64,000 bases of DNA from a virus. This document shows, in pieces, positions 1-64,000 of the stretch. The position numbers were made by a program, and so were the translations under genes. The stretch is taken from the IMG/VR virus record IMGVR_UViG_3300002054_000060. The stretch is one strand, 5' to 3'. The notes under the pieces were generated by a model. That model saw only the letters and a program-made list of their open reading frames with translations, had not been told where the DNA came from and did not search any database. Position 1 is the first letter of the stretch. The number at the start of each line of letters is the position of its first letter.

Positions 1-2
1 GC

Positions 3-170
3 CTGAACACAGCGCAGGCGGTTGCCGGCAGTGTGCTGCGTGCGTTCGTGATGACAGAGGTGATCACGCCCAAAGACCATGAGGGTGTCTATCGACTGAA
101 TGCGGGGTCTGCAGTGCTGTGGATGATCGACGAGGCGGTGCGCGAAGGCGACTCAACTAAAATCAGATAA
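3..170 (+). CDS. 3' end of hypothetical protein (truncated by window start)
   Basis: Open frame LNTAQAVAG...GDSTKIR ending at TAA 168-170; read by hand. Confidence 0.45.
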   Translation: MNTAQAVAGSVLRAFVMTEVITPKDHEGVYRLNAGSAVLWMIDEAVREGDSTKIR

Positions 171-266
171 CCACACAGATACTAAGTAATTGCACACTTA
201 CCGTGTCTGGCAGCGCACAATAACCATTCCACAGACCAGTGGATCACTCACACGGAGAACAGGTTA

Positions 267-419
267 ATGAACGCAGGAGCCAAGATTGCCGACATCAATG
301 CCCAGCGCCGCAGCGTCATGCGTGCGCTGGGTGCGACGCGCAAAGCTGTTGAGCCAGCGGGCCGTGGCAAGCGCAGCTACAAGCGGCGTGCCAAGCACGC
401 CCGTGGCCGGTGGGAGTAG
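267..419 (+). CDS. arfA: ArfA-like (alternative ribosome rescue factor) 50-aa basic protein; not in ORF track
   Basis: Hand translation MNAGAKIADINAQRRSVMRALGATRKAVEPAGRGKRSYKRRAKHARGRWE. C-half resembles the ArfA core VExxxxGKxSYxRxxKHxxRGxWE. GGAG SD upstream. Confidence 0.6.
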   Translation: MNAGAKIADINAQRRSVMRALGATRKAVEPAGRGKRSYKRRAKHARGRWE

Positions 420-422
420 AGC

Positions 423-998
423 ATGAGCGATATTGAAGAGATTGACCTGCATGAGACGTTCATCGACGACCACACAGCTAGCCTGGCTCGTGCAATAAGC
501 GAGCACCAGTTTGTGTCAGTCGCAGATGGCTTCAGGCGCATCAGGCAAGCCCATGCAGAGGGCCAGACGCTCTACCTGCGGCTAAGCCAAGATGGATTTG
601 GTAGTTGCGCCTCTGTGCCGAGTGTCAGGCCCCAATGGAAGGTGCTGCAAGAGTTCAGCGTGGATTCGGCGAAGTTGAAGTTCCCCGGCCAGTCCGTGAG
701 TGCGCTGCCCGCCAAGGATCGCAAAGTCAGGGCGAACTTTGATGTACACGACATTCTGGTGCCGATCGATGCGCTGACTCCGACCATTACGCGGGCCAAG
801 ATGCTCAAGGTGCGCCCAGATCATTTCACTTTCGAGCCATCTGATGTGGGCCAGGCTGAGCATAGAGCCATGATGGGCCGCGTGGATCAGGCCGCACTTG
901 ATGCGATGGAGCACATGGAAACCTATAGGCAACAGAGAGCACTCGATGAGCGAGTGCGTGCGTTCGAGGGCTACGAAAACGCGGGCACATTCGCGTGA
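423..998 (+). CDS. hypothetical protein
   Basis: 191-aa ORF starting 4 nt after the previous stop. Confidence 0.75.
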   Translation: MSDIEEIDLHETFIDDHTASLARAISEHQFVSVADGFRRIRQAHAEGQTLYLRLSQDGFGSCASVPSVRPQWKVLQEFSVDSAKLKFPGQSVSALPAKDRKVRANFDVHDILVPIDALTPTITRAKMLKVRPDHFTFEPSDVGQAEHRAMMGRVDQAALDAMEHMETYRQQRALDERVRAFEGYENAGTFA

Positions 999-1894
999 CC
1001 GCAGACCTGCGCTATCAAGCTCGCCAAAAGATAGATCACTTTGAGGGGTACGCGGCCAGAATCCTCCAAAAGGGCAGTCGTGAGCACGAGTGGTGGCGAG
1101 ACACCGTGTTCGTACTGGCGACAGAACTAATGGATGCAGAGGCGCTTGCTCGCATACTGGCATTGCCGAGCGACCAAGAACTCCAGGCTGATCAACATAC
1201 TTGGATTGTCGAGCTATCAGAGCGGCTGCTGGAGCAAGTCGCCTTGTTTTTGATTACTTATGGGTGTTTGCGCAAAGACCAGGGCGATGAACGCATGAGC
1301 CTTGATCTGCGTGAACTGCACAGCGACATGAGCCCCTCAGAGCTGCCGACCTGGTGGCACCAGTTGCGAGCCAGGCCAAAAGCCCTTGAAGGGCTCACCA
1401 AGACCAGCTTGGTTGATCACACAGGCAAGTTGAAGCGCAGATCCCTACTGTTACGCACCTGTGATTACGACATCGAGTACATGCTAGGCGCTCAAATAGA
1501 TGACGTAGACATCAGGCAGTGTGCCGAAACTCAGACAAGCGACAAACTCGGGTACCGGCGTGTTCATCTGCTGAACGCAACGCAGGTGAGCCACGCACAG
1601 CTTCTGCACGGTTACATGTTTGAACCTGCAGTGGCTTTGGTTAAGGCTTCGCTCTCTGAATCGTCGTGCGCAGCTTGGTGTAACTACATGGCAAACCTGA
1701 TTGTTGAGCTCATCACCGCGTTTTCAGAGTCGTCGCCTGATAGCGACATTTCTATCACCACTATGCACAGCAAGATACAAATAAGTAAGGGAAAGTCAAC
1801 TGTCAAAAGTGGCATCATGCGAACGCATCAGCCGCAAGACTTCTCGCACTATCTCGACGACGCTAAGAACCACTTAGCGGGGCAATATGCCTAG
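995..1894 (+). CDS. hypothetical protein
   Basis: 299-aa ORF; GTGA start/stop overlap with the upstream gene. Confidence 0.75.
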   Translation: MTADLRYQARQKIDHFEGYAARILQKGSREHEWWRDTVFVLATELMDAEALARILALPSDQELQADQHTWIVELSERLLEQVALFLITYGCLRKDQGDERMSLDLRELHSDMSPSELPTWWHQLRARPKALEGLTKTSLVDHTGKLKRRSLLLRTCDYDIEYMLGAQIDDVDIRQCAETQTSDKLGYRRVHLLNATQVSHAQLLHGYMFEPAVALVKASLSESSCAAWCNYMANLIVELITAFSESSPDSDISITTMHSKIQISKGKSTVKSGIMRTHQPQDFSHYLDDAKNHLAGQYA

Positions 1895-1924
1895 CAGCAC
1901 TCACCACAAAGCAGGAGGAAAACG

Positions 1925-2776
1925 ATGGGTAGTACCGCAGAGTCAGGCGACGATATGAAGGCTGTCTACATCAGGATGTCAGACATAGATCACAAAAAAC
2001 CCGATGGGTGGACAGAAGAGCGCCACCAGTCGGAAATTTCACGGCACGTCAAAGTCATTTGCTACGCAATGATCGAGGACGCAGAGGCGGGGAGAGACCC
2101 AATGGGTTTCAGCACCGTTTACGACATGGCACTTACCGGAAAATTGCACCCGGAGATCACTGAATCAGTTGTGCAAGCAATACTGAAAAACCAAGGAAAA
2201 GAAATGAGTGATTTACCGGCGAGTGTTCAAAACGATGTTTTGGCGGCACAGAAAGCAGGCAAAGGCGTGCTGAGAGTGGTCGAGCGCAGAGAGGGCGCTG
2301 ATCGCCGCGATGGCAACGAAGGCGTTATTACTAAAGATAAGTTGCTCGTTGAGATTGACCTGCTGCACAAAGATGTCTCAAAACATCACTCAGAGGTAAC
2401 TGAGACGCTCAACCATGTGACCGAACAACACGACTCCCAGTGGAACTTCATTAGCGTAGTGCAGGCTCAAACAGAAGCTACGCAACGCGGGGCGCTAAAG
2501 ATCGCAGAGGGAGTACGGCTGCATATCAACTCAGCCATGTGGACAGGCTTTGCTGCCGGCGCCGCGATGATGTTGGGTGTCGCGACCGCCTTCACAGCCG
2601 GGCCACAAATGTGGTGGCTGGGTGCCTTCCTTGGCTTGCTGGGGTGCGGCTACATGGCCTCGCACTTTGCGCAAGCAAGCATACTCAAGCACGAGCTTGA
2701 AACCGCCAAGGAATCTCTATTGCAAGTTCAGAAAATGACAGGCAATTCGAGCCCTGTTGAGCCTGATAGCGCGTAG
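1925..2776 (+). CDS. hypothetical membrane protein (coiled coil plus two TM segments)
   Basis: AGGAGG SD; hydrophobic AMWTGFAAGAAMMLGVATAF and WWLGAFLGLLGCGYMA segments. Confidence 0.75.
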   Translation: MGSTAESGDDMKAVYIRMSDIDHKKPDGWTEERHQSEISRHVKVICYAMIEDAEAGRDPMGFSTVYDMALTGKLHPEITESVVQAILKNQGKEMSDLPASVQNDVLAAQKAGKGVLRVVERREGADRRDGNEGVITKDKLLVEIDLLHKDVSKHHSEVTETLNHVTEQHDSQWNFISVVQAQTEATQRGALKIAEGVRLHINSAMWTGFAAGAAMMLGVATAFTAGPQMWWLGAFLGLLGCGYMASHFAQASILKHELETAKESLLQVQKMTGNSSPVEPDSA

Positions 2777-2978
2777 ATTTCGCGCCGAAAATTTGTCTGT
2801 TTTTCACCAGCCCTTATAGTGAAAATACTTGCAGACATGCTGCATATTCCCGCACTGCAGAGTGCATGATGTACTCAGTGGCGCAACGCGAGCCACGCTC
2901 AACAATGTTGGCGCGCACAAGTGCTGCGCCGACACTGTGTAGTGAGTGAAGATAGCTGCGCGGGAGCGTGCAGCCTTT

Positions 2979-3018
2979 AACGCCAGATGAGCAGCAATGC
3001 CGTCTGGCGTTTTTTTTT
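2979..3018 (+). terminator. Rho-independent terminator
   Basis: Stem AACGCCAGA/TCTGGCGTT followed by a T run. Confidence 0.7.
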
Positions 3019-3087
3019 GGATTGGTGAGCACCTCGGTTAATCGCGCTCAGGATTGAGCCAACACAAGCCGCGTGGCAGCTCTTATA

Positions 3088-3099
3088 GTAAGCACTCAC
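3088..3099 (+). promoter_or_regulatory. 12-bp box (GTAAGCACTCAC)
   Basis: Overlaps TATAGT; 31 bp before ATG 3119. Confidence 0.8.
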
Positions 3100-3118
3100 T
3101 CACTACAGGAATTTCACC

Positions 3119-3508
3119 ATGAAGCTCATGACCGCGGAAATTGGAAAAGCGCTGCACGAGGCAGATGCAATGGTTCTTGCCACAGGCAAAACGCCAGACC
3201 CGATCGTTGTCAAATACTTCAACCCAATGGGTGCTGGGACGTGGCACATCGCCAGCGGCACGCCAATGGATGACCACGGCGACCCAACCACGCCAGACAA
3301 GGCGCTTGATTGGTGCCTGTACGGACTGTGTGACCTGGGGTTTGGCGCTGATTGCACAGAACTCGGCTACGTAATGCTCTCGGAGCTTGAGAACGTCGGC
3401 AAGTACCAGATACTGCCCATCGAGCGCGACATTCACTTTGAGGGGCTTATGTCAGAGCTGCTGGCTGATCTTGAGAGCCAGCGGGCCAGAGCAAGCGTGG
3501 CGCGATGA
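3119..3508 (+). CDS. DUF2958 family protein
   Basis: VKYFNPMGAGTW...YGLCDLGFG..ELGYVMLSEL...IERDIHF pattern typical of DUF2958. Confidence 0.75.
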   Translation: MKLMTAEIGKALHEADAMVLATGKTPDPIVVKYFNPMGAGTWHIASGTPMDDHGDPTTPDKALDWCLYGLCDLGFGADCTELGYVMLSELENVGKYQILPIERDIHFEGLMSELLADLESQRARASVAR

Positions 3509-3714
3509 GCATGGCGTACCCCGTCTGCAAAACATGCGGCGGCACTGACACGCTAGCCACTAACTCCACGGCACGCTGGCATGACAGTGGTGGCGCCGGT
3601 TACTTCGTCATCACGAGTGACCCGCACAACGAGATAGATCATTGCGACACCTGCGGTGAGAACCCATCAGTGGAGTGGCGAGACTATCCAGCCAAGGAGA
3701 CAAACAGTGGGTAG
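3505..3714 (+). CDS. small CxxC...CxxC zinc-finger-like protein
   Basis: CKTCG and CDTCG motifs; ATGA coupling. Confidence 0.65.
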   Translation: MSMAYPVCKTCGGTDTLATNSTARWHDSGGAGYFVITSDPHNEIDHCDTCGENPSVEWRDYPAKETNSG

Positions 3715-3988
3715 CTACCGCTGTATCGAAGAGCGCTACCTCGGGCGCGACAAGCTGTGGGTAACAATCAATAACGCTGTTAGCCCGCAAGAGGCTGCAC
3801 AAAGCTACTGCGAATTGTACTTGACCCACTTTGTCGGCAGCTCTGGCTTCAAGCGATCTCAAGTGATTATTGTTCAACCCATCGACAAGGCAGATCGCTA
3901 TCAGGCGACATTCACAATTGACGAGCTGAGAGGCTGGATGCTTGAGAGCTACAAACCCATTTCATCTGAATTAGGCAAAACCGCATGA
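3707..3988 (+). CDS. hypothetical protein, paralog family A (1 of 3)
   Basis: GTG start after AGGAG; motif YxC-x11-W-x8-PxxAAxxY. Confidence 0.65.
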   Translation: MGSYRCIEERYLGRDKLWVTINNAVSPQEAAQSYCELYLTHFVGSSGFKRSQVIIVQPIDKADRYQATFTIDELRGWMLESYKPISSELGKTA

Positions 3989-4236
3989 GTGATTTCTACT
4001 GCAAAGGGGTGTGGGGCCATGCGCAGCATGACGAGGGCTGGCTTCGATTCAAAGAGAGCTTGACGCCAGAAGAGGCCGCAGTGGCCTACGCCCAGTGGGA
4101 TTTGGAAGGCAGCGACATGGCCTATGTCGATGGCATGGGCGTGGCGGTAAAGCTCGGACTGGACGGCGAGGAGCAAGTGTTGAAGGTCAACGTCGCCGTT
4201 ACCTACGAATACAACTGCACGGCAGCAAAAATATGA
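3985..4236 (+). CDS. hypothetical protein, paralog family A (2 of 3)
   Basis: ATGA overlap; FYC...W...PEEAAVAY. Confidence 0.7.
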   Translation: MSDFYCKGVWGHAQHDEGWLRFKESLTPEEAAVAYAQWDLEGSDMAYVDGMGVAVKLGLDGEEQVLKVNVAVTYEYNCTAAKI

Positions 4237-4517
4237 GCAATAAAAAACACTACTACTGCATCAAGGCAAGCGATGCGGTGCTCGAGCGCGGCAAGTGGAT
4301 AGATATGGGTCCGTGTGATAACCCGATCACCGCCGCTGGGCGGTTTTGCAATGATCGGATACACCCCTTCAACGATATAGACCAGAGCTGCACGGTGCGC
4401 GTCAGAGAGGGGATCGATGGCCCGCAGTACGAGGTGGATCTCGAGGCCGAGATTGACGTGCAGTGGACCTGTTTCAGTTGCAACGTGGTGGAGGATGAAA
4501 ATGCCAAGCAGCCTTAG
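4233..4517 (+). CDS. hypothetical protein, paralog family A (3 of 3)
   Basis: Start moved to ATGA overlap at 4233; YYC...W...PITAAGRF. Confidence 0.7.
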   Translation: MSNKKHYYCIKASDAVLERGKWIDMGPCDNPITAAGRFCNDRIHPFNDIDQSCTVRVREGIDGPQYEVDLEAEIDVQWTCFSCNVVEDENAKQP

Positions 4518-5049
4518 ACTCGATGACCTTGCTGAGTTAGTGAAGCGAACAGTCTACAAAGAGCTGGAGCGGCAAGACAAAGAGAATCAATCACCTTATG
4601 TGTACATCAGAGGGGCGCATTTAAGCTCGCTGCTGGTTGATGGGAAGGTGAACATGAATCAGCTCGCCGAGGCGATCTTGAGCGCTCTGCCGGCGCCCAT
4701 TCGTGAACGCGCAGAGCGTGGCTTTTTTGACAGAGAGACAACAAGGTATGGCGGTTGGGTCCCGTGGCTTGACTCGGACGGTCAGGTGATTTGCTGGACT
4801 GACCCTGATGGGCGTACATTCAAGTGTGACAAGCATGGGTGGATAGACCCCAATGAACATCTGCCGCCACTCACAGACAGGGCAGAGTTTAGCGGCATCA
4901 TCACGTTGCTGGTGTCTTGCGACGAGGGAGTAGAAAGCGCGTCGGGTAACTTCACTCACAAGGGTTGGATCAGTGGGCTTGAGTGTCTGCCGCTCCAAGA
5001 GAGTGAAACCGTTGTGGGTTGGCAGCCATCGCCAGTAGATACAACCTGA
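4501..5049 (+). CDS. hypothetical protein
   Basis: ATG 4501 after GGAGG, in frame with track ORF 4417..5049. Confidence 0.65.
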   Translation: MPSSLRLDDLAELVKRTVYKELERQDKENQSPYVYIRGAHLSSLLVDGKVNMNQLAEAILSALPAPIRERAERGFFDRETTRYGGWVPWLDSDGQVICWTDPDGRTFKCDKHGWIDPNEHLPPLTDRAEFSGIITLLVSCDEGVESASGNFTHKGWISGLECLPLQESETVVGWQPSPVDTT

Positions 5050-5063
5050 GCCCAGCGCTTACA

Positions 5064-5075
5064 GTAACCACTCAC
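5064..5075 (+). promoter_or_regulatory. 12-bp box (GTAACCACTCAC)
   Basis: 36 bp before ATG 5100, with CACTACAGAGGAAA leader. Confidence 0.8.
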
Positions 5076-5099
5076 TTACGCACTACAGAGGAAACGACG

Positions 5100-5471
5100 A
5101 TGGCCCGGATACATTTCAAGCACGCTGATGCCAAGCGCATCTTTGACCTGGCGGTAGAACACAAGCAGGAAGTCTGTTTCGTCAAGGATGACGGCATCTA
5201 CTTGATGGTGCCCAACATGAAGGGCATTGACCCCGACGCCAATGACCACGGCATCAGCGTGGTCTACGCACACGGCGCTGACCCCAAGCAGGACGAGGAT
5301 TGTTGGGAGACTGCCCGGTTTCTCGCTGGCGGCGACGATTTCGGCGAGACTTTTGATGAAACCCTGGTTGCGAAGCTGCAAAAACAGATCGCAGATGATG
5401 CCCTTAAGTATTTCGTGGTTGATTTGAAGCCGGAAACTATGCAATTCGTCAGCAGCGATCGGCTTGTCTAA
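5100..5471 (+). CDS. DUF3085 family protein
   Basis: FVKDDGIYLM...VVYAHGADP...GGDDFGE motifs; start reset to ATG 5100 after AGAGGAAA. Confidence 0.75.
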   Translation: MARIHFKHADAKRIFDLAVEHKQEVCFVKDDGIYLMVPNMKGIDPDANDHGISVVYAHGADPKQDEDCWETARFLAGGDDFGETFDETLVAKLQKQIADDALKYFVVDLKPETMQFVSSDRLV

Positions 5472-5571
5472 ATTCCCCTGCAATGCGGCGGGGTACGGCT
5501 GGCTTTCCATGTACAGCAGCCCCGCTGCGCTGCCCTTTGTATCACTCACCTGACCTGGAGACACCGCACCG

Positions 5572-5913
5572 ATGAGAACCTCACCTGACAAGCCCTTGCC
5601 GAGTATGCCCGTGCCGGATAACCCCGTGCTTGAGCCGTACTCGATAGAGCCGTACACCGTGTTGCTGCTGTACCCGGATTACATGGCCTCAGATTTCGGC
5701 CACGAGACGTATTTGGCCTGGGTTGAAGCGCCTGACGCTGGAAAGGCAATACGAGTCGCGCAAGAAGAGGTCATGCAGAGCAGTGACAGCGAATCCGATA
5801 CGGAGCGCGACCCCGATGACTTTCATTGCCTAGCGTGCTTTAAGGGCCATCACAACGACTACAGCAGCGAGCAGAGCATAGCCACACCAGCCGGACTCCT
5901 GAGCGTACAGTAA
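5572..5913 (+). CDS. hypothetical phage protein
   Basis: YTVLLLYPDY...ETYLAWVEA pattern; start uncertain. Confidence 0.65.
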   Translation: MRTSPDKPLPSMPVPDNPVLEPYSIEPYTVLLLYPDYMASDFGHETYLAWVEAPDAGKAIRVAQEEVMQSSDSESDTERDPDDFHCLACFKGHHNDYSSEQSIATPAGLLSVQ

Positions 5914-5921
5914 TCACTCAC
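5910..5921 (+). promoter_or_regulatory. 12-bp box (GTAATCACTCAC)
   Basis: 35 bp before ATG 5945. Confidence 0.8.
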
Positions 5922-5944
5922 TTACATCACAGAGGAAAACAACG

Positions 5945-6316
5945 ATGGGCCTTGACCAAAACGCATTTGCACACAAGGGCGCACTGCCGCAGCCAACCGA
6001 CTTTGAGCCCAAACCGGAAGAAATATCTGAGCTTTTCTACTGGCGCAAACACGCTGACCTGGAGGGCTGGATGGAGAAGCTCTACCGGGAGAAAGGCGGC
6101 AAAGAAGAGGTGTTCAACGTCGCCACGGTCGAGCTGACCATGCAAGACATCGACCGGCTTGAGCGCGACGTGCTGGCAGATTCACTGCCGCACACGGAAG
6201 GGTTCTTCTTCGGAAAAAGCCACCCAGAGGACAAAGAGGCAACGCTGAAGTTCATCGGGCTAGCACGCGAGACGCTTAGAGGCGGCGACTCGGTGTTCTA
6301 CACAAGCTGGTGGTAA
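5945..6316 (+). CDS. hypothetical phage protein, MGLD...WRK family (paralog of 12628..12987)
   Basis: MGLDQNAF...FYWRKHADLEGWMEKLY...VFYTSWW. Confidence 0.8.
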   Translation: MGLDQNAFAHKGALPQPTDFEPKPEEISELFYWRKHADLEGWMEKLYREKGGKEEVFNVATVELTMQDIDRLERDVLADSLPHTEGFFFGKSHPEDKEATLKFIGLARETLRGGDSVFYTSWW

Positions 6317-6380
6317 CACGCTGAAAACGGGACTGTGGGCTGGTGATCACGCTAACGCCACCCGCAGTCCTGCGCTTATA

Positions 6381-6392
6381 GTAAGCACTCAC
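6381..6392 (+). promoter_or_regulatory. 12-bp box (GTAAGCACTCAC)
   Basis: 35 bp before ATG 6416; preceded by GGACTGTGGG/CCCGCAGTCC hairpin. Confidence 0.8.
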
Positions 6393-6415
6393 TCACGCAC
6401 TAGAGGAAATTCACC

Positions 6416-6721
6416 ATGAAGCCCGAACATCTATTGGCGCGCCTAGCTTGCGATGTGATCGAACAGGTCGATTCTCTCGGGTACAGGCTCGACACGCATC
6501 GCCAGCAGATCGAGGGGCTCATTGAGCTTGTTGAAATGGTGGCCGATGCCGTCTGGGACCAGCAGGGCGAGCGCTTCTGTGTCGATATGAACCAGAACGG
6601 CACTTGTATGCGCTACTTCGACCCGATCAATTCTCACGTCTACGATCCAGCGCAGTACAGCCACCGGCTGTATTCCTACTTTCACTGGCAGTTGACAGCA
6701 GCAGAGGTAGAAGCTGCATAA
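6416..6721 (+). CDS. hypothetical protein
   Basis: Leader plus AGAGGA SD; 101 aa. Confidence 0.75.
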   Translation: MKPEHLLARLACDVIEQVDSLGYRLDTHRQQIEGLIELVEMVADAVWDQQGERFCVDMNQNGTCMRYFDPINSHVYDPAQYSHRLYSYFHWQLTAAEVEAA

Positions 6722-6733
6722 GCAAGGAGTCAA

Positions 6734-6909
6734 ATGCCCCTTGGTTCACCAACTACTATTGTCACGATGACTGCGCGGTACAACCCGGCGTGGCGTGGCA
6801 AGACGAATGGGACTGCATGTGTAATGACCGCTGCCCAGCATGCAACCACGAGATAGAGCCCTACCAATCCACTGAGCGCCCCTCAGAAGAGCCAACAAAC
6901 ACAAAGTAA
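6734..6909 (+). pseudogene. small Cys-rich protein with apparent frameshift near its start
   Basis: SD AAGGAG then ATG 6734 is out of frame with the WFTNYYCH..C...CNDRCPAC body by one base at a CCCC run. Confidence 0.45.
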
Positions 6910-6937
6910 GTACATGCTAACTTCAACAGGCAAAACA

Positions 6938-7219
6938 ATGAACTCACCAAACCTACAACTGGTCGTTGACAACAACGGCTTCGAGCACTTGTCTCGCATG
7001 GAGCAAGACGCGGTGATCTTCCAAGCCATAGAAAAAAGCGGGGTAGCTGTAGCGATGCTCGATGACCTTGGCCCCGATGAAATCATCCATGCGCACAAGA
7101 TGCTTGACCGGGGTCAGCTACGATTGATTAGCTATGCCGCCAAAAACGATGCGGTAGCCATTGATGATGCGTGGCGTGACCATGACAAGCGCGGAAAACT
7201 GTACTTGGCTGTTAACTGA
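6938..7219 (+). CDS. hypothetical protein
   Basis: Track ORF 6914..7219; likely start ATG 6938. Confidence 0.7.
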   Translation: MNSPNLQLVVDNNGFEHLSRMEQDAVIFQAIEKSGVAVAMLDDLGPDEIIHAHKMLDRGQLRLISYAAKNDAVAIDDAWRDHDKRGKLYLAVN

Positions 7220-7233
7220 ATAGAAAACCCTTT

Positions 7234-7614
7234 ATGCCAACGAAGCTGATCAAACACGGCGTTATGGAGATGTGGCGCACCCGTGCATCATCTGACGAGG
7301 ACATTTTGCCCGCCAGGCAAAAGAACGGTGTCCAGTACGCCGGCCACAGCTACACGCTGACAGCGGACCTGGGCCGTGTTGACATTGAGTTCACCAGCGG
7401 AATCTGGCGGCAAAACAGCATCACGGTGACGTTCATCCATGATGCTATCAGCAGGTTGTGGCACCCCGTCGTTGAGATGCACACAGCAGCGGGCAGCATT
7501 GCCCTGATGGACATCGCAGAGGAGCTGCCGGAAGTGGTGGAGTTTGCCCTTGAGGAGTTCGACCAGGTAAAGAACCGGTTTGTATTGCCACGGCAACAGC
7601 CGCGCACTGCTTAA
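7234..7614 (+). CDS. hypothetical protein
   Basis: 126-aa ORF in the co-directional array. Confidence 0.7.
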   Translation: MPTKLIKHGVMEMWRTRASSDEDILPARQKNGVQYAGHSYTLTADLGRVDIEFTSGIWRQNSITVTFIHDAISRLWHPVVEMHTAAGSIALMDIAEELPEVVEFALEEFDQVKNRFVLPRQQPRTA

Positions 7615-7639
7615 CAACCCCCTCAGTATTGGCTTCATA

Positions 7640-7651
7640 GTAAACACTCAC
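7640..7651 (+). promoter_or_regulatory. 12-bp box (GTAAACACTCAC)
   Basis: 37 bp before ATG 7677. Confidence 0.75.
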
Positions 7652-7676
7652 TTACACACTACACATGGAAAAAATA

Positions 7677-7943
7677 ATGAAGCACTGGATACCGGTGGGC
7701 GATGCGATGCCACACCCGTTCAAACTCTGCCACGTCACCATAGCCAACCGAATTGGTGAGCGCTGGGTCGAGCGGCACCACTACATTCTGCGCGACAAGG
7801 ACTGGCGTAAAACCTATGACCCAAGTGTGCGGGCCAACGTTAATACCCCTGAAAATGACGGGGATATGATCGTGAGCTGGCGCTACATGGAAGAGGTGGG
7901 CATCGACGTGGATAGCCCACTGCCTGCGGAGATTGCGGCATGA
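7677..7943 (+). CDS. hypothetical protein
   Basis: MKHWIPVGDAMP... after the leader. Confidence 0.7.
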   Translation: MKHWIPVGDAMPHPFKLCHVTIANRIGERWVERHHYILRDKDWRKTYDPSVRANVNTPENDGDMIVSWRYMEEVGIDVDSPLPAEIAA

Positions 7944-8200
7944 CCTTCTGGCCCTCGCACTTGTCGTGGCCTGAAACCATCGTGGTGGGCTTGCTGGCCT
8001 TGCTTTGGCTGTCAATCATCTTGCGGCTACTGCTCACACCACAAGCACGGCAGTTTCTGCTGGGTGTCGAGGTGACAGTGGAAGGCAGGACGCGAGATGG
8101 GCAAATTCGCCGTCAAAAATTTCAGGTACGGGGAGCAAAAGCATTACGGCTGGCCCGCTCTGCAAAGCGACAAGGTATTTACTCTGATGGCCGCTCGTAA
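7940..8200 (+). CDS. small membrane protein
   Basis: ATGA overlap; TM segment IVVGLLALLWLSIILRLLL. Confidence 0.65.
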   Translation: MTFWPSHLSWPETIVVGLLALLWLSIILRLLLTPQARQFLLGVEVTVEGRTRDGQIRRQKFQVRGAKALRLARSAKRQGIYSDGRS

Positions 8201-8435
8201 GCGCAAGGGGATCCCAATAAAGGGCGTCGATGGCGAGCCGCTCGATGACCTGGTTACGCGGGAGTTTCGGAACGCCGCACGAGAAATCTCCCAAAAATTC
8301 ATGCACCACATCGTTGTGCACGATAGATCCCTGCAGGAGACGCTCACAGCCGTTTACATGCACGGCTTTATACACGGGCACCAGTTGACCCGTGAAAATG
8401 ACTCAGCGGTCACTGGGGCTGACGACGCGAACTGA
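8187..8435 (+). CDS. hypothetical protein
   Basis: Track ORF 8097..8435; start moved to ATG 8187 to reduce the overlap. Confidence 0.6.
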   Translation: MAARKRKGIPIKGVDGEPLDDLVTREFRNAAREISQKFMHHIVVHDRSLQETLTAVYMHGFIHGHQLTRENDSAVTGADDAN

Positions 8436-8460
8436 CAAAGCCCTTGTTGTGGCACATACA

Positions 8461-8472
8461 GTAACTAATCAC
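8461..8472 (+). promoter_or_regulatory. degenerate 12-bp box (GTAACTAATCAC)
   Basis: Followed by the TTACACACTACAGAGGAAA leader; 35 bp before ATG 8496. Confidence 0.7.
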
Positions 8473-8495
8473 TTACACACTACAGAGGAAACGCA

Positions 8496-9089
8496 ATGGA
8501 CATTCAGGGCTTTATCGACAGCGCTCCGAAAGCAGTCCGCTTTACAGATCAACCGCCACTGAGCGTGGAGCAATTTCAAGCAATTCAGTCACCGGATGAT
8601 TTGGTGGCAATTGCCAAAGAGCTAATTCTCGTGCCGGGAAACATCGCCTGCATTGAAAACGCCAGCGCTGGCTCAGAGGAAACAAGGGCGGTGCTTATCA
8701 ACTTTGCCGTGAACTATATATCCTTCCAAAGCGCTGGCGTCAGGGGTGAGGACGCGGATTACAACGTGAGTCGGGAATGGCTCAGAGTCTTGAGGATGGC
8801 ATTTGAGGGAATCAAGGGTAGTGGGCACACCATGTCCATTGATGTAGAAGGCGACTACAACTTTCATGGATCGCCGTACAACATCAAAGTCAAATCGGCA
8901 GAAGAGCACGTACTGTGGGGAATGTGGTTCGAGGCTCTACAAACAGAGTTCTCTGGAGAGCCCTTTCCAAACAGCAGAGACTGGGATGATTATCTTGCCG
9001 ATTGTGACGCAGATGAGAAGGCTCAATTGTTGGCGGCCAGAGATCGCTTTTTGAACATGCTAAGGGAAGAGGATCGGCTGGCGTTCTAA
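8496..9089 (+). CDS. hypothetical protein, MDIQGFIDS family (1 of 2)
   Basis: N-terminus shared with the next gene. Confidence 0.8.
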   Translation: MDIQGFIDSAPKAVRFTDQPPLSVEQFQAIQSPDDLVAIAKELILVPGNIACIENASAGSEETRAVLINFAVNYISFQSAGVRGEDADYNVSREWLRVLRMAFEGIKGSGHTMSIDVEGDYNFHGSPYNIKVKSAEEHVLWGMWFEALQTEFSGEPFPNSRDWDDYLADCDADEKAQLLAARDRFLNMLREEDRLAF

Positions 9090-9127
9090 AATCCAGCGCC
9101 AACACTAACCGCACACGGACGTGCATA

Positions 9128-9139
9128 GTAACCACTCAC
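9128..9139 (+). promoter_or_regulatory. 12-bp box (GTAACCACTCAC)
   Basis: 29 bp before ATG 9157; preceded by CCGCACACGGACGTGCATA. Confidence 0.8.
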
Positions 9140-9156
9140 TCAATAGAGGAAACGTA

Positions 9157-9756
9157 ATGGACATTCAAGGCTTTATCGACAGCATTCCCAAAGATGAGAG
9201 CCTTACGTGCAACCACCCGTCACTGACGGTCGAGCAAATGCAAGCCATAAATTCGCCCGACGACTTGATACTGATTGCCAACACCTTTTGTCTGCATGAA
9301 GATGACCAGATCTTGAAAAAATACGAGCCCGAGTACCAGTTATTTCTTCGCATCAACCTCGCTCTTAATTATCTGTCAGAAGTTCGTGAGGGCGATCTGA
9401 CTGCCCCCTACATAAGCCACACCAGCGTGGGTACTCCCGCATGGCGTCGTGTTGCCAAGATTGCGTTCGACGCTATCGCGGATTTGCCCTTTGTGATGTC
9501 CACGGACGTATCCGGGCAGCATGGCTTTTGTGGCTCGCCGTGGGATGAGCCAGTTCGCACAGTGGACGATTACGTGAGAGAGGTGCTGTGGCAACGCTCT
9601 CAGGAAAACGAGCCCTGTTTTTGTGGCCCGTGGGATTCTGAGTGGAGCGGTCAGCTTGCCCACGCTGATGATGAGGAACGCAAGGCAATACTCGATAGCG
9701 AGCAAACTTATTTGGCCGCGTTGGCTGCGCAAGAGGCCATCGCACAATCAGCTTGA
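9157..9756 (+). CDS. hypothetical protein, MDIQGFIDS family (2 of 2)
   Basis: Start reset to ATG 9157 after AGAGGAAA. Confidence 0.8.
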   Translation: MDIQGFIDSIPKDESLTCNHPSLTVEQMQAINSPDDLILIANTFCLHEDDQILKKYEPEYQLFLRINLALNYLSEVREGDLTAPYISHTSVGTPAWRRVAKIAFDAIADLPFVMSTDVSGQHGFCGSPWDEPVRTVDDYVREVLWQRSQENEPCFCGPWDSEWSGQLAHADDEERKAILDSEQTYLAALAAQEAIAQSA

Positions 9757-9781
9757 CACTTACCGCACACGGACGTGCATA

Positions 9782-9793
9782 GTAATCACTCAC
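9782..9793 (+). promoter_or_regulatory. 12-bp box (GTAATCACTCAC)
   Basis: 31 bp before ATG 9813; same upstream 19-mer as the 9128 copy. Confidence 0.8.
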
Positions 9794-9812
9794 TCACATT
9801 AGGAGCAAAACA

Positions 9813-10196
9813 ATGTCACACGGCGATATTTACATTGGCGGGGCTCGCTCGCTCAAGATCACGGACGGCACCATGATCGAGCAGTGGCTCACCGACGTGC
9901 TGTATTTCGGCATGTACAAGAACTCGGGCTACCCCCACTACGACGACGGCAGCTTCGACATAACGCTGTCGATGCACCACGCACGGGAACTTACCAAAGA
10001 CTTGCGCAGCCACCAGCAATTCGAGCAATCCCGATTCGCGCTCAACGCGACAAAGGAACGACGCGAACGGTGGGCTGCACTCAACGCTGATGCGGCATGG
10101 CTGATCGAGAAGATCGAGCTTTGCAACAGGACCGGCAAGCCCGTGCGCTACGTCGGTTTCGTGGGCGCAGAGGAGCTTGAGGAGGACGCGGCATGA
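9813..10196 (+). CDS. hypothetical protein
   Basis: AGGAG SD; 127 aa. Confidence 0.75.
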   Translation: MSHGDIYIGGARSLKITDGTMIEQWLTDVLYFGMYKNSGYPHYDDGSFDITLSMHHARELTKDLRSHQQFEQSRFALNATKERRERWAALNADAAWLIEKIELCNRTGKPVRYVGFVGAEELEEDAA

Positions 10197-10471
10197 GCAC
10201 GTTGAAACCCACAATGACAAGGCTCAACTGCATCGGCGTCAACAGCAACGACTTCCCGGATGAGTTCATCGAGTCGCTGCGCGGCACTGCAGAAGAGGTG
10301 ATGGAGCGCACGCATCTACTGGTACGGGTCATGGTGGATGACCACCCGAACGTGGTCATCAACACCGACGATGCTGCGCACCACCTGGAGAAAGAGCACC
10401 CCTACGTGGCGGAGTGGTTCCGCAGCATCGAAAGGACGGTGCAGTACGTCTTTATCTCGATTGATTTCTAA
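10193..10471 (+). CDS. hypothetical protein
   Basis: ATGA overlap, GAGGAGG SD. Confidence 0.75.
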   Translation: MSTLKPTMTRLNCIGVNSNDFPDEFIESLRGTAEEVMERTHLLVRVMVDDHPNVVINTDDAAHHLEKEHPYVAEWFRSIERTVQYVFISIDF

Positions 10472-10475
10472 GGCG

Positions 10476-10700
10476 ATGACTCACTATCTCATATCGGTGC
10501 TTGCGCGCATCGTTTTGCTGCCGGCTTACTCGAGAGAGGGGCTCTGGACTATCACTCAGGCGGAATCCAAGGACGTTTACAGACCTTGGTTCTATGTCGG
10601 CAGCGTCAGCATTGAACGGCGTGGCATCGAAGTCACCGGCTTCGTCGTGATCCTATGGCGCCGCAAGGTGTCAATCGGCTGGATTGGGCGCATCGAATAA
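10476..10700 (+). CDS. hypothetical protein
   Basis: ATG 10476 just after the previous stop. Confidence 0.5.
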   Translation: MTHYLISVLARIVLLPAYSREGLWTITQAESKDVYRPWFYVGSVSIERRGIEVTGFVVILWRRKVSIGWIGRIE

Positions 10701-10730
10701 CACAACACCACCCGCGCCCCAACGCATACA

Positions 10731-10742
10731 GTAAGCACTCAC
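10731..10742 (+). promoter_or_regulatory. 12-bp box (GTAAGCACTCAC)
   Basis: 37 bp before ATG 10768. Confidence 0.8.
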
Positions 10743-10767
10743 TCACACACTATGGATCAACAAGCAA

Positions 10768-11229
10768 ATGACGGTCAAACTCACAGACGCAGAGCGCAAG
10801 GTACTTGATCGCGCCGCACGCATCATGGATAAAGCGGTGCGCGAAGCGCCACAGGAATACGTAACCAACCCAGACGCGGTGCGTGAATACTTCAAGACCC
10901 GGCTTTTTGGCAAAGAAGCAGAAGGGTTCTACATGATGATGCTGAACAACAGGCACGCTGTCATTGATATGCAACTGATGTTCCACGGCACAATAGACAG
11001 CAGTGCGGTGTACCCACGCGAGATAGTCAAGCGTGTGCTCGAATGCAACGCAGCGGCAGTCATATTTGCGCACAATCACCCAAGCGGCGTGACCATTGCG
11101 TCCGATGCGGATATCAGGATCACGCGCAAGCTCACCGATGCTCTGGCGTTGATTGACGTGCGCGTGCTGGACCACCTAATCGCTGGCAACGGCACCATCA
11201 CTTCAATGGCAGAGCAGGGGCTAATGTAA
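10768..11229 (+). CDS. radC: RadC-family JAB domain protein
   Basis: AVYPREIVKR...AHNHPSG...SDADIRITRKL..AL.LIDVRVLDHLI signature. Confidence 0.95.
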   Translation: MTVKLTDAERKVLDRAARIMDKAVREAPQEYVTNPDAVREYFKTRLFGKEAEGFYMMMLNNRHAVIDMQLMFHGTIDSSAVYPREIVKRVLECNAAAVIFAHNHPSGVTIASDADIRITRKLTDALALIDVRVLDHLIAGNGTITSMAEQGLM

Positions 11230-11537
11230 TGCAACAGGCAGCTACAGCACGCAAAACTAGAGGGCGCGTCTCCGCGGGACCCATCCCGACACATTGGGTG
11301 ATCACCGTGGACGAACAGCCCAAGAGCGCGCAGGCGTTCGGTGACTGGTCAAGCTCGCCGATCGCTATTTTCGATGACGAGCAGATAGCGGAGCGTTACC
11401 TGTATCGGATGCGCTCAACGATGAAAGCCTGGATACACGAATGGTCCGGGCAATGCCCCAAGAACTACCGGTACAAGCTAAGCAAAGTACCTATGTCAGT
11501 CGGGACGTGTCGAGCCACAGGGGGGCGTTTTTTGTAA
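11229..11537 (+). CDS. hypothetical protein
   Basis: TAATG coupling to radC. Confidence 0.6.
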   Translation: MQQAATARKTRGRVSAGPIPTHWVITVDEQPKSAQAFGDWSSSPIAIFDDEQIAERYLYRMRSTMKAWIHEWSGQCPKNYRYKLSKVPMSVGTCRATGGRFL

Positions 11538-11562
11538 CAACGCCCTTGGTGTGGCTCGTATA

Positions 11563-11574
11563 GTAACCACTCAC
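11563..11574 (+). promoter_or_regulatory. 12-bp box (GTAACCACTCAC)
   Basis: 36 bp before ATG 11599. Confidence 0.8.
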
Positions 11575-11598
11575 TTACACACTACAGAGGAAATTCAC

Positions 11599-12105
11599 AT
11601 GTCGGCATGGATGTGCAACAACAGCACGATCTCCGCGGTTGCTTATGCGATTGTTGAGGAGAGGCTCCACACAGCCGGTGGTTTTGTAGCCGTCAGCGAC
11701 GTACATGAGTCACTGGTGTTCGAGAATATCCGGTCACTTAAGCATCGCTACGGCGACAGAGCTGACGGCATGATCGAAGAGTACGATCACGTCACTGCGG
11801 CAGAAGCGCTACCAGCGCTTGAGCCACACGATATTCGGTCACTCGCCAATTGCTTGTACTACCAGAGCTGTGAACACCCGGAGTACGAGAGCAGCCCCGG
11901 GTGCGAAGTCACCAAGGCGCTGATTGACCTCATTGAAAAGCGCTTTGCTGACAAGGGCATTGACAAGGACCGGATCCCTGATGGCCCTTGGGGGTTGACT
12001 GAATTGACTGCGGTATCAAAGCGCAGCTTTTTTGACCTGACAAAGCCAGAGAACCGGGAAACCAAAGCTGCGCTCAAGTCGATCGGCTTGACGCTCGCTT
12101 ACTAG
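11599..12105 (+). CDS. hypothetical phage protein
   Basis: MSAWMCNN...ENIRSLKHRY...CLYYQSCEHPEY; start after AGAGGAAA. Confidence 0.8.
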   Translation: MSAWMCNNSTISAVAYAIVEERLHTAGGFVAVSDVHESLVFENIRSLKHRYGDRADGMIEEYDHVTAAEALPALEPHDIRSLANCLYYQSCEHPEYESSPGCEVTKALIDLIEKRFADKGIDKDRIPDGPWGLTELTAVSKRSFFDLTKPENRETKAALKSIGLTLAY

Positions 12106-12182
12106 CAGTACCCCACTATCCCCACGTTGCTACCGACAGCAGCGTGGGGCTTACAGCCACCCACACAACAAAGGGAAATATC

Positions 12183-12593
12183 ATGCCAGACAACAGCACA
12201 GTTACTCACGGGGCTTTGCGTGAGCAGATTCAAAAGCATCTTGATGTCACCGTCAACGACATCATCACGCAGTACGGTCACGACGACCTTGAGGACGATG
12301 AGGAGCGCGAACCGCTAATACGCAGAGTCAAGCACGAAGAGCTAATCGTGCAGGGCATGATAGACCTGCTGGGCAGCATCAATGGCGACACCTCGTTCGA
12401 TATTGGACTGGTCGCAATGGGTGAAAGTGTCGAGAAAGAGCTGCACTTCAAAGGCGTTGTGTTGATTAACTCCGGCGACCAGTTCGGACGCGCCCTTGTT
12501 GAGCACCTGCTGGTGGTGCGCCTGAAAGCAATGGAGCTGGAAATAAAAGAGATGTTAAGGCTCATTCCTGATGATTTCAGTGACCGAGATTGA
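12183..12593 (+). CDS. hypothetical protein
   Basis: Start reset to ATG 12183 after AAGGGAAA. Confidence 0.7.
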   Translation: MPDNSTVTHGALREQIQKHLDVTVNDIITQYGHDDLEDDEEREPLIRRVKHEELIVQGMIDLLGSINGDTSFDIGLVAMGESVEKELHFKGVVLINSGDQFGRALVEHLLVVRLKAMELEIKEMLRLIPDDFSDRD

Positions 12594-12627
12594 CGCCCAC
12601 CCACACACTAACGGGAGACACACTCAC

Positions 12628-12987
12628 ATGGGACTGGACGCATTTGTACACACGCGAAATGAGCCGATCGAAGATGATGTTGATTTTGAAGCCATGAAGG
12701 GCGACGAACAATTCTTTCACTGGAAGAACCACTACGCCTTGGATTCGTGGTTGGTTAACCTCTACAACAAGCGTTGCGGCACTGGCAGTTGGAACGGCGA
12801 TCTGTTGCAGCTACGCCTGGGTGACATCAATCAGCTTGAAAGGGCGCTCGATTTCGGTGATCTAGCCAAGATCCCGGAATTTGGCGAATGGGCTGCCGAG
12901 TATGCAGATCAAGACAGGGAGTTCATCAAACTGGCACGCGATGCGATCAAGTCGGGTCTTTCGCTCTACTACTTCAACTGGTATTGA
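12628..12987 (+). CDS. hypothetical phage protein, MGLD...W family (paralog of 5945..6316)
   Basis: MGLDAF...FFHWKNHYALDSWLVNLY...LYYFNWY. Confidence 0.75.
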   Translation: MGLDAFVHTRNEPIEDDVDFEAMKGDEQFFHWKNHYALDSWLVNLYNKRCGTGSWNGDLLQLRLGDINQLERALDFGDLAKIPEFGEWAAEYADQDREFIKLARDAIKSGLSLYYFNWY

Positions 12988-12995
12988 GGCCGACC

Positions 12996-13400
12996 ATGAG
13001 CCATATCAAACTGTACGCCACCACGCGGTCGCTCATAGAGGGCCAGGTGGTTGAGCCAAGCGCCGCTGACAAGCTAGTGTTGGAGTTGCCCTACGACATC
13101 ATGCTGCACTTTACAGCGGTGGCTTTTCACATAGAACAGTTCACTGAGAGCGAATCACTGCCGGAAGCTCACGCAATACGGCTATGCGTCGCTCGCGCCT
13201 TCATTGATTTTATGGAAGAGCGCATGAACGCGGCCAGTGACAAAGCCTTGGAGATATTTTCCGATGACGAGAAGTTCTCGAAAAAGGCGATCACCGAGCA
13301 AATTGATTTCATCAAGCGCGGCGTCAAGCTCGAAAGCTCAATGAAGTCCACGCCGGTGCTGGGCTTGTGCCTGTACCTGGACGTAGCAGCGCCTGATTAA
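12996..13400 (+). CDS. hypothetical protein
   Basis: ATG 12996 after GAGG. Confidence 0.7.
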   Translation: MSHIKLYATTRSLIEGQVVEPSAADKLVLELPYDIMLHFTAVAFHIEQFTESESLPEAHAIRLCVARAFIDFMEERMNAASDKALEIFSDDEKFSKKAITEQIDFIKRGVKLESSMKSTPVLGLCLYLDVAAPD

Positions 13401-13427
13401 AACCAACAACACTGACCGGAGAAAACC

Positions 13428-13895
13428 ATGAGCGAAGCAGAAGATCGATTCACGGCAGAGAACCTGGAGACACTTGCTGACTTCATTGAAAAGCACGCAC
13501 CGCAAGAGCAGATCGACATGGAAGCCTACGTGTCACGCGAGGGAGAAGTTCTTGATTCAGACGTGGTCCCGAGCAATCTGCATTGTCTGGTCGATATAGG
13601 CGACACAACGCCGCCGACACTGGGGGACATACACGAGTGCGGCACTTGCTTCTGCGCTGTTGGCTGGGAGGCTGTGCGCTCTCCAGAAGCGGCTGCCAAG
13701 TGCAATAACTGGGAAGATTTGCAAGTAATGCAGTTCCCGGGCACTGAAGAGGTAGTGCTGCACGACAGTAAGCGCGGTATGGCTTTGTCCGGGGACGACT
13801 ACTGCTTCGGTGGCGAGCAAAGCAGAGACAAGGCAGACGTAATTAGCCGACTACGCGAGGTGGCCCAAGTGCTGCGGGGCAGATTGCCAGCGTAA
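13428..13895 (+). CDS. hypothetical protein, family B (NLE.LADFIE) 1 of 3
   Basis: ENLETLADFIE; CGTCFCAVGWEA; YCFGGEQS. Confidence 0.8.
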   Translation: MSEAEDRFTAENLETLADFIEKHAPQEQIDMEAYVSREGEVLDSDVVPSNLHCLVDIGDTTPPTLGDIHECGTCFCAVGWEAVRSPEAAAKCNNWEDLQVMQFPGTEEVVLHDSKRGMALSGDDYCFGGEQSRDKADVISRLREVAQVLRGRLPA

Positions 13896-13931
13896 CAATT
13901 CATTACCCACACTTACACACCGGAGAAACCC

Positions 13932-14195
13932 ATGAACACAAGAGAGCGAGGAGCACTAACCGCGCAGAATTTGATCGACCTGGCGGATTTCATCGAGCTG
14001 CAGTTTCAGAACCTGGATGGGTTCCACATGCGCAACGAGTATGAGGACGGCGATCTTACAGACGCCTACCACTACTGCTTCGGTGGCGCTCAGACAAGCA
14101 CCAAGTCGGCAGTCATCGGGCGCTTGCGCAGAACCGCTGATTTGATTAAGGAAGAGCTCGAGACAGAGCGTGCCGCGGAGCTTGCTGCTAGCTAG
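13932..14195 (+). CDS. hypothetical protein, family B 2 of 3 (central domain missing)
   Basis: QNLIDLADFIE and YCFGGAQT present; CGT.FCA core absent. Confidence 0.7.
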   Translation: MNTRERGALTAQNLIDLADFIELQFQNLDGFHMRNEYEDGDLTDAYHYCFGGAQTSTKSAVIGRLRRTADLIKEELETERAAELAAS

Positions 14196-14226
14196 CACCA
14201 ACACTGACCGCATCCTGTGGCACATA

Positions 14227-14238
14227 GTAACCACTCAC
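14227..14238 (+). promoter_or_regulatory. 12-bp box (GTAACCACTCAC)
   Basis: 35 bp before ATG 14262. Confidence 0.8.
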
Positions 14239-14261
14239 TCACTTGTTGCAGGATATTTGGC

Positions 14262-14642
14262 ATGGCTACCCCACGACGGCATTCCGCAGTGTTCTACTTT
14301 GAAGGAGCAGAGCAGGACGGTGCCCACCCCACGCTTCACACAATGAGCCACAACGATCCGGTGGCTTACTTTGAGTGGTTGCGTGCGCTGAACGCATACG
14401 TGACAGACAAGAGCGACACGCCAGAGTCCAGGGTCAAGGGACTCATTCGCAAGATCAGAAAGGACGGTGACTGGTTCGTGGGCGAGTCCGGTGACTCCTA
14501 CGCTGACCAGTCACTCGCCATCGTGAAAGGGCGTGCCAAACCCCATGCACGGTTCGTCTACTGCTTGCACGAGAACGGGGACGTTTCCGTGTGCCACGTT
14601 CGCAAGCAAGCGCGGCATCGCGCAATGGTTGGCGAGCAGTAA
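14262..14642 (+). CDS. hypothetical protein
   Basis: Start reset to ATG 14262 after CAGGA. Confidence 0.7.
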   Translation: MATPRRHSAVFYFEGAEQDGAHPTLHTMSHNDPVAYFEWLRALNAYVTDKSDTPESRVKGLIRKIRKDGDWFVGESGDSYADQSLAIVKGRAKPHARFVYCLHENGDVSVCHVRKQARHRAMVGEQ

Positions 14643-14671
14643 TCACCCACATACTTACCGGAGAAAACACC

Positions 14672-15148
14672 ATGCAAGACTCACTGATGCTGAAAACGGC
14701 AGATAACCTGGAGTTGCTAGCCGACTTCATAGAAGAGCACGCTGAGCCGGAATCGATTGACATGAGTTGGTACGTCACAGGCTATTACGGCAGCTCGATG
14801 CCAACTCAGCCTCTTCAAACTCGTGAACTCATCGAAAAGCTTACCAAGGTGCAGCTAGACAAAAAAGCACCCATTACTAGCGAGCACATGAATAATTGCG
14901 GTACATCCTTCTGCGCACTCGGGTGGGAAGCGCTGCGTGCGCCCAAGGTCGCAAGTTGGTACAGCGATTGGGTAAAGTTCCGGCAGCAGCAGTTCCCTGC
15001 GCTGGACGAGCTGGATATCAACGACGAGTTTGCCGTTGACTACTGTTTTGGCGCCGAGCAAAGCAGTAACAAAGAAGATGTGCTGGCTCGGTTGCGCCAC
15101 GCTGCCGGGGTGGTGCGCGGCAACGTTGGAATGGAAGCAACGCCCTGA
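14672..15148 (+). CDS. hypothetical protein, family B 3 of 3
   Basis: DNLELLADFIE; CGTSFCALGWEA; YCFGAEQS. Confidence 0.8.
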   Translation: MQDSLMLKTADNLELLADFIEEHAEPESIDMSWYVTGYYGSSMPTQPLQTRELIEKLTKVQLDKKAPITSEHMNNCGTSFCALGWEALRAPKVASWYSDWVKFRQQQFPALDELDINDEFAVDYCFGAEQSSNKEDVLARLRHAAGVVRGNVGMEATP

Positions 15149-15162
15149 CACCAGCTCTTATA

Positions 15163-15174
15163 GTAAACACTCAC
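15163..15174 (+). promoter_or_regulatory. 12-bp box (GTAAACACTCAC)
   Basis: 34 bp before ATG 15197. Confidence 0.8.
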
Positions 15175-15196
15175 TCGCATTACACAGGAAAATCAA

Positions 15197-15418
15197 ATGG
15201 CTAGGGTCAGCAACGAAAGAATACGAGCGGTCTTTCTGGAGAACATCACCAGCACCACTGAATCGGTGAGTTGGCAGGATATTGTCGTATCAATGAAAGC
15301 AGCAGGATTCTCCGGTAATTGGTTGCGAGTCCGCGGCGTGCTGCAAGGACTCAAAGATGAGGGCATCGTCAGGCGCATCGACAGCATTCACGTTGAAGAG
15401 TTCGTACTTACCGAGTAA
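15197..15418 (+). CDS. small protein, possible winged helix
   Basis: Leader plus 73-aa ORF; VRGVLQGLKDEGIV-like helix. Confidence 0.65.
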   Translation: MARVSNERIRAVFLENITSTTESVSWQDIVVSMKAAGFSGNWLRVRGVLQGLKDEGIVRRIDSIHVEEFVLTE

Positions 15419-15457
15419 AGAAACAGAACCAGCACCACCCGCACATGGAAGTGCATA

Positions 15458-15469
15458 GTAACAACTCAC
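15458..15469 (+). promoter_or_regulatory. 12-bp box (GTAACAACTCAC)
   Basis: 36 bp before ATG 15494; preceded by CCGCACATGGAAGTGCATA. Confidence 0.75.
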
Positions 15470-15493
15470 TCGCACTACAAAGGAATCCAAGAC

Positions 15494-15808
15494 ATGAAAA
15501 AGGCCAAGATCATCAAAGCGATCGCCGCAGACTTAAAGCATTACGCGAGAGTTCACATCAACTACGAGGTAACGCTATCGCAGGGCGAACCGCACTCTTA
15601 CGAGTGGCTTGAAAACATGCAGGATGTAGCCAAGTACCGGGACATCCTGCTGGGACGCGCAGAGGGCATTTGGACGGTGCTCTACGCTTTGGACGCGCAG
15701 GCCATTGGGCTTGACGGACGCATTCTGAGGGGTCCGGACGATTACGTGCATTACGTGATCGCCCAGTGCGTCAAACCGGTTGAGGCAAACAGAGCAGCAA
15801 GGGCGTAA
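15494..15808 (+). CDS. hypothetical protein
   Basis: Leader, AAGGA SD. Confidence 0.75.
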   Translation: MKKAKIIKAIAADLKHYARVHINYEVTLSQGEPHSYEWLENMQDVAKYRDILLGRAEGIWTVLYALDAQAIGLDGRILRGPDDYVHYVIAQCVKPVEANRAARA

Positions 15809-15833
15809 CTCTTACCTGAGTCCAGCTCTTATA

Positions 15834-15845
15834 GTAACCACTCAC
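15834..15845 (+). promoter_or_regulatory. 12-bp box (GTAACCACTCAC)
   Basis: 38 bp before ATG 15872. Confidence 0.8.
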
Positions 15846-15871
15846 TCACTCGCACTACACAGGAAATCACC

Positions 15872-16498
15872 ATGAGCACCGACACCGCCACAGAAATGAC
15901 CGACATCCGCGTTGCGTTCCTCAAGGAGAACGCCACATGGTCCGGGTTCTACCACTCACTCAAAGAACAGTTCGATCGCAAGGGGTATCTGTCCCCGAAG
16001 CAAATCGCGTGCATCGACAAGGGCATTGCCAAAGCCCAAACCAAAGACAAGGCAAACGACAAGGTTGCCAACAGCTTTGATGGCACCCAACTCGCCCAGG
16101 CGTTCGAGACCGCGATGCTGGGTGGCCTCAAAAGACCCAAGATCGCTGTGCGCGGTTACACGTTCTCCATTGCCAGCCAGCAGTCACGCAACGCAGGGAT
16201 GATCTACGTGAAGCGCCAAGACGACGAGGCTTATCTCGGCAAGATGACAGCGGATGGCACATCGTTTTATCCGACCCGAGCGTGTAGCGAGCACGACACA
16301 GCGCAGATCAACTTCCAACTCCGGGATCCCATCCAATCAGCGCTTGCCTACGCGCACGAGACCGGCAGTTGCTTTGCGTGCCACCGGGAGCTCACCCAGC
16401 CGGCCAGCATCGCTGCTGGGTGCGGCGCAACGTGCGCCAGTCGCTACGGTATCGAGTACGATGCCAGCTTGAACGACACTCAGAGGAGCGCGGCATGA
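15872..16498 (+). CDS. DUF6011-like zinc-finger protein
   Basis: C-terminal CFACHRELT...SIAAGCGATCA and N-terminal SLKEQF..KGYLSPKQ. Confidence 0.7.
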   Translation: MSTDTATEMTDIRVAFLKENATWSGFYHSLKEQFDRKGYLSPKQIACIDKGIAKAQTKDKANDKVANSFDGTQLAQAFETAMLGGLKRPKIAVRGYTFSIASQQSRNAGMIYVKRQDDEAYLGKMTADGTSFYPTRACSEHDTAQINFQLRDPIQSALAYAHETGSCFACHRELTQPASIAAGCGATCASRYGIEYDASLNDTQRSAA

Positions 16499-17112
16499 AT
16501 CTCTTCAAGGCACTCAGTAAGGACTTACTCAACATGGCTGGCAATCGGTATCACTCAAACCAGGGGTCCAACCGTAAGCCCTTGGTGAATCCCCCTCTGA
16601 GACGCACCGCGCCGCTTGACGATGGGCGTTATCGCACCGTGCATGTGCTGTCACCGTTGGGGCAACCGTTGAGCTGGCATGTGGCGCCGCTCGAGAAGCT
16701 GCAGGGTGCCACCTACGCCCAGTATTGGATCCAGGGCATGAGCTGGGTACCGCAAGCTGGGGATCATCTCAGTCCGTTTGGGAGTGTGTACCGGATAATG
16801 GTGGACAAGCTCGACCCTATTTCCCACGGAGGCGAATCCCCCGCGTTGCGCGTCATGGTTTACGAGTTACCGATGACGACCCCACAGGGGGAACCCAGCA
16901 CCGTCGCTGTAATGGACATGCCACGTTGGGCCCGGCAGTGCATCACCACAAACCAGGCAGAGCAGCTCGCTTACGCCGCCATGCACTTCGCGGGGCACAC
17001 CGAGCGTTACCAAGCCACGAAACACAACGGGGGTCACCCCCACACGGTACACACGCTGGGTCGCCGGGCTGTGAACCTGAACCTGCGTAGCGACAAGCCA
17101 GCAAAACAGTAA
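16495..17112 (+). CDS. hypothetical protein
   Basis: ATGA overlap, GAGGAG SD; start reset to 16495. Confidence 0.65.
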   Translation: MNLFKALSKDLLNMAGNRYHSNQGSNRKPLVNPPLRRTAPLDDGRYRTVHVLSPLGQPLSWHVAPLEKLQGATYAQYWIQGMSWVPQAGDHLSPFGSVYRIMVDKLDPISHGGESPALRVMVYELPMTTPQGEPSTVAVMDMPRWARQCITTNQAEQLAYAAMHFAGHTERYQATKHNGGHPHTVHTLGRRAVNLNLRSDKPAKQ

Positions 17113-17120
17113 GCACTTAC
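17109..17120. promoter_or_regulatory. 12-bp box, symmetric form GTAAGCACTTAC
   Basis: Closes the early array at the edge of the non-coding region. Confidence 0.75.
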
Positions 17121-17646
17121 CAACCATGCCGGCGTTGTAAACTCCAGTATCAGGGCATGGCCCGGGGGTTCGCGCTTGGCACGAGCCGGAACAATAGGCT
17201 CAAGGGCTCACGCGCTTGGGCCTTTTTTCTGCCCACGGCAACCACCCAAGCAAGCGCCAGCCCAAGCAAAACCCAGCGCCAAGGTGCCCACAAAAACGCG
17301 CTGTAAGCCCCCACAAGCGCACGGCGACACCCAAGCAATCCCAAACTCGCTGTAAAGCGATACAAAGCCCCACAGCGCCAGGCAACGCTTTGGCATAAAA
17401 CCGGGCCACAAATCAGTAACAAACCAAAATGTTAGCGTTAACACGGGGGTAACAAGCAGTGCGTCACCTTGCCAGGATCAGTGGGGCAAACTCTTTGAAA
17501 GCGTATAAGTTTTGCCCATAATGGGGCTATGAAAGGGGTACCAAAAGCCTCTTAAATACCGGCTGCAATGGCCCAAAACACCCCTTATTTTGGTCAGTTT
17601 TTGACCAATAAAGCCGCCAATTTTGGCCCAAAAAGGCGGAGTATGC

Positions 17647-17749
17647 CATTCCGCAGCAGGCAAACATCAACCCAAAACTGTGCGCTGCCTCCCATTCCGC
17701 AGCCTCAAAAGACCCACTCAGAAATGTGCGTTACCTCTCATTCCGCAGC
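17647..17749 (+). repeat. 3 x CATTCCGCAGC at exact 46-bp period
   Basis: Copies at 17647, 17693 and 17739. Confidence 0.85.
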
Positions 17750-17846
17750 TTTCTATCGCCCCAAAACAAGCCCAATTCCGCCTGAAATGGTGCTAATTTT
17801 TCAATCTTGCGCATAAACTCATAACGCAAAAAATATAACCTAGCAA

Positions 17847-17859
17847 TATCAACAACTTA
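17847..17859 (+). promoter_or_regulatory. IHF consensus site
   Basis: TATCAACAACTTA matches WATCAANNNNTTR. Confidence 0.55.
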
Positions 17860-18387
17860 CCGAGCCTTTCTTAGTTTGTTTCGACTGTGTTGCCTTGCAT
17901 AGTTAATATATAATTATTAGTTCTTGATCTTGGACCTAATGGTGCAAGGCACTCGCATCAGAAACTACTTTAAGTTTGCGCCGTAAGTTGCAAAACCACT
18001 AAAACCACACAAACAGCAAGGAAATACCCCACCAAGGCATCCGGAATTGAAATAACCCCACCGGAATTGTGGATACCCCCAAAACCCAAACCAAAACCAA
18101 CAGCGGCCAGCAAAACCAAAACCCAGCACACCACGGATGGACACCGCGGAATGGGAGACAAGCCCAAAGCGCTGCACAAGCCACGGCACCACCCAAGCCA
18201 AGCCCAAACCCCAGCGGAATAAAAAACAAGTCACATCGCAAGGCAAAGCCAACCCCATAACCCCCCACGCAAGGCTTCTCACAAGCCCACCACGCCACGC
18301 AAACCCCCAAACCCATGCCAGTGCATAGGGCACCCCCATAAAATCGCTTAAATCAGCTTAGGAGGGCCCAACCAAACCAAAACCAGC

Positions 18388-18420
18388 AAAACCCAAACCA
18401 AAACCCAAACCAAAACCCAA
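18388..18420 (+). repeat. tandem 12-bp repeat AAAACCCAAACC (about 2.7 copies)
   Basis: Read directly. Confidence 0.85.
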
Positions 18421-19331
18421 GGTTCTCCCCACCCCGGCAAGGCAAATCCAAAAAACAAGCATGAACATCCACACAGGCAAAACCAAACCCAACCAAAACT
18501 ACCAAGGCAACCCATAAAACGCACAGGCAACCCCACCACGCCACGAACACACCCAACCCCATAGGCAACTACCACCCAAGCCACAAAATCGCTTAGAGGG
18601 CGTTAGGTTGACCAAAGCCCAAAAATAAACAGGAAGGGGGAACTACCTAGCCAAATTCCCAAGAGAACTCCGGCAAGAGCAAAACCAATACAGGGATCCA
18701 CACAGGAGCAGCAGGGCAGGAGCTAATACCCCCGGAATAGAGCAAGCCCAACCCCAAGCACCAGCGGAATAGCGAAAGCCAGCCACAACGCACGGCAAAC
18801 CCCACAACAGCCATGCTCCCACCCACAGGCAAAACCAACATGCTTGCCCCCACAGGCAAAACCACAAGCCCACCACGGCACGCAAACCCCCAAAGTGATA
18901 CCAATGCACCACTAAGCCCACAAAAACGCTTAGAAGCGATTACAGAGGGCCCCAATCCCAAAATAAACAGGAAAGGGGAACTACCCAGCCAAATCCCCAA
19001 AAACAGCAAAGGAAAACTCTCAGAGAACTCCGGCAAGAGCAAACCCAACACACGGGGACCCACGGAGAAACAGGCAGGAAGAGGGGAAACTACCCAGGCC
19101 TCTACACGAGCAGCTTCCGGAAGAGGCAACACGCCAAGCAAGCAGCTTCCCAACAAGCACTCGACTCACAGAGGCAATACCAAAGCCCCACGGAGTTCTC
19201 AGCCGCAACGCAGCAAAGGGCGAAGAAGCTAGCAAGCTCCAAGGGAACTACAGCCCATGCTCTGTGCTGCCGGTGAGGGCCAGTACGCAGCGAATCCATA
19301 ACTCGAAGGCAGGAGTTTGGAAACTCTCCGG

Positions 19332-19433
19332 CATAAGGCTAATGCTCAATCCATAAGGCTAAGAAAATCCGTAAGGCTAAGGCCCATGTAAGACCCATTC
19401 TTGCCATAAGACTAAGCAAATCCGTAAGGCTAA
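19332..19433 (+). repeat. iteron-like array C(A/G)TAAG(G/A)CTAA, about 18-20 bp period
   Basis: Copies at 19332, 19352, 19370, 19405 and 19423, plus a degenerate one near 19388. Confidence 0.8.
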
Positions 19434-19910
19434 GGCAGGATTTTGGAAAACCCGCTTTCTGCTCTCTCAGCCCCAATCCCGTGCCTTGCCCAGCCGGCTT
19501 GCCTTTGCTCTCTCAGCCCCACACGCCGCGCCTTCCAGAGAAAATCAGCAGGCAAACCTAGCGCCAAATTCACCGTGTTTCCCGCCAGGTACGGCCAGCT
19601 TCGCCGTGTACGCACTCCCTCGGTTTACCCAAGGCACCCCGGAAGCCTGCAGGAGCCGCTCAGAGCCTCTGTGGGCCGTTAAACCCCCAAAGGCATGGCT
19701 AAGTACCACCTAACCGCCAAAAAGCCGCTGTACCGCGCCAGGTACGGTTGGGTGCTGCCCGCTACGGCTTTTCAGGTACGGCCAGCTTTTCCGCCTGGGA
19801 TTTGAAGGGGTACGGCTGGGCCCCGGTTCGTTGAGGTAGCCCGGAATGGCGCGGCGCAAGGCACCCCTTGTTTTTCATCACGGGGAGCCGATTTGGCCCA
19901 GATTTGCCTG

Positions 19911-20350
19911 TTTGCTTTGACCCCTTACACTTTGAAGCCAATTTTGGTTACCCCTCCCCGGAAGCGGGGAATCTTAAATTGTTGATTTTGTTGGAAATCC
20001 CAAAAAAGGGGTTTTTGGCTGAAAACCCCTGAATTACTACAAGACTTATACCAAAAACACGCTTTTTGAGAGGGTTTTGGGTGTAAACTATAAGGGTATG
20101 GCGTTTTCTGCCAGGCAAGCCGCCAGCGTGGCGAGAGGGAAATGGCAGGGTTACCGCGGCGTCGAAAGAAAAAACAGCGCAAAACGGCACTTTTGGTGAC
20201 AAACCCCGAGAAATGGGGGTTTTGCTTTGACCCCGCTTTTTGAGAGGGAAATTCTGGTTACCCCTCCCCGGAAGCGGGGAATCTTAAGTTGTTGATTTTG
20301 TTGGAAATCCCAAAAACGGGCTTTTTTGAAAAAACGCCCTGAAATACTGC
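19911..20350 (+). repeat. two copies of a about 130-bp repeat (offset 310 bp), each with hairpin, IHF box and hairpin
   Basis: 19945-20006 versus 20255-20316 differ at one base; TCCCCG-GAAG-CGGGGA stem; IHF consensus on - strand at 19975-19987 and 20285-20297. Confidence 0.9.
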
Positions 20351-20397
20351 AATTTCACCCCAAAACGGGCCCACAAAAAAGCACATGAATGCCCTGT

Positions 20398-20448
20398 AGT
20401 GAGTGCTTACTATGGAATCTCACTCACTCATAGCAGGAAACGAACATG
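20398..20448 (+). promoter_or_regulatory. 51-bp leader with the 12-bp box in inverted orientation (copy 1)
   Basis: AGTGAGTGCTTACTATGGAATCTCACTCACTCATAGCAGGAAACGAACATG. Confidence 0.85.
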
Positions 20449-20853
20449 GCCCAGGTAACGATCGAGCACATCGAGCACCTCGTCACCCAGCAGATTTTGG
20501 AAGGTGTTTACGCTTTTCTTGACGAGGTGGGCTGTCTGGACCTCTCCCACGACGGAGACCACGAACTAGCCCTGGGGCACATGCGTGATTTCCACGAACG
20601 CGCCAAGAGTGCATTCGAGGTACTGCACGCGATCTCCGAGCACGCCAGTGTGTACCTGTATCAATCTCGATACTTCAGCGATGACGAAAAGTTACAAAAC
20701 AGACTCCTGACCCCTCGTGCTGAGTCTGCGGATCACGCCAGAGCCTTTCTCTGGGAATATGCGCTCACTCGACAGATGAACGCATCGCACCGAGAAGCTG
20801 CTGAATTGAACGACAAGCTCGACAAGGTTGAGCAACTCGCCAACAAAGGATAG
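20446..20853 (+). CDS. hypothetical protein
   Basis: 135 aa, CAGGA SD. Confidence 0.75.
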   Translation: MAQVTIEHIEHLVTQQILEGVYAFLDEVGCLDLSHDGDHELALGHMRDFHERAKSAFEVLHAISEHASVYLYQSRYFSDDEKLQNRLLTPRAESADHARAFLWEYALTRQMNASHREAAELNDKLDKVEQLANKG

Positions 20854-20864
20854 CTAGGTAAAAG

Positions 20865-20892
20865 CAACCCCCACTCACCTGGGGGTTGTTTC
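20865..20892 (+). terminator. probable terminator hairpin
   Basis: CAACCCCC/GGGGGTTG stem then TTT. Confidence 0.5.
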
Positions 20893-20940
20893 AAGCCAAA
20901 AACAAGGCTCACCGGAAACAAGCAATAAAAAACACCCTTC

Positions 20941-20991
20941 AGTGAGTGCTTACTATGGAATTTCACTCACTCACAGCAGGAAACGAACATG
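20941..20991 (+). promoter_or_regulatory. 51-bp leader with inverted box (copy 2; 2 mismatches to copy 1)
   Basis: AGTGAGTGCTTACTATGGAATTTCACTCACTCACAGCAGGAAACGAACATG. Confidence 0.85.
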
Positions 20992-21306
20992 ATCGAATAC
21001 ACCAAGAACGAAAGCGGGTACACGTTCGAGTTCGACATGAACCGGGACGAACGCTTCCAGGGGCGCGTCAACAATTTTCTGGAACACCTGAAGAACCATC
21101 CGGAGGAGCGCGGGGTGGGCTGCAACACGTATGAGCTGGTCTGGCAAGACGCCCTGAAGCACGCCCAAGCCACTTACGGGGCCATGCCCACTATTGTTAT
21201 CCCGCACTTTGACGAAGTGGCGGACGGCCCGGAGGACTCCCGGCGTGGGCTGCCCATCGAGGGAGAGGATCTGGCGGAAATCATCAAGGACTACGGGCCC
21301 CAGTAA
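20989..21306 (+). CDS. hypothetical protein
   Basis: 105 aa after the leader. Confidence 0.75.
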   Translation: MIEYTKNESGYTFEFDMNRDERFQGRVNNFLEHLKNHPEERGVGCNTYELVWQDALKHAQATYGAMPTIVIPHFDEVADGPEDSRRGLPIEGEDLAEIIKDYGPQ

Positions 21307-21477
21307 GCCCCAACACGCCACGGACGGCGTGTTTTTGCCCCATGCAAGGCTCACCGCGGCAAAACGCCATGCGCCCAGCCCCAGGCAAGCCAATAGCGCG
21401 AAATACCACGCACGATGCCCTGGTGTGGTGCGCCATTATAGACACATGGCAGCGAAACACAGTGTTCGCGTCATTAG

Positions 21478-21489
21478 GTAAGCACTCAC
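21478..21489 (+). promoter_or_regulatory. 12-bp box (GTAAGCACTCAC)
   Basis: 34 bp before ATG 21512. Confidence 0.8.
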
Positions 21490-21511
21490 TCACACTACGG
21501 GAATACCCACT

Positions 21512-21706
21512 ATGGACCACATCGACCTGCACCTGGACCTCGAGCCCTCTGACGCAGAGCTGGAAACTATCGAAGCCCTGGAGACCATCAGCTTCGAGGA
21601 ATACCTCGCCCAGCGCGAGGACTACCTCAGCGATATCAACGACATCATCGGGGACATCGACGCAGTGCTGGAGAACCACGCTGACTACCTGGACGTGGTG
21701 CTGTAG
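21512..21706 (+). CDS. small, very acidic protein
   Basis: 64 aa, D/E-rich; follows the leader. Confidence 0.7.
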   Translation: MDHIDLHLDLEPSDAELETIEALETISFEEYLAQREDYLSDINDIIGDIDAVLENHADYLDVVL

Positions 21707-22161
21707 GAGCCACACAGCGCCCAGGGAGCGACTCTCTGGGCGCTACCCAACCCCAAAGCCCCACCGTGGGCTTAAAGCAGCCCACACACGCCCCACCGGA
21801 GAGACCCACCGCCATGAATGCCCCTCGACAAGAAGTGCCTGATCTTGACCACACTCTCGCAGACATCAGGGCAGACCCTCGCTTCACCGAACTACTCATG
21901 GGCGAGCTGCTGGCCCTGACAGCGGAACCTGAGCGTGTCTGCCAGCGCCTGCGCCCGGTAATGGCAAAGCACGCCGCGCTGCCTTCATGGGTGTGTGGGA
22001 GGACTGCCACCGACAGATGGCTGCGGTGCTGGACGAGGATTGGGTCCACAGCCAGCCCTAGCGCGCAGCAGGGAGCACGACGCCACAGAGACCCCCACGC
22101 CGGGGGCTGTTGGTCTACCAGCGGAGCAGGGGCCCCGCCAAATCGCTGCTGTACGAGGCTG

Positions 22162-22333
22162 GGTACGGCTGGCTCCCGCCCCTGGGATTGCTGCCCTCGG
22201 GGGTACACAAACGGGGCGCCGCCAAATCACTGACCTACGGCTTCAGGTACGGCTGGGCCCCGCGCCTCGACAAATTCCCCTCGGGTTTTTTCAGGTACGG
22301 CTGGCTCCCGCCCCTGGCAAGGCTGCCCTCGGG
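22162..22333 (+). repeat. GGTACGGCTGG array with a 40-bp direct repeat (offset 132 bp)
   Basis: Copies at 22162, 22246 and 22294; the same core occurs four times at 19586-19824 and once at 5491. Confidence 0.8.
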
Positions 22334-22389
22334 TTGCGCCAAGGTAAGTGACACGTCAGGTAAGTGACGCCACTCGCTTGACGCTGTGT

Positions 22390-22615
22390 CCAGGAGTCAC
22401 GAATGCGCTTCATTCGTGCCATAGCATCACTTATTCCTACACATCACATAATTTCATGATTCGTGACCCAGGATAACTAATGATCTAACGTCATGAATAA
22501 TGCAAATTCGTGACTTATGGGCACTTATTTCTGAATGTCACAAAATACACACTATTTGTTACCCAGAGTCACTTATTCTTATGCATCACGTATTAGCTTG
22601 ATTCGTGACTCCTGG
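22390..22615. repeat. AT-rich 226-bp segment bounded by a perfect 15-bp inverted repeat, with internal ATTCGTGAC copies
   Basis: CCAGGAGTCACGAAT (22390) / ATTCGTGACTCCTGG (22601). Confidence 0.8.
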
Positions 22616-22862
22616 GAACAGTGCCATTCTTGCATTGTCGCATATCGTCCTGGGTGATTCCGTGACGTGGGCATAGATGAACGCGCGTATACGCTTGAGC
22701 ATTACTCTTGTCAATAGTGCGAACATTACATTTTTGTAATGATTATTTTCGCAAATAATGCGCACAAGCGATGCGATGCGTGTACACTTTAGTCACTGGA
22801 GCAAACAACGCAACGCAGCGAAAACGCTCCAGTTCACTCGCTCACTTATAGGAATTTATCTC

Positions 22863-23447
22863 ATGACCACATCTAACACTGAATTTTTCTCATCTGTTAT
22901 CGCTGACGTTACGGAGCGCGTGAGCGCAACTGCTGCGCAATTCGCGCAGACTGGCTCTGCCAGTGATCGCTTGAGTCACTGCAATGCAGTGCTGCGCAAC
23001 AAAGTAGCTAACAAGCTTGTTAATGCGGATGGTGTCGCTGATTTCCTGTACAGCGCTGTACAGGACGATACAGGACGAAAGTACATTGACCCCAATACTA
23101 CGCCCAATGCGTACAGCTTGGAGGATCTCGCATCATACGCGGATGCGATCCTAGCGCAGGATAGCGCTCGAATAGCTGCGCATCGCGCTGGCACGCTGGA
23201 AGCGTTCAAAAACACAACGACGTGGCTTAGCGTGGAGCAAGCTCACGCACGCGCTGGCAGCTTCAATATCTCGCAAGTTAGGAACTGCATTCGAGCGCTA
23301 AAGTTTCTGGGAGTTCTCGAAACCAAAGAGGAAACCACGCAATGCGTAGCGCGTCCAGCGAAACACTTGTTCCGTCTGGTGAAATCCGATGGTGCCAAGG
23401 ACGCTAAAAAACTTGCTAAGGAGCGCATGAAAAAACGACTCGCGTAA
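22863..23447 (+). CDS. hypothetical protein with basic C-terminus
   Basis: Start reset to ATG 22863 after TAGGA; followed by two hairpins. Confidence 0.75.
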   Translation: MTTSNTEFFSSVIADVTERVSATAAQFAQTGSASDRLSHCNAVLRNKVANKLVNADGVADFLYSAVQDDTGRKYIDPNTTPNAYSLEDLASYADAILAQDSARIAAHRAGTLEAFKNTTTWLSVEQAHARAGSFNISQVRNCIRALKFLGVLETKEETTQCVARPAKHLFRLVKSDGAKDAKKLAKERMKKRLA

Positions 23448-23459
23448 CGTCAACCCATT

Positions 23460-23518
23460 GGCGGAGCATGGACGCTCCGCCACCACATTGGCGTCAAGTC
23501 TTAGACGCCATTTTTTTT
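23460..23518 (+). terminator. tandem hairpins ending in a Rho-independent terminator
   Basis: GGCGGAGC/GCTCCGCC and TGGCGTC/GACGCCA followed by T8. Confidence 0.8.
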
Positions 23519-23535
23519 GTCCAGGGCGCGACCCC

Positions 23536-23724
23536 GCCTGTGCTCGTTGGTTTTTCGTTAGCCCTTATAGTTTGGGTCAAGCCTAGCCTGTGCTCGTTGG
23601 TTTTTCGTTACCCCTTATAGTTTGAGCTAACCCCCGCCTCTGTAAAGTGGGTTTTCGTTGCCCCTTATAGTTTGGGTCATGCCTAGCCTCTGTAAAGTGG
23701 GTTTTCGTTGCCCCTTATAGTTTG
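23536..23724 (+). repeat. 4 x 50-bp tandem repeat
   Basis: Units start at 23536, 23586, 23636 and 23686; core TGG(T/G)TTTTCGTT..CCCTTATAGTTTG. Confidence 0.95.
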
Positions 23725-23786
23725 TGGTGGCAGAGTGGGGTGGTATGGCATCCCTGCCTACCGGAGCAGACCTGCACCTACTGCCC

Positions 23787-24407
23787 TTATACAGCAGCCA
23801 GACCCAACCGATCGCGCAAGCACTCCGCGTACCGCGCCATGTGCCTGTACTGAGCGCCCATCAGCCGGAGTTGCTCCAAGCCTGGGCCGCCAGCCGTCCC
23901 CAGTGGCTGATCAATCACTTTCTTGAGCCGCACCATGCGCTCCTCAAGCTCTGTGGCCTCTGCCTGGACCCTTAACTGCCAATCTGGTGTCTCAGCCTCA
24001 ACTGGCGCTTGTGTGTCGCCTACGGACTCTGTGGCCTCGCCTGTGGCGTTCATGCCCATCAGCCTTGTCAGCTCACCCCATGCCTGCGCTGCACGCTCTG
24101 GAGTGGAGTGGTAGCCCGTTCTGATGCCGCACGCTGGGCATTCGATGTAGTGAGCTGATCTGGCAGCGTCTGCCCGCTCTACGCACTCTCTGGAGTCGCC
24201 GGAGAGATTGCCCTTGCAGCCGCACTGGGCCAATGGCGGTGGCCCTACAATCTGGGTTACCGCATCGATGGCCTTGGCAAGATCATCGTGCATGGCGCCT
24301 TTGGGGTTGCTTGCCAAGTAGCGCTGCTGCTCATGCCTGAGTGCCTTAATGGCTGTGTTGATATTGCTGGGGATAGCCTCTGCCGGAGTGGGGGTGGGGT
24401 TAGTCAT
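23787..24407 (-). CDS. Lar-like zinc finger plus C-terminal coiled-coil domain protein
   Basis: CGCKG...YIECPACGIRT...AAQAW (Lar-like); DWQLRVQAE..EL.ER...L..Q...M..YAECL..RL tail; start at ATG 24407. Confidence 0.65.
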   Translation of the reverse strand: MTNPTPTPAEAIPSNINTAIKALRHEQQRYLASNPKGAMHDDLAKAIDAVTQIVGPPPLAQCGCKGNLSGDSRECVERADAARSAHYIECPACGIRTGYHSTPERAAQAWGELTRLMGMNATGEATESVGDTQAPVEAETPDWQLRVQAEATELEERMVRLKKVIDQPLGTAGGPGLEQLRLMGAQYRHMARYAECLRDRLGLAAV

Positions 24408-24720
24408 GGTCGCAGAACCTGGGTTCATCTTCTTCTCGCTGCTCGTGAATTTCATCCACTGGGGTTGGGTCAACCTTTGGCCTTTTAACTGGGGGTATTT
24501 TCCCGATGGGTGGTGTCGCTGGGATGGCTTCGCACTCGACGGAGCAGCCCTTGAGTTCTATCCGGCTGACATAAGCGCCCATAAATTGATGGTCGCTTGA
24601 CTGCTCACCGATGTCGTACTGGATGCCGGCAAAACCCGATGGCCTGTAGCCCTTGGTTTTGATGTGGGCCTCGAGCACTTCGTTGATCTCAGCCTTGGTC
24701 AAGCTGATGTTGATTTTCAT
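24400..24720 (-). CDS. hypothetical protein
   Basis: 106 aa, coupled to thyX. Confidence 0.7.
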   Translation of the reverse strand: MKINISLTKAEINEVLEAHIKTKGYRPSGFAGIQYDIGEQSSDHQFMGAYVSRIELKGCSVECEAIPATPPIGKIPPVKRPKVDPTPVDEIHEQREEDEPRFCDHD

Positions 24721-25454
24721 GGGGTTGCCTCTGCTTGCAAGTGGCCTTGTGTTTGGATGAACGCTGCCGTGGCGACTGGCGCTACCTGTTCAGCGAAGCC
24801 CAACAGCACTTGGGCGTATGCGCGGATTTCAGCCTGTGCGTGGGGGTGGGTGCGTTCAGCGATGAACTTGTACAAGTTGTGCAGGTTCGTGGTCACAAAC
24901 GCATGGGAGTAGATACCGGTGCCCAAGACTGACCTGGCGAGCTCCCTGGGGCAGCCTTGCTCGAGCAGCACCTCGTAAAGCTCGTAGCTTTGTTTGTTGT
25001 GCGCTGCGATGGCTGCGCTGATGGCTTGAGCGTTCTCGTTGTGGGAGTGTTCATCCCGCATCTGCTTGTTATCTGAGCTTTGGGTGCCGATAGACTCTGG
25101 GCTGGGGGTGTAGAACTCGTTGGGGAGTGCCTTGTAGCGCGCGCTGATTTCATTGACTGAAATTGTGCGATGTCTGAAAAGCTGCCGGAATACGAAGATG
25201 GGTGCCTTGATTTCGTAAGTGAGCGTCACCGATTCCAGTGGTGTGTTATGAGAGTTACGCACCAAGTAACCGATGAGCCTGGCATCGCTGCCTTTGTCCT
25301 CACCGGCACGCCACGCCGCGTCGTAGGACACCCGGGCGTTACGCACAATCGACAAATCAGACCCCATGCTGTCGATGAGCCTGAGCATTCCGTGGTCAAG
25401 GACTGGGATGGCCTCCCGGAGTGGCGCCATGACTTCTTTGACCTTCCGCATCAC
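24717..25454 (-). CDS. thyX: flavin-dependent thymidylate synthase
   Basis: RHRTISVNEISARY signature; HNTPLES; ELARSVL; HAQAEIR. Confidence 0.97.
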   Translation of the reverse strand: MMRKVKEVMAPLREAIPVLDHGMLRLIDSMGSDLSIVRNARVSYDAAWRAGEDKGSDARLIGYLVRNSHNTPLESVTLTYEIKAPIFVFRQLFRHRTISVNEISARYKALPNEFYTPSPESIGTQSSDNKQMRDEHSHNENAQAISAAIAAHNKQSYELYEVLLEQGCPRELARSVLGTGIYSHAFVTTNLHNLYKFIAERTHPHAQAEIRAYAQVLLGFAEQVAPVATAAFIQTQGHLQAEATP

Positions 25455-25870
25455 GCTGCGTCTCCGGAGTGGGGGCCACCGTCTTCGTCATCGATGTCGA
25501 GTTGGCCTACCTCGATGTTGGAGTCATCACCTGGGGTGCGTTGGTTGATGCCGACGACGTTGACGCCGCGCTTGAGCTTTTGGGGCGCTCCTTTTGGCTC
25601 TACCGCTGTTGGCACGCCAGTTAGCGCTAGTTGCTGTTCACCTGATGGCAACGCCGGCACCGGCGCTTGGGCAGCACGCCACCGTTCCCACGCGATGATC
25701 CGGGTCATGGCTGCTTTTTGGCCCCGTTCAGTGGGCAGGTCAGCCGCCTGGGCGACGTAACGCTCAATAAGCGCCTTGGCGCTTGATTCCGCCTCGTAGG
25801 CGAGCACCTGTGCGGGGTCTGCGTGTTGGAACTGGTTGTCGTCAGAAACGTAGAAGGTGGCTTTTCTCAT
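25451..25870 (-). CDS. hypothetical protein
   Basis: Start reset to ATG 25870 (MRKATFYV); TGAT coupling to thyX. Confidence 0.65.
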   Translation of the reverse strand: MRKATFYVSDDNQFQHADPAQVLAYEAESSAKALIERYVAQAADLPTERGQKAAMTRIIAWERWRAAQAPVPALPSGEQQLALTGVPTAVEPKGAPQKLKRGVNVVGINQRTPGDDSNIEVGQLDIDDEDGGPHSGDAA

Positions 25871-26021
25871 AGTGGTTTGGCAGTGCCTCTGGGTTGGGGT
25901 GTTTTGAAACTGCAATGGGAGTTACGCGCCACGCAGGCGCAGCCGTGCCGTGCATGGCGGTGAGCTTTTTGGGGCGCTTTTTGGGGAGCAGGGGCTCTTT
26001 GCCCTCCGCTGTCGGGTATGC

Positions 26022-26063
26022 AAAAAAAAGAGCGGGCCCACTTGGAGAAGTCAGGGGCGCTCT
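26022..26063 (-). terminator. probable terminator on - strand
   Basis: Imperfect AGAGCG..CCC stem followed by a T run on the - strand. Confidence 0.55.
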
Positions 26064-26142
26064 GGAGTAGTGCGCCCGACCCGCTGTTGGCAATTCCCGA
26101 AGAAAGACAGAACAACGTACTGAGTGCCCGCACCAATACTAG

Positions 26143-26154
26143 GTAATCACTTAC
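26143..26154. promoter_or_regulatory. 12-bp box (GTAATCACTTAC)
   Basis: Intergenic, upstream of the thyX operon; 11/12 match. Confidence 0.65.
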
Positions 26155-26211
26155 GTAGCTGCACGGGCCCACGCACTTTGCCATAACGACGCCGGCAAGC
26201 ACAAGCGCGCC

Positions 26212-26505
26212 TTACTCCGTGTCTTTTTTCAACAGACTCGCGATATACCTGTCGTTGAGCAGCATGGCCTGGTTGATGGTGGCTTGCAGAGCGCGCAGCA
26301 TGGCGCCGTTGTCCTGCGCGTCCTCTATGTCCATCGCCATGAGAGACACCGCGCACGAGCGCTGTGAGTTATCGCTGATGATGATTTCACCGACCAGGAT
26401 GGGCGGCGATTCAGTCTTCTGCGGGGGCTCATCAAACTCCATATCGAGTTGCACCGCTGCGATGCCGTGCTCGCGGAGAAACTGCCGGGTGTGGATACTT
26501 TTCAT
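26212..26505 (-). CDS. hypothetical protein
   Basis: Start reset to ATG 26505 (MKSIHTRQF). Confidence 0.6.
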   Translation of the reverse strand: MKSIHTRQFLREHGIAAVQLDMEFDEPPQKTESPPILVGEIIISDNSQRSCAVSLMAMDIEDAQDNGAMLRALQATINQAMLLNDRYIASLLKKDTE

Positions 26506-26522
26506 GAGAGTTTTGCTCGCTG

Positions 26523-26666
26523 TTATTCGCCAGAGGCAGCCTTGCGCTTGCTGCGCTTTTTGGATTTCGCCTTGGCCTTGGCCTTGCTTTTGGCTTTTTT
26601 CTTGGGCTTGGGGGCCTGCGCAGCAACCGGCTCCGCGTCCTGCCTGAATGTGTATTTCTCGCTCAT
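26523..26666 (-). CDS. 47-aa Lys/Ala-rich basic mini-protein
   Basis: MSEKYTFRQDAEPVAAQAPKPKKKAKSKAKAKAKSKKRSKRKAASGE. Confidence 0.55.
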   Translation of the reverse strand: MSEKYTFRQDAEPVAAQAPKPKKKAKSKAKAKAKSKKRSKRKAASGE

Positions 26667-26713
26667 GGCTCTGGCGTGGCAACTCTGACTATAAGGGGAG
26701 CAATCAGTGTAAA

Positions 26714-26725
26714 GTAAGTGCTTAC
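26714..26725. promoter_or_regulatory. 12-bp box, symmetric form GTAAGTGCTTAC, in a divergent promoter region
   Basis: Between - strand gene 26666 and + strand gene 26766. Confidence 0.8.
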
Positions 26726-26765
26726 CTAATTGTGTTCGCACTATCAAAACTGGAGCAACCCCTAG

Positions 26766-27353
26766 ATGTCGGAACTTGTCGCAGACCAGTGGCACCAGAT
26801 AGCGTTCACCGCGGAGGCGCTCGCTAGCCAGTGGGCCACGATTTCGTTGGCAACATACAACGATGACGCATCGCTACTGTGCAAGATCACGCTCAACGCG
26901 GCGGAGTACGGCGACCGGTGGCACTTGTGGCGCCTCGTCGAATCTGGTGAATACCAGCTTTTGCCGCTGGGGAGCGATGTGCCGCCAGCAGCAGGAATGT
27001 GGATGCGCCACAAATCTCCAACGCCGGAATGTGTGACAGAGGAGGAACCGGCGCGCAAGCGCTTTGAGACCGATGTAGAGCTGGAATTGTTTGTGGGCTG
27101 GCAAATGGCGGGCAACCCCTTCCACCTGCAAGACGTTGACGTAAACAGCCTGAAAATTACTGGGCCCGGTTGCGCAGCAGGGTGCCCAATAAGCCGTGCC
27201 GCGAAGGTGGGTCTTGTCAGCGATAACCTCTGGCGCTGGAATGGCGACAACTACGTAGACTTGCTTGCAGCAGAAGGGGAGCTGGCCCCAGGCGCTGCCT
27301 TCTGGATACGCGCCTATGAGTCAGTCACGATTGAGTTCCCACTGCCCGATTAA
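26766..27353 (+). CDS. two-repeat beta-domain protein of extracellular type
   Basis: Internal repeat L..(DQ/GW)W......W....Y..L....(V/L)xPxA(G/A)xWxR. Confidence 0.65.
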   Translation: MSELVADQWHQIAFTAEALASQWATISLATYNDDASLLCKITLNAAEYGDRWHLWRLVESGEYQLLPLGSDVPPAAGMWMRHKSPTPECVTEEEPARKRFETDVELELFVGWQMAGNPFHLQDVDVNSLKITGPGCAAGCPISRAAKVGLVSDNLWRWNGDNYVDLLAAEGELAPGAAFWIRAYESVTIEFPLPD

Positions 27354-27398
27354 CCAATTGCATAATGCAACTCCACCCAACGTAGAGCACTAACTTAA

Positions 27399-28475
27399 AT
27401 GAAAATGTACGCACTACTTGCTGCACCCTTGCTGGCGTTTGCGCTGGCATCGGGCGCAGCGTCCGACGACGACATGGCTACTGTGGCTCCTATGTCACCA
27501 ACCAACTTAGCTGTGCAGAGTAACGATGCCGGGGTACTACTCACATGGGACGCAGTAGATGCTGCGCTCTCTTATGATGTATATCGCTCCGACACTGGCG
27601 AGAGCATCACTGAGGTCATGGGCACTGAGTTCATAGACACCGCGATGCCATCAGCCACGGGATACTTTGTCACTGCCTGTGATGCTTTCCGCGTCTGCTC
27701 TGTTCCGAGCGAGAGTGTGAGATTGCCGGACGCGCCCATCATCGACGCTGGCGTAGCGGATGACCCTGCTGTGCCATCTAACGTGACCTATGTACTCAAC
27801 GTCTCAGGGGGCGCCACTATCAACTTTGATGCTGTCGTGGGGGCTGTGGGTTACCTGCTGCATATCAATGGCGAGTTCAGCTCTTTCACCATTGCAGGCA
27901 CCAGCTTCATGGTCGATGCGTTCGATGTGACCGCGATTTACCAAGTGAGTGCTTACTTGCCTATGGCGATGATCACACACCCGGGGAAGTCCGTCGCAGC
28001 GATTGCTTTCGACGACACCGGTACCGGGGGTGGCACTGACGACCTTGCGGTGGCACTGAATCGCATCGCAGAGCTTGAACTGGCGCTAGCCACAGCGACC
28101 GGGGATCTCACCGCAGCGAATGCGACGATCGCCGAGCGTGACGCGACCATTGTGGAGCTTAGATTGGTTATCGACACCGACGCTGACGGCGCGGAATTGC
28201 AGCTTGCGCTCAACGAAGCCTCTGTGCTGATTGCGGATCAAACGACGCTCATAGCAGATCAAGCCGATGTGATATCAGAGCTTGAGACGCGAGCCGGTAC
28301 AGACGCTGGCACGATTGCGCAACTCGAGGCCGATCTGCGCCTTTGCTTGGCTAGCGACACACCAGCGGACGATACGCCCACGGATGAAGCGCCTGTAGAC
28401 GAGACTCCAGTGGATGAAGCGCCTGCGGAAGAGACACCAGTGGGGGACATGCCGCCTCCGCCGCCTGGTGGTTAA
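27399..28475 (+). CDS. secreted FN3-like protein with coiled coil and acidic/Pro-rich tail
   Basis: Signal peptide MKMYALLAAPLLAFALASG; PTNLAV....VLLTWDAV....YDVYRS FN3 pattern; 5-aa DE(A/T)PV repeats. Confidence 0.75.
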   Translation: MKMYALLAAPLLAFALASGAASDDDMATVAPMSPTNLAVQSNDAGVLLTWDAVDAALSYDVYRSDTGESITEVMGTEFIDTAMPSATGYFVTACDAFRVCSVPSESVRLPDAPIIDAGVADDPAVPSNVTYVLNVSGGATINFDAVVGAVGYLLHINGEFSSFTIAGTSFMVDAFDVTAIYQVSAYLPMAMITHPGKSVAAIAFDDTGTGGGTDDLAVALNRIAELELALATATGDLTAANATIAERDATIVELRLVIDTDADGAELQLALNEASVLIADQTTLIADQADVISELETRAGTDAGTIAQLEADLRLCLASDTPADDTPTDEAPVDETPVDEAPAEETPVGDMPPPPPGG

Positions 28476-28596
28476 TCCATCAGCGCCTAGTGCGCTGATT
28501 CAGTAGCAACAGAGGCCGCGTTCCTTGATACAGGAGCGTGGCCTTTTCTCGTTTTGCACGCCACACAATTGATTGATCCAAGAGAGCTTCTGAATC

Positions 28597-29367
28597 ATGA
28601 GCACGCAGCGACTCAAGGCCAGCCCACTCTTTCACACAGACTTCAATGGACCGAAGCTCGACCTGCCCAAACACCTGATTAAGCGCAGCAGTGGCGCGCT
28701 GGAGCTGCGCGGTGGCGCCGGTGTAAAGCAAGGCGGCATGTGGCTGGTCGGGTGGCCTGAGACAACGTTCGCCCCGCAGTGCAGAATCAGAGTGCGGCTC
28801 GACTACTCCAACATGCGACCCAACGGCCAAAGCGCCTTGATATGGACGATGCCTGCTCCGCTTGGCAAGGCGCTGAACTACAGCGATCAGCAAAGCATAG
28901 ATGTCGAGGTCAACATGGGTTTCAACCCTGCGCGGCCCGAGCTACTGAGCTGTTACCTGGTTGCCGGCAGCGCCGTTCGATTCGGAGAGGTCATCAACGT
29001 CACTCACAAGCACGGTATAGACATACAGCAGGGTGAGCACGACCTTTGGATTGACTGGGGACTGGATCACGTCGCTTGGGGCATTGATGCCGTGGAGCTA
29101 CAGCGCAGCACGGAGCTTGTGCCCACGATGCCTGCCAAGCTGGTGCTGTCACGTGAGATGAATGGCAACAGCACAACAGCGTCACCAGATGACGTGGCGA
29201 AGTTTCTGAGCGTCACAGTGCAGGAATACGACGACGGGATATCCTTGGCAGAGCGCAGAGCACAATTGCGCACGCGCTCCGCAGCGATGCAGGCTCACAT
29301 CCGGCAACTAACCACTCGCAAAGCAGAGCTTGCTGAGCGCGCCCGTAAGTTCGAGCGCTACACCTGA
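28597..29367 (+). CDS. GH16/ConA-fold-like protein with C-terminal coiled coil
   Basis: FHTDFNGPKLD; SIDVE; HDLWIDWGLDHVAWGIDA match GH16 landmarks. Confidence 0.6.
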   Translation: MSTQRLKASPLFHTDFNGPKLDLPKHLIKRSSGALELRGGAGVKQGGMWLVGWPETTFAPQCRIRVRLDYSNMRPNGQSALIWTMPAPLGKALNYSDQQSIDVEVNMGFNPARPELLSCYLVAGSAVRFGEVINVTHKHGIDIQQGEHDLWIDWGLDHVAWGIDAVELQRSTELVPTMPAKLVLSREMNGNSTTASPDDVAKFLSVTVQEYDDGISLAERRAQLRTRSAAMQAHIRQLTTRKAELAERARKFERYT

Positions 29368-30176
29368 TGAACACACGCATCGCTTGCCTGTGCTCTTTAC
29401 TGGGCGCAGCTTTGTTCTCCCTCTCTTCGGAAGGGGCAGTAGTGAACCCCAAGCACTCCGATGCGCGGTGTCTCGAGATGCCTGACACCGGAGTGTCAGT
29501 GCTTGATCGCGCCGTCTGGCATGAGTGGTTTGGCGACTCGCTGCGCTGGGCCTCCGGCAATGAGCATCTCTCGTTTATCGGTGGCGAGTTACGTCAGCGC
29601 TTTGTGCCTGCGGACAATGGCACCGATCGTGTCACTGCTGCCATCGACATCGCCCCGCACAAGGTCTACCAGATCACGCAGCGCATCACGCTCGAGCCCG
29701 GTTGGTCATGGGGCATTCGACACCAGGGTGGCAAAATGGGTTTCTCCGTCGCTGGCGGTTCCACTCCCACCGGTGGTGAGATCAAGCCAGACGGCTTCAC
29801 AGCGCGAATTGGATTTAGGGGCAACAATGACGGCACAGGCCGCTTAATGCTCTACAGCTACGCCGCGGATAGAAACACCGACATCGGTGTGGATTACGTC
29901 ATATACCCCGGCACCATAACCCCGGGCATTCCACTCGATGTCACCACAGAGGTGGGCGTCAACAGCGCCGCTCATTTGTCGGATGGATGGGTGAAGGTTT
30001 GGTACAGCGAAAAACTCGTGCTGAGTCGTAAAGGCATTCAGTGGCAGAGCAAAGGGGAGCCCATCATCGACGTGCTGATGTACTCCACCTTCTTTGGGGG
30101 CAACACTGCTGAGTGGGCCCCTGAGCACACGAGCTACGCACGCATCAGTCGCGTGTGCTGGAAACCGGTGTTGTAG
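29367..30176 (+). CDS. polysaccharide lyase family 14-like (alginate lyase-like), secreted
   Basis: Signal peptide; GGKM..GG, DGFTARIGF, DGWVKVW and STFFGG..EWAP motifs of PL14. Confidence 0.7.
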   Translation: MNTRIACLCSLLGAALFSLSSEGAVVNPKHSDARCLEMPDTGVSVLDRAVWHEWFGDSLRWASGNEHLSFIGGELRQRFVPADNGTDRVTAAIDIAPHKVYQITQRITLEPGWSWGIRHQGGKMGFSVAGGSTPTGGEIKPDGFTARIGFRGNNDGTGRLMLYSYAADRNTDIGVDYVIYPGTITPGIPLDVTTEVGVNSAAHLSDGWVKVWYSEKLVLSRKGIQWQSKGEPIIDVLMYSTFFGGNTAEWAPEHTSYARISRVCWKPVL

Positions 30177-30552
30177 GAAATGTTATCCCAAGCAGTTTTG
30201 CTACTGCATTCCAGTCCACGTAGGGCCTGTTTTTGCCCAGCACGAGAGGGCAGCCCAGCGCTGCGTCGTCAATGTAGGTGTGCGCATACGCCTTGGGGCT
30301 TTGTGTCCAGCTCTTCTGAATAGGGTTTTCGTTGACGCCAAACAGCGGTATGTTGTGACTGTCGAACCACGCTTTTGCTTCACTCAGAGGTTCGCCCGAT
30401 CTCATGGTCCAGAGAATAAGCTGATCGCCTCGCGCTGCCAGGGCCTTGAGTGTTTCTGCAGCCCCTGGAACATCTGGCCCAACGTCGGGGTATTCATGTT
30501 CGACACAGGTGCCGTCAAAATCGATTGCGTAAATTGTCATGGCTTTAGTCAA
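30145..30552 (-). CDS. HAD-superfamily phosphatase (BT0820-like)
   Basis: IAIDFDGT motif I; LILWTMR; VNENP; YIDD. Confidence 0.9.
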   Translation of the reverse strand: MTKAMTIYAIDFDGTCVEHEYPDVGPDVPGAAETLKALAARGDQLILWTMRSGEPLSEAKAWFDSHNIPLFGVNENPIQKSWTQSPKAYAHTYIDDAALGCPLVLGKNRPYVDWNAVAKLLGITFPTTPVSSTRD

Positions 30553-31105
30553 TTGGCGTCTTGAGGTGTAGCGCTGCTATCGCTGTCAAAATGTCATCGA
30601 TGGATCCCGCGTTCTCCAGCACGAAATCAACGTCATCTTCGTGCAAGCCTGCTTCGCTGCTGTGTGATCCGTTGGCGCACGCGCTGGCGTTGTACCCCTC
30701 GTAGGAGGGCTTTATCTGCACGATCACGCCACCGAGCTCGCGTATAGCAGTGGCCTCATTTGCGTAGCGCACGTCGTCGCAGACCAAGCACTTGCCGGCG
30801 TGCAGCAAAGGCATCGCATTCATTCGCAGATGTTCCACCCAGAGATCCGGGTGTATAGAGCGACCCCAATCCCCCAGTGTCTGCATCCCGTAGCGTGCAG
30901 AGCGCCCCAGGAGCTCAGGGCACGACTCATTCTTTTCGTTGCCATACAGTGCGGATGGACTTACCCCCAAAGCGCCTATCATGGTCTTAATAGGGCTGGC
31001 AAAGCTGACCTTTTGCCACTTGTGATCATGAATAAGGTGCTTCGCCACCGTGGACTTACCACTGTGAGCTGGGCCTGAGAGCCCTATGATTGCGTGACCA
31101 CTCAT
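30545..31105 (-). CDS. deoxynucleoside monophosphate kinase
   Basis: IIGLSGPAHSGKST; FASPIK; MQTLG.WGR; DDVRYANEA; HSSE. Confidence 0.9.
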   Translation of the reverse strand: MSGHAIIGLSGPAHSGKSTVAKHLIHDHKWQKVSFASPIKTMIGALGVSPSALYGNEKNESCPELLGRSARYGMQTLGDWGRSIHPDLWVEHLRMNAMPLLHAGKCLVCDDVRYANEATAIRELGGVIVQIKPSYEGYNASACANGSHSSEAGLHEDDVDFVLENAGSIDDILTAIAALHLKTPID

Positions 31106-31455
31106 GTGTTTTTCTCCGCTCGATTGGCCTGCTCACTTAGGTCAACCGCTTGGCCCTCAACAAAAAGCGTTTCGCAGTCACGCCGGTAAACCTGATGCTC
31201 TGCATCTTCGACCAGGTTCTGCTGATCGTCGCGGGCAACAAGGCAGTATTTTTCTTGGTTGATCGGCTTTACCAGCACGGTCTCCCCCAGTAAGTGCCCG
31301 TACCAAATCTGGTCATACGCCAGGGAGATGATCTTGACTAGCCTTGCTGACATGCTGTTCTCGTGCAGTGGGGTGAATCGATCGGGTTCTATCTCGCTCA
31401 CCGCGGCGTCACTCCAGACGAGCACCTGGGCGGGGCGAGGGGGTTGTTCAGTCAC
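31102..31455 (-). CDS. hypothetical protein
   Basis: GTG start, coupled to the dNMP kinase. Confidence 0.65.
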   Translation of the reverse strand: MTEQPPRPAQVLVWSDAAVSEIEPDRFTPLHENSMSARLVKIISLAYDQIWYGHLLGETVLVKPINQEKYCLVARDDQQNLVEDAEHQVYRRDCETLFVEGQAVDLSEQANRAEKNT

Positions 31456-31462
31456 AATATCA

Positions 31463-31474
31463 GTATGTGCTTAC
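31463..31474 (-). promoter_or_regulatory. 12-bp box variant (ATA-GTAAGCACATAC on - strand)
   Basis: Directly upstream of GTG 31455; 11/12 match with the ATAGT context. Confidence 0.65.
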
Positions 31475-31521
31475 TATTTTGCTTACGCAAAGCAGGACGC
31501 AGTGCGCGCTGCTAGTGCTGC

Positions 31522-31854
31522 TCACTCTAACTCGCCGTTTTCCATCTTGGCTTTGAGCGCGAGCAGCTCTTCGACCTCTTCGGTGGTCATGTTGGAGACC
31601 AGCTTTTTCTTCTTGGACCGGTGCTTGCGAATCTCTTGGCGCTCAGCCCGCAGTTTCTCAAGCTCTTCTCGGAATCGATCACTTAGAGACTCGGTGGAAA
31701 GAATCATAGCGCCGACAAAATCCTCCTGCGTCACCTGATTTTCACTGGTCAGGCGCTTGAGTTGTTCAAGCGCGGCTTCGGTAAGATAGAACGTGCGTCT
31801 GGCGCCGGGTCGAGCCTCTGAAATGGGCCTGAGTGCCGCTGATTTGGTGCTCAT
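31522..31854 (-). CDS. putative ribbon-helix-helix DNA-binding protein
   Basis: RRTFYLTEAALEQLKRL..E..VTQEDFV beta-alpha-alpha pattern followed by a coiled coil. Confidence 0.55.
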   Translation of the reverse strand: MSTKSAALRPISEARPGARRTFYLTEAALEQLKRLTSENQVTQEDFVGAMILSTESLSDRFREELEKLRAERQEIRKHRSKKKKLVSNMTTEEVEELLALKAKMENGELE

Positions 31855-31934
31855 TTTCTACGCCTCTTTGGTGGAATTTTTGTATTAAGTTAAATAATAG
31901 TCTTGCATCTAGTAATTATGACATGTATTCGCAG

Positions 31935-31946
31935 GTAAGCGCTCAC
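31935..31946. promoter_or_regulatory. 12-bp box variant (GTAAGCGCTCAC)
   Basis: In the AT-rich gap upstream of 31854. Confidence 0.6.
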
Positions 31947-34621
31947 TCATTGCCAAAAACAGCGTAGTCAAAATCACCAGCGAGAATCCCCTCACGGAAC
32001 CCAGGGGTTTGCTCCACAATGGCCCGGCGCAGCTTGGCGTGCTTTTTCAGGTGCTGGTGGAAGGGGTCTGAGAAGTCGATGATGTAGCAGATGTTCGGGC
32101 CGCTTTTCTTGGCTCGCAAAGCTCGTCCGATACGCTGGCGCAGGCCCGTCTCAGCTTTGCCCCCGCCACCGATTGCGAGAAATCCCACGCTGGGCACATC
32201 GACGCCGACATCCAGAATGGTGGTGCCGATGAGGATACCACCGCGCTTGATGACCTCAATGCCGGCCTTGCGCTGCGCCTTGGAGCTCGACCCCTGGATG
32301 TAGTCCACATCGATGTCAGGGGCTGCCGCCTGCATCATGCGCTTGAGAATCTCCCCGTGTGCTCGCTGCTGCACCAATATGAGCCCCGAGAGGCCATGCC
32401 GGTTGGCACGAATCGTCTCGGTGACAATCTGCCGGTTGCGATCCTCGTTCTCCGTGATGCCCATCTTGACCGCCTTCTGGTACGTCGCTGTGCGCGATAG
32501 CAACAAAGGGGCGCGTGCTGTCAGGTAGCGAAAGTAGGGGCGAGCCAGAATGCCGTTCTCAATAAGCTCTTGCTCACTGACCTGAATGGCGATCTCACCG
32601 GCAGTTGCCATCAGTCGCATGTTCGCCTCCATGTCATCGTTCATGAAGGGTGTTGCTGTCAGTGCCAGCCGGTAGTGCGCGTTCCTGCAGCCGTTCATCA
32701 CGCGAAAATAGGAATCAGAGGACGCTTCGTGTGCCTCCTCCATGATCACGCACTCAAACTTCAACAGCATTTCACGCACGTACACCGCACGCTGGTTGTG
32801 TGCTGCGACCTTGGCCTTGACGCGCTCCTCCACTTCGCGCTCAGGCTCGCGCTTGGCAACCAGTGCTGCTTTGAAGCTCTTGAGCCTCTCGAGCCGCTGG
32901 TGAGCGGATAGCCCGCCCAGGTGATCCCTTGTGAACGCCTTGATTTCCTTCTGCTCCTTGGCGTACTGCGCATCAAGCGTTGACATCAGCTCATCACTCA
33001 CCGATTTCTCCACCATTTGCTGCGCGATGGTCTGCACCATGCCGACGTTGAAGCCCTCGATCACGTTGATGTCGCCTTCGCCGACCATGCCGACCGGGAT
33101 GTTCATCGTCTCCATGATCGAGTCGCGCATCTGGTGCATCAGCACCTTGCGTGTCGTGAGAAATAGGGTGGTGCGACCCAAGTGTTTGAAGGCGATTTTA
33201 CAAACTCGGCTGTTATGCACCACGGTGAAATCAGCCAGCAGGAAGCGATGGTTGCCATCGACCTCAATACCAACGTATTCGCCGTCCTCCGAATCCACAC
33301 TGACCTCAAAACTGGTGTGCGTTGCCACCTTGTTTCTGCTTTGCGAAGTGACCCGCTTGCGTGGCACGCGAGTCGGAATCTCACTCAGCTCGCCCGAAAT
33401 GTGCATACGCTGATAGGGTGCGCCCATTGCCCACTTTTCACTGCGCGAGACGCGATAGCCTAAGCTGCGCCCTAGAAACTGAATAGCGTCAGCGAGCCGC
33501 TTAGACTTCTGGATGATCTCCAAGCTGTTTTTGTGCAGGTAGCCATCGGTGTCAATCAATCCCGCTAGCAGTTGCAGGCGCTGCTGACGACTGCTGGTGA
33601 GGTACTTCATAGGAATGGTCTTGAGCCACTTGCCATCTGGCGTTTCGTAGCGAAAACCGTGCAGCGCTCGACGCAGATGATTGAGCTTGCCGCGTTGTGT
33701 TGAAAGTGCAAGCGTCGGGCACACCCCCTCTTTTTTTCTGGCGTAGTCATTCAGCGACATGCCGTGCCTTATCGACATTCGCTCCAGATACTCTCGAATC
33801 TCAGGCTCTGGGTTGGTAATCTCAACCCCATGAACGGAGCCGTCGCCAAGCCACAGTCCAATCAAATAGGGATCGTGCGGAAAATCCACGGCATCCCATC
33901 CGTCATAACCGACTGAGAATTGCTTGGCGCAGTGCTTGAAGGTCTTGTTTTCTGCCAGGTAGTCCTCGATGTCGATGTCTACCACATCCTTGTCACGATA
34001 CGCCTTGGCTCTGCCGCAGTATTTGAGCGAGAGCGTGTGTCGGTCGTTACAGACCCACTCATCGTAGGAGGTGGCTGCTGTGGGCTTGATCCGGTACATT
34101 TTGGAGCGTCCAGAGTGAGTGCCCGTCACCGTCCTGAGCGTGTTGTCATCGCCAAGTAACTGGTCGCCCACGCGCACATCCTCGATCTTGCGGCGAGTGC
34201 CATCTGACATCAGCACTTCTGTGCCGGGCCGAAAACACTTACCTCCGCCCGTGGCGACCTGCGCAATGATCTGTCGGTGACGCGCCAGCAGCTCCCCTGT
34301 GCGAAACTGATAGTCGTACCGCGGATCATTGCCAAAGGAGTCCACCACGCACTCACGCACGGGCGGTCCCAGTGGGGGTGGCGCCTCGTGGCGTATCACT
34401 GTGACGTGATACTTCGCCGCAGTTAGCGCTTTGTACACCGTGGTGAGAAAGCCTGTGGGGAACTGCCCCTCGCCCCACTTAAAGAACGTCGATTGGCGGA
34501 TCGTGCCGTTGTATTCGGAGGTGTAGCCCAACCGCCCGGAAATCAGTTTCTTCACCTCTCCGTCCACATCCCCGTCAAGTTGTGTGGTGACAGGATTCGA
34601 GAGTAGGCGTATCGACTTCAT
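31943..34621 (-). CDS. SF2 (DEAD/DEAH-like) helicase containing an intein
   Basis: ATGGGK|S Walker A; EEAH; LTATP; TTILDVGVDVP; QRIGRALR. Confidence 0.92.
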   Translation of the reverse strand: MKSIRLLSNPVTTQLDGDVDGEVKKLISGRLGYTSEYNGTIRQSTFFKWGEGQFPTGFLTTVYKALTAAKYHVTVIRHEAPPPLGPPVRECVVDSFGNDPRYDYQFRTGELLARHRQIIAQVATGGGKCFRPGTEVLMSDGTRRKIEDVRVGDQLLGDDNTLRTVTGTHSGRSKMYRIKPTAATSYDEWVCNDRHTLSLKYCGRAKAYRDKDVVDIDIEDYLAENKTFKHCAKQFSVGYDGWDAVDFPHDPYLIGLWLGDGSVHGVEITNPEPEIREYLERMSIRHGMSLNDYARKKEGVCPTLALSTQRGKLNHLRRALHGFRYETPDGKWLKTIPMKYLTSSRQQRLQLLAGLIDTDGYLHKNSLEIIQKSKRLADAIQFLGRSLGYRVSRSEKWAMGAPYQRMHISGELSEIPTRVPRKRVTSQSRNKVATHTSFEVSVDSEDGEYVGIEVDGNHRFLLADFTVVHNSRVCKIAFKHLGRTTLFLTTRKVLMHQMRDSIMETMNIPVGMVGEGDINVIEGFNVGMVQTIAQQMVEKSVSDELMSTLDAQYAKEQKEIKAFTRDHLGGLSAHQRLERLKSFKAALVAKREPEREVEERVKAKVAAHNQRAVYVREMLLKFECVIMEEAHEASSDSYFRVMNGCRNAHYRLALTATPFMNDDMEANMRLMATAGEIAIQVSEQELIENGILARPYFRYLTARAPLLLSRTATYQKAVKMGITENEDRNRQIVTETIRANRHGLSGLILVQQRAHGEILKRMMQAAAPDIDVDYIQGSSSKAQRKAGIEVIKRGGILIGTTILDVGVDVPSVGFLAIGGGGKAETGLRQRIGRALRAKKSGPNICYIIDFSDPFHQHLKKHAKLRRAIVEQTPGFREGILAGDFDYAVFGNE
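33212..34237 (-). mobile_element. intein 1 with LAGLIDADG homing endonuclease (342 aa)
   Basis: CFRPGTEVLMSDG...VVHN|S; LIGLWLGDG and LLAGLIDTDG. Confidence 0.95.
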
Positions 34622-34658
34622 GCAGTTTCTAGTGAATGGGGTCAGGGTTGGTAACTAA

Positions 34659-34670
34659 GTAAGTGCTTAT
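34659..34670. promoter_or_regulatory. 12-bp box (GTAAGTGCTTAT) in the divergent helicase/ParB promoter
   Basis: 11/12 match; TATACT 4 bp downstream. Confidence 0.75.
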
Positions 34671-34726
34671 ACAGTATACTCGCACTGTAAGGCTTATATA
34701 TAAGTTTCACCCAACGACAAAGGCAC

Positions 34727-35428
34727 ATGGGCAAACCTGATCGATCAACGCTCCAAATAGAGCATCTGGATCCCCGCACGCTCAAAGCGAACGGGTGGAA
34801 CACCAATGTGCTCGGTCCCGATGAAGAGGAGAAGCTGGAGGCCTCGCTACGCCGATTCGATTTGTTCGATGCGATCAAGGTGCGCACGCTACCCAACGGT
34901 GACCTGGAGGTGATCGGAGGCAAGCACCGCGCAGAGGCGGCGATCCGTATTGGTTACGAAACCGTGCCGGTGCTGAACCTGGGGCCGCTCGATGACATCA
35001 CCGCACGCGAGATTTCCGCGGTAGATAACGGACGCTATGGCAAGGACGACCCGGTGAAGTTGCTTGCACTCATCGAGGAGCTCGGTGAGGCAGACGTTGA
35101 CCTCTCTGACTACATGATCTACGACCAGGTAGCGATCGACGCAGCACTGGCTTACAAGGGCGTAGACCTATCAGCGCTCGGAGCGGAAGAAGATTCAAAC
35201 CCTGAGCTGTCCGGTGACGACGCCAGAGGGGATGCCAGTGACGATGAGCCGGCACGCACGCGCACCACTCAGCAGACCCTGAAGTTTCAGATGGAGCCGA
35301 CTGAGGCGGAAGCAGTCATGCGCCGCATCAACGACACCATCACCGAACAGGGCATTGCAGAGGGTTCACAGCGAGCCAACGCCGGCGCGGCGCTGCTGTT
35401 TCTGGTACTGGGGGAGGACGCCCTGTGA
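34727..35428 (+). CDS. ParB/Srx-domain protein 1
   Basis: L.ANGWNTN...L..SL.RF...I.VR...VIGGKHR. Confidence 0.85.
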   Translation: MGKPDRSTLQIEHLDPRTLKANGWNTNVLGPDEEEKLEASLRRFDLFDAIKVRTLPNGDLEVIGGKHRAEAAIRIGYETVPVLNLGPLDDITAREISAVDNGRYGKDDPVKLLALIEELGEADVDLSDYMIYDQVAIDAALAYKGVDLSALGAEEDSNPELSGDDARGDASDDEPARTRTTQQTLKFQMEPTEAEAVMRRINDTITEQGIAEGSQRANAGAALLFLVLGEDAL

Positions 35429-36051
35429 ACGACTCAAAGCAGACACTCAAGGTTGAGCAATTTCCCGTTGCAGACCTTGTGCCTTATGAAAAGAACGCCA
35501 AGCATCACCCGCAGCAGCAGGTCGAAGAGCTGGCCGAACGCATAGCCGCTTTCGGATTCGATCAACCCATCGTTATTCGCGGTGATGGCGAGATCATCAA
35601 GGGGCATGGCAGGCGCTTGGCCGTCATGCACTTGGGTTGGGAGAACGTGCCTGTCGTCATCCGCGATGACTTGACAGAGGAGGAGGTACGCCTTGCCAGA
35701 CTCTCAGATAACGCAATGGCGGGCTTAGGCGAATACGACGCCGAGCTGATGGCAGCCGAGATGGCAGAGCTTGCTGATTTGAACCCAGAGATCGATCTAG
35801 CACTCGCCGGCACGCAGTTCTTCGATATCGATTCGGGCAACTTCTCGCTGATGCTTTCGGGCGATCAAGACGACGCGCCTACACCGGAGAAGGATGGCAA
35901 GCCCAATATGGACACGGGCACCGATGTCGAGGACAAGGATTACGTGGCGCAATACCTGATAACGCTGGAGTGCTCTGGCGAAGCCGAACAGGAGGCTGTC
36001 TACGAGCTGCTTACCGGTAAGGGTTACCGACCAAAGGTACAGACGCTATGA
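35425..36051 (+). CDS. ParB/Srx-domain protein 2
   Basis: LVPYEKNAKHH...I..FGFDQPIVI...IIKGHGRRLA...RLSDN. Confidence 0.9.
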   Translation: MNDSKQTLKVEQFPVADLVPYEKNAKHHPQQQVEELAERIAAFGFDQPIVIRGDGEIIKGHGRRLAVMHLGWENVPVVIRDDLTEEEVRLARLSDNAMAGLGEYDAELMAAEMAELADLNPEIDLALAGTQFFDIDSGNFSLMLSGDQDDAPTPEKDGKPNMDTGTDVEDKDYVAQYLITLECSGEAEQEAVYELLTGKGYRPKVQTL

Positions 36052-36659
36052 ACGCCGTGGTGGGTAGAAAATCAATTTCGGCCAAGCGGCGCGAGTTGAT
36101 TCTTGAGCAGGGGTCAACGGGCATTGTTCAGATAGACACCGGCATCGCGTTTGGCTACACCGGTGAAATCATCACCAGTGTCTACGGCCCAAATCACTGG
36201 CTTGTGCCGGACGCTCTGGTATCAGGCCAGCCATCCCCTGAGCGCATTTTTGCGCACACCGCGGTGACTTACTTAGGGGTTGGCGAAATGACTTCTTTCC
36301 GCAAGGAGCGCATTGCGTTGCAAGCCTGTATGAGATCCCTCACAGCTAGACAAACCTTTGTGGCAACCAACACACTCGATTTGAAGGGTCAGTTGAGTTA
36401 CCTGTTGCGCTCACTGGCTCTTGGACCTATGGGCATCACCAATCGAGAGGGGTTGGTCCTGGAGGTATCGAGAACGAACCTGGCGGCAATGCTCGGTTGC
36501 AGTCGAGAAATGGTGGGACGCATCATTAGGGAGCTAACCGTCTCCGGCGTTATTCATTGCCTTGGCGGCTGCAAAAGTATCACCGTGCTTGGGGTTTATC
36601 GAGACCCTCCAGAGCCACTAATGCCATTGCCCCTTTCTTCAATGGGGCACGCATCATGA
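36048..36659 (+). CDS. Crp/Fnr-family transcriptional regulator
   Basis: SRTNLAAMLGCSREMVGRIIREL...G.I is the Crp HTH signature. Confidence 0.85.
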   Translation: MNAVVGRKSISAKRRELILEQGSTGIVQIDTGIAFGYTGEIITSVYGPNHWLVPDALVSGQPSPERIFAHTAVTYLGVGEMTSFRKERIALQACMRSLTARQTFVATNTLDLKGQLSYLLRSLALGPMGITNREGLVLEVSRTNLAAMLGCSREMVGRIIRELTVSGVIHCLGGCKSITVLGVYRDPPEPLMPLPLSSMGHAS

Positions 36660-38803
36660 AGTTTGAACACAGTGTTCGGGTTGACTACCAACACTCGTTT
36701 CGCGCCGACCGCGTGGCGGGCATGTTCGACATCGACCCGGCTGAGTACGAGCTTGAGAAAACCTGGTCAGTGGACATGCCTTTTGAGGACATTCCTGACT
36801 GGCGCGTGGGCCTGATCGTTGGTCCAAGCGGATCCGGTAAGTGCCTTGGCCCCGAGACAGAGATCATCATGTATGACGGCAGCTTCAAGCGCGTTGACCA
36901 GATCAAAGTGGGCGACAAGCTGCTCGGCGATGACAACAAGCCTCGCAGGGTCACCGCGATAACTCGAGGTAGATCCAAGATGTACAAGATTGAGCCTGGT
37001 CGCGGTTACGATACATGGCGCTGCAATGACAAGCACATCATGACCTTGGTAAGTGGCTCCAAGACCGCTCTTGCCGAACGCGACGAGGTGGTGGACATTG
37101 GCATCGACGAATATCTGAAGCTGAACAAGGGTCAAAAACCACCTCTCAAGCAATTTTCAGTTGGATTTGACGGGTGGACTCGCACAGACTTTCCGTTTGA
37201 CCCTTACTTGATGGGGCTGTGGCTGGGTGACGGAAGCCGAGGTGATGTGAGAATACACAACCCGGATCAGGAGATTATTGATTACCTGCACGAGTTTGTT
37301 GACGAGAATCCTGAGTACAGGCTGGTCAGCAGAGAGGATGAGGAACAGTGCCCATGTCACTCGTTGAGAACAAAGGGCAAGGGAATGTATGCCAAGAACC
37401 CCTTTCTTGATTTTGTTAGGACTTTGATTGATGTCGATGGCAATAAGTATGTACCTACTGAGTATCTGACATCAGCCATTGATCAGCGAGCCCGCTTGCT
37501 GGCCGGCTTGATTGACACAGATGGCTATAACGGCAATGGCTCTATTGAGATCATTCAGCGATCCAAGCCGCTGGCTGATGCGGTTCAGTTTTTGGCTCGA
37601 TCTCTCGGGCTGCGAGTGAAGCGCTGTGTAAAGCGCGTCGAGGGTTACGACCATGATTACCACCGCATGTCGATCTCGGGCGATTTTTCACACATACCCA
37701 TTCGCATCGAGCGCAAAAAGCCGGGCGAGTTCAAGGGAAACAGAAATCCGCTGCGCGCTGGTTTTGAGGTTATTGAGGAGGAAAGCGAGGGCGATTACGT
37801 CGGCATCATGGTTGACGGCAACCAGCGCTTCCTGAAGTCTGATTTTGTCGTGGTGCATAACACCACCGTGGCACGCAGAGCCTTTGGTGACGCCTACCAC
37901 GAGGGGTTTGAATGGGACGGTCGCTCGCTTATCGACAACTTCCCCAAAGAGATGAGTTCTGACGAGGTGGTGGCGTGTCTCTCCAGTGTCGGGCTGTCGT
38001 CACCCCCTTCGTGGTTGAAGCCGCATCACGTCCTATCCAACGGAGAGAAGTTCCGTGCTGACATGGCAAGGCTCATCGCAGAGGCGCCGGATGACAAGCC
38101 GATCGTGGTGGATGAGTTCACCTCTGTGGTGGATCGACAGGTGGCAAAGATCGCCTCGCATTGTGTGGCGAAGAACGTCAGAAAGAAGAACAAGCGTTTT
38201 GTGGCTGTTTCCTGCCATGACGACATCGCGGAGTGGCTCGAGCCGGACTGGATATACCAGGTCGATTCGGGCGAGTTCCGCAGGGGGTCTCTTCGGCGGC
38301 CTCAACTTGTACTCCAGGTCGAAAGAAGAGACAACAAAGTATGGCGACTCTTCGCTGGTCATCACTATTTAGACGCCTCAAACCACAAGTCGAGTCACTG
38401 CTACGTCGCCTCGCTAGAGGGCAAACCGGTTGGCTTTTGCAGCGTACTGAAATTCCCCCACGCGCACCCGAACATGGCGAATATGTGGCGTGCGAGTCGT
38501 TCTGTTTGCCTGCCTGACTATCAAGGGCTCGGCATTGGGGTAAAGCTGATCGATGCGGTCGGAGGTATATACGTAGCTGACGGTAAGCGCTTTAGAGCCA
38601 CAGCCAGCCACCCGGCAATGATTCATCACTTCAATAACACTCCGAACTGGTTGATGGTGCGAGCCCCGGGTCGCGCACCGCGCCCAGGCAAGAACTCCAA
38701 GATAACGAGTCAGTCGCACGCACGCCTGACGGCAAGCTACGAATACGTCAGCGACGAGCATCTCGCCGAACGACAACAAAAAGAGGTCATAGACCCAAAA
38801 TGA
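36656..38803 (+). CDS. ABC-ATPase / GNAT acyltransferase fusion containing an intein
   Basis: GPSGSGK|T; LSNGE; VVDEFTS; SCH; C-terminal VCLPDYQGLGIG acetyl-CoA motif; start reset to ATG 36656. Confidence 0.9.
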   Translation: MKFEHSVRVDYQHSFRADRVAGMFDIDPAEYELEKTWSVDMPFEDIPDWRVGLIVGPSGSGKCLGPETEIIMYDGSFKRVDQIKVGDKLLGDDNKPRRVTAITRGRSKMYKIEPGRGYDTWRCNDKHIMTLVSGSKTALAERDEVVDIGIDEYLKLNKGQKPPLKQFSVGFDGWTRTDFPFDPYLMGLWLGDGSRGDVRIHNPDQEIIDYLHEFVDENPEYRLVSREDEEQCPCHSLRTKGKGMYAKNPFLDFVRTLIDVDGNKYVPTEYLTSAIDQRARLLAGLIDTDGYNGNGSIEIIQRSKPLADAVQFLARSLGLRVKRCVKRVEGYDHDYHRMSISGDFSHIPIRIERKKPGEFKGNRNPLRAGFEVIEEESEGDYVGIMVDGNQRFLKSDFVVVHNTTVARRAFGDAYHEGFEWDGRSLIDNFPKEMSSDEVVACLSSVGLSSPPSWLKPHHVLSNGEKFRADMARLIAEAPDDKPIVVDEFTSVVDRQVAKIASHCVAKNVRKKNKRFVAVSCHDDIAEWLEPDWIYQVDSGEFRRGSLRRPQLVLQVERRDNKVWRLFAGHHYLDASNHKSSHCYVASLEGKPVGFCSVLKFPHAHPNMANMWRASRSVCLPDYQGLGIGVKLIDAVGGIYVADGKRFRATASHPAMIHHFNNTPNWLMVRAPGRAPRPGKNSKITSQSHARLTASYEYVSDEHLAERQQKEVIDPK
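36842..37861 (+). mobile_element. intein 2 with LAGLIDADG homing endonuclease (340 aa)
   Basis: CLGPETEIIMYDG...VVHN|T; LMGLWLGDG and LLAGLIDTDG. Confidence 0.95.
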
Positions 38804-39090
38804 GCCGCGGATTTTCCGAAAAACAGAAGTCCATTCTCAAGGTCATCATGGTGGGCAATGAGGACGGCACCGACGTTGACATGGATCAGTTGATCAACAG
38901 GGTCAACTACAAGACCACTAAGGAGTCAATGCAGTTTAGCCTGCGTGCGCTCATCAAGCGCGGGTACGTTGAGAAGCTCGGCTGCGAGAAGCGCCGCGGC
39001 CACTCACGTCGTTTGATCAGGTGCACAGAAGAGGCGCGCTTGGCGTTTGAAAACTACTTGCCCTTCGTGCCGGACAAAGAGCCTTCGTGA
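38800..39090 (+). CDS. winged-helix DNA-binding protein
   Basis: SEKQKSILKVI...SMQFSLRALIKRGYVEK pattern. Confidence 0.7.
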   Translation: MSRGFSEKQKSILKVIMVGNEDGTDVDMDQLINRVNYKTTKESMQFSLRALIKRGYVEKLGCEKRRGHSRRLIRCTEEARLAFENYLPFVPDKEPS

Positions 39091-39842
39091 GCGACATGGG
39101 TGCTTCCGCTGCTGACATCAGGGCGGAAGAAAAAACGAAGCGAGGCCCACGTCGAAACTGGACTCCGAGTGAGTGGCTCAAGGCTCGCACCATGTACGAG
39201 ACTGGCGACTACACCGTTAAGGAAATTGCCGATAAATTTGGTCGCAACAAGACCTCACTCTCCCAAAGGTTCAAGCGCTTTGGTGTCAAGAAAGGCACCA
39301 ACTTCACTGAGGCATCCACCAAGGTCGAGCGAGATCTGCGGCGCGAGCAGCGTGAGAAGGCTGACGAGACCGTAAAGCGAGCCAAGGAAACCAAGGAGGA
39401 ACACTACAAGTGGGCCCGCTCTCTGTCGCAAATGGCCGTATCGATACTCGCCAAGGCTCAGAGCGAGAGCCGACCGATCGGTATGGTCAAGCCGGACATT
39501 CTGGCCGTCAAGGCGGCAATGGAGGCGCTACAAAAGGGGCAGGACATGCGCAACATCGCGCTGGGGTTAGATAAAGGCGACATCCTCGACACCGATGAGA
39601 TCCCCGAATTTGGCATCGTCGAGATGACCGAGGACGAGCGACTGGAGGTAATACGCAAAGCGGATTCTCTGCTTGAACTCTCCGAGGACATGGACATCAC
39701 TACAACAGGTGAAGGGGAGCGAGAAGAAGCCGTCGCGCAGCAAGAGTCCGAGGTGCGCTCAAATATGGAGCGCCTGAAGTCAGAGTATGTCGATGATGGC
39801 GGTGTCGATGGCGCTGCTCGCATACCGGGTCACGACGCCTGA
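39087..39842 (+). CDS. terS: terminase small subunit (putative)
   Basis: N-terminal HTH (YETGDYTVKEIADKFG); directly upstream of TerL. Confidence 0.7.
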   Translation: MSDMGASAADIRAEEKTKRGPRRNWTPSEWLKARTMYETGDYTVKEIADKFGRNKTSLSQRFKRFGVKKGTNFTEASTKVERDLRREQREKADETVKRAKETKEEHYKWARSLSQMAVSILAKAQSESRPIGMVKPDILAVKAAMEALQKGQDMRNIALGLDKGDILDTDEIPEFGIVEMTEDERLEVIRKADSLLELSEDMDITTTGEGEREEAVAQQESEVRSNMERLKSEYVDDGGVDGAARIPGHDA

Positions 39843-39846
39843 GCTC

Positions 39847-41718
39847 ATGAATGATTTGCAGTTGCCAGCCGATGCGATGCGGCTGCACAGTAAACAGTTT
39901 GAGGTGTTCCGTAACCGCTCGCGTTTCCGCTGTGTGGTGGCTGGGCGCAGATTTGGTAAGTGCCAGAGTTTTGACACTTTGGTGGCAATGCAGGACGGAT
40001 CGTACCAGAAACTCGGCACCATCAAGGCCGGGGATCAGGTACTGGCGCTCAACGAAGCGACCTGCGAGCTTGAGCCGCGCACGGTGCAGCACGTCCATGA
40101 CAATGGCGTGCGTGAGGTCATCACGCTGACATTGACCAACGGGCGTGAAATCACCGCAACGCCCAATCACCCTTTCCTCGTGGATGGGCAGTGGATGGAG
40201 CTACAGGACGTGGAGCCTGGGCAGTTGATGGCGGTATCTAAACGTGAAACTTCGGGCAAGGAGTGCAGTAAGTACATACCGATTCGCTTTGAAGATTTTG
40301 TTGCTCATTTGCGACCTCACTCCAGCAGGGATACCGCGGAACTGCGTGAGCTGTTGAAAAGCTGGCGCAAGCAATCTACCAGCCGCATCAGCACTCGGCG
40401 CTATGAGCAGCTCAGGAAATTCTCAGACGGGCACTTCGATGCGCTGCTGTACGGCGATCTGCAGTTTTGCGAAGTCGAGTCGGTCAAGCACGAGCCAGAG
40501 CCGCAACAGACGTATGACCTGACCGTTGAGGGGCACCACAACTTTGTGGCGAACTCGATGATTACGCACAACACCGTTTTGTCTCAAGCCGAAATCATCA
40601 AGGCCGCCTCCAAGCCCAACAAACAGGTTTGGTACATAGCGCCGACCTACCGCATGGCGAAGCAAATCATGTGGCGAGAAATAAGAGATGTGATACCTCG
40701 CAGGTGGGTGCGCAAGACAAACCAGACCGCCATGAGCATCGACCTGGTTAACGGGTCGCGGATCGAGCTCAAGGGGTCAGATGACCCTGACAAGCTGCGA
40801 GGTGTGGCTCTCGATTTTGTAGTGCTGGACGAGTTCCAAGCTATGCGAAAGGAGACCTGGAGCGAGGCCATCCGGCCAACTCTTGCTACCACAGGGGGTC
40901 AGGCTTTGTTTATTGGGACGCCACTTTTGCGTAACCACCTCTACGACATGTACATGCAGGGCCAGAACCCCGTCAACATCAAAGAGGGCACATTTCGCTC
41001 GTGGCAGTTCGTCACCGCAGACAGTCCGTTTATTCCGCCGCGTGAAATTGAGATGGCGAAGCGCGAACTTGACCCCAAAACTTTCGGGCAAGAGTTCTTA
41101 GCCTCGTTTAATCTAATGTCCGGCAGGGTCTATTACGCCTTCAACCGCGACACCCATGTGGCAGATCTGCCGTTCAATCCCAACTTGCCTCTCTGGGTGG
41201 GTCAGGATTTCAACGTCGATCCGATGGCAGCCTCTGTGATGCAGTGGCACCCTGACCTGAACCAGCTCTGGGTCATCGACGAGATTGTGCTGCCGAACTC
41301 CAACACCCAAGAGGCGGTCGAGGAGCTGGAGCGCCGGTACTGGCGCAACAAGCGCAACACGAATATCTACCCGGATGCGACCGGTGCGAATCGCTCCACC
41401 TCGAGTTTCAAATCCGACATCGACATCATCCGGGACAGTGGCTACAACCGTATCAAGATGCGCAAGGTCAACCCGCCCGTTGCCGATCGAATCGCTGCGG
41501 TCAATAGAATGCTGCTGTCGGCTTCCGGGGCCGTCAGGATGCGTGTTGACCGTAAATGTACGCATCACATTCGCGCCTTTGAGCAGGTGGTCTACAAGCC
41601 CGGCTCTCGCGATGTGGACAAATCAGACGACATCGAGCACATCCTGGATGCCTGCGGTTACACGGTCCACGCTGAGTTCCCCACACGCAAGATACACATC
41701 CTTGGTGTCAACATTTGA
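39847..41718 (+). CDS. terL: terminase large subunit containing a mini-intein
   Basis: VAGRRFGK|T; IAPTYRMAK; LRG..LD.VVLDE; GQDFNVDPM; EHILDACGY; start ATG 39847. Confidence 0.95.
   Translation: MNDLQLPADAMRLHSKQFEVFRNRSRFRCVVAGRRFGKCQSFDTLVAMQDGSYQKLGTIKAGDQVLALNEATCELEPRTVQHVHDNGVREVITLTLTNGREITATPNHPFLVDGQWMELQDVEPGQLMAVSKRETSGKECSKYIPIRFEDFVAHLRPHSSRDTAELRELLKSWRKQSTSRISTRRYEQLRKFSDGHFDALLYGDLQFCEVESVKHEPEPQQTYDLTVEGHHNFVANSMITHNTVLSQAEIIKAASKPNKQVWYIAPTYRMAKQIMWREIRDVIPRRWVRKTNQTAMSIDLVNGSRIELKGSDDPDKLRGVALDFVVLDEFQAMRKETWSEAIRPTLATTGGQALFIGTPLLRNHLYDMYMQGQNPVNIKEGTFRSWQFVTADSPFIPPREIEMAKRELDPKTFGQEFLASFNLMSGRVYYAFNRDTHVADLPFNPNLPLWVGQDFNVDPMAASVMQWHPDLNQLWVIDEIVLPNSNTQEAVEELERRYWRNKRNTNIYPDATGANRSTSSFKSDIDIIRDSGYNRIKMRKVNPPVADRIAAVNRMLLSASGAVRMRVDRKCTHHIRAFEQVVYKPGSRDVDKSDDIEHILDACGYTVHAEFPTRKIHILGVNI
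39961..40572 (+). mobile_element. intein 3, mini-intein without LAGLIDADG motifs (204 aa)
   Basis: CQSFDTLV...ITATPNHPFL...TYDLTVEGHHNFVAN...THN|T. Confidence 0.92.
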
Positions 41719-41771
41719 ACACTGCGGTTGTGCATTACTGATAAAGTGCTATCATTTCAAGCAATTACACC

Positions 41772-41783
41772 GTAAGCACTTAC
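41772..41783. promoter_or_regulatory. 12-bp box GTAAGCACTTAC upstream of portal
   Basis: Symmetric form; 16 bp downstream of a TTGTGC-16-TATCAT promoter-like pair. Confidence 0.8.
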
Positions 41784-41833
41784 TTAGTTTCAACGTGCGT
41801 GAGCAAGCGTGATGCACACCGCCTGACCTTTCG

Positions 41834-43513
41834 ATGCTATTCGCTGACTCCCCAACACCTGATAAGCAAGCGCTGCTACGCCTTATCAACCGACGCCACC
41901 CGGCTTATCGTGAGAACGAAAGTCACTGGCGTTTCTGCCTGTCCAGCTATGAGGCACGCAGGAGTTGGTTCGGGAAGAATATCCACCCCTATTACAAGGA
42001 AGGGGATGAGAACTACGCAAAGCGCATAGAGCGCGCCTACCGGTTCAATCACACCCGTGAGGTGGTGGACCTGGTTAACAAGTATCTGTTTCGCGGCACC
42101 GTTATTCGCAATAGCGATGATGCGCCCAAGTGCTTGACAGACTTCTGGAGTGACGCCACCGGGCGTGGTCAGGACATCGATCAGTTTTCCAAAAAGGCGG
42201 CTAATCGATCCTCAATCATGGGCCGTGTTTGGGTTGTTGTTGACTCAACGCGCACCGAGGCTGTGCTCTCCAAGGCTGATGAGCAGGCCAACGGTGACCA
42301 GGTGTACGCCTACATTGTGCTGCCGCAGGACGTGCTCGATATGTCTTTTGACAGTCGAGGCCGCCTTAACTGGATTTTCATTCGAGAGGCGTTCCGTGAC
42401 GATGAAAACCCATTTACGGGCGAAGCCACCGAGCACAACAATCGCTACCGCTACAGGCTGTGGACGCGCACGGGATGGCTGTTGATCGAGACCGCTCGTG
42501 AGGATGCTGCAGCCGCAGAATCGACCACCACCAGCAGTATGACGAGCAAGGTGCGTATCACCAAGGAAACAAAGGGCGAACACGGACTGGGTGAAGTGCC
42601 GGTGACCTGGTGTGACCACATGGAGGAGGCGGATGAAGCCTACACAACCTCCGGTCTGGTGGCCGACATTGCCTACCTGGATCGCGCCGTGGCGAACTAC
42701 TTGTCAAACCTGGATGTGATCATTCAGGACCAGACCTTCAGCCAGCTTGCCATGCCAGCACAGGGTTTGCTGCCCGGTAAAGAAGGCCACGAGGCGCTTA
42801 TAGAGGCCGGCACCAAGTCCATTTTCACTTACGACGGTGAATCGGGCCAAAAGCCGTTCTATCTTTCGCCCGATGTGGATCAGTCGATGCTGCTGCTGGA
42901 CGTGATCAAGCAGGTCATCAATGAGATTTACCACACCGTTGGCCTATCTGGTGAGCGCACCAAGCAGGACAACGCCCTAGGGGTGGATAACTCCTCGGGT
43001 GTCGCAAAAGCCTATGACTTTGACCGCATCAACGCGATGCTGGTCAACAAAGCGTATGCGTTAGATAAGTTCGAGCAGCGCCTGGCTCGCCTGGTGTGTG
43101 CGTACCACGGCGAAAAAATTGACGCTAAAGCCGAGGACTTCATCAAGTACCCCGAAGACTTTGATGTTCGAGGGCTTGCCGATGAATTTGACATCGCTGC
43201 CAACCTGCAAGTGTTGGGTATGCCTGATGTGGTGCGCCGCGAACAAGCCAGGGGCTTGACCAAGAAGATTTTTCCCCGCGCCTCGAAGTCGCTGCAAAGC
43301 GAGATCGATGACGCACTTGAAGAATGGCCTGTGGATCCGGTTGTGCAGGCCAAGGCGCTTGCGGAGGCTGCGATTCCCAATGCCAATGACGACGGACTCT
43401 CATCTCGACCTACAAAGTCAGATGGCGAGACCGGTATTAAGAAGCCGAGCAGACAAGGCCAGGTCACCGATGACGGTGCCCGGGTCAGCTCACCGAAACC
43501 TGACGAAGATTAA
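41834..43513 (+). CDS. portal protein
   Basis: Position after TerL; 559 aa; RFNHTREVVDL and SGVAKAYDF motifs. Confidence 0.85.
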   Translation: MLFADSPTPDKQALLRLINRRHPAYRENESHWRFCLSSYEARRSWFGKNIHPYYKEGDENYAKRIERAYRFNHTREVVDLVNKYLFRGTVIRNSDDAPKCLTDFWSDATGRGQDIDQFSKKAANRSSIMGRVWVVVDSTRTEAVLSKADEQANGDQVYAYIVLPQDVLDMSFDSRGRLNWIFIREAFRDDENPFTGEATEHNNRYRYRLWTRTGWLLIETAREDAAAAESTTTSSMTSKVRITKETKGEHGLGEVPVTWCDHMEEADEAYTTSGLVADIAYLDRAVANYLSNLDVIIQDQTFSQLAMPAQGLLPGKEGHEALIEAGTKSIFTYDGESGQKPFYLSPDVDQSMLLLDVIKQVINEIYHTVGLSGERTKQDNALGVDNSSGVAKAYDFDRINAMLVNKAYALDKFEQRLARLVCAYHGEKIDAKAEDFIKYPEDFDVRGLADEFDIAANLQVLGMPDVVRREQARGLTKKIFPRASKSLQSEIDDALEEWPVDPVVQAKALAEAAIPNANDDGLSSRPTKSDGETGIKKPSRQGQVTDDGARVSSPKPDED

Positions 43514-43534
43514 CCGTCACAGAGACCCTATCCG

Positions 43535-44452
43535 ATGAAAACCCCTTTCCAGTACGAACTCGACAAGCCCGCTCCGCTGGCTCACCTGAACTACGTGGCC
43601 GATGACGGCAGCGACGGCGGTGAAACACCCAAGGACGCGCCTGCGGCTGATCCCAAACCGAAAGAAGCACCGGCTGCCGATCCTGCGCCCAAAGATCCGC
43701 CTGCTGCTGACCCCAAACCGAAAGAAGAGCCGCCTGCGGACAACAGCCTCGATGACAGCGCAAAGGCTTTGCTGCGCGAAGTCATGGAGAAGAAGGCTCG
43801 CATCAAGGATCTGGAGTCCAAGGGAGTACAGCAGGACGAGAAACGGATAGCCCTTGAGAAAGAGCTGCAAGAGTTCCGCGAGGCCAAGCAAGCCGCCGAG
43901 CTCAAAGCGCTGGAGGAATCCAATGACTTTGAGGGCGTCAAGCAACGCATGGCCGAACAGCACAAGCAAGAGATGGCGAACGCCGTCACTGAGGCCACTC
44001 AGACCCTTCAGGAAAAGATCGACAACCTGGAGCAGATGACCAGCGATTACGAGGGCAACATCGCCCAGCTACTGCGCGGCTCCAGCTTCAAGCAGAGCAA
44101 GTACATCGCAGAGGAGACGGTGCTGCCGGCAGCGCACGCAGAGCGCACCTACGAGGACTTTTTCGATGTCGAAGGTATCGAAATCGTCGGATACAACAAG
44201 CCGCGTGGCGAGAAAGAACGCACGCCGCTGGTAGACGGGCAGGGCAAGCCGCTCAAGTTCGAGGAGGCTATCGCTGAGATCGTCAAGGCAGACCCTGATT
44301 ACAACAACATCGCGCGCTCCAAGCTCAAGCCTGGGGCGCAATCCAACACCGCCAGCGCATCCAGCGATGCGCTCGACGACAACAACGGTTCCGATTCGGT
44401 ACGCGGCCTCAGTCGTATCGAAGCCTCCCTGGCGGCTCAGAAAAGCGCCTAA
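43535..44452 (+). CDS. head scaffolding protein
   Basis: Coiled coil; between portal and MCP; N-terminal 10-aa PAADPKPKE repeats. Confidence 0.75.
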   Translation: MKTPFQYELDKPAPLAHLNYVADDGSDGGETPKDAPAADPKPKEAPAADPAPKDPPAADPKPKEEPPADNSLDDSAKALLREVMEKKARIKDLESKGVQQDEKRIALEKELQEFREAKQAAELKALEESNDFEGVKQRMAEQHKQEMANAVTEATQTLQEKIDNLEQMTSDYEGNIAQLLRGSSFKQSKYIAEETVLPAAHAERTYEDFFDVEGIEIVGYNKPRGEKERTPLVDGQGKPLKFEEAIAEIVKADPDYNNIARSKLKPGAQSNTASASSDALDDNNGSDSVRGLSRIEASLAAQKSA

Positions 44453-44525
44453 ACCTCGTCAGCTCTCTCAGCATTCCGTTGGGTGGCAGACATAACAACA
44501 ATTAACCACCCAAGGGGATATACCC

Positions 44526-45434
44526 ATGCCATTGCTACGAGAAGAGTCCGAAAAGCTATCCAACAACATGCTCGAGCGCGGCATCATCGAGGAAATCATC
44601 GACCATGATGACCTTTTCTCGATTTTGCCGTTCAAGCGCGTTGATGGTAAGGCTTACGTCTACAACCGCGAGAAGGAACTCTCCGAAGGCCAGTTCATCG
44701 ACCCGGTGACGGGCACCGTGCCCGAAGGCGCGGCCAGCTTCGATGAGATCACCACCAAACTGCGCGTGCTCGCAGGTCAGGTGCGGGTTGATTCGTTCTT
44801 GGACACCACACAGTCCGACACCAATCCCCAGAAGGCCATCCAGATCGCCATGAAGGCGAAGGGCTTGGGTCGTAAGTTCCGCCGCACGGTGGCTACTGGC
44901 GACACAGGCGCTACTCCGCAGGAGTTCGACGGCATCTCCATGTTGTCCAGCGCAGGGCAGACCCTGGAAGCAGGTGCTGATGGTGCGCCGATGACGCTCA
45001 CCATGCTCGATGAGCTGATTGACGCGGTGCCCAATGGCGCTGATGTGATCGTGATGCGCGAGGGCACCATCCGTCAGTACAAGAATCTGCTGCGCACCTC
45101 TGCAGGTGGTACAGATGCTTCCATGATGCAGCTTCGCAACTTCAGCCGTCCGATGCTCACGCACAACGGCATTCCGATCATCCGTGACACGTTCCTCCCG
45201 GGTGATGAGGTCCAAGGCGCAGAGGCGGAGACCTGCTCTGTGTATGCGATGCGTCTGAACGAAGTGGATGGCCTGCACGCCATCTATGGCGGATCCACCG
45301 CAGGTATCGTGGTCGAGGATCTCGGCATCGATGATGAGTACGACGCGACCAAGACCCGCTTGAAGTGGTACTGCGGCCTGGCGCTCAAGTCCACCCGTTC
45401 GTTGGCTCGCCTGAAGGGCATCACCAACATTTAA
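44526..45434 (+). CDS. major capsid protein
   Basis: Position and 302-aa HK97-like pattern (LPF..V.GKAYVYNRE; EFDGI; RLKWYCGLAL). Confidence 0.88.
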   Translation: MPLLREESEKLSNNMLERGIIEEIIDHDDLFSILPFKRVDGKAYVYNREKELSEGQFIDPVTGTVPEGAASFDEITTKLRVLAGQVRVDSFLDTTQSDTNPQKAIQIAMKAKGLGRKFRRTVATGDTGATPQEFDGISMLSSAGQTLEAGADGAPMTLTMLDELIDAVPNGADVIVMREGTIRQYKNLLRTSAGGTDASMMQLRNFSRPMLTHNGIPIIRDTFLPGDEVQGAEAETCSVYAMRLNEVDGLHAIYGGSTAGIVVEDLGIDDEYDATKTRLKWYCGLALKSTRSLARLKGITNI

Positions 45435-45446
45435 GGTGTGCAGTAA

Positions 45447-45458
45447 GTAAGCACCTAC
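45447..45458. promoter_or_regulatory. 12-bp box (GTAAGCACCTAC)
   Basis: Right after the MCP stop; 11/12 match. Confidence 0.7.
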
Positions 45459-45528
45459 TGAGCGAGTGGCTGCAAGGTCGCTCGCTCAGTGTTGCCCACC
45501 CCTTCGTGCGTCATTCGGGAGAAAACAG

Positions 45529-46311
45529 ATGCCAAAGCGAGTCAAGATCAACATGCCGGGGTTTCAAGCCGGCGAAATAGAGCTGGACGGTGCCAAGTTC
45601 GTCAAGGGGGTGTCTGTTGATGAACTCTCTGACGCACAGATTGCCCGTATCGGCGGAACCTACCCACTGGTAGACGCAGACGGCGAGGACCACATCGGCC
45701 CCGGTGCCGATCTTGTGGCTCAACGCGCCGAGCGTGTCGAGCGCCAAGAATCACTCAAGAGCCAAGAGGCCAAGCGCAACGCCAAGAAATCACTGGATGC
45801 GCGTGTCAACGAACGTTTGAAAACCACCCTGACAGGCTTGATGAGCAAGGGGCAATTGCTGGAGATCGCTGACGCTCGCGGCATCCAGGGCTTGCACGTT
45901 GTCGCCAAGCAGTTCTCTGTCGAGGGCAACACTATCGAGGAGCTTGTCGAGGTGATTCTCAAAGGGCAGGAGGCCGCTCTTGTTCAGAAACGCGCCGACC
46001 TCGAGAAACAGGTGCGTGAAGAGGACGCAGCTTCTGGTGAAGCCGAAGAGCTTGACGAAGAAGCGGAAGCGGAAACCGCCGCTGCTGAGAAGGAAGCTGC
46101 TGAAGAGCAAGCCGCCGCTGACGCAGAAGCCAAGGCCGAGCAGGACAAGGCCAACAAGGAAGCCCGTGAGAAGAAAGCTGCTGCTGCCAAGAAGGCGGCT
46201 GACAAGAAGAAAGCTGCTGCCAAGAAGGCGGCTGAAAAAAAGGCTGCTGCCGCCAAGAAGTCCGCTGCCAAGAAGAAAGAAGCAGCCTCGAAGAAAAAGG
46301 CTGCCAAGTAA
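45529..46311 (+). CDS. virion-associated protein with histone-H1-like Lys/Ala tail
   Basis: Start ATG 45529 after GGGAGA; tail KKAAAAKKAADKKKAAAKK... Confidence 0.75.
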   Translation: MPKRVKINMPGFQAGEIELDGAKFVKGVSVDELSDAQIARIGGTYPLVDADGEDHIGPGADLVAQRAERVERQESLKSQEAKRNAKKSLDARVNERLKTTLTGLMSKGQLLEIADARGIQGLHVVAKQFSVEGNTIEELVEVILKGQEAALVQKRADLEKQVREEDAASGEAEELDEEAEAETAAAEKEAAEEQAAADAEAKAEQDKANKEAREKKAAAAKKAADKKKAAAKKAAEKKAAAAKKSAAKKKEAASKKKAAK

Positions 46312-46385
46312 TACGCAACACACCGAACCCGCAAGGGGCAAGTGACCCGCAAGAGTCACGTTAGAGCCGGTATTTCCTGCCTCGG

Positions 46386-46973
46386 ATGCCGGCTCTCTTT
46401 TTACATCGAGAGCTGCCTGTAGCCATGCCGACTTTGGATTTGGATGACCCAACAAGCGGGAACTTGACTCTCACTACTGACGATCTTGTGGTGGGCGTGA
46501 ACACCGCGCTCACCCTTGAGCGTGCTCAATTTCTTGCCACAGTAAACACAGAGTTCGCCGCATGGAATGCGTTATCACTGCAAGAACGAATCGCAGGATT
46601 GTTGGGGGCATGGCAACAAATGAAGTTGATACCGCTAAAGGCCGAAGGCTTTGTGTGGCGCAACGTCGAGGACCGAGAGTGCAGAGCTTGCTTCACGCTG
46701 TATGACCTCTCCGTGGAGGACTACGCCGCACTGCCAGAGCAAATGCACGAAGCCCTTGAGTGGGCAGCCATGCAGACTGCTATGACCAACACGGCAGCCG
46801 GAGCTTGTAACGCGGACGAGCAGCGCGAGCAAGGCATTTTGCACTCGCGCAGCAAGGATTCCAGCCACATGTTTCGCCCGGGTATCCCACTGCGGCTACC
46901 CATACCCAGAGGTGCCATCAACCGGTTGGGCCCCTGGCTTTGCATGTGGAACGCACGCACCGCTCGTGTATAA
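46386..46973 (+). CDS. putative head-tail adaptor
   Basis: Synteny only. Confidence 0.5.
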   Translation: MPALFLHRELPVAMPTLDLDDPTSGNLTLTTDDLVVGVNTALTLERAQFLATVNTEFAAWNALSLQERIAGLLGAWQQMKLIPLKAEGFVWRNVEDRECRACFTLYDLSVEDYAALPEQMHEALEWAAMQTAMTNTAAGACNADEQREQGILHSRSKDSSHMFRPGIPLRLPIPRGAINRLGPWLCMWNARTARV

Positions 46974-47634
46974 CCTCAACGCCATAGAAACTGCCGCTGG
47001 ACTGTTGTCGCAGCAGTACATCAGCGCGGTGAAACTACTGCGCGAAGAGGCAAGAATTGTTGCAACAGACCCCGCTGCGAGCAGGCGCCAACTGAGCAAC
47101 GCCCACAAGCTCGTGAAGTCGCAAAGTGATACCAGACGCAAGGAATTGATTGCCGAGACGCTATGGGCTGTCAAGTCGTCCCAGATGATGCCCCCGGACA
47201 GGAAGTGTCTGGCTAACACGCAGGAAGCGCTGGTTAATCAGGTGCGCAGCCAGTTTTTGCTTGAAACAGTGGCCGTTGATAACCAATTGTCGGTTATGCA
47301 AACAGCTCGCCGGATGGGTAGCCTGCAAAGTGTAAGTGCCACGCTGAATCAAATGAAAATGCCGATCACCAGTATTTCTCGAGACGGCAAGAAAATACTG
47401 GCTGAGCGCTATGTCTACCTGGTCGCTCGCGGCGCTTTTATTGCTCTACACAACGACAGTCGTGTGATCGATGCAGAGGGCGCTGATAACGAATTGCATC
47501 TGGAAGTCATCAACACTGACAAAGGCCATCGCCATCACGGGGCGAGATTGACTGTCGAGGAATACTGGCAAGTGCGTGACACCTGGTTTCACCCCAACAC
47601 GCAGTCTTTGTTGCACATCAAGGGGGATGACTGA
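46966..47634 (+). CDS. putative head morphogenesis protein
   Basis: GTG 46966 overlaps the previous stop; synteny only. Confidence 0.45.
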   Translation: MYNLNAIETAAGLLSQQYISAVKLLREEARIVATDPAASRRQLSNAHKLVKSQSDTRRKELIAETLWAVKSSQMMPPDRKCLANTQEALVNQVRSQFLLETVAVDNQLSVMQTARRMGSLQSVSATLNQMKMPITSISRDGKKILAERYVYLVARGAFIALHNDSRVIDAEGADNELHLEVINTDKGHRHHGARLTVEEYWQVRDTWFHPNTQSLLHIKGDD

Positions 47635-47985
47635 GTGTTTTGCCCCTCCAGCGTATGTCGCGTCAGCCGTCGCGCTATTGGCTCTAACATATACGGTGAG
47701 TACGACTACGGTGACTATGAGACGGTGCGTTGCTCCGTGCTTGACCATAATGTTGAGCGGGCTCAGACAACGGTGCGTGCCGATAGCGGCGGATCCCGCG
47801 GCTATGGCTTTGAGAACTCGGGTGACTTGATACTGGGCTTTATGCCAAATGACCCGATCAGGAACAGTGACAGAATCGAGCTGTATAACCAAGAGTACCG
47901 GGTAATCAACGTATTCCCGATCGCCAACAGCTTTGGCAAGGTCACTTATCTCGAGGTGCTTTGCGCTATCTGGCAGAGCAACTAA
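47635..47985 (+). CDS. putative head closure protein
   Basis: Beta-rich 116 aa with D.I....EYRVI.V pattern; synteny. Confidence 0.6.
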   Translation: MFCPSSVCRVSRRAIGSNIYGEYDYGDYETVRCSVLDHNVERAQTTVRADSGGSRGYGFENSGDLILGFMPNDPIRNSDRIELYNQEYRVINVFPIANSFGKVTYLEVLCAIWQSN

Positions 47986-48440
47986 TGGCTACTGTCAAAG
48001 TAAAAGGGCTCAATCGCACGGTATCCAGGCTCAAGCGTCGCAAGTTCCTCGTGCGTGACAACGGCAGCCGAGCTCTGCTGAATGCCGCCGAAGAAATGGC
48101 TTTTACAGCCTCACTCATGGCGCCTCGCGAAAGCGGCACACTTGAGTCAAGTATCAAGGTTGATGACATCGAGGAAAACGGCTCTCGCATTTCCGCTGAT
48201 ATTTACGTAGACGGATCGCTGGTGAACCCCAGCGGCAGAAGCCTTGCCAAGTACGCGCTGCCTGTGCACGATCAGGTTGAGCCGGCTGGGGGTAAAGAGC
48301 TTGGGGCAATCTCCGAGGCCAAGCAGCTCTCAACAGATGAGATTGTCGGGGGTGGGTTCATGAGTCGCGCCTTTGTAGAGCAGCGCGACCAGGCCCGCAC
48401 CGGGATTATTGCCTCCATCCGAAAGGCACTGAGACTCTGA
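47985..48440 (+). CDS. HK97 gp10-like tail completion protein
   Basis: MATVKVKGL...APRESGTLESSI...YAL.VH...FM.RA. Confidence 0.7.
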   Translation: MATVKVKGLNRTVSRLKRRKFLVRDNGSRALLNAAEEMAFTASLMAPRESGTLESSIKVDDIEENGSRISADIYVDGSLVNPSGRSLAKYALPVHDQVEPAGGKELGAISEAKQLSTDEIVGGGFMSRAFVEQRDQARTGIIASIRKALRL

Positions 48441-48847
48441 TGCAATTTCTCGAAGCACTGGCGATAGAGCTCGCCGAACAGGGCGTAGGCAGCATCGCCG
48501 GAGACGATCAGGATATCTACGTTAACCGGTTCAATGAGGAGCAGGACAGCGCGATCCTGCTCCTCAATAGACTGACGGGCTCTAGCCAATACCCTGAAAT
48601 GCCTCGTTACCGCATGACTCGCTTCCGCGCCATCGTGCGTGGCACGCGCTACGCAGATACGATCGCTCGTGCGTGGACGGTTTCCAACACGCTACGCACG
48701 CATCAAGATCGGGAGCTGTCAGGTGTTCTTTTCAAGGAGCTTTGGCCCCTGTCCGACCCCAATCCATTGCCAAAGTCAGGCGGGGACTACCTTGAAGTGC
48801 TGACTACCTTTGAGACTCGATTCATTCTGATGGATCAGGTGTGGTAG
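48440..48847 (+). CDS. putative tail terminator / minor capsid family protein
   Basis: Synteny upstream of the tail tube; F..IVRG..Y pattern. Confidence 0.6.
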   Translation: MQFLEALAIELAEQGVGSIAGDDQDIYVNRFNEEQDSAILLLNRLTGSSQYPEMPRYRMTRFRAIVRGTRYADTIARAWTVSNTLRTHQDRELSGVLFKELWPLSDPNPLPKSGGDYLEVLTTFETRFILMDQVW

Positions 48848-48857
48848 CAATAACCAA

Positions 48858-48869
48858 GTAAGTGCTAAC
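48858..48869. promoter_or_regulatory. 12-bp box (GTAAGTGCTAAC) upstream of tail tube
   Basis: 11/12 match; intergenic. Confidence 0.7.
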
Positions 48870-48968
48870 TAAGTGATAACATTCGGGAAGGTTCGTGCGA
48901 TCTGTAGCCGAGCTTTGTTTTTCTGAAGGCAGTTGTTGCTTTCGACATTCATAAAAACACGCACTTGA

Positions 48969-49526
48969 GTGCGGGAGGGTAAGGCCATCGGCGCAGAAAA
49001 TATCAACATCGGACCATGCAACGTCACCTATAAGGGTGTCGATCTTGGATTGACCAAAGGCGGAGTTAGCCTTGAGGTCTCAACCGACAAGTACGAAACC
49101 ACGGTTGATCAGTTTGGCGACACACCTGTATTTTCAACGATCAACAAGCGGGATGTGATGGTCACAGTGCCAATGGTGGAGACCACCATTGATAACCTGG
49201 CGCTCACCATGCCTGGGTCAAAGATCATCGTAGACGATACTGACCCAACAATACGACGTATCGACATCAGCTCGGGCGTCGGCATCAACCTGCTGGAGAT
49301 TGCAGGGCCCTTGGTGCTGCATCCGATCAGTCAGGCTGATGATGATTTCTCCAAAGATGTAGAAATTCCCTTAGCTACTACAGGAGGTGGTCTGTCGTTC
49401 GCCTACGAAACCAACGAAGAGCGAATCTTCAATGTTGAGTTCATGGGATTTGTGAACACCGACACAGCAAGCGAAAACTACCAGTTGCTGCTTTCGGTGG
49501 GTGATCCCGCAGCCACTGCTGCGTAA
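48969..49526 (+). CDS. major tail tube protein
   Basis: IGPCNVTYKGVDLGLTKGGV; start codon uncertain (see findings). Confidence 0.85.
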   Translation: MREGKAIGAENINIGPCNVTYKGVDLGLTKGGVSLEVSTDKYETTVDQFGDTPVFSTINKRDVMVTVPMVETTIDNLALTMPGSKIIVDDTDPTIRRIDISSGVGINLLEIAGPLVLHPISQADDDFSKDVEIPLATTGGGLSFAYETNEERIFNVEFMGFVNTDTASENYQLLLSVGDPAATAA

Positions 49527-49532
49527 GTAAAA

Positions 49533-49568
49533 CCCCTGACCGGGAGCAAGCAGCCTCCCGGTCAGGGG
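49533..49568. other. 14-bp perfect stem-loop between tail tube and chaperone genes
   Basis: CCCCTGACCGGGAG / CTCCCGGTCAGGGG. Confidence 0.8.
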
Positions 49569-49613
49569 CAATGTTCAATCGCTGTTCAAAACTAGAGGCA
49601 AGTAATACACCGC

Positions 49614-49961
49614 ATGAGTGAGAAGATTTTGAACCTGGACGAGCTTGTTCAGATACAGCCGACCTTGACCTGGAAGGACAAGCAATATCCGATGCGCGAG
49701 ATGACCCTCAAGGGTTTTCTCGAAACGCAAAAGAAGGCTTCTGAGTTGGAGAAGGCTGCCAAGGAAGAAGGCAACGATGAGGATCACTCGGAGAACGAGG
49801 CGATGCGCGAATCGCTGAGTGTAATCAGCTCTTCCTTCCCTGGAATTTCGGAAGATGACTTGATGACAATGACCTTCCGGCAGATACGAGCCATCATGAA
49901 CTTCATCACTGAGGTGTCCACCATGCAGGCCGATGAGGGCAACAAAACAAAAAAGTCGTAG
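49614..49961 (+). CDS. tail assembly chaperone (gpG-like)
   Basis: Between tube and TMP; ends at slippery A AAA AAG (49949-49955). Confidence 0.85.
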   Translation: MSEKILNLDELVQIQPTLTWKDKQYPMREMTLKGFLETQKKASELEKAAKEEGNDEDHSENEAMRESLSVISSSFPGISEDDLMTMTFRQIRAIMNFITEVSTMQADEGNKTKKS

Positions 49962-50272
49962 ACGGTCGTGAAATTGCCGTCATAGACATCGCGTACCTGT
50001 TCTGGCGCGTTGTTTCCGTCTACGGCATGACAGATCAGGAAGTGCTTGCCATGCCTATGTACCGGTTCTGGTCAGCAAGCAAGAACGCAGACCGCATTCG
50101 GGCAGATGAAAAGCTGCTCGATCTACGTGTACAGAACGCAGCAGGTAGTAAGGAAAGTTCAGAGGCGATGTTTGAGGAGCTTGGTAAAGCACGCGGTACT
50201 GTCGTGGTGGTTGACCAGGTGAAGCCAGAAAAAGACGCCTTTGATCGACTGCGAAGGGCACTGGGTGGTTAA
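49955..50272 (+). CDS. tail assembly chaperone -1 frameshift extension (gpGT-like)
   Basis: The -1 frame is open from the slippery site into track ORF 50027..50272. Confidence 0.8.
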   Translation, partial: VVDGREIAVIDIAYLFWRVVSVYGMTDQEVLAMPMYRFWSASKNADRIRADEKLLDLRVQNAAGSKESSEAMFEELGKARGTVVVVDQVKPEKDAFDRLRRALGG

Positions 50273-50286
50273 GAGAGGGTAGAAAA

Positions 50287-53200
50287 GTGTCCGTTGATTC
50301 CATACGCATTAACCTCGATCTCGATGTCAAGGATTTCAACATTGGGGTCGATGCGGCTGGCAATCGACTAGCCACACTTGGCGCTGCCGCTCAAAAAGCG
50401 GGCAATCAGATTGCTAAGGTACAACGAGGGCCCTTTAGGGGCTTCCTTGCCACGTTGCGCGACCTCACTGTGGGCTTCTATGCCGTTCAGCGCGTAGCAA
50501 CGACAGCTTTCAGGGCGCTCAATGGCATAGCCGCCATCAATGGCGAGTTCGAGCGCACACAGACGCTGCTGGCGGGCATGTCCACAGAGGTGGATAGCTT
50601 CCAGCGACAGCTTGCAGCCGGCGAGGAGTTCGAGCACTTCCTGAACCTTGCAACAGAGGCGCCGTTCTCGCTGCAGGCGATCACCAACTCCGCAGTCAAG
50701 CTCAAATCTGCCGGCATCGACCCGCTCGCTGGCGGCTTTGACTCACTGATCGATTCAGTGGCGAGCTTTGGCGGCTCTGGCGATCAGTTACAGCGCGCCT
50801 CTATCGCCATACAACAGATGTCTGGTAAGGGCGTTGTCTCAATGGAGGAACTGCGTCAGCAGCTCGGTGAGGCGGTGCCTAGCGCAATGTTCCTGATGGC
50901 CCGATCGATGGGCCTGGCGATGGATGAGTTCACAGAACTCGTCACCACCGGAGCTGTGGAATCTCAGGCAGCTATTCTCGGCATGACGCAGGAGATGGAG
51001 CGCTCCTTTGGCGGTGCCGCGCAACGCATGACGACCACCTGGGTGGGTGTTACTCAGCGGCTGCAAACGGAATGGCAGAAGTTCATCAAGAACGTTGGTG
51101 ACAACGGCTCTTTTGATCAGATGAAGGATTCGGTTGAGAGTCTCATTGCTGCTATGCAGAGCGATGAGGGCATCTTGCTTGCGCAGGTCATCAATGATGT
51201 AGTTGCCGGCATTATCAGGTTCTCTGAAAAAGTTGTAACGATGACTTTGGAGTACCTGCCGCGCTTTTTCAACGTAATGCAGAAGCTCTCTGATCTTCAC
51301 TCGGGTAAATTTGCTGATGGCCTGGAGACGGTTACTGACATCATAAGCACGCTGGTCGGCTGGTACGAAGAACTGCGCAATGTCATGACCTCCCTCATGG
51401 AGTCGATGAAGGGCAAACTCTCGTTGTTCGATGGCTTGAGAGATCGTCTTGAACTGATAAATGAGTCAGTCAGCTCCACCAGTTTTGGAAAGTGGGCGGC
51501 AGAGCTGAAGAGCCTTGCTGAGTTGACCCCCTTTGGATTTCTCATGACGGCAATTGAGGAAAATGAAGAGCTCGGCGAGGCATTTAATCTCACTTCCGTT
51601 AGCGCCAGGCGCGCCCTTGAGGTCATGGAGCGGGGCGGTAAGCTCACCGCTGCGCAAATAACAGCCGCCACTGGGGAGTTACAGTCTCAATTGGCCGCGT
51701 TGCGCCAAGCTAACTCTGAAATATACGAAGTTGGCGTCACCGTTGACCTTCAGGGAGTGGAGGGCACGATAGCGCAAATAGAAGAAATAAAGAGCAAAAT
51801 AGCTACTCTGGGCGTACTTGCTGAAGAGCGCTTGCAACAACAGGCATCAACAGCCAACCGCATCCTGCGTCGTGACTTTCAGGACCGGCTAGACACCATC
51901 AATGCTGGCTACCGCAAGCAAGCGGAGGCGATGGACGATGCGCTTGAAATCACTGGCGATGAGGATGCCCAGGCAGCCACCTACAAGCGGCTGATCATTG
52001 CGCGTACCGAAGCTGTGGGCGCTCTGATTGATGACCAGATAGCTCAGGCTACAAAATCACGCGATCGCCTGCTGACGCTGCAACAGTCGGGCGATGAGGC
52101 CGCCGCGGACAGGGTGCGCATAGCGAATGCGCAGATCAAGCAGCTCAATGATGAGCGGGTGGAGCTCGGCGAGCAACTTGAAGCCTCCCTCGAACAGCAA
52201 GCTCGACGCAGCGTGGTGCGTGAGGCCGCCGAGGCTAAGTCGCTCACAAGCCAGATCGAAACCTACGTCGAATCCATCGAGCGTAACGCTGCCAAGGCGC
52301 AGGGCGACTTCGAGGGCGCGTCTGGAGCTGCTGCAAGGCTGCGTTACGAGCTTGAGGAAGGTCGCTGGAAGGGCGCCTTTGACTTCGACATCGACCTTGA
52401 CACCTTGATCAGTCGTGTCGAGGTGGCTGACGCCAGAATCAAGCAGCTGGCAGAGGCCACCAAGCTGCGCACTGCGGCAACTCGTGCAGCCACAAGCGCC
52501 GAGAACTTGCTCATCACCAAAACAGAGGCGCTCGCTCAAGCGCAGGCTGCGCTTAACCCTGAGTTGAGTCTGACTAGCGATTCAACCCGAACGCTCAATG
52601 CTCGGCTTGCCAAGCTGCTGGAGACGTACTCGAGGGCGCCAGAGGACATGGCGGCCTTTCAGGAGAAGCTACAGGGCATTCGTGATGTGGCCGCAGAGAC
52701 TGATGCGCTTAACTACTTCGGCGACATGAAGGCGGACCTTGCCGAGCTCAAGAACAGCTCCCTGCCGGAAGCTGAGCGACTGTATGCGGAGTACCGAGAC
52801 ACCATACTGGACATCGCCGGCAAGTCCAGCCAGGCGTTGCAGTCATTGTCAGAAGAGGACGCGCAGGCTTTCAAAGAAGTTCAGGCAGAGACGGTAGAGG
52901 CCATAACAGCCGACTACCAGAAGAGCATGGATGATCTCCGCAAGGACAACCTTTCGTCGTGGGCCACCACGACCGATGAACTCCAGGGCATGACCGAATC
53001 GTGGGGCGATGACTTCATCGACATGCTGCTGGACGGTGAAACAAGCTTCTCGGATTTTGCCGCCAGTATTCTGAAAGACATTGCCAAAATCATGATTAAG
53101 TGGGCAATGTTGAAGGCGCTGGGCATCAACACAGGCGGCGGCGTTGAGAGCTTCCTAGATGGTCTTGCTGGCTCAATAGGTGGGGGCTTAGCGGGTAGCG

Positions 53201-55161
53201 CCTCCGCTGGCTTGACGACGACAACGCCTGCAGATGCGCCTGTGGCGACCACATCGCCCACGGTGAATAACAATGCGCCGCTGTTCAACAAGATCGACCT
53301 GTCGGTATCCAACGACACGGCGGCATTTGATTCAGCGCTTGCCAATGTTCGCTCCTTTAGCAAGGAATTGAAAGGCTCTGTAGCGAGCAGTGACGCCCTG
53401 TTTGCCAGCACAGCGCAGCTTGCAAATTCAGTAGTTAAGGCTCCGATCAGCGCCACGGCAAGTGTCGATCTGCCTGACACAAGCCGCTTCCTGTCGGGCA
53501 TCAACAACGGACTCACTGCGGCGAGCCCAACGCTGCCGGATACAGAAAACTTCATGGCCGCTTTCAGTGCAGCAAAGGGTTTCAGCGTTGATCTGCCTGA
53601 AACCGCGGCGCTACGCACTGACGTTGACGCCGCTTTTGACCAACCCAGCCTTGGCCTACCAGATGCCTCTGCATTGAGGGCGACAATGGCGGCGGCGTTC
53701 AAGCAGCCCTCTGTTGATCTGCCTGACGCTAGTGCATTGCGCAATGATGTAACTGCCGCTTTTAGCCAGTCTGCTATCGAACTGCCTGACACCACGGCGC
53801 TAGCTGCTGACGTAGCGGCATTTGCCAAGACATCCTTCCCGGCTGCTCCAGAAATGACCGGCCCGGAAGGAGAGGTGGTGCTGCCTGACACTGAAGAATT
53901 TGTGACCAACATGAATGCTGCATTCGATCAGCAGCTCACGCTGCCTGATACCGAGTCGTTTCAATCCAATATGAGAGCGGCTTTTGGTCATCAAGTGAAG
54001 CTGCCCGAGACAGATGTATTTCGCGCCGATCTCGACGCTGCGTTTAACCAGCAGGTGAAGTTGCCTGACGCGGGGCCTTTCGCTGCAAGCCTGGTTACAG
54101 CTTTCGATCAGCCGGCGATACAACTGCCCAACTCAGCTCAGTTCTCAGCGGACTTGAGTGCAGCTTTTGCACAGCCGGCAATGCAATTGCCCGACTCGGG
54201 AACCTTTGCAGAGAACATCGGCATCGCTTTTGATACACCTGTGCCCGCGCTGCCTGATGCGCAATCTCTGGTGGGCGACATGAACGATGCGTTTGCTCAA
54301 CCAGAGGTTGCCCTGCCCGACAGCACCAGAGCGGTTAGAGACGCAAACACTGCGCTTTCCAACCTCAACTTCTCACCGGATACTGGCGATTTCGTTGATC
54401 GTATACGGGGCGCCCAGGTAGCTGATCTGCCAGACACGCAGGGATTTGTAAACAGCTTCAGAGAGACACTGCGGTCAGCTACTTTCGAGCTGCCTGACAC
54501 AAGCAGCTTCGCGAGCAATCTCGGTAACTCCGGGGATGCTCTCGCGATCGGGGCGGAGCGAGCCATCAGCCAGATGCAAGAGGGCATCAATGGCGCAGCC
54601 CTGCCTGACATAGCAAACTGGGCCGGTGAGTTTGGCGATGCTTTCGCCATATCATTACCGGACGCCAGCGCCCTCACCGACCAGCTTGGCGCGGCCACCA
54701 TCGGAATCGAGCAGGTTCAGGTGGCAGAGCTGGGCAATTCCATCACGCAGGCCGCAGAGGCCATGTCGCAAGCGCAAACGCAGGTTGCCACACCAGACTT
54801 CGACGAGATGTACAGGGCCATAGAGAGCTTCTCTAGCGTGCCGCCTGATGTAGCCTTGAATCAACAGTCAGCTCTCGCCACCGATAGCTTGCTGAGTGTC
54901 CCTGTGGCAGATGTCGTGGGCATCAATGACACGCCTGCAGTGAGTGACGCACAGACTGCCGGCACAAGCAGACAGGGCGGCGATGACACCCAGGGCAGGA
55001 ATGCACCAGCCCCCACGGTCAATTTGATGAACAAGAGCGGGCAGAACCTCGAGCCCACCTCTTCCTCATTCGACGCATCCAGTCAGGTGTTGGACATCGT
55101 GCTGAGCGCTGCCAGCAGGCCCGGCTCATTCCGCACCGGCATTCGACAGGCAGTGAGATAG
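50287..55161 (+). CDS. tape measure protein with a C-terminal repeat insert
   Basis: N-terminal tape-measure domain (ATEAPFSL; QQMSGKGVVSMEELRQQLGE); 1624 aa. Confidence 0.93.
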   Translation: MSVDSIRINLDLDVKDFNIGVDAAGNRLATLGAAAQKAGNQIAKVQRGPFRGFLATLRDLTVGFYAVQRVATTAFRALNGIAAINGEFERTQTLLAGMSTEVDSFQRQLAAGEEFEHFLNLATEAPFSLQAITNSAVKLKSAGIDPLAGGFDSLIDSVASFGGSGDQLQRASIAIQQMSGKGVVSMEELRQQLGEAVPSAMFLMARSMGLAMDEFTELVTTGAVESQAAILGMTQEMERSFGGAAQRMTTTWVGVTQRLQTEWQKFIKNVGDNGSFDQMKDSVESLIAAMQSDEGILLAQVINDVVAGIIRFSEKVVTMTLEYLPRFFNVMQKLSDLHSGKFADGLETVTDIISTLVGWYEELRNVMTSLMESMKGKLSLFDGLRDRLELINESVSSTSFGKWAAELKSLAELTPFGFLMTAIEENEELGEAFNLTSVSARRALEVMERGGKLTAAQITAATGELQSQLAALRQANSEIYEVGVTVDLQGVEGTIAQIEEIKSKIATLGVLAEERLQQQASTANRILRRDFQDRLDTINAGYRKQAEAMDDALEITGDEDAQAATYKRLIIARTEAVGALIDDQIAQATKSRDRLLTLQQSGDEAAADRVRIANAQIKQLNDERVELGEQLEASLEQQARRSVVREAAEAKSLTSQIETYVESIERNAAKAQGDFEGASGAAARLRYELEEGRWKGAFDFDIDLDTLISRVEVADARIKQLAEATKLRTAATRAATSAENLLITKTEALAQAQAALNPELSLTSDSTRTLNARLAKLLETYSRAPEDMAAFQEKLQGIRDVAAETDALNYFGDMKADLAELKNSSLPEAERLYAEYRDTILDIAGKSSQALQSLSEEDAQAFKEVQAETVEAITADYQKSMDDLRKDNLSSWATTTDELQGMTESWGDDFIDMLLDGETSFSDFAASILKDIAKIMIKWAMLKALGINTGGGVESFLDGLAGSIGGGLAGSASAGLTTTTPADAPVATTSPTVNNNAPLFNKIDLSVSNDTAAFDSALANVRSFSKELKGSVASSDALFASTAQLANSVVKAPISATASVDLPDTSRFLSGINNGLTAASPTLPDTENFMAAFSAAKGFSVDLPETAALRTDVDAAFDQPSLGLPDASALRATMAAAFKQPSVDLPDASALRNDVTAAFSQSAIELPDTTALAADVAAFAKTSFPAAPEMTGPEGEVVLPDTEEFVTNMNAAFDQQLTLPDTESFQSNMRAAFGHQVKLPETDVFRADLDAAFNQQVKLPDAGPFAASLVTAFDQPAIQLPNSAQFSADLSAAFAQPAMQLPDSGTFAENIGIAFDTPVPALPDAQSLVGDMNDAFAQPEVALPDSTRAVRDANTALSNLNFSPDTGDFVDRIRGAQVADLPDTQGFVNSFRETLRSATFELPDTSSFASNLGNSGDALAIGAERAISQMQEGINGAALPDIANWAGEFGDAFAISLPDASALTDQLGAATIGIEQVQVAELGNSITQAAEAMSQAQTQVATPDFDEMYRAIESFSSVPPDVALNQQSALATDSLLSVPVADVVGINDTPAVSDAQTAGTSRQGGDDTQGRNAPAPTVNLMNKSGQNLEPTSSSFDASSQVLDIVLSAASRPGSFRTGIRQAVR

Positions 55162-55167
55162 CAACGC

Positions 55168-55545
55168 ATGGCTGACTTCCCACCGGGGAATCTGAAAGAG
55201 GACTCCCAATATCACTCGATGACCTATGAGGATCGCACGTTGCGCCACCCTACAGAGGGTGGCAATCTAATCACGCGGCCTCGTACCACAGCACGGCCTG
55301 CGCGCATTTGGACTACAGGCTTCAGTCACATCTTCAACGACCAGCGTGAGGCTCTTGAGGCGTTCTATGAATCCGTGGCCTACGGAGCCAGCTCGTTCAC
55401 GTATGATCTGCCGTACACAGAGGTGGGCGGCCCCATTGTGACAGTGGCAGTCAAAGTCATAGCACCTTTCACGTTCACTTACGTAGGTCTTGCTGAGCAG
55501 CGCATCTGGAACGTTACCGACATCCAGCTACGAGAGGAGGTCTAG
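55168..55545 (+). CDS. distal tail protein (gpM-like)
   Basis: After TMP; GN.ITRPR.T.RP.R; FYE.V..G...F. Confidence 0.7.
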   Translation: MADFPPGNLKEDSQYHSMTYEDRTLRHPTEGGNLITRPRTTARPARIWTTGFSHIFNDQREALEAFYESVAYGASSFTYDLPYTEVGGPIVTVAVKVIAPFTFTYVGLAEQRIWNVTDIQLREEV

Positions 55546-55548
55546 GCC

Positions 55549-56166
55549 ATGCCACGCACCTTATCGATCATGGCGGCGATCGACAAAAGCAACGTCTCCA
55601 GCGGCACTGCCTACATCGCGCTTTTGAACATCCGGGTGATAGACCCCACCACCAAGGCTCTGGTGGAGACTATAAGGGTGTGTCACAACAATGAGGACAT
55701 TGTTTTCCAAGGCGAGAACTATGTTCACACCAATTTCGACTTGACCTTCGATGAGGAGGCGGGTGAAGTGGGCGAGGCGTCCTTGTCCATCAACGACTAC
55801 TCGCGCACGATTCGCCAGAAGGAAGATGAAATCGGCGGCGCCATCGGTTCTGAGGTCACCGTGATGATTGTCAGCGCCGACCATCTTGAAGACAATGCAG
55901 AAGTGACACTCAACTACTCGGTTACGCGCAGTTCCGCCAAGGACTTCAAAATCACCTGGTCACTGGGCGGCGAGAACGCACTGGCGATGCCCATGCCGCG
56001 GCACCGCCAGTACAAGGATCGCTGTCGCTGGAAGTACCGGTCTGCTGAATGTGGTTACCTGGGTGATATGCCGACGTGCAACCTAACGCTCGATAGCGGC
56101 ACCAACAGTTGCGCAGATCACAACAACACGGTCAACTTTGGGGGATTCCCGGGCCTGAAATCGTGA
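55549..56166 (+). CDS. minor tail protein (lambda gpL-like)
   Basis: CRWKY...ECGY...TC.......C..H.N..NFGGFPG four-Cys C-terminus. Confidence 0.85.
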   Translation: MPRTLSIMAAIDKSNVSSGTAYIALLNIRVIDPTTKALVETIRVCHNNEDIVFQGENYVHTNFDLTFDEEAGEVGEASLSINDYSRTIRQKEDEIGGAIGSEVTVMIVSADHLEDNAEVTLNYSVTRSSAKDFKITWSLGGENALAMPMPRHRQYKDRCRWKYRSAECGYLGDMPTCNLTLDSGTNSCADHNNTVNFGGFPGLKS

Positions 56167-56546
56167 CTGTCGATGATTGGGTGGCCGAGATGTTGGGCAA
56201 GCCCTTTGAGATGGGTGCTCGTGGTCCCGATGCTTTCGATTGCTATGGTCTGGTGATCGATGCGTACCGGCGACTGCAGGGCACAGAACTGATCGATTAC
56301 ACCGATCCACCGACAATGGGTGCCGAGATTCGTCGAGTCATGACGAACGAAATCGAACAGCTTTGGGAGCCCGACCCCGATGGATCGTTGTTGTTCATGC
56401 GACTCTACGGCAACGCTCACGTAGGATACCGGGTATCGCCATCCTCCTTTGCTCACGTCTGGGAGCAGTCAGGAGGTGTGAGGATAGAACGCAACTACCT
56501 CTGGGCATCACGCATCCAAGGCACCTATCGCTATGCTCCCCGTTGA
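56163..56546 (+). CDS. NlpC/P60 tail tip assembly protein (gpK-like)
   Basis: GKPFEMGARGPDAFDCYGLV...HVG; GTG start 56163. Confidence 0.85.
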   Translation: MTVDDWVAEMLGKPFEMGARGPDAFDCYGLVIDAYRRLQGTELIDYTDPPTMGAEIRRVMTNEIEQLWEPDPDGSLLFMRLYGNAHVGYRVSPSSFAHVWEQSGGVRIERNYLWASRIQGTYRYAPR

Positions 56547-59500
56547 GTCTCGCTGGATACAGCGCATCGAGGTCTACAACCTCTTTGACCTGTCGCAGCG
56601 CAATGTAGAGCTGCTCAACCACACACCCGGGATGACCGTGATGGATGCGGCGCCCAAAGACATAGGCACGCACTGGACTGCCTTCATTGGTGCCGATGAG
56701 ATAACACAGGACGGCTGGGCCGAACATATCGTGCCCTCCGATGTGTCCGTGGTATTCATAGCTGTGCCTGGCAGCGGCGACTCAGGTAAGGATGCGCTCA
56801 GGTTCATTGCCATCATTGCTGTAGCGTTCGCAGCAGCCTACACCGGTGGTCTGGCAACTAGCGCAGCCGCCAGTGCGTTTGGGGCAACAACGGGTACCGT
56901 CGTTGGCGCATCCGTCACCGCTGGTGTGCAAATTGCGGGCTCAATGATTGTCAACGAGCTGTTGCCTGCTACTTCAGCCCGCAGCAACTCCAGTGGCTTT
57001 GACGAAGGCGCCAGCTACGGCATCGATGGCCCGGGTAACACAGCGCAACAAGGTGCTCTCATACCGATCATCTATGGCACCTTTCGCACAGGCGGCAACA
57101 TTGTCGAGTACGTCACGGAGAATGAGGACACGCGCCACCAAAGCCTGACAATGGTGATGTGTCTCGGTGAGGCGCCCATCGAGAGTGTGAGTAACATCGA
57201 ACTGAACGACCAACCGATAGAGAACTACACCGGTTGGTCATACCAGGTGAAAACGTCGAGAGGCGCTGCGCCCAATCCAATTGACTGGGAGCAGTTTGTT
57301 CACTCATGGCGGGGCAGCTTGCCAGTGGGTCACCCAGACCGTGCGAACCGCATGGTGGAGCGCGACGGGGTTTACACGGAGAACTCACGGGGCGACACGC
57401 TTACGCAAGACTGGACGTACCACACAACCTCCGCGACTGTGGACGCGCTGCGTATTGATCTATTGGCACCCGCTGGACTTTACGCTGTTGATAGCGATGG
57501 TGATTACAACGCATCCACCGTATTGCTTGAGATTCAGTACCGCACCGTGGGCGCTTTGGATTGGCGTACAGCGATGCCTGACGCCACGCTCAACAATGAT
57601 GTTGAGGCGCTCTACATCTACGACATTCCCTATCAGGAATACAGCTCGCCCCACGAGCCCTACGACACCGACACTGAGTTTGTACTGCAAGACGTGCCGC
57701 TCGAGTGGAGATCAGCAACGCGGCTTGCTCGCAACGAATACGTGGAGTGGGATTCTGACGGACTGAACGGCATCGTCAAGCGCAGATTCAGCCCGCGCAG
57801 AATAGTGACGTATGTAATTTCCAACCCGGAGGTGACCGCACCTGAGCACACTCAGACGGTGGGCCACGCTTTCCGCGCCGGCGCTGCTGACAGGCCAACA
57901 CTCATATCCGGCCTGTCCAATGACGCCTTGCGTTTCAGTTTCAGAATTTCGCCCTACATCATTGGAGATGAGTCGCGCTACGAGGTCCGTATTCGTCGGC
58001 TGACGGAGCAGCGCTACCTTGGGGGTTCCAGCTCCGTTGTTGACCTGGTGGTGTTGCAAACGATCTGGGAGATCGAAACGGACAAGGTGGGGTATAAGAA
58101 CCTGGCAATGCTGGCATTGCGGGTGGAGCTGAACGACCAGCTCAATTCCATACCGAGTCTGACTTGTGAAGTGAAGGGTCGCAAGTTGAAGGTGTGGGAT
58201 GTCAACTCCTACACAGACTCAGCAAGTCTTAACACTTTCACGGTTGAACACAGCGCCAATCCGGCCTGGATAGCGTTGGATATCCTGACCGACAAGTTTG
58301 TGGGCGCTGACATATCGATGGATTACATTGATGTGCCGAAGTGGTTTGAGTGGGCGGCGTTCTGCGAAGAGAAGGGGCTTGAGTTCAACGGCGTTTTCGA
58401 CTTCAACAGCAACATCTGGGATGCCTTGCAGTACGTGTTGCGAGCTGGCCGCGCTCAGATTGTCAGAGTAGGGCGCACGTACAGCTTGGCGATAGCTCGA
58501 CCAGAGCTGCCCGTCATGATGTTCGGCAATGGGAACATTGTCGAAGGCACCTTTGCTTCTGAGTGGCTTTCGATGGAGGAGCGGGCCAACGAAATAGAGG
58601 TCAGCTACTACGACGAAGAGGACGGGTACCGGCAGCACTCGATCAAGGTCTATGACCCCGATGCCTTCTCTGAGCAGCAGCGCACATCGACCTTCTCAAT
58701 GATGGGCGTGACCAGCAAGGACAAAGCTCAGGAAGAAGCGGCGCTTGCACTGAACATGAACCGGTTGCTACGCCAGACGTGCTCTTTTGAAACGGGGCTG
58801 GATGCACTAGGCATCGTCCCCGGCGATGTCATTCACGTCCAGTCAGATCACCCGCAGTGGGGCTATTCCGGCAGGCTTGCGGCTGGATCCACCGAGGACG
58901 AGCTGTTGCTTGATGGCGAGGTCTACATGGACAGCGCCACCACGATCTACCAGGTTGCTCTCATTTGGCCTCAGTACGTTCTGCCACACGCGGATGGCTT
59001 TACCTCGCCCTTGCTCGCCGTGATAGGCGATGACTGGATAGAGGTCACTACAAGCCCAATTACGCTGCCTGATGACGTACTGCCACTTGGCATCCTCATC
59101 CGCGGCGTGCATTTGCGCGTGCTCGACCAGTTCCCTGTCGTTGGCAGAACGGATCGCCACCGGTTCACTGTTGATCGGCCACCTATAAGCATTCCAGATA
59201 TTGCCGTGGGTGACATTGCCGAGATATACCAGTCTGACAAGATCATCACCTACACGGTGGCCTTTGCTGGCGAGACGGGCGCGCATAATCGCTTGACGAT
59301 CAACAGTGCTATGCACGCACCACCCAAGAGAGGAATGCTCTACCAGTTTGGCGCACTGAATCGCGTTGCCAAGCCCTTCCGTGTTGCCAAGGTGTCTATG
59401 GGCGACGACCCCTATAAGCGATCAATAAAGGCGACGGAATACAACGCCAGTCAGTATGAGCCGTTCGTGGTGGACACGGGTTACCCCGACTACGCGATTC

Positions 59501-62073
59501 GCAGGCCGCCTGTGGGCAATGTATCCGCGCTTTCGATAGTAACGACTTACCAACTTGTTGAGGGTGGGCTGCAGGTCACCGCATCGCTGTACTGGACACC
59601 ACCCACCGGCACGGCCTACTCGGGTGCAAACGTCTATCTATCCAAAAATGGCGGGCCCTTTGAGATGCACGCGGCAGTGGGCGCGCAAACGAGACGGATT
59701 GATCTAGTCACCAAGGTTGGCGCCCATGTCGCCTTCAAAGTCCAGGCGCGTGGCGATGGCTTGGCGATCTACCCCTATTCAGGCTCTGCCACCATAAGTG
59801 CAGTCATCAACTCAAGGGGAGATATAGCTGACACCGTTACGCTGCCGGAGGAGCACCTGACCGGTGGCAGTGGCGATGTGTGGTTCTCACGGCACGACCC
59901 CCTAGAGAACGTCATTGAGCCGATCATAGTGGATCCACCTCTAGCGTATGTGGGTGCCGGCGCTATTCGGATACACGGCAAGAGTTTGCTGCACCCTGAT
60001 GGGGTCCAAAGGGATCTCATTCAGTCTGGCAGTGACGAAGGCGAATCGCTGCCGTATCGCTTTTTGGATACGCCATTCATAGGGCTATTTCAGTACCGCC
60101 CGTTCTACGTCGTGTTCTCGGATACCGACGTGCGTGAGCGATTCCCGGATGCGGATCTCGGCATGACAAGCCAGTTTCAGTTCTTCATTTCCACCTTCGA
60201 TCTGCTGAACGGCCAGTGGCGAATGTTGGACGTGGCACAACAGTTCCACCCTTATGAGGTAGAGCCGACCGATTTGGTGGTGGCTCGTGGCTCCAAGCTC
60301 TACCCCTATGGCGGCATTGATTTGTTGTCGAGCTATCTCTCAACGGACGTAGCACTGCCGGACTATGCCGCGGCGAGCTCTGTGCAACACTTCTTCCAAC
60401 CCGAGCCTCCTACGCTTGAAGAGGATGACCTGCACGATAGGGATGTTTGGCTGGATACCTCAGACGGCAACCACATGTATCGCTGGAATGTCGATCGGTG
60501 GATCTCTGCACGCGACGCCGGCATAAGCGCCGCGCTCGACGAGGTGTTCAACGCCGAGCAAAGCCTTGACCAACAGGTTGTGCTGATCTTTGCTGACAGC
60601 CAGCCTGATGGCTTCTCAGAGCGGCATCAAGTGGGCAACTTCTGGTTCAACACAAGCAATAGCCCGCGCACGATCTCCAAGTGGGACGGTGCATCGTGGC
60701 AGGATGCAAACAGCGACCTGTTGGGCAAGGCGTGCCGCACGCACACCGACGACATTGACGTTTCCGATGGCGTGGTCAATCTGTTCCTGAACAACACAGA
60801 GCCATCGGCTGAAAACAGCGACGGTGGTGATCTTTGGTTTTCAGGCTCCACAAGTGACCTGTCTCAATATCAAGAGGACAGTCAAACCTGGATCGTGGTG
60901 TCCACTATCGGCACGCTCTGGGACGACATCGACGGCGACGGCCGCCCGGATGATTATGTGGGCAACACCGGTGAGCAGATGCTGGTGGATTTCAACTTCC
61001 AGCGAGCGGCTTCTGGCGAGAACACCTGGCAGTCTTTCGTCAAGCCGAACTCTTTGGATATCAGTAATCCACCCCTGACTTACCAACAAAGTGAGCTGGT
61101 GAATTTCGAGACAGCCAACGGAGTAGGTGGCTCATCAAATGCCAGGGTCAACGGCGCAGGGCTGAGTAACTACGTTCACCTGAGAAATCCAATTCTGTTC
61201 CCAGCCAGCCCTGGTGATCTCTTTGTGGTGTCGATGAATGTCATCACCTCTCAGAGCGTGTCTGCGTCAGGTTACGAAGGCTTGGGCGTATACGCCAACT
61301 TCTATGACATCAATTTCAATTGGATTGCGGCCACTGACAACGGGCCTAGCAGCCAGTATGGGGATGTGTACAACTACACCTCAAACCCCAACTGGAATCG
61401 CCAGAACGTCGTGCTGGCAGCGCCGGGCGGCACTACCACCGCTGTGGCTTTCATGACCGTCACTGTTGTGCTGCGCGCCAACTCAAGCGACTTTGTGAGA
61501 ATTAGTGATGTAACCTGCGTTCGCTCACCGTCATCGTTGTCTCAAATGAAGCTGGGCTTTGATGGCAACCACGAGTCCTACGGGCTGTTCACGTTTCCAG
61601 CCAGCGGTGGCAGAACTTTTGGTGGTCAGCAGGCTAGGCTGTTGGGCACCTACAATCAGGCTTTTCCGCGCTTCACTGGGCTTGATATAGCGCCCGGTGA
61701 AATGATGGAAGTGTCTATACAGGGCCAAGTGAAAGTGCCCAATCACGACGGTTATGTGACTGACGAGGATGGTAGTAGCCACTACGCCGAGGGCACCTAT
61801 CACACGTACTTCTATGGCAAGTACAGTCATGAAGATGGATATCTTTCGTTTGCTCGAGGTAGCGTCTCTACGGAAGAGGGTGTTGAGTTTGCCACGCTAT
61901 CTGCGACAGCCTCTGCGGTGGTGGATTCACGCATCGATAGTATGGACACCAACCTTATATTGTCGAACAGCGAGACTTACCCCGGTCTGGGCTTCTCCGG
62001 CATCACTTGGACTTTCAAGGAACTAACCGTCAGTGTGCGTCGCACTGAGGTTGTCTCAAACGGTTTTGTCTGA
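56533..62073 (+). CDS. central tail tip / host-specificity protein (gpI-gpJ-like fusion)
   Basis: 1846 aa; IPIIYG..RTGG; NPAWIALDILT; FNGVFD; FN3-like and C-terminal beta domains. Confidence 0.9.
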   Translation: MLPVESRWIQRIEVYNLFDLSQRNVELLNHTPGMTVMDAAPKDIGTHWTAFIGADEITQDGWAEHIVPSDVSVVFIAVPGSGDSGKDALRFIAIIAVAFAAAYTGGLATSAAASAFGATTGTVVGASVTAGVQIAGSMIVNELLPATSARSNSSGFDEGASYGIDGPGNTAQQGALIPIIYGTFRTGGNIVEYVTENEDTRHQSLTMVMCLGEAPIESVSNIELNDQPIENYTGWSYQVKTSRGAAPNPIDWEQFVHSWRGSLPVGHPDRANRMVERDGVYTENSRGDTLTQDWTYHTTSATVDALRIDLLAPAGLYAVDSDGDYNASTVLLEIQYRTVGALDWRTAMPDATLNNDVEALYIYDIPYQEYSSPHEPYDTDTEFVLQDVPLEWRSATRLARNEYVEWDSDGLNGIVKRRFSPRRIVTYVISNPEVTAPEHTQTVGHAFRAGAADRPTLISGLSNDALRFSFRISPYIIGDESRYEVRIRRLTEQRYLGGSSSVVDLVVLQTIWEIETDKVGYKNLAMLALRVELNDQLNSIPSLTCEVKGRKLKVWDVNSYTDSASLNTFTVEHSANPAWIALDILTDKFVGADISMDYIDVPKWFEWAAFCEEKGLEFNGVFDFNSNIWDALQYVLRAGRAQIVRVGRTYSLAIARPELPVMMFGNGNIVEGTFASEWLSMEERANEIEVSYYDEEDGYRQHSIKVYDPDAFSEQQRTSTFSMMGVTSKDKAQEEAALALNMNRLLRQTCSFETGLDALGIVPGDVIHVQSDHPQWGYSGRLAAGSTEDELLLDGEVYMDSATTIYQVALIWPQYVLPHADGFTSPLLAVIGDDWIEVTTSPITLPDDVLPLGILIRGVHLRVLDQFPVVGRTDRHRFTVDRPPISIPDIAVGDIAEIYQSDKIITYTVAFAGETGAHNRLTINSAMHAPPKRGMLYQFGALNRVAKPFRVAKVSMGDDPYKRSIKATEYNASQYEPFVVDTGYPDYAIRRPPVGNVSALSIVTTYQLVEGGLQVTASLYWTPPTGTAYSGANVYLSKNGGPFEMHAAVGAQTRRIDLVTKVGAHVAFKVQARGDGLAIYPYSGSATISAVINSRGDIADTVTLPEEHLTGGSGDVWFSRHDPLENVIEPIIVDPPLAYVGAGAIRIHGKSLLHPDGVQRDLIQSGSDEGESLPYRFLDTPFIGLFQYRPFYVVFSDTDVRERFPDADLGMTSQFQFFISTFDLLNGQWRMLDVAQQFHPYEVEPTDLVVARGSKLYPYGGIDLLSSYLSTDVALPDYAAASSVQHFFQPEPPTLEEDDLHDRDVWLDTSDGNHMYRWNVDRWISARDAGISAALDEVFNAEQSLDQQVVLIFADSQPDGFSERHQVGNFWFNTSNSPRTISKWDGASWQDANSDLLGKACRTHTDDIDVSDGVVNLFLNNTEPSAENSDGGDLWFSGSTSDLSQYQEDSQTWIVVSTIGTLWDDIDGDGRPDDYVGNTGEQMLVDFNFQRAASGENTWQSFVKPNSLDISNPPLTYQQSELVNFETANGVGGSSNARVNGAGLSNYVHLRNPILFPASPGDLFVVSMNVITSQSVSASGYEGLGVYANFYDINFNWIAATDNGPSSQYGDVYNYTSNPNWNRQNVVLAAPGGTTTAVAFMTVTVVLRANSSDFVRISDVTCVRSPSSLSQMKLGFDGNHESYGLFTFPASGGRTFGGQQARLLGTYNQAFPRFTGLDIAPGEMMEVSIQGQVKVPNHDGYVTDEDGSSHYAEGTYHTYFYGKYSHEDGYLSFARGSVSTEEGVEFATLSATASAVVDSRIDSMDTNLILSNSETYPGLGFSGITWTFKELTVSVRRTEVVSNGFV

Positions 62074-62522
62074 TGAAACTCTACTATCTCAACTTCAAAG
62101 ATGGAGAGCTGCTTAGTCACGGCCCTGACAAAATTCAGGGCGATGGTTTTGTTACCAAGACTTTTCGTGGCAAGCAATCCTATGAAAAGGCGTTAGCTAT
62201 CTACAAACCGCCTGATAATTCTCGTGATCTCATTGACGCGGCAATTGCTAGCGCCAACATTGTTGACCCTTACTTGCTGGCAATAAAAACGCTGGAGGCC
62301 AAGCGTTACCTGAGTGCCCTGCAACGCAGCGAGCCAATAGATGTCGATGAATATCTCATCCTGATCGACGAGGCCAACAGCCAGGGTATAGAGCCGCAGC
62401 TTTTGGCTGAGTCGATCATGAATAGATTTACCGATAGTAAGCTGAGCGAACTGCGACGCCGACGCACCAAGACACGCACGCAGGCTGAAATAGAGCAGGT
62501 AAGGTCCAGAAGCGACTCATAG
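62073..62522 (+). CDS. hypothetical, possible tail fibre assembly protein
   Basis: TGATG coupling to the J-like gene. Confidence 0.55.
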   Translation: MKLYYLNFKDGELLSHGPDKIQGDGFVTKTFRGKQSYEKALAIYKPPDNSRDLIDAAIASANIVDPYLLAIKTLEAKRYLSALQRSEPIDVDEYLILIDEANSQGIEPQLLAESIMNRFTDSKLSELRRRRTKTRTQAEIEQVRSRSDS

Positions 62523-62527
62523 CATAA

Positions 62528-62539
62528 GTAACCGCTTAC
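62528..62539. promoter_or_regulatory. degenerate 12-bp box (GTAACCGCTTAC)
   Basis: Intergenic; 10/12 match. Confidence 0.5.
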
Positions 62540-62590
62540 AGCATCACATGCTAGACTCGGATTTATAAAAAGAGCGCCACAGAGGTCGCC

Positions 62591-62875
62591 ATGAGCAATG
62601 TCGCCGGAAAAACTTATCTTGTAGCGGCCAAAGACGAAACCGGTGAGCCTTTCAATGCACCCTCCAACGTCACCTACGTATTCATCTCGGGAGACATGGC
62701 AGGAGGCAACGTCTTTCTTGAGCGCAGAGCGCTCGATGGGCAGTGGCGGCGATACCCCGCGATGAGTTGGGACACCGCTGACGCGCATGTAGTAAGTACG
62801 CTACCAGGTTCCTATGTACGTCTTGTTGTCGAGAGTGTAGGAGGCGCTGGAGTTAATGTAGAGGTTGCATTTTGA
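62591..62875 (+). CDS. hypothetical protein
   Basis: AGAGG SD; 94 aa. Confidence 0.7.
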   Translation: MSNVAGKTYLVAAKDETGEPFNAPSNVTYVFISGDMAGGNVFLERRALDGQWRRYPAMSWDTADAHVVSTLPGSYVRLVVESVGGAGVNVEVAF

Positions 62876-63078
62876 GCGCCCTTACTCGGTACGTCTCTGC
62901 GAAGCTGTCGAGGTCGGTCACGAAGTTTGTATCCAGCGGTGGTTTTCAGGGCGTGATTATCGACCCTGATGACGATGGCGCAGGCCTCGAACCAAGCGTG
63001 AGTGTGATACCCCCGGGTGCAGGCGTCACTTGGTTGGACGCCTCTGCATGGAATGACACACAAATATGGGTATCGTAA
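62872..63078 (+). CDS. hypothetical protein
   Basis: TTGA overlap; 68 aa. Confidence 0.55.
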   Translation: MSALTRYVSAKLSRSVTKFVSSGGFQGVIIDPDDDGAGLEPSVSVIPPGAGVTWLDASAWNDTQIWVS

Positions 63079-63081
63079 TTC

Positions 63082-63453
63082 ATGGCTGGACAACTACAAG
63101 ACTTTAACTTTGATGGCAAGACTGGCCTACAGATAGAGGCTGAACTACAGACTCTGCTTGAGTCAGTGCGCGGCTCTGTACGTCAATGGGAGTCGGATTT
63201 CGATGGAAGCGCCTGCCATATAGGCGGTGTCGTTTACATGCTGGGCACGGGTGGCGACTCGACGGTATCCCCCACAGCCGAAACGACGCCCTGGGTAGCT
63301 GTTGACAGAGCTAGCTCCATGATCGGGTTCGGCAGTTACGACGACTTGCTGAACACAGCAACTAAGCCCTGGTTTTTCGTGCTGGACTCATCCCAGCCAG
63401 AAAAGGTTGGTGTCTACTTGAAGGTAGATGGCAGTTACCACAGAGCAACCTGA
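63082..63453 (+). CDS. hypothetical protein
   Basis: 123 aa, follows the previous stop closely. Confidence 0.65.
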   Translation: MAGQLQDFNFDGKTGLQIEAELQTLLESVRGSVRQWESDFDGSACHIGGVVYMLGTGGDSTVSPTAETTPWVAVDRASSMIGFGSYDDLLNTATKPWFFVLDSSQPEKVGVYLKVDGSYHRAT

Positions 63454-63910
63454 AAAATTGAATAAGCAAGCTGATTCGGAGGTAGTTTCTCTCGTCGCGG
63501 TGCCTCACAGAGCGAGCTGGCTTCTGGCTCTGCTGACGGGTGTAGCTCTGAGCGCAGTCGCCGCGTGGTTACTATCGGTCCCGACCAAAATAAAGCATGG
63601 CGGCTTGACTACCCAACAGCGTATGTTTGAGGTCGAAAAGAAGGTCGATCACAACGACGCTGAAATCATAGGCATGCGGGAAGTAGTGCAGCGCCTTGAA
63701 GAGAATGCTGCAAATGAAGTCTCTCGCGAAGAGTTTGACCGCCGCATGGCGTTGATCAATCAACGCCTTGATCTCTCGCAGCAAGAGAAAAGTAGGTTGA
63801 ATGATCGATTCGGTCACCTTGTTGACAGGCTGATAGATCTCAAGACCGACAGCGCGGGTGTCAATGGCGATCTCGAAGAGGACGCGCCTGAAAGCACCAT
63901 AGGCCGGTAG
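63428..63910 (+). CDS. membrane-anchored coiled-coil protein (possible lysis-cassette gene)
   Basis: TM segment WLLALLTGVALSAVAAWLL followed by a coiled coil; position after tail genes. Confidence 0.55.
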   Translation: MAVTTEQPEKLNKQADSEVVSLVAVPHRASWLLALLTGVALSAVAAWLLSVPTKIKHGGLTTQQRMFEVEKKVDHNDAEIIGMREVVQRLEENAANEVSREEFDRRMALINQRLDLSQQEKSRLNDRFGHLVDRLIDLKTDSAGVNGDLEEDAPESTIGR

Positions 63911-64000
63911 TGAGGCGGCCAAGTGATGTCGCCACCCTTTGAGTTCAGCCACTGATGGGCCTGCCCGCCGCGGGAGCGTCTGTTGGGGACGTATATACGC

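Follow-up and report, generated by a model that had tools for sequence, protein, structure and literature searches.

What do four genes with carbohydrate-directed features do on the plus strand of a phage genome, in the midst of early and nucleotide-metabolism genes that run the other way? We addressed this in a 64,000-nucleotide stretch of an IMG/VR virus record (the window). An earlier reading made from the letters alone (the sequence-only reading) had taken the record for a phage, and the presence of terminase, portal, capsid, tape measure, DnaE and further phage genes confirms it. The phage is a ~110-kb siphophage of SSU5/RHEph10 type. Its portal has one IMG/VR match, at 42%. In Stenotrophomonas phage BUCTxx99 the part that follows the helicase shows no conservation. 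Long-term carriage is possible, as the phage group contains ParB genes and the record is listed as a provirus. The DNA comes from a source labelled 'algae metagenome'.

Gene calls run independently on two assemblies gave the same four genes, g1 to g4, with the open reading frames listed in Table 1, so the description of four plus-strand genes against the local orientation is correct. They fill a block at 26766-30176 that is set within a minus-strand block, with ThyX and other genes on its left, a HAD-like gene, a dNMP kinase and a helicase on its right, and the structural module 10 kb away. The genes had been called inserted; in the sense of a recent insertion this is not supported, since the GC1/2/3 pattern and codon fit of g1-g4 agree with those of the other phage genes. 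The stop of g3 and the start of g4 share one base (TGATG), by which the two would be translationally coupled.

Table 1. Features of the plus-strand block and its surroundings (positions in the window).
Feature	Position	Strand	Basis
12-bp symmetric box GTAAGTGCTTAC, arms GTAAG/CTTAC	26714-26725	.	99-nt divergent intergenic region
g1, 195 aa, acidic Ig-like beta-sandwich protein, no signal peptide	26766-27353	+	Atlas model
g2, 358 aa, Sec signal peptide, two FN3/Ig-like modules, ~100-aa coiled-coil-like segment, acidic Pro-rich tail	27399-28475	+	Sequence and profile matches
Perfect copy of early-type box GTAAGCACTCAC, antisense within g2 coding sequence	27945-27956	-	Motif scan
Two hairpins after g2, then TTTTCTCGTTTTG; intrinsic-terminator-like	28479-28556	+	Terminator scan
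g3, 256 aa, GH16-fold jelly roll, C-terminal helical/coiled-coil tail (~215-256), no signal peptide	28597-29367	+	AF2 model, Foldseek, Atlas
g3 E104-V-N106-M-G108 in place of GH16 motif E-x-D-x(x)-E	28906-28920	+	Homologue alignment, codons checked
g4, 269 aa, Sec signal peptide and PL14/PL36-superfamily beta-jelly-roll polysaccharide lyase	29367-30176	+	Pfam, PDB profile, Foldseek
g4 conserved Cys pair C35 (QCL) and C264 (VCW)	29469-30158	+	Homologue alignment
g4 active-centre codons K123 (29733-5), T145 (29799-801), R147 (29805-7), Y163 (29853-5), Y165 (29859-61)	29733-29861	+	Alignment to Aly36B, T145 by spacing; codons checked

Judged by profile matches and by its predicted fold, g4 truly belongs to the PL14/PL36 superfamily of jelly-roll lyases. 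Pfam PF21294 matches its residues 108-258 with 51.3 bits (cut-off 27, E 1.6e-13), and the PL14 motifs previously reported for one gene are indeed there: GGK at 121-123, DGFTAR at 142-147 and STFFGG at 240-245. The best solved match by both profile and fold is Aly36B (PL36, from Chitinophaga sp. MD30; PDB 6KCW, 6KCV, 6KZK), which the g4 family profile finds at 4.4e-16. The PL14 enzymes vAL-1/A215L (3A0N, 3GNE) and AkAly30 of Aplysia (5GMT) belong to the same Pfam family and share the jelly roll and the GGK lysine, but their sequence likeness is weaker (0.16 and 3.9e-9, respectively), so that by PDB profile E-values g4 is nearer to PL36 than to PL14. Foldseek gives E 8e-16 and TM 0.70-0.78 for Aly36B and TM 0.61 for both AkAly30 (5gmt) and vAL-1 (3a0n); confidence in our two AF2 models is moderate (mean pLDDT 62 and 69), the g4 model having a pLDDT of 69 and a pTM of 0.73. 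The lyase of PL14 type proposed earlier is thus upheld, with its catalytic residues intact, and only its nearest kin has to be changed to the PL36 enzyme Aly36B. The two are still far apart: identity is only ~20%, and Aly36B serves bacterial catabolism as an endolyase of polyM, whereas g4 is phage-encoded and has relatives in exopolysaccharide (EPS) biosynthesis loci.

All four active-centre residues of Aly36B, Lys143, Arg169, Tyr185 and Tyr187, whose roles have been described (PMC8286568), are kept in g4 as K123, R147, Y163 and Y165. We checked this mapping on the deposited mutant chains K143A/Y185A and K143A/M171A (6KCV, 6KZK). The spacing of the catalytic residues is 24/16/2 in g4 and 26/16/2 in Aly36B, the difference being one two-residue insertion in the latter. 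[quoted passage not shown] By these residues g4 appears to be an active polysaccharide lyase.

Is the enzyme exported? The N-termini of g2 (MKMYALLAAPLLAFALASGAAS) and g4 (MNTRIACLCSLLGAALFSLSSEGA) have a basic n-region and a hydrophobic core, and both proteins show every feature of our heuristic for a Sec-type signal peptide (an N-terminal basic residue, a hydrophobic core of 10-15 residues and a small-residue cleavage region). The Kyte-Doolittle mean over 12 residues is 2.4 for each, compared with 1.05 for g1 and -0.14 for g3, in which the n-region and hydrophobic-core heuristic finds no signal peptide. Two signal peptides had been claimed for the cassette, and g2 and g4 account for them; the wider picture of a carbohydrate-directed phage accessory block with two exported members fits these features as well. 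The Cys pair C35/C264 is kept in g4 and in 7/7 aligned bacterial homologues and is likely, from this conservation, to form a disulfide of an exported protein. As g1 and g3 are without signal peptides, the four proteins may not act together.

MAGs of Granulosicoccaceae, a family whose members live on macroalgae, and of Acidimicrobiia contain the nearest g4 homologues (39-46% identity). In three Granulosicoccaceae genomes they adjoin the same GT4, GT2, VanZ-like, methyltransferase or MBOAT genes, another (P0017) lies within a Wzy-type polysaccharide locus, and up to three tandem copies stand by GT2/GT4 or Wzy-type polysaccharide synthesis genes. Five genomes with g4 homologues (four Granulosicoccaceae, one Acidimicrobiia) yielded no related prophage. 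The guess of a host associated with algae or biofilms agrees with this best-hit taxonomy and with the algal source, Granulosicoccus being by one description the most abundant symbiont of kelp surfaces (PMC9238374). The same phage encodes two further PL14/PL36-like domains, outside the window, in proteins of 358 and 359 aa downstream of a gpJ-like tail protein; we label them putative tail fibres on gene position and a sub-threshold LtfC-like match. Their catalytic Lys is replaced by F or R, both Tyr are lost, and they possess an N-terminal attachment domain which g4 does not have. Identity of g4 to these paralogues is 29-33%, lower than to the bacterial enzymes (40-46%), with which it also groups in a tree, though in a part that is not resolved. 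Together with the Granulosicoccaceae enzymes, g4 makes up a new, compact lyase family.

The second carbohydrate-related protein, g3, had been credited with GH16 landmarks. This holds for the fold: the AF2 model has a confident core at residues 55-188, all 50 of the top 50 Foldseek matches in the PDB are GH16 (best E 8.8e-9), and Atlas gives TM 0.63-0.68 to GH16 clusters. It does not hold for the Pfam GH16 profile PF00722, where g3 scores 13.3 bits, under the cut-off of 22, nor for the catalytic motif, which is degenerate. Among its 11 distant homologues some do pass PF00722 (P0005 with 31.3 bits, P0013 with 37), and E-x-D-x(x)-E is kept in all eight that were aligned without gaps from Y95 to P112. 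The g3 family profile aligns E-V-N-M-G to VEVDIE, where the F. succinogenes glucanase 2r49 has its E-x-D-x-E stretch, which we take to be the catalytic site of that enzyme. Thus the first Glu (E104) is kept, while Asp has become Asn and the acid/base Glu has become Gly, and since these two are missing, glucanase or galactanase activity is unlikely. From its residues, g3 is most likely a sugar-binding pseudoenzyme rather than a glucanase. The same losses, the C-terminal helical tail and the sub-cut-off Pfam score set it apart from GH16 endo-glucanases such as the Bacillus and Fibrobacter lichenases, with which it shares the jelly roll. Invertebrate GH16-like glucan-recognition proteins likewise lack part of the catalytic motif, a likeness that we put forward as an analogy. 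The two closest relatives of g3 occupy a fixed slot that ends phage tail modules. The case calls for caution in counts of auxiliary metabolic genes in viromes, where g3 would be scored as a glucanase although it is unlikely to be one.

The other two genes encode proteins of Ig-like build. By its Atlas model (pTM 0.73) g1 is an Ig-like sandwich resembling FlgD_ig/LTD-type sandwiches (TM 0.6-0.7); sequence searches of Pfam, PHROG, NCBIfam and PDB gave no match, and GGAG lies 10 nt upstream of its ATG. We infer from sequence that g2 is a FN3/Ig and coiled-coil protein with predicted export. Residues 26-77 match phrog_7440, the Ig-like part of major tail proteins (E 4e-14), tblastn hits a tail protein of a Bacillus phage in its Ig domain, Pfam matches are sub-threshold (Ig_7 15.2 bits, GH85_C 15.4 bits), and the FN3 leads come from Atlas only, at 0.75.

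What is the role of this block then? Most likely its four proteins are directed at glycans and form an accessory set of moron-like kind. We favour, on a modest balance of probability, an explanation in which the exported lyase g4 acts on a uronic-acid bacterial surface or biofilm polysaccharide and g3 is a glycan binder. Gene structure, folds, family membership, kept and lost catalytic residues and homologue context are established directly here; export, substrate, timing and benefit we infer. With its Sec signal peptide, the lyase would be exported out of the cell that makes it, be this infected or lysogenic, and outside it would cleave a uronic-acid-containing polysaccharide by beta-elimination, with K123, by analogy to Aly36B, as base/acid, Y163 and Y165 assisting proton transfer and R147 neutralising the carboxylate. 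The substrate would most likely be an exopolysaccharide of the same type as the host's, on bacterial surfaces or in biofilms. Its breakdown would open up the matrix that surrounds infected cells and would also remove the receptor polysaccharide, so that progeny would not be trapped and later phages would be unable to adsorb; g3, with two of its three catalytic carboxylates gone, would only bind glycan and would get outside at lysis. If the substrate is indeed the host's own matrix, a phage that infects bacteria living on macroalgae would here be destroying a receptor or loosening a biofilm. We give a low but appreciable probability to a two-way use of the lyase fold, in which the dead fibre copies bind a polyuronate receptor on the host, g4, captured from an EPS locus of host type, is exported to destroy that receptor, free progeny and block superinfection, and g3, descended from a fibre domain, serves as another glycan binder.

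The sequence-only reading had proposed an auxiliary module for algal polysaccharide or biofilm matrix. An accessory carbohydrate-directed block is what we find, but the algal part of the proposal is less likely than a bacterial-surface or biofilm target, given the homologues in EPS biosynthesis loci and the related domains in the putative tail fibres. Fully spelled out, the algal version has an exported lyase and glycan-binding partners degrading an algal wall polysaccharide such as alginate or another polyuronate and so feeding an infected or lysogenic host on the alga. It gains from the algal source of the DNA, from relatives (Aly36B, AkAly30 and vAL-1) that cut alginate or glucuronan (PMC8286568, PMC8618178, PMC13709232), from the Granulosicoccaceae affinity of g4, the type genus being a dominant kelp epibiont (PMC9238374), and from the ParB genes and provirus class, which allow long-term carriage; the characterised enzymes and the sample keep an algal substrate within the range of what is possible. 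However, the nearest homologues sit in loci for biosynthesis of polysaccharide and not for its uptake or catabolism, the cassette has neither a transporter nor downstream genes of uronate catabolism, the same fold in the putative tail fibres suggests a ligand on the host surface, and g3 is unlikely to work as a glucanase. We therefore consider it rather unlikely that the block feeds the host in this way.

That g1-g4 are instead virion parts, i.e. alternative or accessory fibre, decoration or receptor-binding proteins whose hydrophobic N-termini are not export signals, seems to us highly improbable. Virion surfaces often bear Ig-like and FN3 domains, the Ig-like module of g2 resembles those on major tail proteins, and both the terminal position of the g3 relatives in tail modules and the g4 paralogues in putative fibre genes would suit such a role. 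But the block stands on the opposite strand, far from the structural module, g2 and g4 show canonical n-h-c signal peptides (by the heuristic), and g4 has its Cys pair in common with exported bacterial relatives and lacks the attachment domain of its paralogues. It is improbable, to a lesser degree, that a resident, plasmid-like prophage expresses these proteins to remodel the host surface or biofilm or, in the case of g2, as adhesins; the lyase activity would then be a side issue or be aimed at the matrices of competitors. The ParB pair speaks for carriage, as does kinship to phage-plasmids of SSU5 type, g2 is predicted to be exported and has an adhesin-like build, and g1-g2 are moron-like in their opposite strand, own Shine-Dalgarno sites and terminator-like hairpin. 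Against this, the promoter/terminator scan recognised no promoter for the g1-g2 half or the g3-g4 half, a result that weighs on the favoured explanation too, and there is no known repressor-independent expression signal. Conversion also largely overlaps with the exported-lyase explanation that we favour and differs from it mainly in timing.

To our knowledge, phage enzymes that cut the surface polysaccharide of the host are well known and nearly all of those described are virion parts. Tailspike and tail-fibre depolymerases, their soluble forms included, resemble g4 in their host-surface polysaccharide target, and its fold recurs in the putative fibres. However, known depolymerases are mostly beta-helix tailspikes carried in the virion and freed at lysis, whereas g4 has a Sec signal, a small jelly-roll build and a gene that stands apart from the structural ones. 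The cassette is of an ordinary kind among phage accessory functions, but its secreted form is less usual. As enzymes inside exopolysaccharide operons, AlgL (alginate) and ExoK (succinoglycan) are comparable to the g4 homologues. AlgL is a PL5 alpha/alpha toroid and ExoK belongs to GH16, so they differ from those homologues in fold or chemistry and the likeness is one of gene context alone. Among described systems, the closest parallel that we found is in algal chloroviruses, with their pair of a free and a virion-bound PL14 protein: PBCV-1 has the free enzyme A215L/vAL-1 and a virion protein, A561L, with a PL14-like domain, so that here too one virus holds free and virion-linked copies of the fold (PMC8145301). 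Treating virions with the A561L domain raised infectivity, which the authors credit to removal of receptor debris (PMC8145301). The pairs differ in that A561L-D4 is active, while the putative fibre copies of our phage are without the catalytic Lys and Tyr and its free copy, g4, has a bacterial Sec signal.

The cassette had also been described as controlled by a symmetric box. The box is present and belongs to a motif family with 39 matches in the window against 3.0 expected. It lies 41 nt upstream of the g1 start and 48 nt upstream of a minus-strand ATG at 26666, and compared with the consensus GTAAGCACTCAC it has one mismatch on the minus strand and three on the plus strand. Control of the cassette does not follow, as the box fits the minus strand better and the terminator-like hairpin separates g1-g2 from g3-g4. 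The antisense box inside g2 is without the flanks typical of early promoter-like units. The hairpins after g2 have stems of 8 bp (28479-28499) and 15 bp (28511-28546), and the RNA of this region folds with -47.5 kcal/mol (z = -3.95), a stability reached by 0/200 shuffles.

The four plus-strand genes g1–g4, which the sequence-only reading had described as running against the local orientation, are borne out by their open reading frames, by the gene calls of two independent public assemblies and by the minus-strand genes on both flanks (see the table), with the right flank also holding a dNMP kinase and an intein-bearing helicase on the minus strand. Since both assemblies return identical g1–g4, and since their GC by codon position and codon fit fall within the range of 23 other window genes, these are real genes and compositionally not foreign.

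Features of the cassette, its surroundings and other genes elsewhere in the phage (G000 coordinates lie outside the window)
Feature	Position	Strand	Remark
ThyX	24717-25454	minus	left flank of cassette
Small genes	up to 26666/26682	minus	left flank of cassette
Box GTAAGTGCTTAC	26714-26725		in 99-nt divergent gap
g1	26766-27353	+	195 aa
g2	27399-28475	+	358 aa
g3	28597-29367	+	256 aa
g4	29367-30176	+	269 aa
HAD-like gene	30145-30552	minus	right flank of cassette
Helicase, ABC/GNAT-type protein, large terminase	31943-34621, 36557-38803, 39787-41718		intein-bearing, in window
RecA, DnaB	G000 10324-12654, 100081-102843		intein-bearing, outside window
Putative tail-fibre paralogues	G000 89061-90137, 90449-91528		358/359 aa; behind gpJ-like tail protein, outside window

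The last gene of the block, g4, scores 51.3 bits against Pfam PF21294 (Polysacc_lyase_14; cut-off 27), and a PDB search with its single sequence matched 6KCW as the sole chain, which is the PL36 enzyme Aly36B and not a member of PL14 (PMC11920209). When a profile was built from g4 together with its two closest homologues, it found Aly36B at 4.4e-16, the Aplysia PL14 enzyme AkAly30 at 3.9e-9 and chlorovirus vAL-1 at 0.16. The AlphaFold2 model of g4, which is of moderate confidence (pLDDT 69, pTM 0.73), has Aly36B as its best structural match (E 8e-16, TM 0.70–0.78), followed by AkAly30 and vAL-1 (TM 0.61) and then by a PL20 glucuronan lyase. (The PsAly described in PMC6796002 proved to be a beta-helix PL31 enzyme that is unrelated to 6KCW.) The conserved active centre of PL36 comprises Lys143, Arg169, Tyr185 and Tyr187, and a dual role, that of base and that of acid, has been proposed for Lys143 (PMC8286568); in the profile alignment these residues of Aly36B correspond to K123, R147, Y163 and Y165 of g4. 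The residue numbering of this mapping is fixed by two deposited mutants, K143A/Y185A and K143A/M171A, whose chains carry alanine precisely where aligned. In vAL-1 both Ser219 and Lys197 are essential (PMC13709232); g4 Thr145 matches Ser219 in spacing, which is the sole criterion here. Overall, g4 is a predicted lyase with a complete active centre. Its initial description as PL14-like holds for the Pfam family, but the closest solved enzyme belongs to PL36. At the N-terminus of g4 a basic residue is followed by a hydrophobic core of 15 residues, and C35 and C264 are kept in all of the aligned bacterial homologues (7/7); these signal features and the conserved cysteine pair fit an exported, disulfide-bonded protein.

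Relatives surfaced solely via exhaustive search or paralogue alignment. Comparison of g3, g4 and P0002 (one of the two fibre paralogues) with 50,697 GenBank phage records by tblastn gave no match, g3 and g4 matched themselves alone in word-indexed protein searches, and IMG/VR pattern scans with g4 alone or with its family alignment, which cover few peptide patterns, found no relatives. The proteins nearest to g4 (39–46% identity) come from MAGs of Granulosicoccaceae/Granulosicoccus and of marine Acidimicrobiia; Granulosicoccus has been reported as the most abundant symbiont of kelp blades (PMC9238374). Three Granulosicoccaceae genomes have the homologue in two or three tandem copies, adjoining the same GT4, GT2, VanZ-like, methyltransferase or MBOAT genes, and a further homologue lies within a Wzy-type polysaccharide locus. 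Signal or lipoprotein-like N-termini are found in the bacterial homologues too. The proteins of loci L017, L020, L022, L023 and L032, which come from Granulosicoccaceae and other MAGs, make up a lyase family that has not been characterised and that stands between PL14 and PL36. In macroalgal epibionts its genes are part of polysaccharide loci of EPS or Wzy type, with up to three tandem copies and, in some members, long N-terminal fusions (603–675 aa).

Both full-length putative fibre paralogues also carry a C-terminal PL14/PL36-like domain, in which the catalytic lysine is changed to Phe or Arg and both tyrosines are replaced; one of them has an LtfC-like N-terminal sandwich at a sub-threshold score. 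The identity of g4 is 40–46% to the bacterial enzymes against 29–33% to the fibre paralogues, and g4 groups with the bacterial enzymes in a lyase-domain tree, which is poorly resolved, has the fibre paralogues on long branches and is used solely for this grouping.

What would such an enzyme act upon? The likeliest candidate target is a bacterial surface or biofilm polyuronate, because the nearest homologues sit in EPS loci, because the putative fibres of the phage carry the same fold, and because loosening of the matrix or removal of a receptor by g4 would be of direct benefit to the phage. It is possible that the lyase acts instead on algal polymers as food, since the habitat is algal and alginate or glucuronan is what its characterised relatives cleave. 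Among described systems, the nearest parallel that we found is that of chlorovirus PBCV-1, which has A215L/vAL-1 as a free PL14 enzyme and, in the virion, the protein A561L with a PL14-like domain; infectivity rose when virions were treated with the A561L domain, an effect that the authors credit to the removal of receptor debris (PMC8145301). From the original proposal of a module for breaking down algal polysaccharides or biofilm matrix we retain a block of predicted glycan-directed proteins, two of them probably exported, with one lyase complete in its active centre, while other parts have changed.

One such change concerns g3, which had been read as GH16-like. It scores 13.3 bits against Pfam GH16, under the cut-off of 22, and exhaustive search returned 11 distant relatives, several of which clear the GH16 model. 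The AlphaFold2 model of g3, built with the alignment of these relatives, is of moderate confidence with a confident core at residues 55–188; every one of its 50 best PDB matches is a GH16 enzyme (best E 8.8e-9) and the Atlas concurs. In the family profile, E-x-D-x(x)-E aligns to the VEVDIE stretch (E-x-D-x-E) of the Fibrobacter glucanase 2r49, which we take to be the GH16 catalytic motif. It is kept in 8/8 aligned relatives and only g3 departs from it, with E104-V-N106-M-G108 in a region (Y95–P112) that aligns to the relatives without gaps. The retaining GH16 mechanism is not expected of g3, which has neither a helper Asp nor an acid/base Glu, and we therefore read it as a putative glycan-binding pseudoenzyme; the fold assignment thus stands but the catalytic part of the claim does not. 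No signal peptide was found in g3, which has a helical C-terminal tail. The two relatives nearest to it share one slot, at the end of a conserved phage tail module and behind the tape measure. In loci L018 (8001-9023) and L028 (7001-7999), proteins in a fixed slot ending a conserved phage tail module have C-terminal GH16-like domains with E-x-D-x(x)-E intact, followed in L028 by an FN3/lectin-like protein.

A textbook signal peptide is predicted for g2, in agreement with the earlier count of two signal peptides among the four (g2 and g4). The Ig/FN3-like module of g2 matches phrog_7440 (E 4e-14), which represents the Ig-like portion of major tail proteins of phages; Pfam matches of Ig/FN3 type are sub-threshold, the 50,697 GenBank phage records gave an Ig-domain match only and the Atlas FN3 leads only. 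Beyond this module lie an extended acidic segment with a heptad-like pattern and a tail rich in Pro, and BLASTP detected no internal repeat. For g1, searches of Pfam, PHROG, NCBIfam and PDB sequences found no relatives, and a comparison with the N-terminal parts of the two fibre paralogues showed no similarity; its Atlas model points to FlgD-type Ig sandwiches (TM 0.6–0.7).

The window belongs to a 103,961-bp IMG/VR record of class provirus, in which all large genes scanned are phage-like: DnaE, CobT/CobS-like, RecA, SbcCD, DnaB and primase genes, along with those for terminase, portal, capsid, tape measure and a tail protein of gpJ-like type. The DNA originates from one 'algae metagenome' sample: among the sequencing runs listed, the stretch occurs in three DNA runs, all from that sample, and in no RNA run. 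The portal is 46–50% identical to portals of Rhizobium phage RHEph10 type and SSU5 type (Klebsiella, E. coli), has a single, distant relative in IMG/VR and was not found in five genomes bearing g4 homologues. In a synteny comparison, ThyX-bearing viral contigs had nothing besides ThyX in common with the window, and Stenotrophomonas phage BUCTxx99 shares ParB and the helicase with the phage but not the region beyond them. PADLOC defence-system models gave zero matches, as did Rfam across 25500-31500, and NCBIfam gave no useful ones. Five genes of the phage contain inteins (Hint plus LAGLIDADG, or mini).

The cassette had also been called box-controlled. The 12-bp box is present ahead of g1 and its motif family is strongly over-represented (39 found against 3.0 expected), but this copy fits the consensus better on the minus strand (one mismatch) than on the plus strand (three) and is without the flanks of the early unit. 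In the early region (window 3000–16000 and 21478), early genes are preceded by a repeated unit of ~50 bp with the box at its core, in the order CAACAC-like element, 17–18 nt, (T)ATAGT, AAGCACTCAC-tcac and Shine-Dalgarno site, with a conserved leader ahead of each start codon, so the unit looks like a full promoter with its leader rather than a bare operator. The box ahead of g1 may act on one of the two divergent units or on both, so its control of the cassette is only a possibility. The leading gene of the divergent minus-strand unit (26523-26666) encodes a very Lys-rich protein of 47 aa (…KKKAKSKAKAKAKSKKRSKRK…), similar in composition to a histone H1 tail. A perfect early-type box, GTAAGCACTCAC, lies antisense within the g2 coding sequence (27945-27956, minus), without the usual flanks, and could represent an antisense start, an operator or chance; in 128 kb the chance figure for an exact match to a 12-mer is about 0.008.

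A scan of 26000-31000 found no sigma-70-like promoter. Two hairpins and a T-tract lie 3′ of g2 (28479-28556), in a fold far more stable than shuffles (z = −3.95), and the block is therefore probably divided into g1–g2 and g3–g4. The stop codon of g3 and the start of g4 have one base in common (TGATG), which suggests that their translation is coupled. The 3′ end of g4 and the convergent HAD-like gene have 32 nt in common (30145-30176) with no terminator between, so that transcription of either gene would enter the other antisense.

Follow-up and report, generated by a model that had tools for sequence, protein, structure and literature searches.

Two genes that lie close together in the window analysed here (the whole 64,000-nucleotide stretch of DNA of the virus record IMGVR_UViG_3300002054_000060) are each interrupted by an intein at the catalytic P-loop, although the proteins that they encode are not homologous. 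How did related inteins come to sit at the same position of two unrelated proteins in one genome? The spread of inteins is generally described as confined to the alleles of a single gene. There is little documentation of how they reach new host proteins, above all in phages, their supposed main vehicles.

Two inteins at the Walker A lysine of unrelated hosts

The genes, the inteins and their motifs are as follows (a slash marks an extein-intein junction).

31943..34621, minus strand: SF2 DNA helicase precursor gene, host of intein I1 (892-aa ORF, from its translation)
33212..34237, minus strand: intein I1, 342 aa, host residues 129-470, junctions GGGK/C ... VVHN/S
34037-34051, minus strand: block B of I1 (CNDRH)
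33836-33865 and 33539-33571, minus strand: the LAGLIDADG motifs of I1
36656..38803, plus strand: ABC-type ATPase/GNAT acetyltransferase fusion (ABC-GNAT) precursor gene, host of intein I2 (715 aa from the ATG at 36656)
36842..37861, plus strand: intein I2, 340 aa, junctions GSGK/C ... VVHN/T
37022-37036, plus strand: block B of I2 (CNDKH)
37208-37237 and 37496-37528, plus strand: the LAGLIDADG motifs of I2

The helicase host carries the Pfam domains ResIII and Helicase_C and matches PHROG 16 (DNA helicase, E 3e-72), and its precursor reads ...ATGGGK/C...VVHN/SRVC. The ABC-GNAT ORF starts at 36557 or 36656 (+) and ends at 38803, with the 715-aa form being the one on record. It matches PHROG 11143 (E 4e-93) and a Pfam GNAT domain, its homologues contain PF00005 together with GNAT domains, and its ABC signature and Walker B region gave NCBIfam ABC ATPase matches that were below cut-off. 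The precursor reads ...GPSGSGK/C...VVHN/TTVA. I1 and I2 lie on opposite strands with 2,604 bp between them. By BLASTP they are collinear from end to end, with 163 of 344 positions identical (47%, E 2e-103) and 6 gap positions, and I1 covers all 335 positions of an 8-sequence intein profile. The first-pass annotation had proposed homologous inteins of 342 and 340 aa directly after the Walker A Lys of two non-homologous hosts; ORFs, junctions and BLASTP agree on this, and the collinear motif pairs that it listed were all found in I1 and I2.

I1 and I2 are class-1, PI-SceI-type bifunctional inteins, that is, a Hint domain with a nested two-motif LAGLIDADG endonuclease. Pfam searches found Hom_end_hint, Hom_end and LAGLIDADG_3 in both, and both contain L(I/M)GLWLGDG and LLAGLIDTDG. 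The splicing residues are Cys1, CNDRH or CNDKH, VVHN and a +1 Ser (I1) or Thr (I2); across the alignment of the 8 closest inteins, neither these residues nor the acidic residue of either LAGLIDADG motif varies. An AlphaFold model of I2 (pLDDT 77, pTM 0.73) had PI-SceI as its best PDB match (E 1.8e-22, TMq 0.70), and I-DmoI was also matched. PI-SceI is eukaryotic, has a +1 Cys and interrupts the A subunit of the V-ATPase at a point some residues past the P-loop; I1 and I2, unlike PI-SceI, lie directly at GK/S or GK/T and in phage genes. PI-SceI (Saccharomyces cerevisiae VMA1; PDB 1VDE, 1LWS, 1EF0) is the closest solved relative in sequence (E 1e-32) as well as in fold, and has the same Hom_end_hint, N-x-x-H block B, two LAGLIDADG motifs and VVHN, but it has 454 aa versus 340-342 aa and the identity is just 21-23%.

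Conceptual splicing of the ABC-GNAT precursor gives IVGPSGSGK-TT, the family consensus as seen in 186 uninterrupted relatives, and that of the helicase gives ATGGGK-S, the canonical SF2 motif I. Each intein is translated in frame with its host. Excision from the precursor would rely on Cys1, on N-x-x-H in block B, on the His-Asn at the intein's end and on the +1 Ser or Thr; presumably both excise themselves in this way and restore an intact Walker A loop, and both are predicted to be active in splicing and as nucleases. The sequencing-run search found this DNA in only three runs, all from a single 'algae metagenome' sample, which is probably its source, and listed no RNA runs containing it. 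The Logan contigs of these runs were identical to the window over 31900-41800 and contained no intein-skipping joint. Class 3 inteins, which are common in phage P-loops, have a Trp-Cys-Thr triad with the block F Cys as branch nucleophile, often without a position-1 nucleophile. For I1 and I2 this class is ruled out by Cys1, by a block F that has no Cys (G-D/E-Y-V-G-I-x-V-D-G-N), and by Val and not Thr before His-Asn.

A large P-loop family and a small clade

The family to which I1 and I2 belong is very large and mostly phage-borne, and its home is the Walker A junction between Gly-Lys and Ser or Thr of P-loop NTPases. An exhaustive search of 1.84 billion cluster representatives with the intein profile matched 23,078 of them (E<=1e-3). 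GK stands at -2/-1 in 300 of the 337 full-length family copies retrieved, and the +1 residue in these copies is T (253), S (81) or C (3). Their hosts include ResIII/Helicase_C, DnaB_C, RecA, AAA, SNF2, PIF1, UvrD, SMC_N and terminase proteins. The position after the Walker A Lys is a trait of the whole family and nothing particular to the I1/I2 pair.

Both inteins fall into one clade of 11 members (support 100/99 and 99/97 in two trees), whose members score 534-592 bits against the profile, compared with 399 bits for the next-best sequence in the search of the 1.84 billion representatives. This single clade spans at least 5 unrelated P-loop NTPase families. Within it, I2 belongs to a 7-member subclade together with P0005 (in an SF2 helicase), P0010 (in an SF1 helicase) and four UvsW-like helicase inteins, and this subclade leaves out I1 (support 95/91 and 92/92 in the two trees). 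Forcing I1 and I2 into an exclusive pair worsened the likelihood by ~17.8 lnL, with AU p values of 0.0066 (45 taxa) and 0.047 (29 taxa), and six metagenomic inteins of SF2, UvsW-like and SF1 helicases are equally close or closer (46-53%). The description of the two as siblings, made in the first-pass annotation, is therefore not borne out, because I2 groups with external helicase inteins. The opposite pattern, in which each intein would be closest to its own allelic family, was not found for I1 either: the inteins of orthologous helicases in syntenic relatives are only 42%, 37% and 37% identical to it, below the value for I1 and I2. Judged from these comparisons, I1 and I2 appear to be old cousins in a large phage-borne family and not direct copies of each other.

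DNA similarity between I1 and I2 is confined to three short patches (71-85% identity), a divergence that rules out dating by synonymous rates. The GC3 of both inteins is 62-66%, which is the high level of this genome, and the other clade members are found in genomes of 33-51% GC. The earlier suggestion that a jump, if any, was not recent agrees with the amino acid identity, with this patchy similarity and with the adaptation of both inteins to the GC content of the genome.

Occupancy of P-loop sites in relatives and in this genome

The ABC-GNAT P-loop was intact in 28 + 157 + 1 related loci (0/186 interrupted), and no intein domains were present in the 119 best other ABC-GNAT protein homologues (>=393 aa). 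The survey covered these 186 loci and the best 120 of 1,291 protein homologues, so that rare allelic copies may exist among the relatives. In total the protein homologues exceed 1,291, and each of two contig collections has over 580 stretches that match. GNAT domains were absent from all the family intein matches listed. I2 is the sole intein found in the ABC-GNAT family among ~300 sampled homologues, in line with the earlier remark that such a fusion is an unusual intein host. The helicase site of I1, on the other hand, has been invaded repeatedly in orthologous helicases of related prophages, and in three syntenic relatives (L006, L039 and L152) the helicase has an intein and the ABC-GNAT site is empty. 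Among syntenic relatives in general, intein sites are variously empty, differently occupied or differently positioned. Megablast of positions 31000-40000 of the window against 50,697 phage records gave no match, and hence there is no close sequenced relative among those records.

The genome contains four P-loop inteins (in the helicase, ABC-GNAT, the terminase large subunit and a DnaB-like helicase), all at the same catalytic position and all at sites with GGTAAG codons. The terminase gene lies downstream of ABC-GNAT.

39787..41718, plus strand: terminase large subunit (TerL) precursor gene, host of intein I3 (643 aa; Terminase_6N/6C; PHROG 2)
39961..40572, plus strand: intein I3, a 204-aa mini-intein without endonuclease, junctions RRFGK/C ... 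ITHN/T

I3 matches Pfam Intein_splicing (E 6e-26), sits directly after the Walker A Lys and has a Hint type unlike that of I1 and I2. Intein-free TerL orthologues read GRRWGK-T or GRRFGK-T, which match the spliced TerL, and the TerL of a further relative (L040) has an allelic 431-aa intein at the site of I3. I3 and the DnaB intein were rejected as members of the I1/I2 clade since only ~29 N-terminal residues align (38%) and their Hint type is PF14890; among phages, the best relatives of these two reach 26-32% identity.

Origin of I2 and comparison with known systems

Given that the nearest relatives of I2 are all in helicases, ectopic entry into ABC-GNAT is the most likely origin, and we regard it as probable that a helicase-borne relative of the clade invaded the ABC-GNAT P-loop non-allelically long ago and so gave rise to I2. 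The endonuclease would have cut P-loop-coding DNA in ABC-GNAT that is similar to its normal target, and the break would have been repaired from an intein-bearing helicase gene, leaving I2 behind. The direction from helicase to ABC-GNAT would be read only from occupancy counts, with many helicases occupied versus one ABC-GNAT. After conceptual splicing, the ABC-GNAT site codes for VGP-x-G-x-GK/TT, as does the SF1-helicase site of P0010, and the two have 16 of 24 bases upstream and 5 of 9 downstream in common. Between the present helicase and ABC-GNAT flanks of this genome, DNA identity outside GGTAAG/A is low (12 of 30 bases on each side), so that mimicry of the normal target by the ABC-GNAT site is no more than plausible. 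No co-conversion, in the form of donor-like residues beside the ABC-GNAT junction, was seen at the protein level, and no trace of it is visible because the ABC-GNAT flanks are the family consensus. The donor was most likely a clade relative, and not demonstrably the neighbouring copy I1. With only 11 sequences in the clade, mostly from short metagenomic contigs, the true donor lineage would lie outside the sample.

The first-pass annotation had inferred a captured ectopic jump between the two genes. The homology, the identical P-loop position and the unrelated hosts all stand, but a single jump between these two genes does not follow from them. A direct jump of this kind would have taken place in an ancestor of this phage: the I1 endonuclease would have cut at the ABC-GNAT P-loop, 2.6 kb from its own gene, and repair from the helicase copy would have made the two inteins true paralogues. 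In our assessment this is unlikely. One genome has 2 of the 11 clade members, in a family whose representatives number in the tens of thousands; this exceeds random expectation and makes a local origin, even one within the genome, conceivable; I1 is also nearer to I2 than to the inteins of orthologous helicases, the two have their high GC3 in common, and a basal I1 with I2 among the rest is also compatible with an old jump followed by outward spread. But each of the six external members (47-53%) is closer to I2 than I1 is (46.6%), and this is so in every domain partition; the trees disfavour the exclusive pair as described above, and the flanking DNA of the two sites (12 of 30 bases in common on each side) has little in common beyond GGTAAG/A. 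It is just as improbable that ectopic homing is still going on in this prophage lineage, with one lineage of P-loop-directed LAGLIDADG endonucleases, whose relaxed specificity would centre on the Gly-Lys codons GGTAAG and the A-C after them, having moved from helicase to ABC-GNAT within the genome; if true, the pair would be a natural donor and recipient for laboratory measurement of non-allelic homing.

Slightly less probable still is that I2 came by ordinary homing from another ABC-GNAT gene of an unsampled allelic family, with any non-allelic step far back and elsewhere. The abundance of ABC-GNAT genes, of which a fraction was inspected, and the GC adaptation of I2, hence its long residence, are consistent with this, but neither the 186 loci nor the 119 best other homologues have an intein, the 1.84 billion representatives included no further sequence that scores like the clade, and no GNAT domain accompanies the intein matches listed. 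We give very little weight to the idea that the four P-loop inteins have been kept as regulators, with conditional splicing gating the ATPases, and are not purely selfish. All four are at one catalytic position of four ATPases, the TerL intein is still in frame with intact splicing ends although its endonuclease is missing, and selective retention at P-loops has been argued before (PMC4760082), but the highly variable occupancy among syntenic relatives is the signature of a homing cycle. An old invasion from a helicase-borne clade relative remains our preferred explanation.

P-loop hopping between unrelated proteins has already been published. In Anaeramoeba, the homologous inteins of cluster 1 form one group in the tree and occupy Walker A motifs in proteins that are not homologous, which the authors read as transfer between the P-loops of unrelated proteins, with features of the cluster also found in phages (PNAS 2023, PMC10710043). 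Anaeramoeba has dozens of inteins in the nuclear genome of a eukaryote, whereas ours is a prophage with four, and I1 and I2 are old cousins and not recent intragenomic copies. In mycobacteriophages, TerL1-a is the 'classic' P-loop intein, lodged where the nucleophilic Thr follows the invariant Lys of Walker A, and no phylogenetic link was reported between inteins of different host proteins in one phage (Kelley et al. 2016, mBio, PMC5050341). Its insertion point is identical to that of I1, I2, I3 and the DnaB intein, but its hosts are terminases and not ABC-GNAT proteins. Our literature search returned no paper on an intein in an ABC-GNAT protein and no phage-specific phylogenetic demonstration of P-loop hopping, although absence there is not proof. 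Since the general phenomenon is already published, the value of this locus lies in a well-delimited test case and not in a new principle. I2 offers a clean natural case of host-switching at a Walker A motif, the intein-free sites of syntenic relatives are ready test substrates, and the two endonucleases, 47% identical with unlike native flanks, are candidates for a study of how LAGLIDADG enzymes directed at P-loops recognise degenerate targets. Inteins of the same LAGLIDADG family, 36-39% identical to I1 and I2, also occur at GK/T in helicases of Jerseyvirus and related siphophages (e.g., gp34 of Salmonella phage vB_SenS-Ent2); that helicase is of another family than the host of I1 (no extein similarity, E 1e-3), and its inteins are distant in the tree.

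Two homologous inteins in P-loops of different hosts

The window (bases 23608-87607 of a 103,961-bp IMG/VR provirus record, with DNA also present in an 'algae metagenome' sample) carries two inteins, I1 and I2, which the first-pass annotation had described as collinear and inserted right after the Walker A lysine of two different ATPases. Both were confirmed at these positions:

31943-34621, minus strand: SF2 helicase, 892 aa (ResIII, Helicase_C, PHROG 16), host of I1
33212-34237, minus strand: I1, 342 aa, splitting helicase motif I, ATGGGK-S
36656-38803, plus strand: ABC-type ATPase and GNAT acetyltransferase fusion (PHROG 11143), host of I2
36842-37861, plus strand: I2, 340 aa, splitting the ABC-GNAT Walker A, GPSGSGK-T

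I1 and I2 align from end to end with 47% identity (E 2e-103), and all the motif pairs cited earlier for them were found. Both have Cys as their first residue and VVHN at the end, and the next extein residue is Ser or Thr; in each, block B is of the N-x-x-H form, LAGLIDADG motifs number two, and Pfam Hom_end_hint, Hom_end and LAGLIDADG_3 match. With Cys1 in place, block F free of Cys and Val in front of His-Asn, both are class 1 inteins, and the class 3 type that is frequent in phage P-loops was rejected on the same features. The closest solved protein is PI-SceI (E 1e-32, with a profile built from the eight closest sequences). PI-SceI structures are also the best fold matches (E 1.8e-22, TMq 0.70) of the AlphaFold model of I2 (pLDDT 77, pTM 0.73), followed by archaeal VMA inteins, PI-PfuI and I-DmoI.

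When 1.84 billion cluster representatives were searched exhaustively with a profile, 23,078 matched at E<=1e-3, with hosts that include SF2, SF1, PIF1, UvrD, DnaB, RecA, AAA+, SNF2 and SMC-type ATPases and terminases. Gly-Lys lies directly upstream of the intein in 300 of the 337 full-length copies retrieved, Ala/Ser-Lys in about 12, and the insertion (^) is three residues earlier, G^[ST]GK, in about 15; at +1, 253 copies have Thr, 81 have Ser and 3 have Cys. The position after the Walker A lysine is therefore true of almost any two family members. Enrichment of inteins in P-loops has long been known (PMC4760082), and insertion at Walker A Lys^Ser/Thr was named the 'classic' P-loop insertion by Kelley et al. 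2016 (PMC5050341).

Relationship of I1 and I2 and the sites in syntenic relatives

Queried with each of the two inteins, a set of 5.8 billion proteins yielded six external inteins that are 46-53% identical to both I1 and I2. Their hosts are an SF2 helicase (P0005), UvsW-like helicases on syntenic T4-like contigs (P0006, P0008, P0009 and P0011) and an SF1 helicase adjoining a primase (P0010). Two SNF2-helicase inteins and P0021 come next, and all remaining matches are at or below 44% identity. Together with I1 and I2, these nine form an 11-member clade with support of 100/99 (IQ-TREE, LG+C20, 45 inteins). Within it, I2 falls in a seven-member subclade with P0005, P0010 and the UvsW group (95/91) that excludes I1, whose branching order relative to this subclade and the P0021/SNF2 group is not resolved in that tree. 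A second tree of 29 taxa, including added allelic helicase inteins, has the same topology (99/97 and 92/92). When I1 and I2 are forced together as sisters, lnL drops by about 17.8 (AU p of 0.0066 with 45 taxa and 0.047 with 29 taxa), and I1 has the lowest identity to I2 within the clade in each partition (Hint-N, endonuclease and Hint-C). The two inteins, which had been read as siblings from a captured jump between the helicase and ABC-GNAT genes, are indeed homologous and belong to one small clade, but they are cousins and not an exclusive pair, so that the earlier reading holds only in part.

Three syntenic relatives, namely L006 (metagenomic, a contig of 19.9 kb), L039 (a Methylocaldum szegediense prophage, GCA_000427385.1) and L152 (from a gammaproteobacterial MAG), share the gene order helicase (opposite strand), ParB, ParB, ABC-GNAT, small genes and TerL (terminase large subunit), and in all three the ABC-GNAT P-loop is intact but the helicase bears an intein. 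That of L006 is the clade member P0021, at I1's site (42% identical to I1); that of L152 is at the same site, yet belongs to a distant part of the family (37%); and that of L039 lies three residues upstream, ATG^SGKS (37%). Such variety indicates that the helicase P-loop was invaded recurrently and independently. I1 is more similar to I2 (47%) than to any of these allelic inteins.

The ABC-GNAT fusion had also been flagged as an uncommon host, and the wider survey bears this out, with the window copy the only one among the loci and homologues inspected. The IVGxSGxGK[ST] motif of ABC-GNAT is not interrupted in 27 IMG/VR loci or L006, and the P-loop is likewise uninterrupted in L039 and in 157 of 160 further metagenome and genome-collection loci, the other three being truncated. 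Intein domains occur in none of the 119 best other ABC-GNAT protein homologues (at least 393 aa), and none of the intein matches listed has a GNAT domain. P-loop-family inteins were seen in genes adjoining an empty ABC-GNAT site (L162:3-2225 and L152:1-1269), as would be expected if inteins often move within this phage group. The ParB/ABC-GNAT module ahead of the terminase is itself conserved: in the window (34727-36659, plus strand) and its relatives, ABC-GNAT comes after two ParB-N-domain genes and a Crp-type HTH gene and is followed by a small gene of PHROG 900, then by a DNA-binding protein and TerL. Many ABC-GNAT homologues, 560-640 aa long, seem to have the ParB-like part fused to them, PF02195 with PF00005 and GNAT.

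Age and possible route of the transfer

DNA similarity between I1 and I2 is left in three short patches only. Their GC3 (62-66%) is near that of their exteins (66-74%), while in the remaining clade members it is 21-45%, with 33-51% GC in the genomes that carry them; both copies have thus long resided in GC-rich genomes. Their divergence is thus not very recent, as first proposed. Since the clade has many helicase hosts versus one ABC-GNAT host, the parsimonious direction of transfer would be from helicase to ABC-GNAT.

VGP-x-G-x-GK^TT is encoded at the ABC-GNAT site after splicing and also at the SF1-helicase site of P0010, with 16 of 24 bases in common upstream and 5 of 9 downstream. The helicase and ABC-GNAT flanks in the window have little in common beyond GGTAAG^A. 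Overall, the best explanation is that the ABC-GNAT gene gained a helicase-type P-loop intein by an old non-allelic acquisition, within a promiscuous known family. In the likely mechanism, an endonuclease tuned to P-loop-coding DNA would now and then cut a different ATPase gene at a Walker A site that resembles its own target, and the break would be mended from the intein-bearing gene via short homology. Transfer from P-loop to P-loop has precedent: in Anaeramoeba, phylogeny shows that homologous inteins moved between the P-loops of unrelated proteins, and a phage link was noted (PMC10710043). New here are ABC-GNAT as a host family, the breadth of hosts in one tight clade and the natural empty sites at hand.

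Other inteins of the genome and the GGTAAG dicodon

The full prophage genome (G000) has four inteins, every one at Walker A Lys^Ser/Thr. The two besides I1 and I2 are:

39961-40572, plus strand: I3, TerL mini-intein, 204 aa, in the TerL ORF 39787-41718; RRFGK^C...ITHN^T; Pfam Intein_splicing, without endonuclease
G000:C1:100780-102114 (L034:1781-3115), plus strand, outside the window: DnaB-like helicase intein, 445 aa, LAGLIDADG_3; PPKGGK^C...ISHN^S

These two are 31% identical over the N-terminal 100 aa and 58% over the last 19 aa. Their Hint type differs from that of I1 and I2, with no close relation to them, and the DnaB-like helicase intein is unrelated to the I1/I2 clade beyond fold. L006 and L015 have TerL orthologues that lack an intein. 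An allelic copy of 431 aa (40-42% identical in the Hint parts) occupies the same TerL site in L040, so that I3 looks like a step of the homing cycle in which the endonuclease has been deleted.

At each of the four occupied sites the Gly-Lys codons are GGT-AAG (window 34232-34237 (upstream codons), 36836-36841 and 39955-39960; G000 100774-100779). This dicodon makes up 17 of 83 Gly-Lys pairs genome-wide (~20%, or ~16% without the four intein sites), and the three intein-free Walker A sites have GGCAAA, GGCAAG and GGTAAG. In this tiny sample (n=4), the shared GGTAAG is suggestive and could hint at a target core recognised in the DNA or at co-conversion of the flanks.

The TerL orthologue of the Methylocaldum szegediense prophage (L039:12625-15259) has an empty P-loop; farther downstream, after ...FRQEFMA^C, it carries another kind of insert that contains LAGLIDADG. 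The gene is annotated as a pair of overlapping ORFs (308 and 572 aa), for which a frameshift, an error in sequencing or a split arrangement could account.

Follow-up and report, generated by a model that had tools for sequence, protein, structure and literature searches.

Based on domain analysis of an operon immediately 5' of the terminase genes and comparison with its counterparts in other phages, we identify ParB2, a ParB_N-fold adaptor, and an ABC-ATPase::GNAT fusion protein as an obligately linked pair that is tied to the terminase and retains its domains with intact catalytic motifs. From this gene context, the best reading is that the pair acylates DNA, a tentative assignment that we place somewhat short of an even chance.

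The operon lies in a 64,000-nucleotide stretch of viral DNA (the window, to which all positions refer) that originates from a provirus with a whole genome of 104 kb. Six plus-strand genes extend from 34727 to 39842, encoding in 5' to 3' order ParB1, ParB2, a Crp-family HTH protein, the intein-interrupted ABC-ATPase::GNAT protein, a 96-aa protein and a TerS-like protein (Table 1). All junctions from ParB1 through the TerS-like gene are 4-nt start/stop overlaps (ATGA or GTGA), and the TerS-like ORF in turn overlaps the intein-bearing TerL ORF by 56 nt. ORF, Pfam and PHROG matches recovered every gene of the preliminary description at the coordinates given there, and its coupled operon running into the terminase is confirmed by these overlaps. 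The ABC/GNAT gene starts with the ATG at 36656, in agreement with an independent gene call that likewise yields 715 aa including the intein; a TTG at 36557 was rejected as start.

Table 1. Features of the operon and its flanks, with positions in the window.
Feature	Position	Strand	Basis or remark
SF2 helicase with LAGLIDADG intein	31943..34621	-	divergent from ParB1; its place beside the module is conserved in the ~105-kb phage group
Box copy, one mismatch to GTAAGTGCTTAC	34659..34670	+	helicase/ParB1 intergenic region 34622-34726
ParB1, 233 aa, orphan ParB_N/Srx-fold protein	34727..35428	+	ParB_N E 7e-5; phrog_723 E 8e-42
ParB2, 208 aa, ParB_N-fold adaptor	35425..36051	+	ParB_N E 3e-8; phrog_930 E 4e-40
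Orphan Crp/Fnr-family HTH protein, 203 aa	36048..36659	+	HTH_Crp_2 E 5e-8; NCBIfam CRP E 2e-12
ABC/GNAT N-extein, 62 aa, last residues Walker A GPSGSGK	36656..36841	+	phrog_11143
Intein, 340 aa, Hint and LAGLIDADG homing-endonuclease domains	36842..37861	+	located after the Walker A lysine
C-extein, remaining ABC nucleotide-binding domain (Thr+1, LSNGE, VVDEF, H-loop)	37862..38287	+	motifs; Z ~15
C-extein, GNAT acyltransferase domain, Q-x-x-G-x-G acyl-CoA motif intact	38288..38803	+	generic GNAT fold, TM ~0.6
96-aa protein, phrog_900, possibly winged HTH	38800..39090	+	PHROG; weak SarA-family match, no other
TerS-like DNA-binding protein, phrog_867	39087..39842	+	weak HTH_23 match
Large terminase (TerL), mini-intein following Walker A GK	39787..41718	+	profile match, intein comparison

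The spliced ABC/GNAT extein carries the ABC signature LSNGE, Walker B as VVDEF, the H-loop as SCHDD and the GNAT acetyl-CoA motif as QGLGIG. Across 40 homologues, Walker A, signature, Walker B, H-loop and the GNAT Q-G-x-G-x-G are invariant, as are many further GNAT residues. In the structure model (pLDDT 85.5), the ABC nucleotide-binding domain (Z ~15) spans residues 1-204, is of the transporter type and has no coiled coil, and the GNAT domain (Z ~14), which also matches Pfam Acetyltransf_1/7, spans residues 211-362. The latter is similar to small-molecule and protein N-acetyltransferases of generic type (2ae6, 1y9k, phosphinothricin acetyltransferase, YncA, SpeG, RimI). The protein belongs to phrog_11143 (E 3e-86) and shares 40% identity with a protein of Tenacibaculum phage pT24 (tblastn, E 1e-55), a phage also named in PMC7824862. 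Members are routinely mislabelled as ABC transporters in databases.

ParB2 has an intact Box II (GHGRR), a search for an HTH DNA-binding domain found no HTH region in it, and the second conserved Cys has been lost from its small C-terminal beta-alpha-beta domain. It strongly matches the ParB part of ParB-methyltransferases (phrog_498, E 1e-34; PADLOC MTase_II, E 3e-23). The genome encodes no ParA-type partner (AAA_31/ParA), so neither ParB1 nor ParB2 is a partition protein; canonical ParABS partition was rejected on this ground together with the missing HTH region and a TIGR00180 match far under cut-off. The Box II arginine is missing in about 9 of 46 ParB2 orthologues, hence NTP gating cannot be universal.

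The ParB2 and ABC/GNAT (phrog_11143) family comprises more than 7,000 protein clusters, from phages of Actinobacteria, Firmicutes, Bacteroidota, Proteobacteria and Spirochaetes. Of 80 IMG/VR loci, 78 have a ParB2-type gene directly 5' of ABC/GNAT, and the remaining two are cut off by a contig end; the two genes usually overlap by 21 nt. The same pairing occurs in Lactococcus P335, Rhodococcus phage Jace, Arthrobacter EastWest and Pseudoalteromonas SL25. In addition, at least 47 single-chain ParB2::ABC::GNAT fusions exist, accounting for every protein of 535-641 aa among the best 120 long relatives. These fusions and the gene overlaps argue for a complex between ParB2 and the enzyme. Structure prediction of the pair adds weak support, with a score of 0.47 against 0.01 for the best of three controls, in runs with at least 75% of contacts in agreement and a partner pLDDT of at least 72; of 80 solved complexes, 58 passed the mark, as did 2 of 110 mismatched pairs, and passing scores of 0.60 or lower came from just 7 of those 80 and from both of those mismatches.

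Linkage to the terminase also recurs. The gene after ABC/GNAT in viral loci is TerS, from many different PHROG families, with TerL of gpA, T4 and other types ~300-370 nt further downstream. Occasionally other genes follow, an aspartate decarboxylase and a CoA-transferase in Jace and a GT2 glycosyltransferase in one IMG/VR locus (L061), neighbours that fit group-transfer chemistry. T4-like Aeromonas and Vibrio phages carry a solitary ABC/GNAT gene far from the terminase, with no ParB-like neighbour by Pfam.

The idea of an acyl mark is already in print. Base acylation was predicted by the Aravind group, as prediction only, for a GNAT+ABC family (Iyer, Zhang, Burroughs and Aravind, NAR 2013, summarised in Iyer et al. 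2021, PMC7824862), and judged by its sequence the present protein is a member, with the same ABC+GNAT architecture and predicted role. Compared to the system as outlined in that summary, our locus differs in the Walker A intein, the two ParB paralogues 5' and the inserted Crp-family gene. The preliminary description noted that clusters of ParB and a modification enzyme beside terminases have been predicted as phage DNA-modification modules; the arrangement is a recognised one, with two published systems. Phage ParBs without a DNA-binding domain were demonstrated experimentally to be required activators of terminase-adjoining DNA thymine dioxygenases (5mYOX; PMC13229309, bioRxiv 10.1101/2025.08.14.668559). 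They share with ParB2 a short HTH-less chain of nucleotide-binding and C-terminal domains and an enzyme next to the terminase, and ParB-linked and ParB-free subclasses exist in both systems, whereas the enzyme is an Fe/2-oxoglutarate dioxygenase there and an ABC/GNAT protein here. ParB_N::DNA methyltransferase fusions of the 'ParB-Tls locus' (PMC4738411, PMC12704722) occupy the same slot 5' of the terminase, and our locus has the corresponding arrangement of a ParB_N gene and an enzyme gene 5' of TerS/TerL, with an acyltransferase and ATPase in place of the SAM methyltransferase.

Acylation of bases by GNATs has precedent: the PaMx11 GNAT gp48 acetylates a base in polymeric DNA (PMC8989533), and Mu Mom (PDB 8bv8) is a base-acylating phage enzyme of this superfamily. 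The analogy to Mom drawn in the preliminary description stands at the superfamily level, and no specific likeness was found: no sequence relation to our GNAT is detectable (hhalign probability 0.1%), and 8bv8 is outside the 50 best Foldseek matches of the model, which generic GNATs lead. Unlike ABC/GNAT, Mom has neither ATPase nor ParB partner. TmcA and NAT10, ATP-dependent RNA cytidine N4-acetyltransferases, likewise combine a P-loop ATPase with a nucleobase-acetylating GNAT, a resemblance of architecture only: their ATPase is helicase-like, not ABC, our protein has no tRNA-binding domain, and the whole-chain Foldseek match to 2zpa is weak (TM 0.28).

We propose that DNA acylation would operate as follows. 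ParB2, a ParB/Srx-fold nucleotide switch without an HTH of its own, would bind its ABC-ATPase::GNAT partner, the complex being co-produced with the packaging genes from one overlapping operon. It would then engage replicated phage DNA using ATP, through ABC dimerisation, and probably CTP or another NTP through the ParB fold. Acyl-CoA would donate an acyl group, most likely to an exocyclic base amine in the DNA, and the DNA that is packaged would thereby be marked or protected. We infer DNA as the acceptor, the role of the nucleotide and the protection from restriction. A fuller version, in which a nucleotide-gated ParB clamp loads ParB2-ABC/GNAT, the new acyl base mark is timed with packaging and the Crp regulator and GTAAGTGCTTAC box are wired in, is possible but rather doubtful.

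Several observations count against DNA acylation. Neither thymidylate-synthase-type hydroxymethylases nor N6/N4 methyltransferase families, which a multi-step hypermodification pathway would require, were found in the genome, and the slot directly 5' of terS is a general accessory-gene hotspot. A genome search for TET/JBP carries no weight here: it gave no match, but the control genomes were equally silent. The generic character of the GNAT domain, the solitary ABC/GNAT gene of the T4-like phages and the ParB2 orthologues missing the Box II arginine count on the same side. To our knowledge, no odd bases have been reported for well-used carriers of the module such as Lactococcus P335 and Streptococcus pyogenes prophages.

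The chief rival to DNA acylation is acetylation of a protein, in which ParB2 would carry ABC/GNAT onto phage DNA, where the lysine or N-terminus of a DNA-bound protein, for example a host nucleoid protein, TerS/TerL, the portal or ParB itself, is acetylated and the DNA thereby cleared or prepared for packaging. Among the structures nearest to the GNAT domain are protein N-terminal acetyltransferases (RimI 5isv, Naa50 6yzz, Naa10 6c95, NatE 4xnh), phage GNATs that acetylate host proteins exist, e.g. Rac of phiKMV-like phages (PMC7824862), and the TerS/TerL linkage suits a packaging role as well as DNA marking. However, the terminase partners derive from many unrelated families, making a conserved terminase target unlikely, and the hosts span many phyla, which argues against a single host protein. 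ParB-linked analogues with known substrates also work on DNA (PMC13229309, PMC4738411). We consider protein acetylation unlikely, though a serious contender.

A further reading, which appears improbable, is an enzyme of anti-defence or host takeover whose acetylation target is a small molecule, a nucleotide signal or charged tRNA; its position would then reflect no more than a permissive insertion hotspot where the late operon starts. Such a role would match the best GNAT fold matches, which act on small molecules and amino acids (phosphinothricin, IAA, spermidine), the solitary gene of the T4-like phages and the accessory nature of the module, present in Lactococcus P335 and some Gordonia phages but not in every relative. 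It does not account for the ABC ATPase or for why ParB2 is a near-obligate partner and frequently fused, and PADLOC returns generic matches only (ABC, ParB-methyltransferase). Finally, ParB and ABC clamps could organise concatemeric DNA and pass it to the terminase, with the GNAT as a binding module. This non-enzymatic arrangement is reminiscent of ParB loading SMC and agrees with the strong TerS/TerL synteny, but the invariant acyl-CoA-binding motif and GNAT residues point to catalysis, and the ABC domain is transporter-type and lacks a coiled coil; we regard it as very improbable.

ParB2 and ABC/GNAT are among the most widespread phage modules of predicted function. Should DNA be acylated, this would represent a new kind of base modification, an experimentally unseen class in thousands of phages, with bearing on restriction evasion, sequencing artefacts and DNA-writing tools; should a protein be acetylated instead, a new step in phage packaging would be revealed. 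The single-chain fusions offer ready-made constructs for biochemistry.

Additions specific to the lineage or to the phage comprise ParB1, the Crp-family regulator and the 96-aa protein. ParB1 (Box II GGKHR) is an extra paralogue restricted to the ~105-kb phage group, in which the 96-aa protein is kept at the same position. The box noted in the preliminary description, GTAAGTGCTTAt at 34659, lies within the 105-nt divergent gap between helicase and ParB1 and proves to be a genome-wide element, as the 104-kb genome has ~26 copies of the 12-mer GTAAGTGCTTAC with no more than one mismatch, versus ~0.5 expected. A function as phage promoter or operator is probable. The Crp-family protein has a C-terminal Crp-type HTH and aligns to CRP positions 121-211 only, leaving 88 N-terminal residues outside the alignment; its nearest relative aligns over residues 15-170. 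Its gene occupies a variable slot between ParB2 and ABC/GNAT, which has no Crp gene in one relative (L004) and an unrelated 124-aa ORF in another (L005). Compared with these nearest relatives, the gene is an insertion special to this phage, an orphan as unusual as first described.

The intein splits Walker A of ABC/GNAT as GPSGSGK/T, extends from Cys1 to His-Asn with Thr as +1 residue, and is 47% identical to the intein of the adjoining helicase. In this phage, the ATPase would be functional only once the intein is spliced out. No intein interrupts this gene in the closest relatives, any of the 80 viral loci or the 119 other long homologues, leaving the originally suggested gating by intein splicing unsupported; on this comparison the intein is a selfish insertion special to this phage and outside the mechanism. 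That it sits in the P-loop hints, by inference, at strong functional constraint on the ATPase site.

Based on the gene context, domain composition and family relationships of the module, we tentatively propose that it acylates a DNA base, a reading for which the case is contextual but coherent. The module belongs to a family for which a DNA-modifying role has already been predicted in print. New here are a quantified linkage of the ABC-ATPase::GNAT fusion gene (ABC/GNAT) to ParB2, the abundance of full ParB2::ABC::GNAT fusions, a negative test for likeness to Mom, the GNAT-fold DNA-modifying protein of phage Mu, and a demonstration that intein and Crp gene alike are insertions private to this phage. 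The biochemical question is directly testable by experiment.

The source provirus record measures 103,961 bp (CheckV completeness 94%) and is embedded in a 386-kb metagenomic scaffold. Six plus-strand genes, joined by ATGA/GTGA start/stop overlaps, lie between the SF2 helicase and TerL; the gene set given in the preliminary description is real and well described, all six being found in the overlapping operon. A megablast of 34000-44000 against phage records gave no match. The sigma-70 promoter scan gave no excess of sites over shuffled sequence and no site ahead of ParB1, and terminator-like sites were in modest excess (15 versus 9.3 +/- 3.1 in shuffles).

Genes of the ParB-ABC/GNAT operon and its flanks (window coordinates)
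Feature	Coordinates	Strand	Remark
SF2 helicase	31943-34621	minus	divergently transcribed
ParB1	34727-35428	plus	
ParB2	35425-36051	plus	
Crp-family HTH protein	36048-36659	plus	
ABC-ATPase::GNAT fusion	36656-38803	plus	
96-aa phrog_900 protein	38800-39090	plus	
TerS-like phrog_867 protein	39087-39842	plus	
TerL	39787-41718		overlapped by TerS-like gene; portal gene next

Translation of ABC/GNAT begins with the ATG at 36656, not with an upstream TTG; gene calling done independently on this DNA yielded the identical 715-aa product. The spliced 375-aa extein carries all ABC motifs together with the GNAT acyl-CoA motif QGLGIG and matches phrog_11143 (E 3e-86), a family without known function whose members are usually annotated in databases as ABC transporters. 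Clustered at 90%, the family counts more than 7,000 relatives, almost all of them about 360 aa long and intein-free, and by tblastn it occurs in 68 phage records with hosts among Gordonia/Rhodococcus, Arthrobacter, Streptococcus, Lactococcus, Oenococcus, Porphyromonas, Tenacibaculum, Nonlabens, Aeromonas, Vibrio, Rhizobium, Burkholderia and Leptospira. Among Firmicute phages (Orf24/Orf25 of the Lactococcus P335 locus L003; Streptococcus Javan prophages), ABC and GNAT are often separate adjacent genes, seen as two tblastn pieces. A close relative without the intein, modelled with AlphaFold (pLDDT 85.5), has two domains, a compact transporter-type nucleotide-binding domain (residues 1-204) and a GNAT domain (211-362). 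A PDB profile search returned generic ABC transporters only, and whole-chain Foldseek nothing but generic nucleotide-binding domains and, weakly, TmcA. The GNAT domain modelled alone from the window sequence (pLDDT 84.4) has as its nearest solved structures 2ae6, IAA acetyltransferase, phosphinothricin acetyltransferases, YncA, SpeG and RimI (TM ~0.55-0.6), and the predicted fold is that of a generic small GNAT. The likeness to Mu Mom on which the preliminary description had drawn was not borne out: profile similarity of Mom (PDB 8bv8) to the GNAT domain is nil (probability 0.1%), on which ground a relationship was rejected on sequence, and 8bv8 is absent among the best 50 structural matches of the GNAT model.

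The partnership with ParB2 was counted in 80 IMG/VR loci, fetched with the family alignment. A ParB2-type gene lies directly upstream of ABC/GNAT in 78 of these, typically with a 21-nt overlap, and the remaining two end at a contig edge. The gene after ABC/GNAT usually encodes a small terminase, with many different PHROG families represented, and TerL follows ~300-370 nt downstream in several types, including those of lambda gpA and T4. The lone ParBs of Lactococcus P335 (Orf23), Pseudoalteromonas SL25 and Rhodococcus phage Jace (gp85) are orthologous to ParB2 and not to ParB1, an additional paralogue limited to the ~105-kb phage group. Among the best 120 long relatives in a length-shifted search, 47 measure 535-641 aa, and all 47 are full ParB2::ABC::GNAT single chains, classical gene-fusion evidence that ParB2 and ABC/GNAT function as a single unit. 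Complex prediction for the unfused proteins lends weak support, with a score of 0.47 against 0.01 for the best of three controls. The mark was passed by 58/80 solved complexes and 2/110 mismatched pairs, and passing scores of at most 0.60 comprise only 7/80 solved complexes and both passing mismatches; the runs agreed in at least 75% of contacts, with partner pLDDT of at least 72.

ParB2 consists of a ParB nucleotide-binding domain (Box II GHGRR), a helical ADN segment, a variable acidic linker and a C-terminal domain (window 35950-36051). The latter is a conserved ~35-aa beta-alpha-beta unit with the consensus VEC..E..Q...L...G..CR.L and two nearly invariant cysteines in the ParB2 alignment A3, the second replaced by Pro in the window copy. 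In ~9/46 orthologues of the same alignment (e.g. loci L025, L061, L067, L069 and L083), Box II reads AGNGT in place of GHGR; these proteins lack the phosphate-binding arginine and may not bind nucleotide. Both an HTH region in ParB2 and a ParA in this genome were looked for and not found, hence ParB1 and ParB2 are not partition proteins and the ParABS reading was rejected.

Several published systems, along with occasional gene neighbours described below, speak contextually for DNA as the acyl acceptor. According to the Aravind group, the phage 'ParB-terminase large subunit locus' houses enzymes by which DNA is modified at packaging (PMC4738411). ParB-fold::DNA methyltransferase fusions are common in prophages (PMC12704722), and ParB2 strongly matches the ParB part of such fusions. 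HTH-less phage ParBs are experimentally required activators of DNA thymine dioxygenases beside terminases (PMC13229309 and a preprint); ParB-independent subclasses of these dioxygenases are also known (PMC13229309), much as T4-like phages of Aeromonas and Vibrio carry ABC/GNAT without a ParB. Base acetylation in polymeric DNA by a phage GNAT has precedent in PaMx11 gp48 (PMC8989533). A passage in Iyer et al. (PMC7824862), citing their own 2013 paper, predicts that the ABC/GNAT family modifies DNA, and the Tenacibaculum phage pT24 named by these authors is among our tblastn matches.

Other observations count against DNA acylation. The GNAT fold is generic. Among the alternatives, a DNA-tethered protein acetyltransferase is the main rival, somewhat unlikely in itself. 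An anti-defence or small-molecule acetyltransferase appears unlikely; PADLOC made no defence-system assignment and returned generic ABC and ParB-methyltransferase matches only. About one fifth of ParB2 orthologues are without the Box II arginine, and searches of this genome for a thymidylate-synthase-type hydroxymethylase and for an N6/N4 methyltransferase were negative, both likewise unfavourable to DNA acylation. A TET/JBP search of the genome gave no match, an uninformative absence since control genomes were silent too. The site just before terS is a general accessory-gene hotspot, which also weighs against DNA acylation. A purely structural packaging role is very improbable.

In this phage, the Walker A motif of ABC/GNAT (GPSGSGK|T) is split by a 340-aa intein (window 36842-37861). 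The intein contains Hint and LAGLIDADG domains, starts with Cys1, ends in His-Asn and is followed by Thr at +1; splicing is predicted to be required for a working P-loop. Three unrelated P-loop proteins, ABC/GNAT, the helicase and TerL, each carry an intein (a mini-intein in TerL) immediately behind the Walker A Gly-Lys. Over their full length (340 aa), the inteins of ABC/GNAT and the helicase share 47% identity, and relatives have the helicase intein and lack the ABC intein, which suggests ectopic spread between P-loops. As ABC/GNAT is intein-free in relatives and the family functions elsewhere without an intein, the earlier idea that the system is gated by intein splicing is unsupported, no sign of regulated splicing was seen, and gating as regulation was rejected.

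In the nearest syntenic relatives, a 106.8-kb ENA contig and a Methylocaldum szegediense prophage, the gene order is conserved as helicase, then ParB1-ParB2-ABC/GNAT-small protein-TerS-like-TerL, and ABC/GNAT lacks the intein in both. Just before ABC/GNAT, one of them has no gene and the other an unrelated 124-aa ORF. No PHROG matches the Crp protein, which aligns to CRP over the C-helix and HTH only and in a word-based search of 5.8 billion proteins retrieved itself only, with no relative sharing short words. An exhaustive HMMER search gave a best representative of 29% identity (L092:5001-5636), located in the early, replication/recombination region of another, unrelated phage (a 61-kb contig), so diverged Crp-family regulators circulate among phages. 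The Crp gene is best read as a putative regulator carried by the phage and inserted into a variable operon slot.

The box that the preliminary description placed ahead of the operon is real, lying at 34659 and differing from GTAAGTGCTTAC by one mismatch, and is not special to it: at one mismatch or fewer, ~26 copies occur in the 104-kb genome versus ~0.5 expected, so that GTAAGTGCTTAC is a putative genome-wide control element not particular to the module operon. Further examples in the window, often at gene-block heads, lie at 17109, 26714 and 41772, GTGAGTGCTTAC is a frequent variant, and the GTAAGTGCTTAC word is absent from the equivalent gap of both syntenic relatives. The box has 5-2-5 geometry, unlike classical Crp/Fnr sites.

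We note some further neighbourhoods. In the T4-like Aeromonas phage PX29 (L087) and Vibrio phage vB_VmeM-32 (L088), ABC/GNAT stands alone, distant from the terminase and with no recognisable ParB neighbour; in PX29, a protein two genes downstream has a weak N6-methylase match. In Rhodococcus phage Jace (L002:5930-7041, gp87-gp88), an aspartate decarboxylase (PanD) and a CoA-transferase of family III directly follow ABC/GNAT and may lead to beta-alanine or to an unusual acyl-CoA donor. In one IMG/VR contig (L061:7804-8568), a GT2 glycosyltransferase takes this position, and the neighbours in both genomes hint at group-transfer chemistry.
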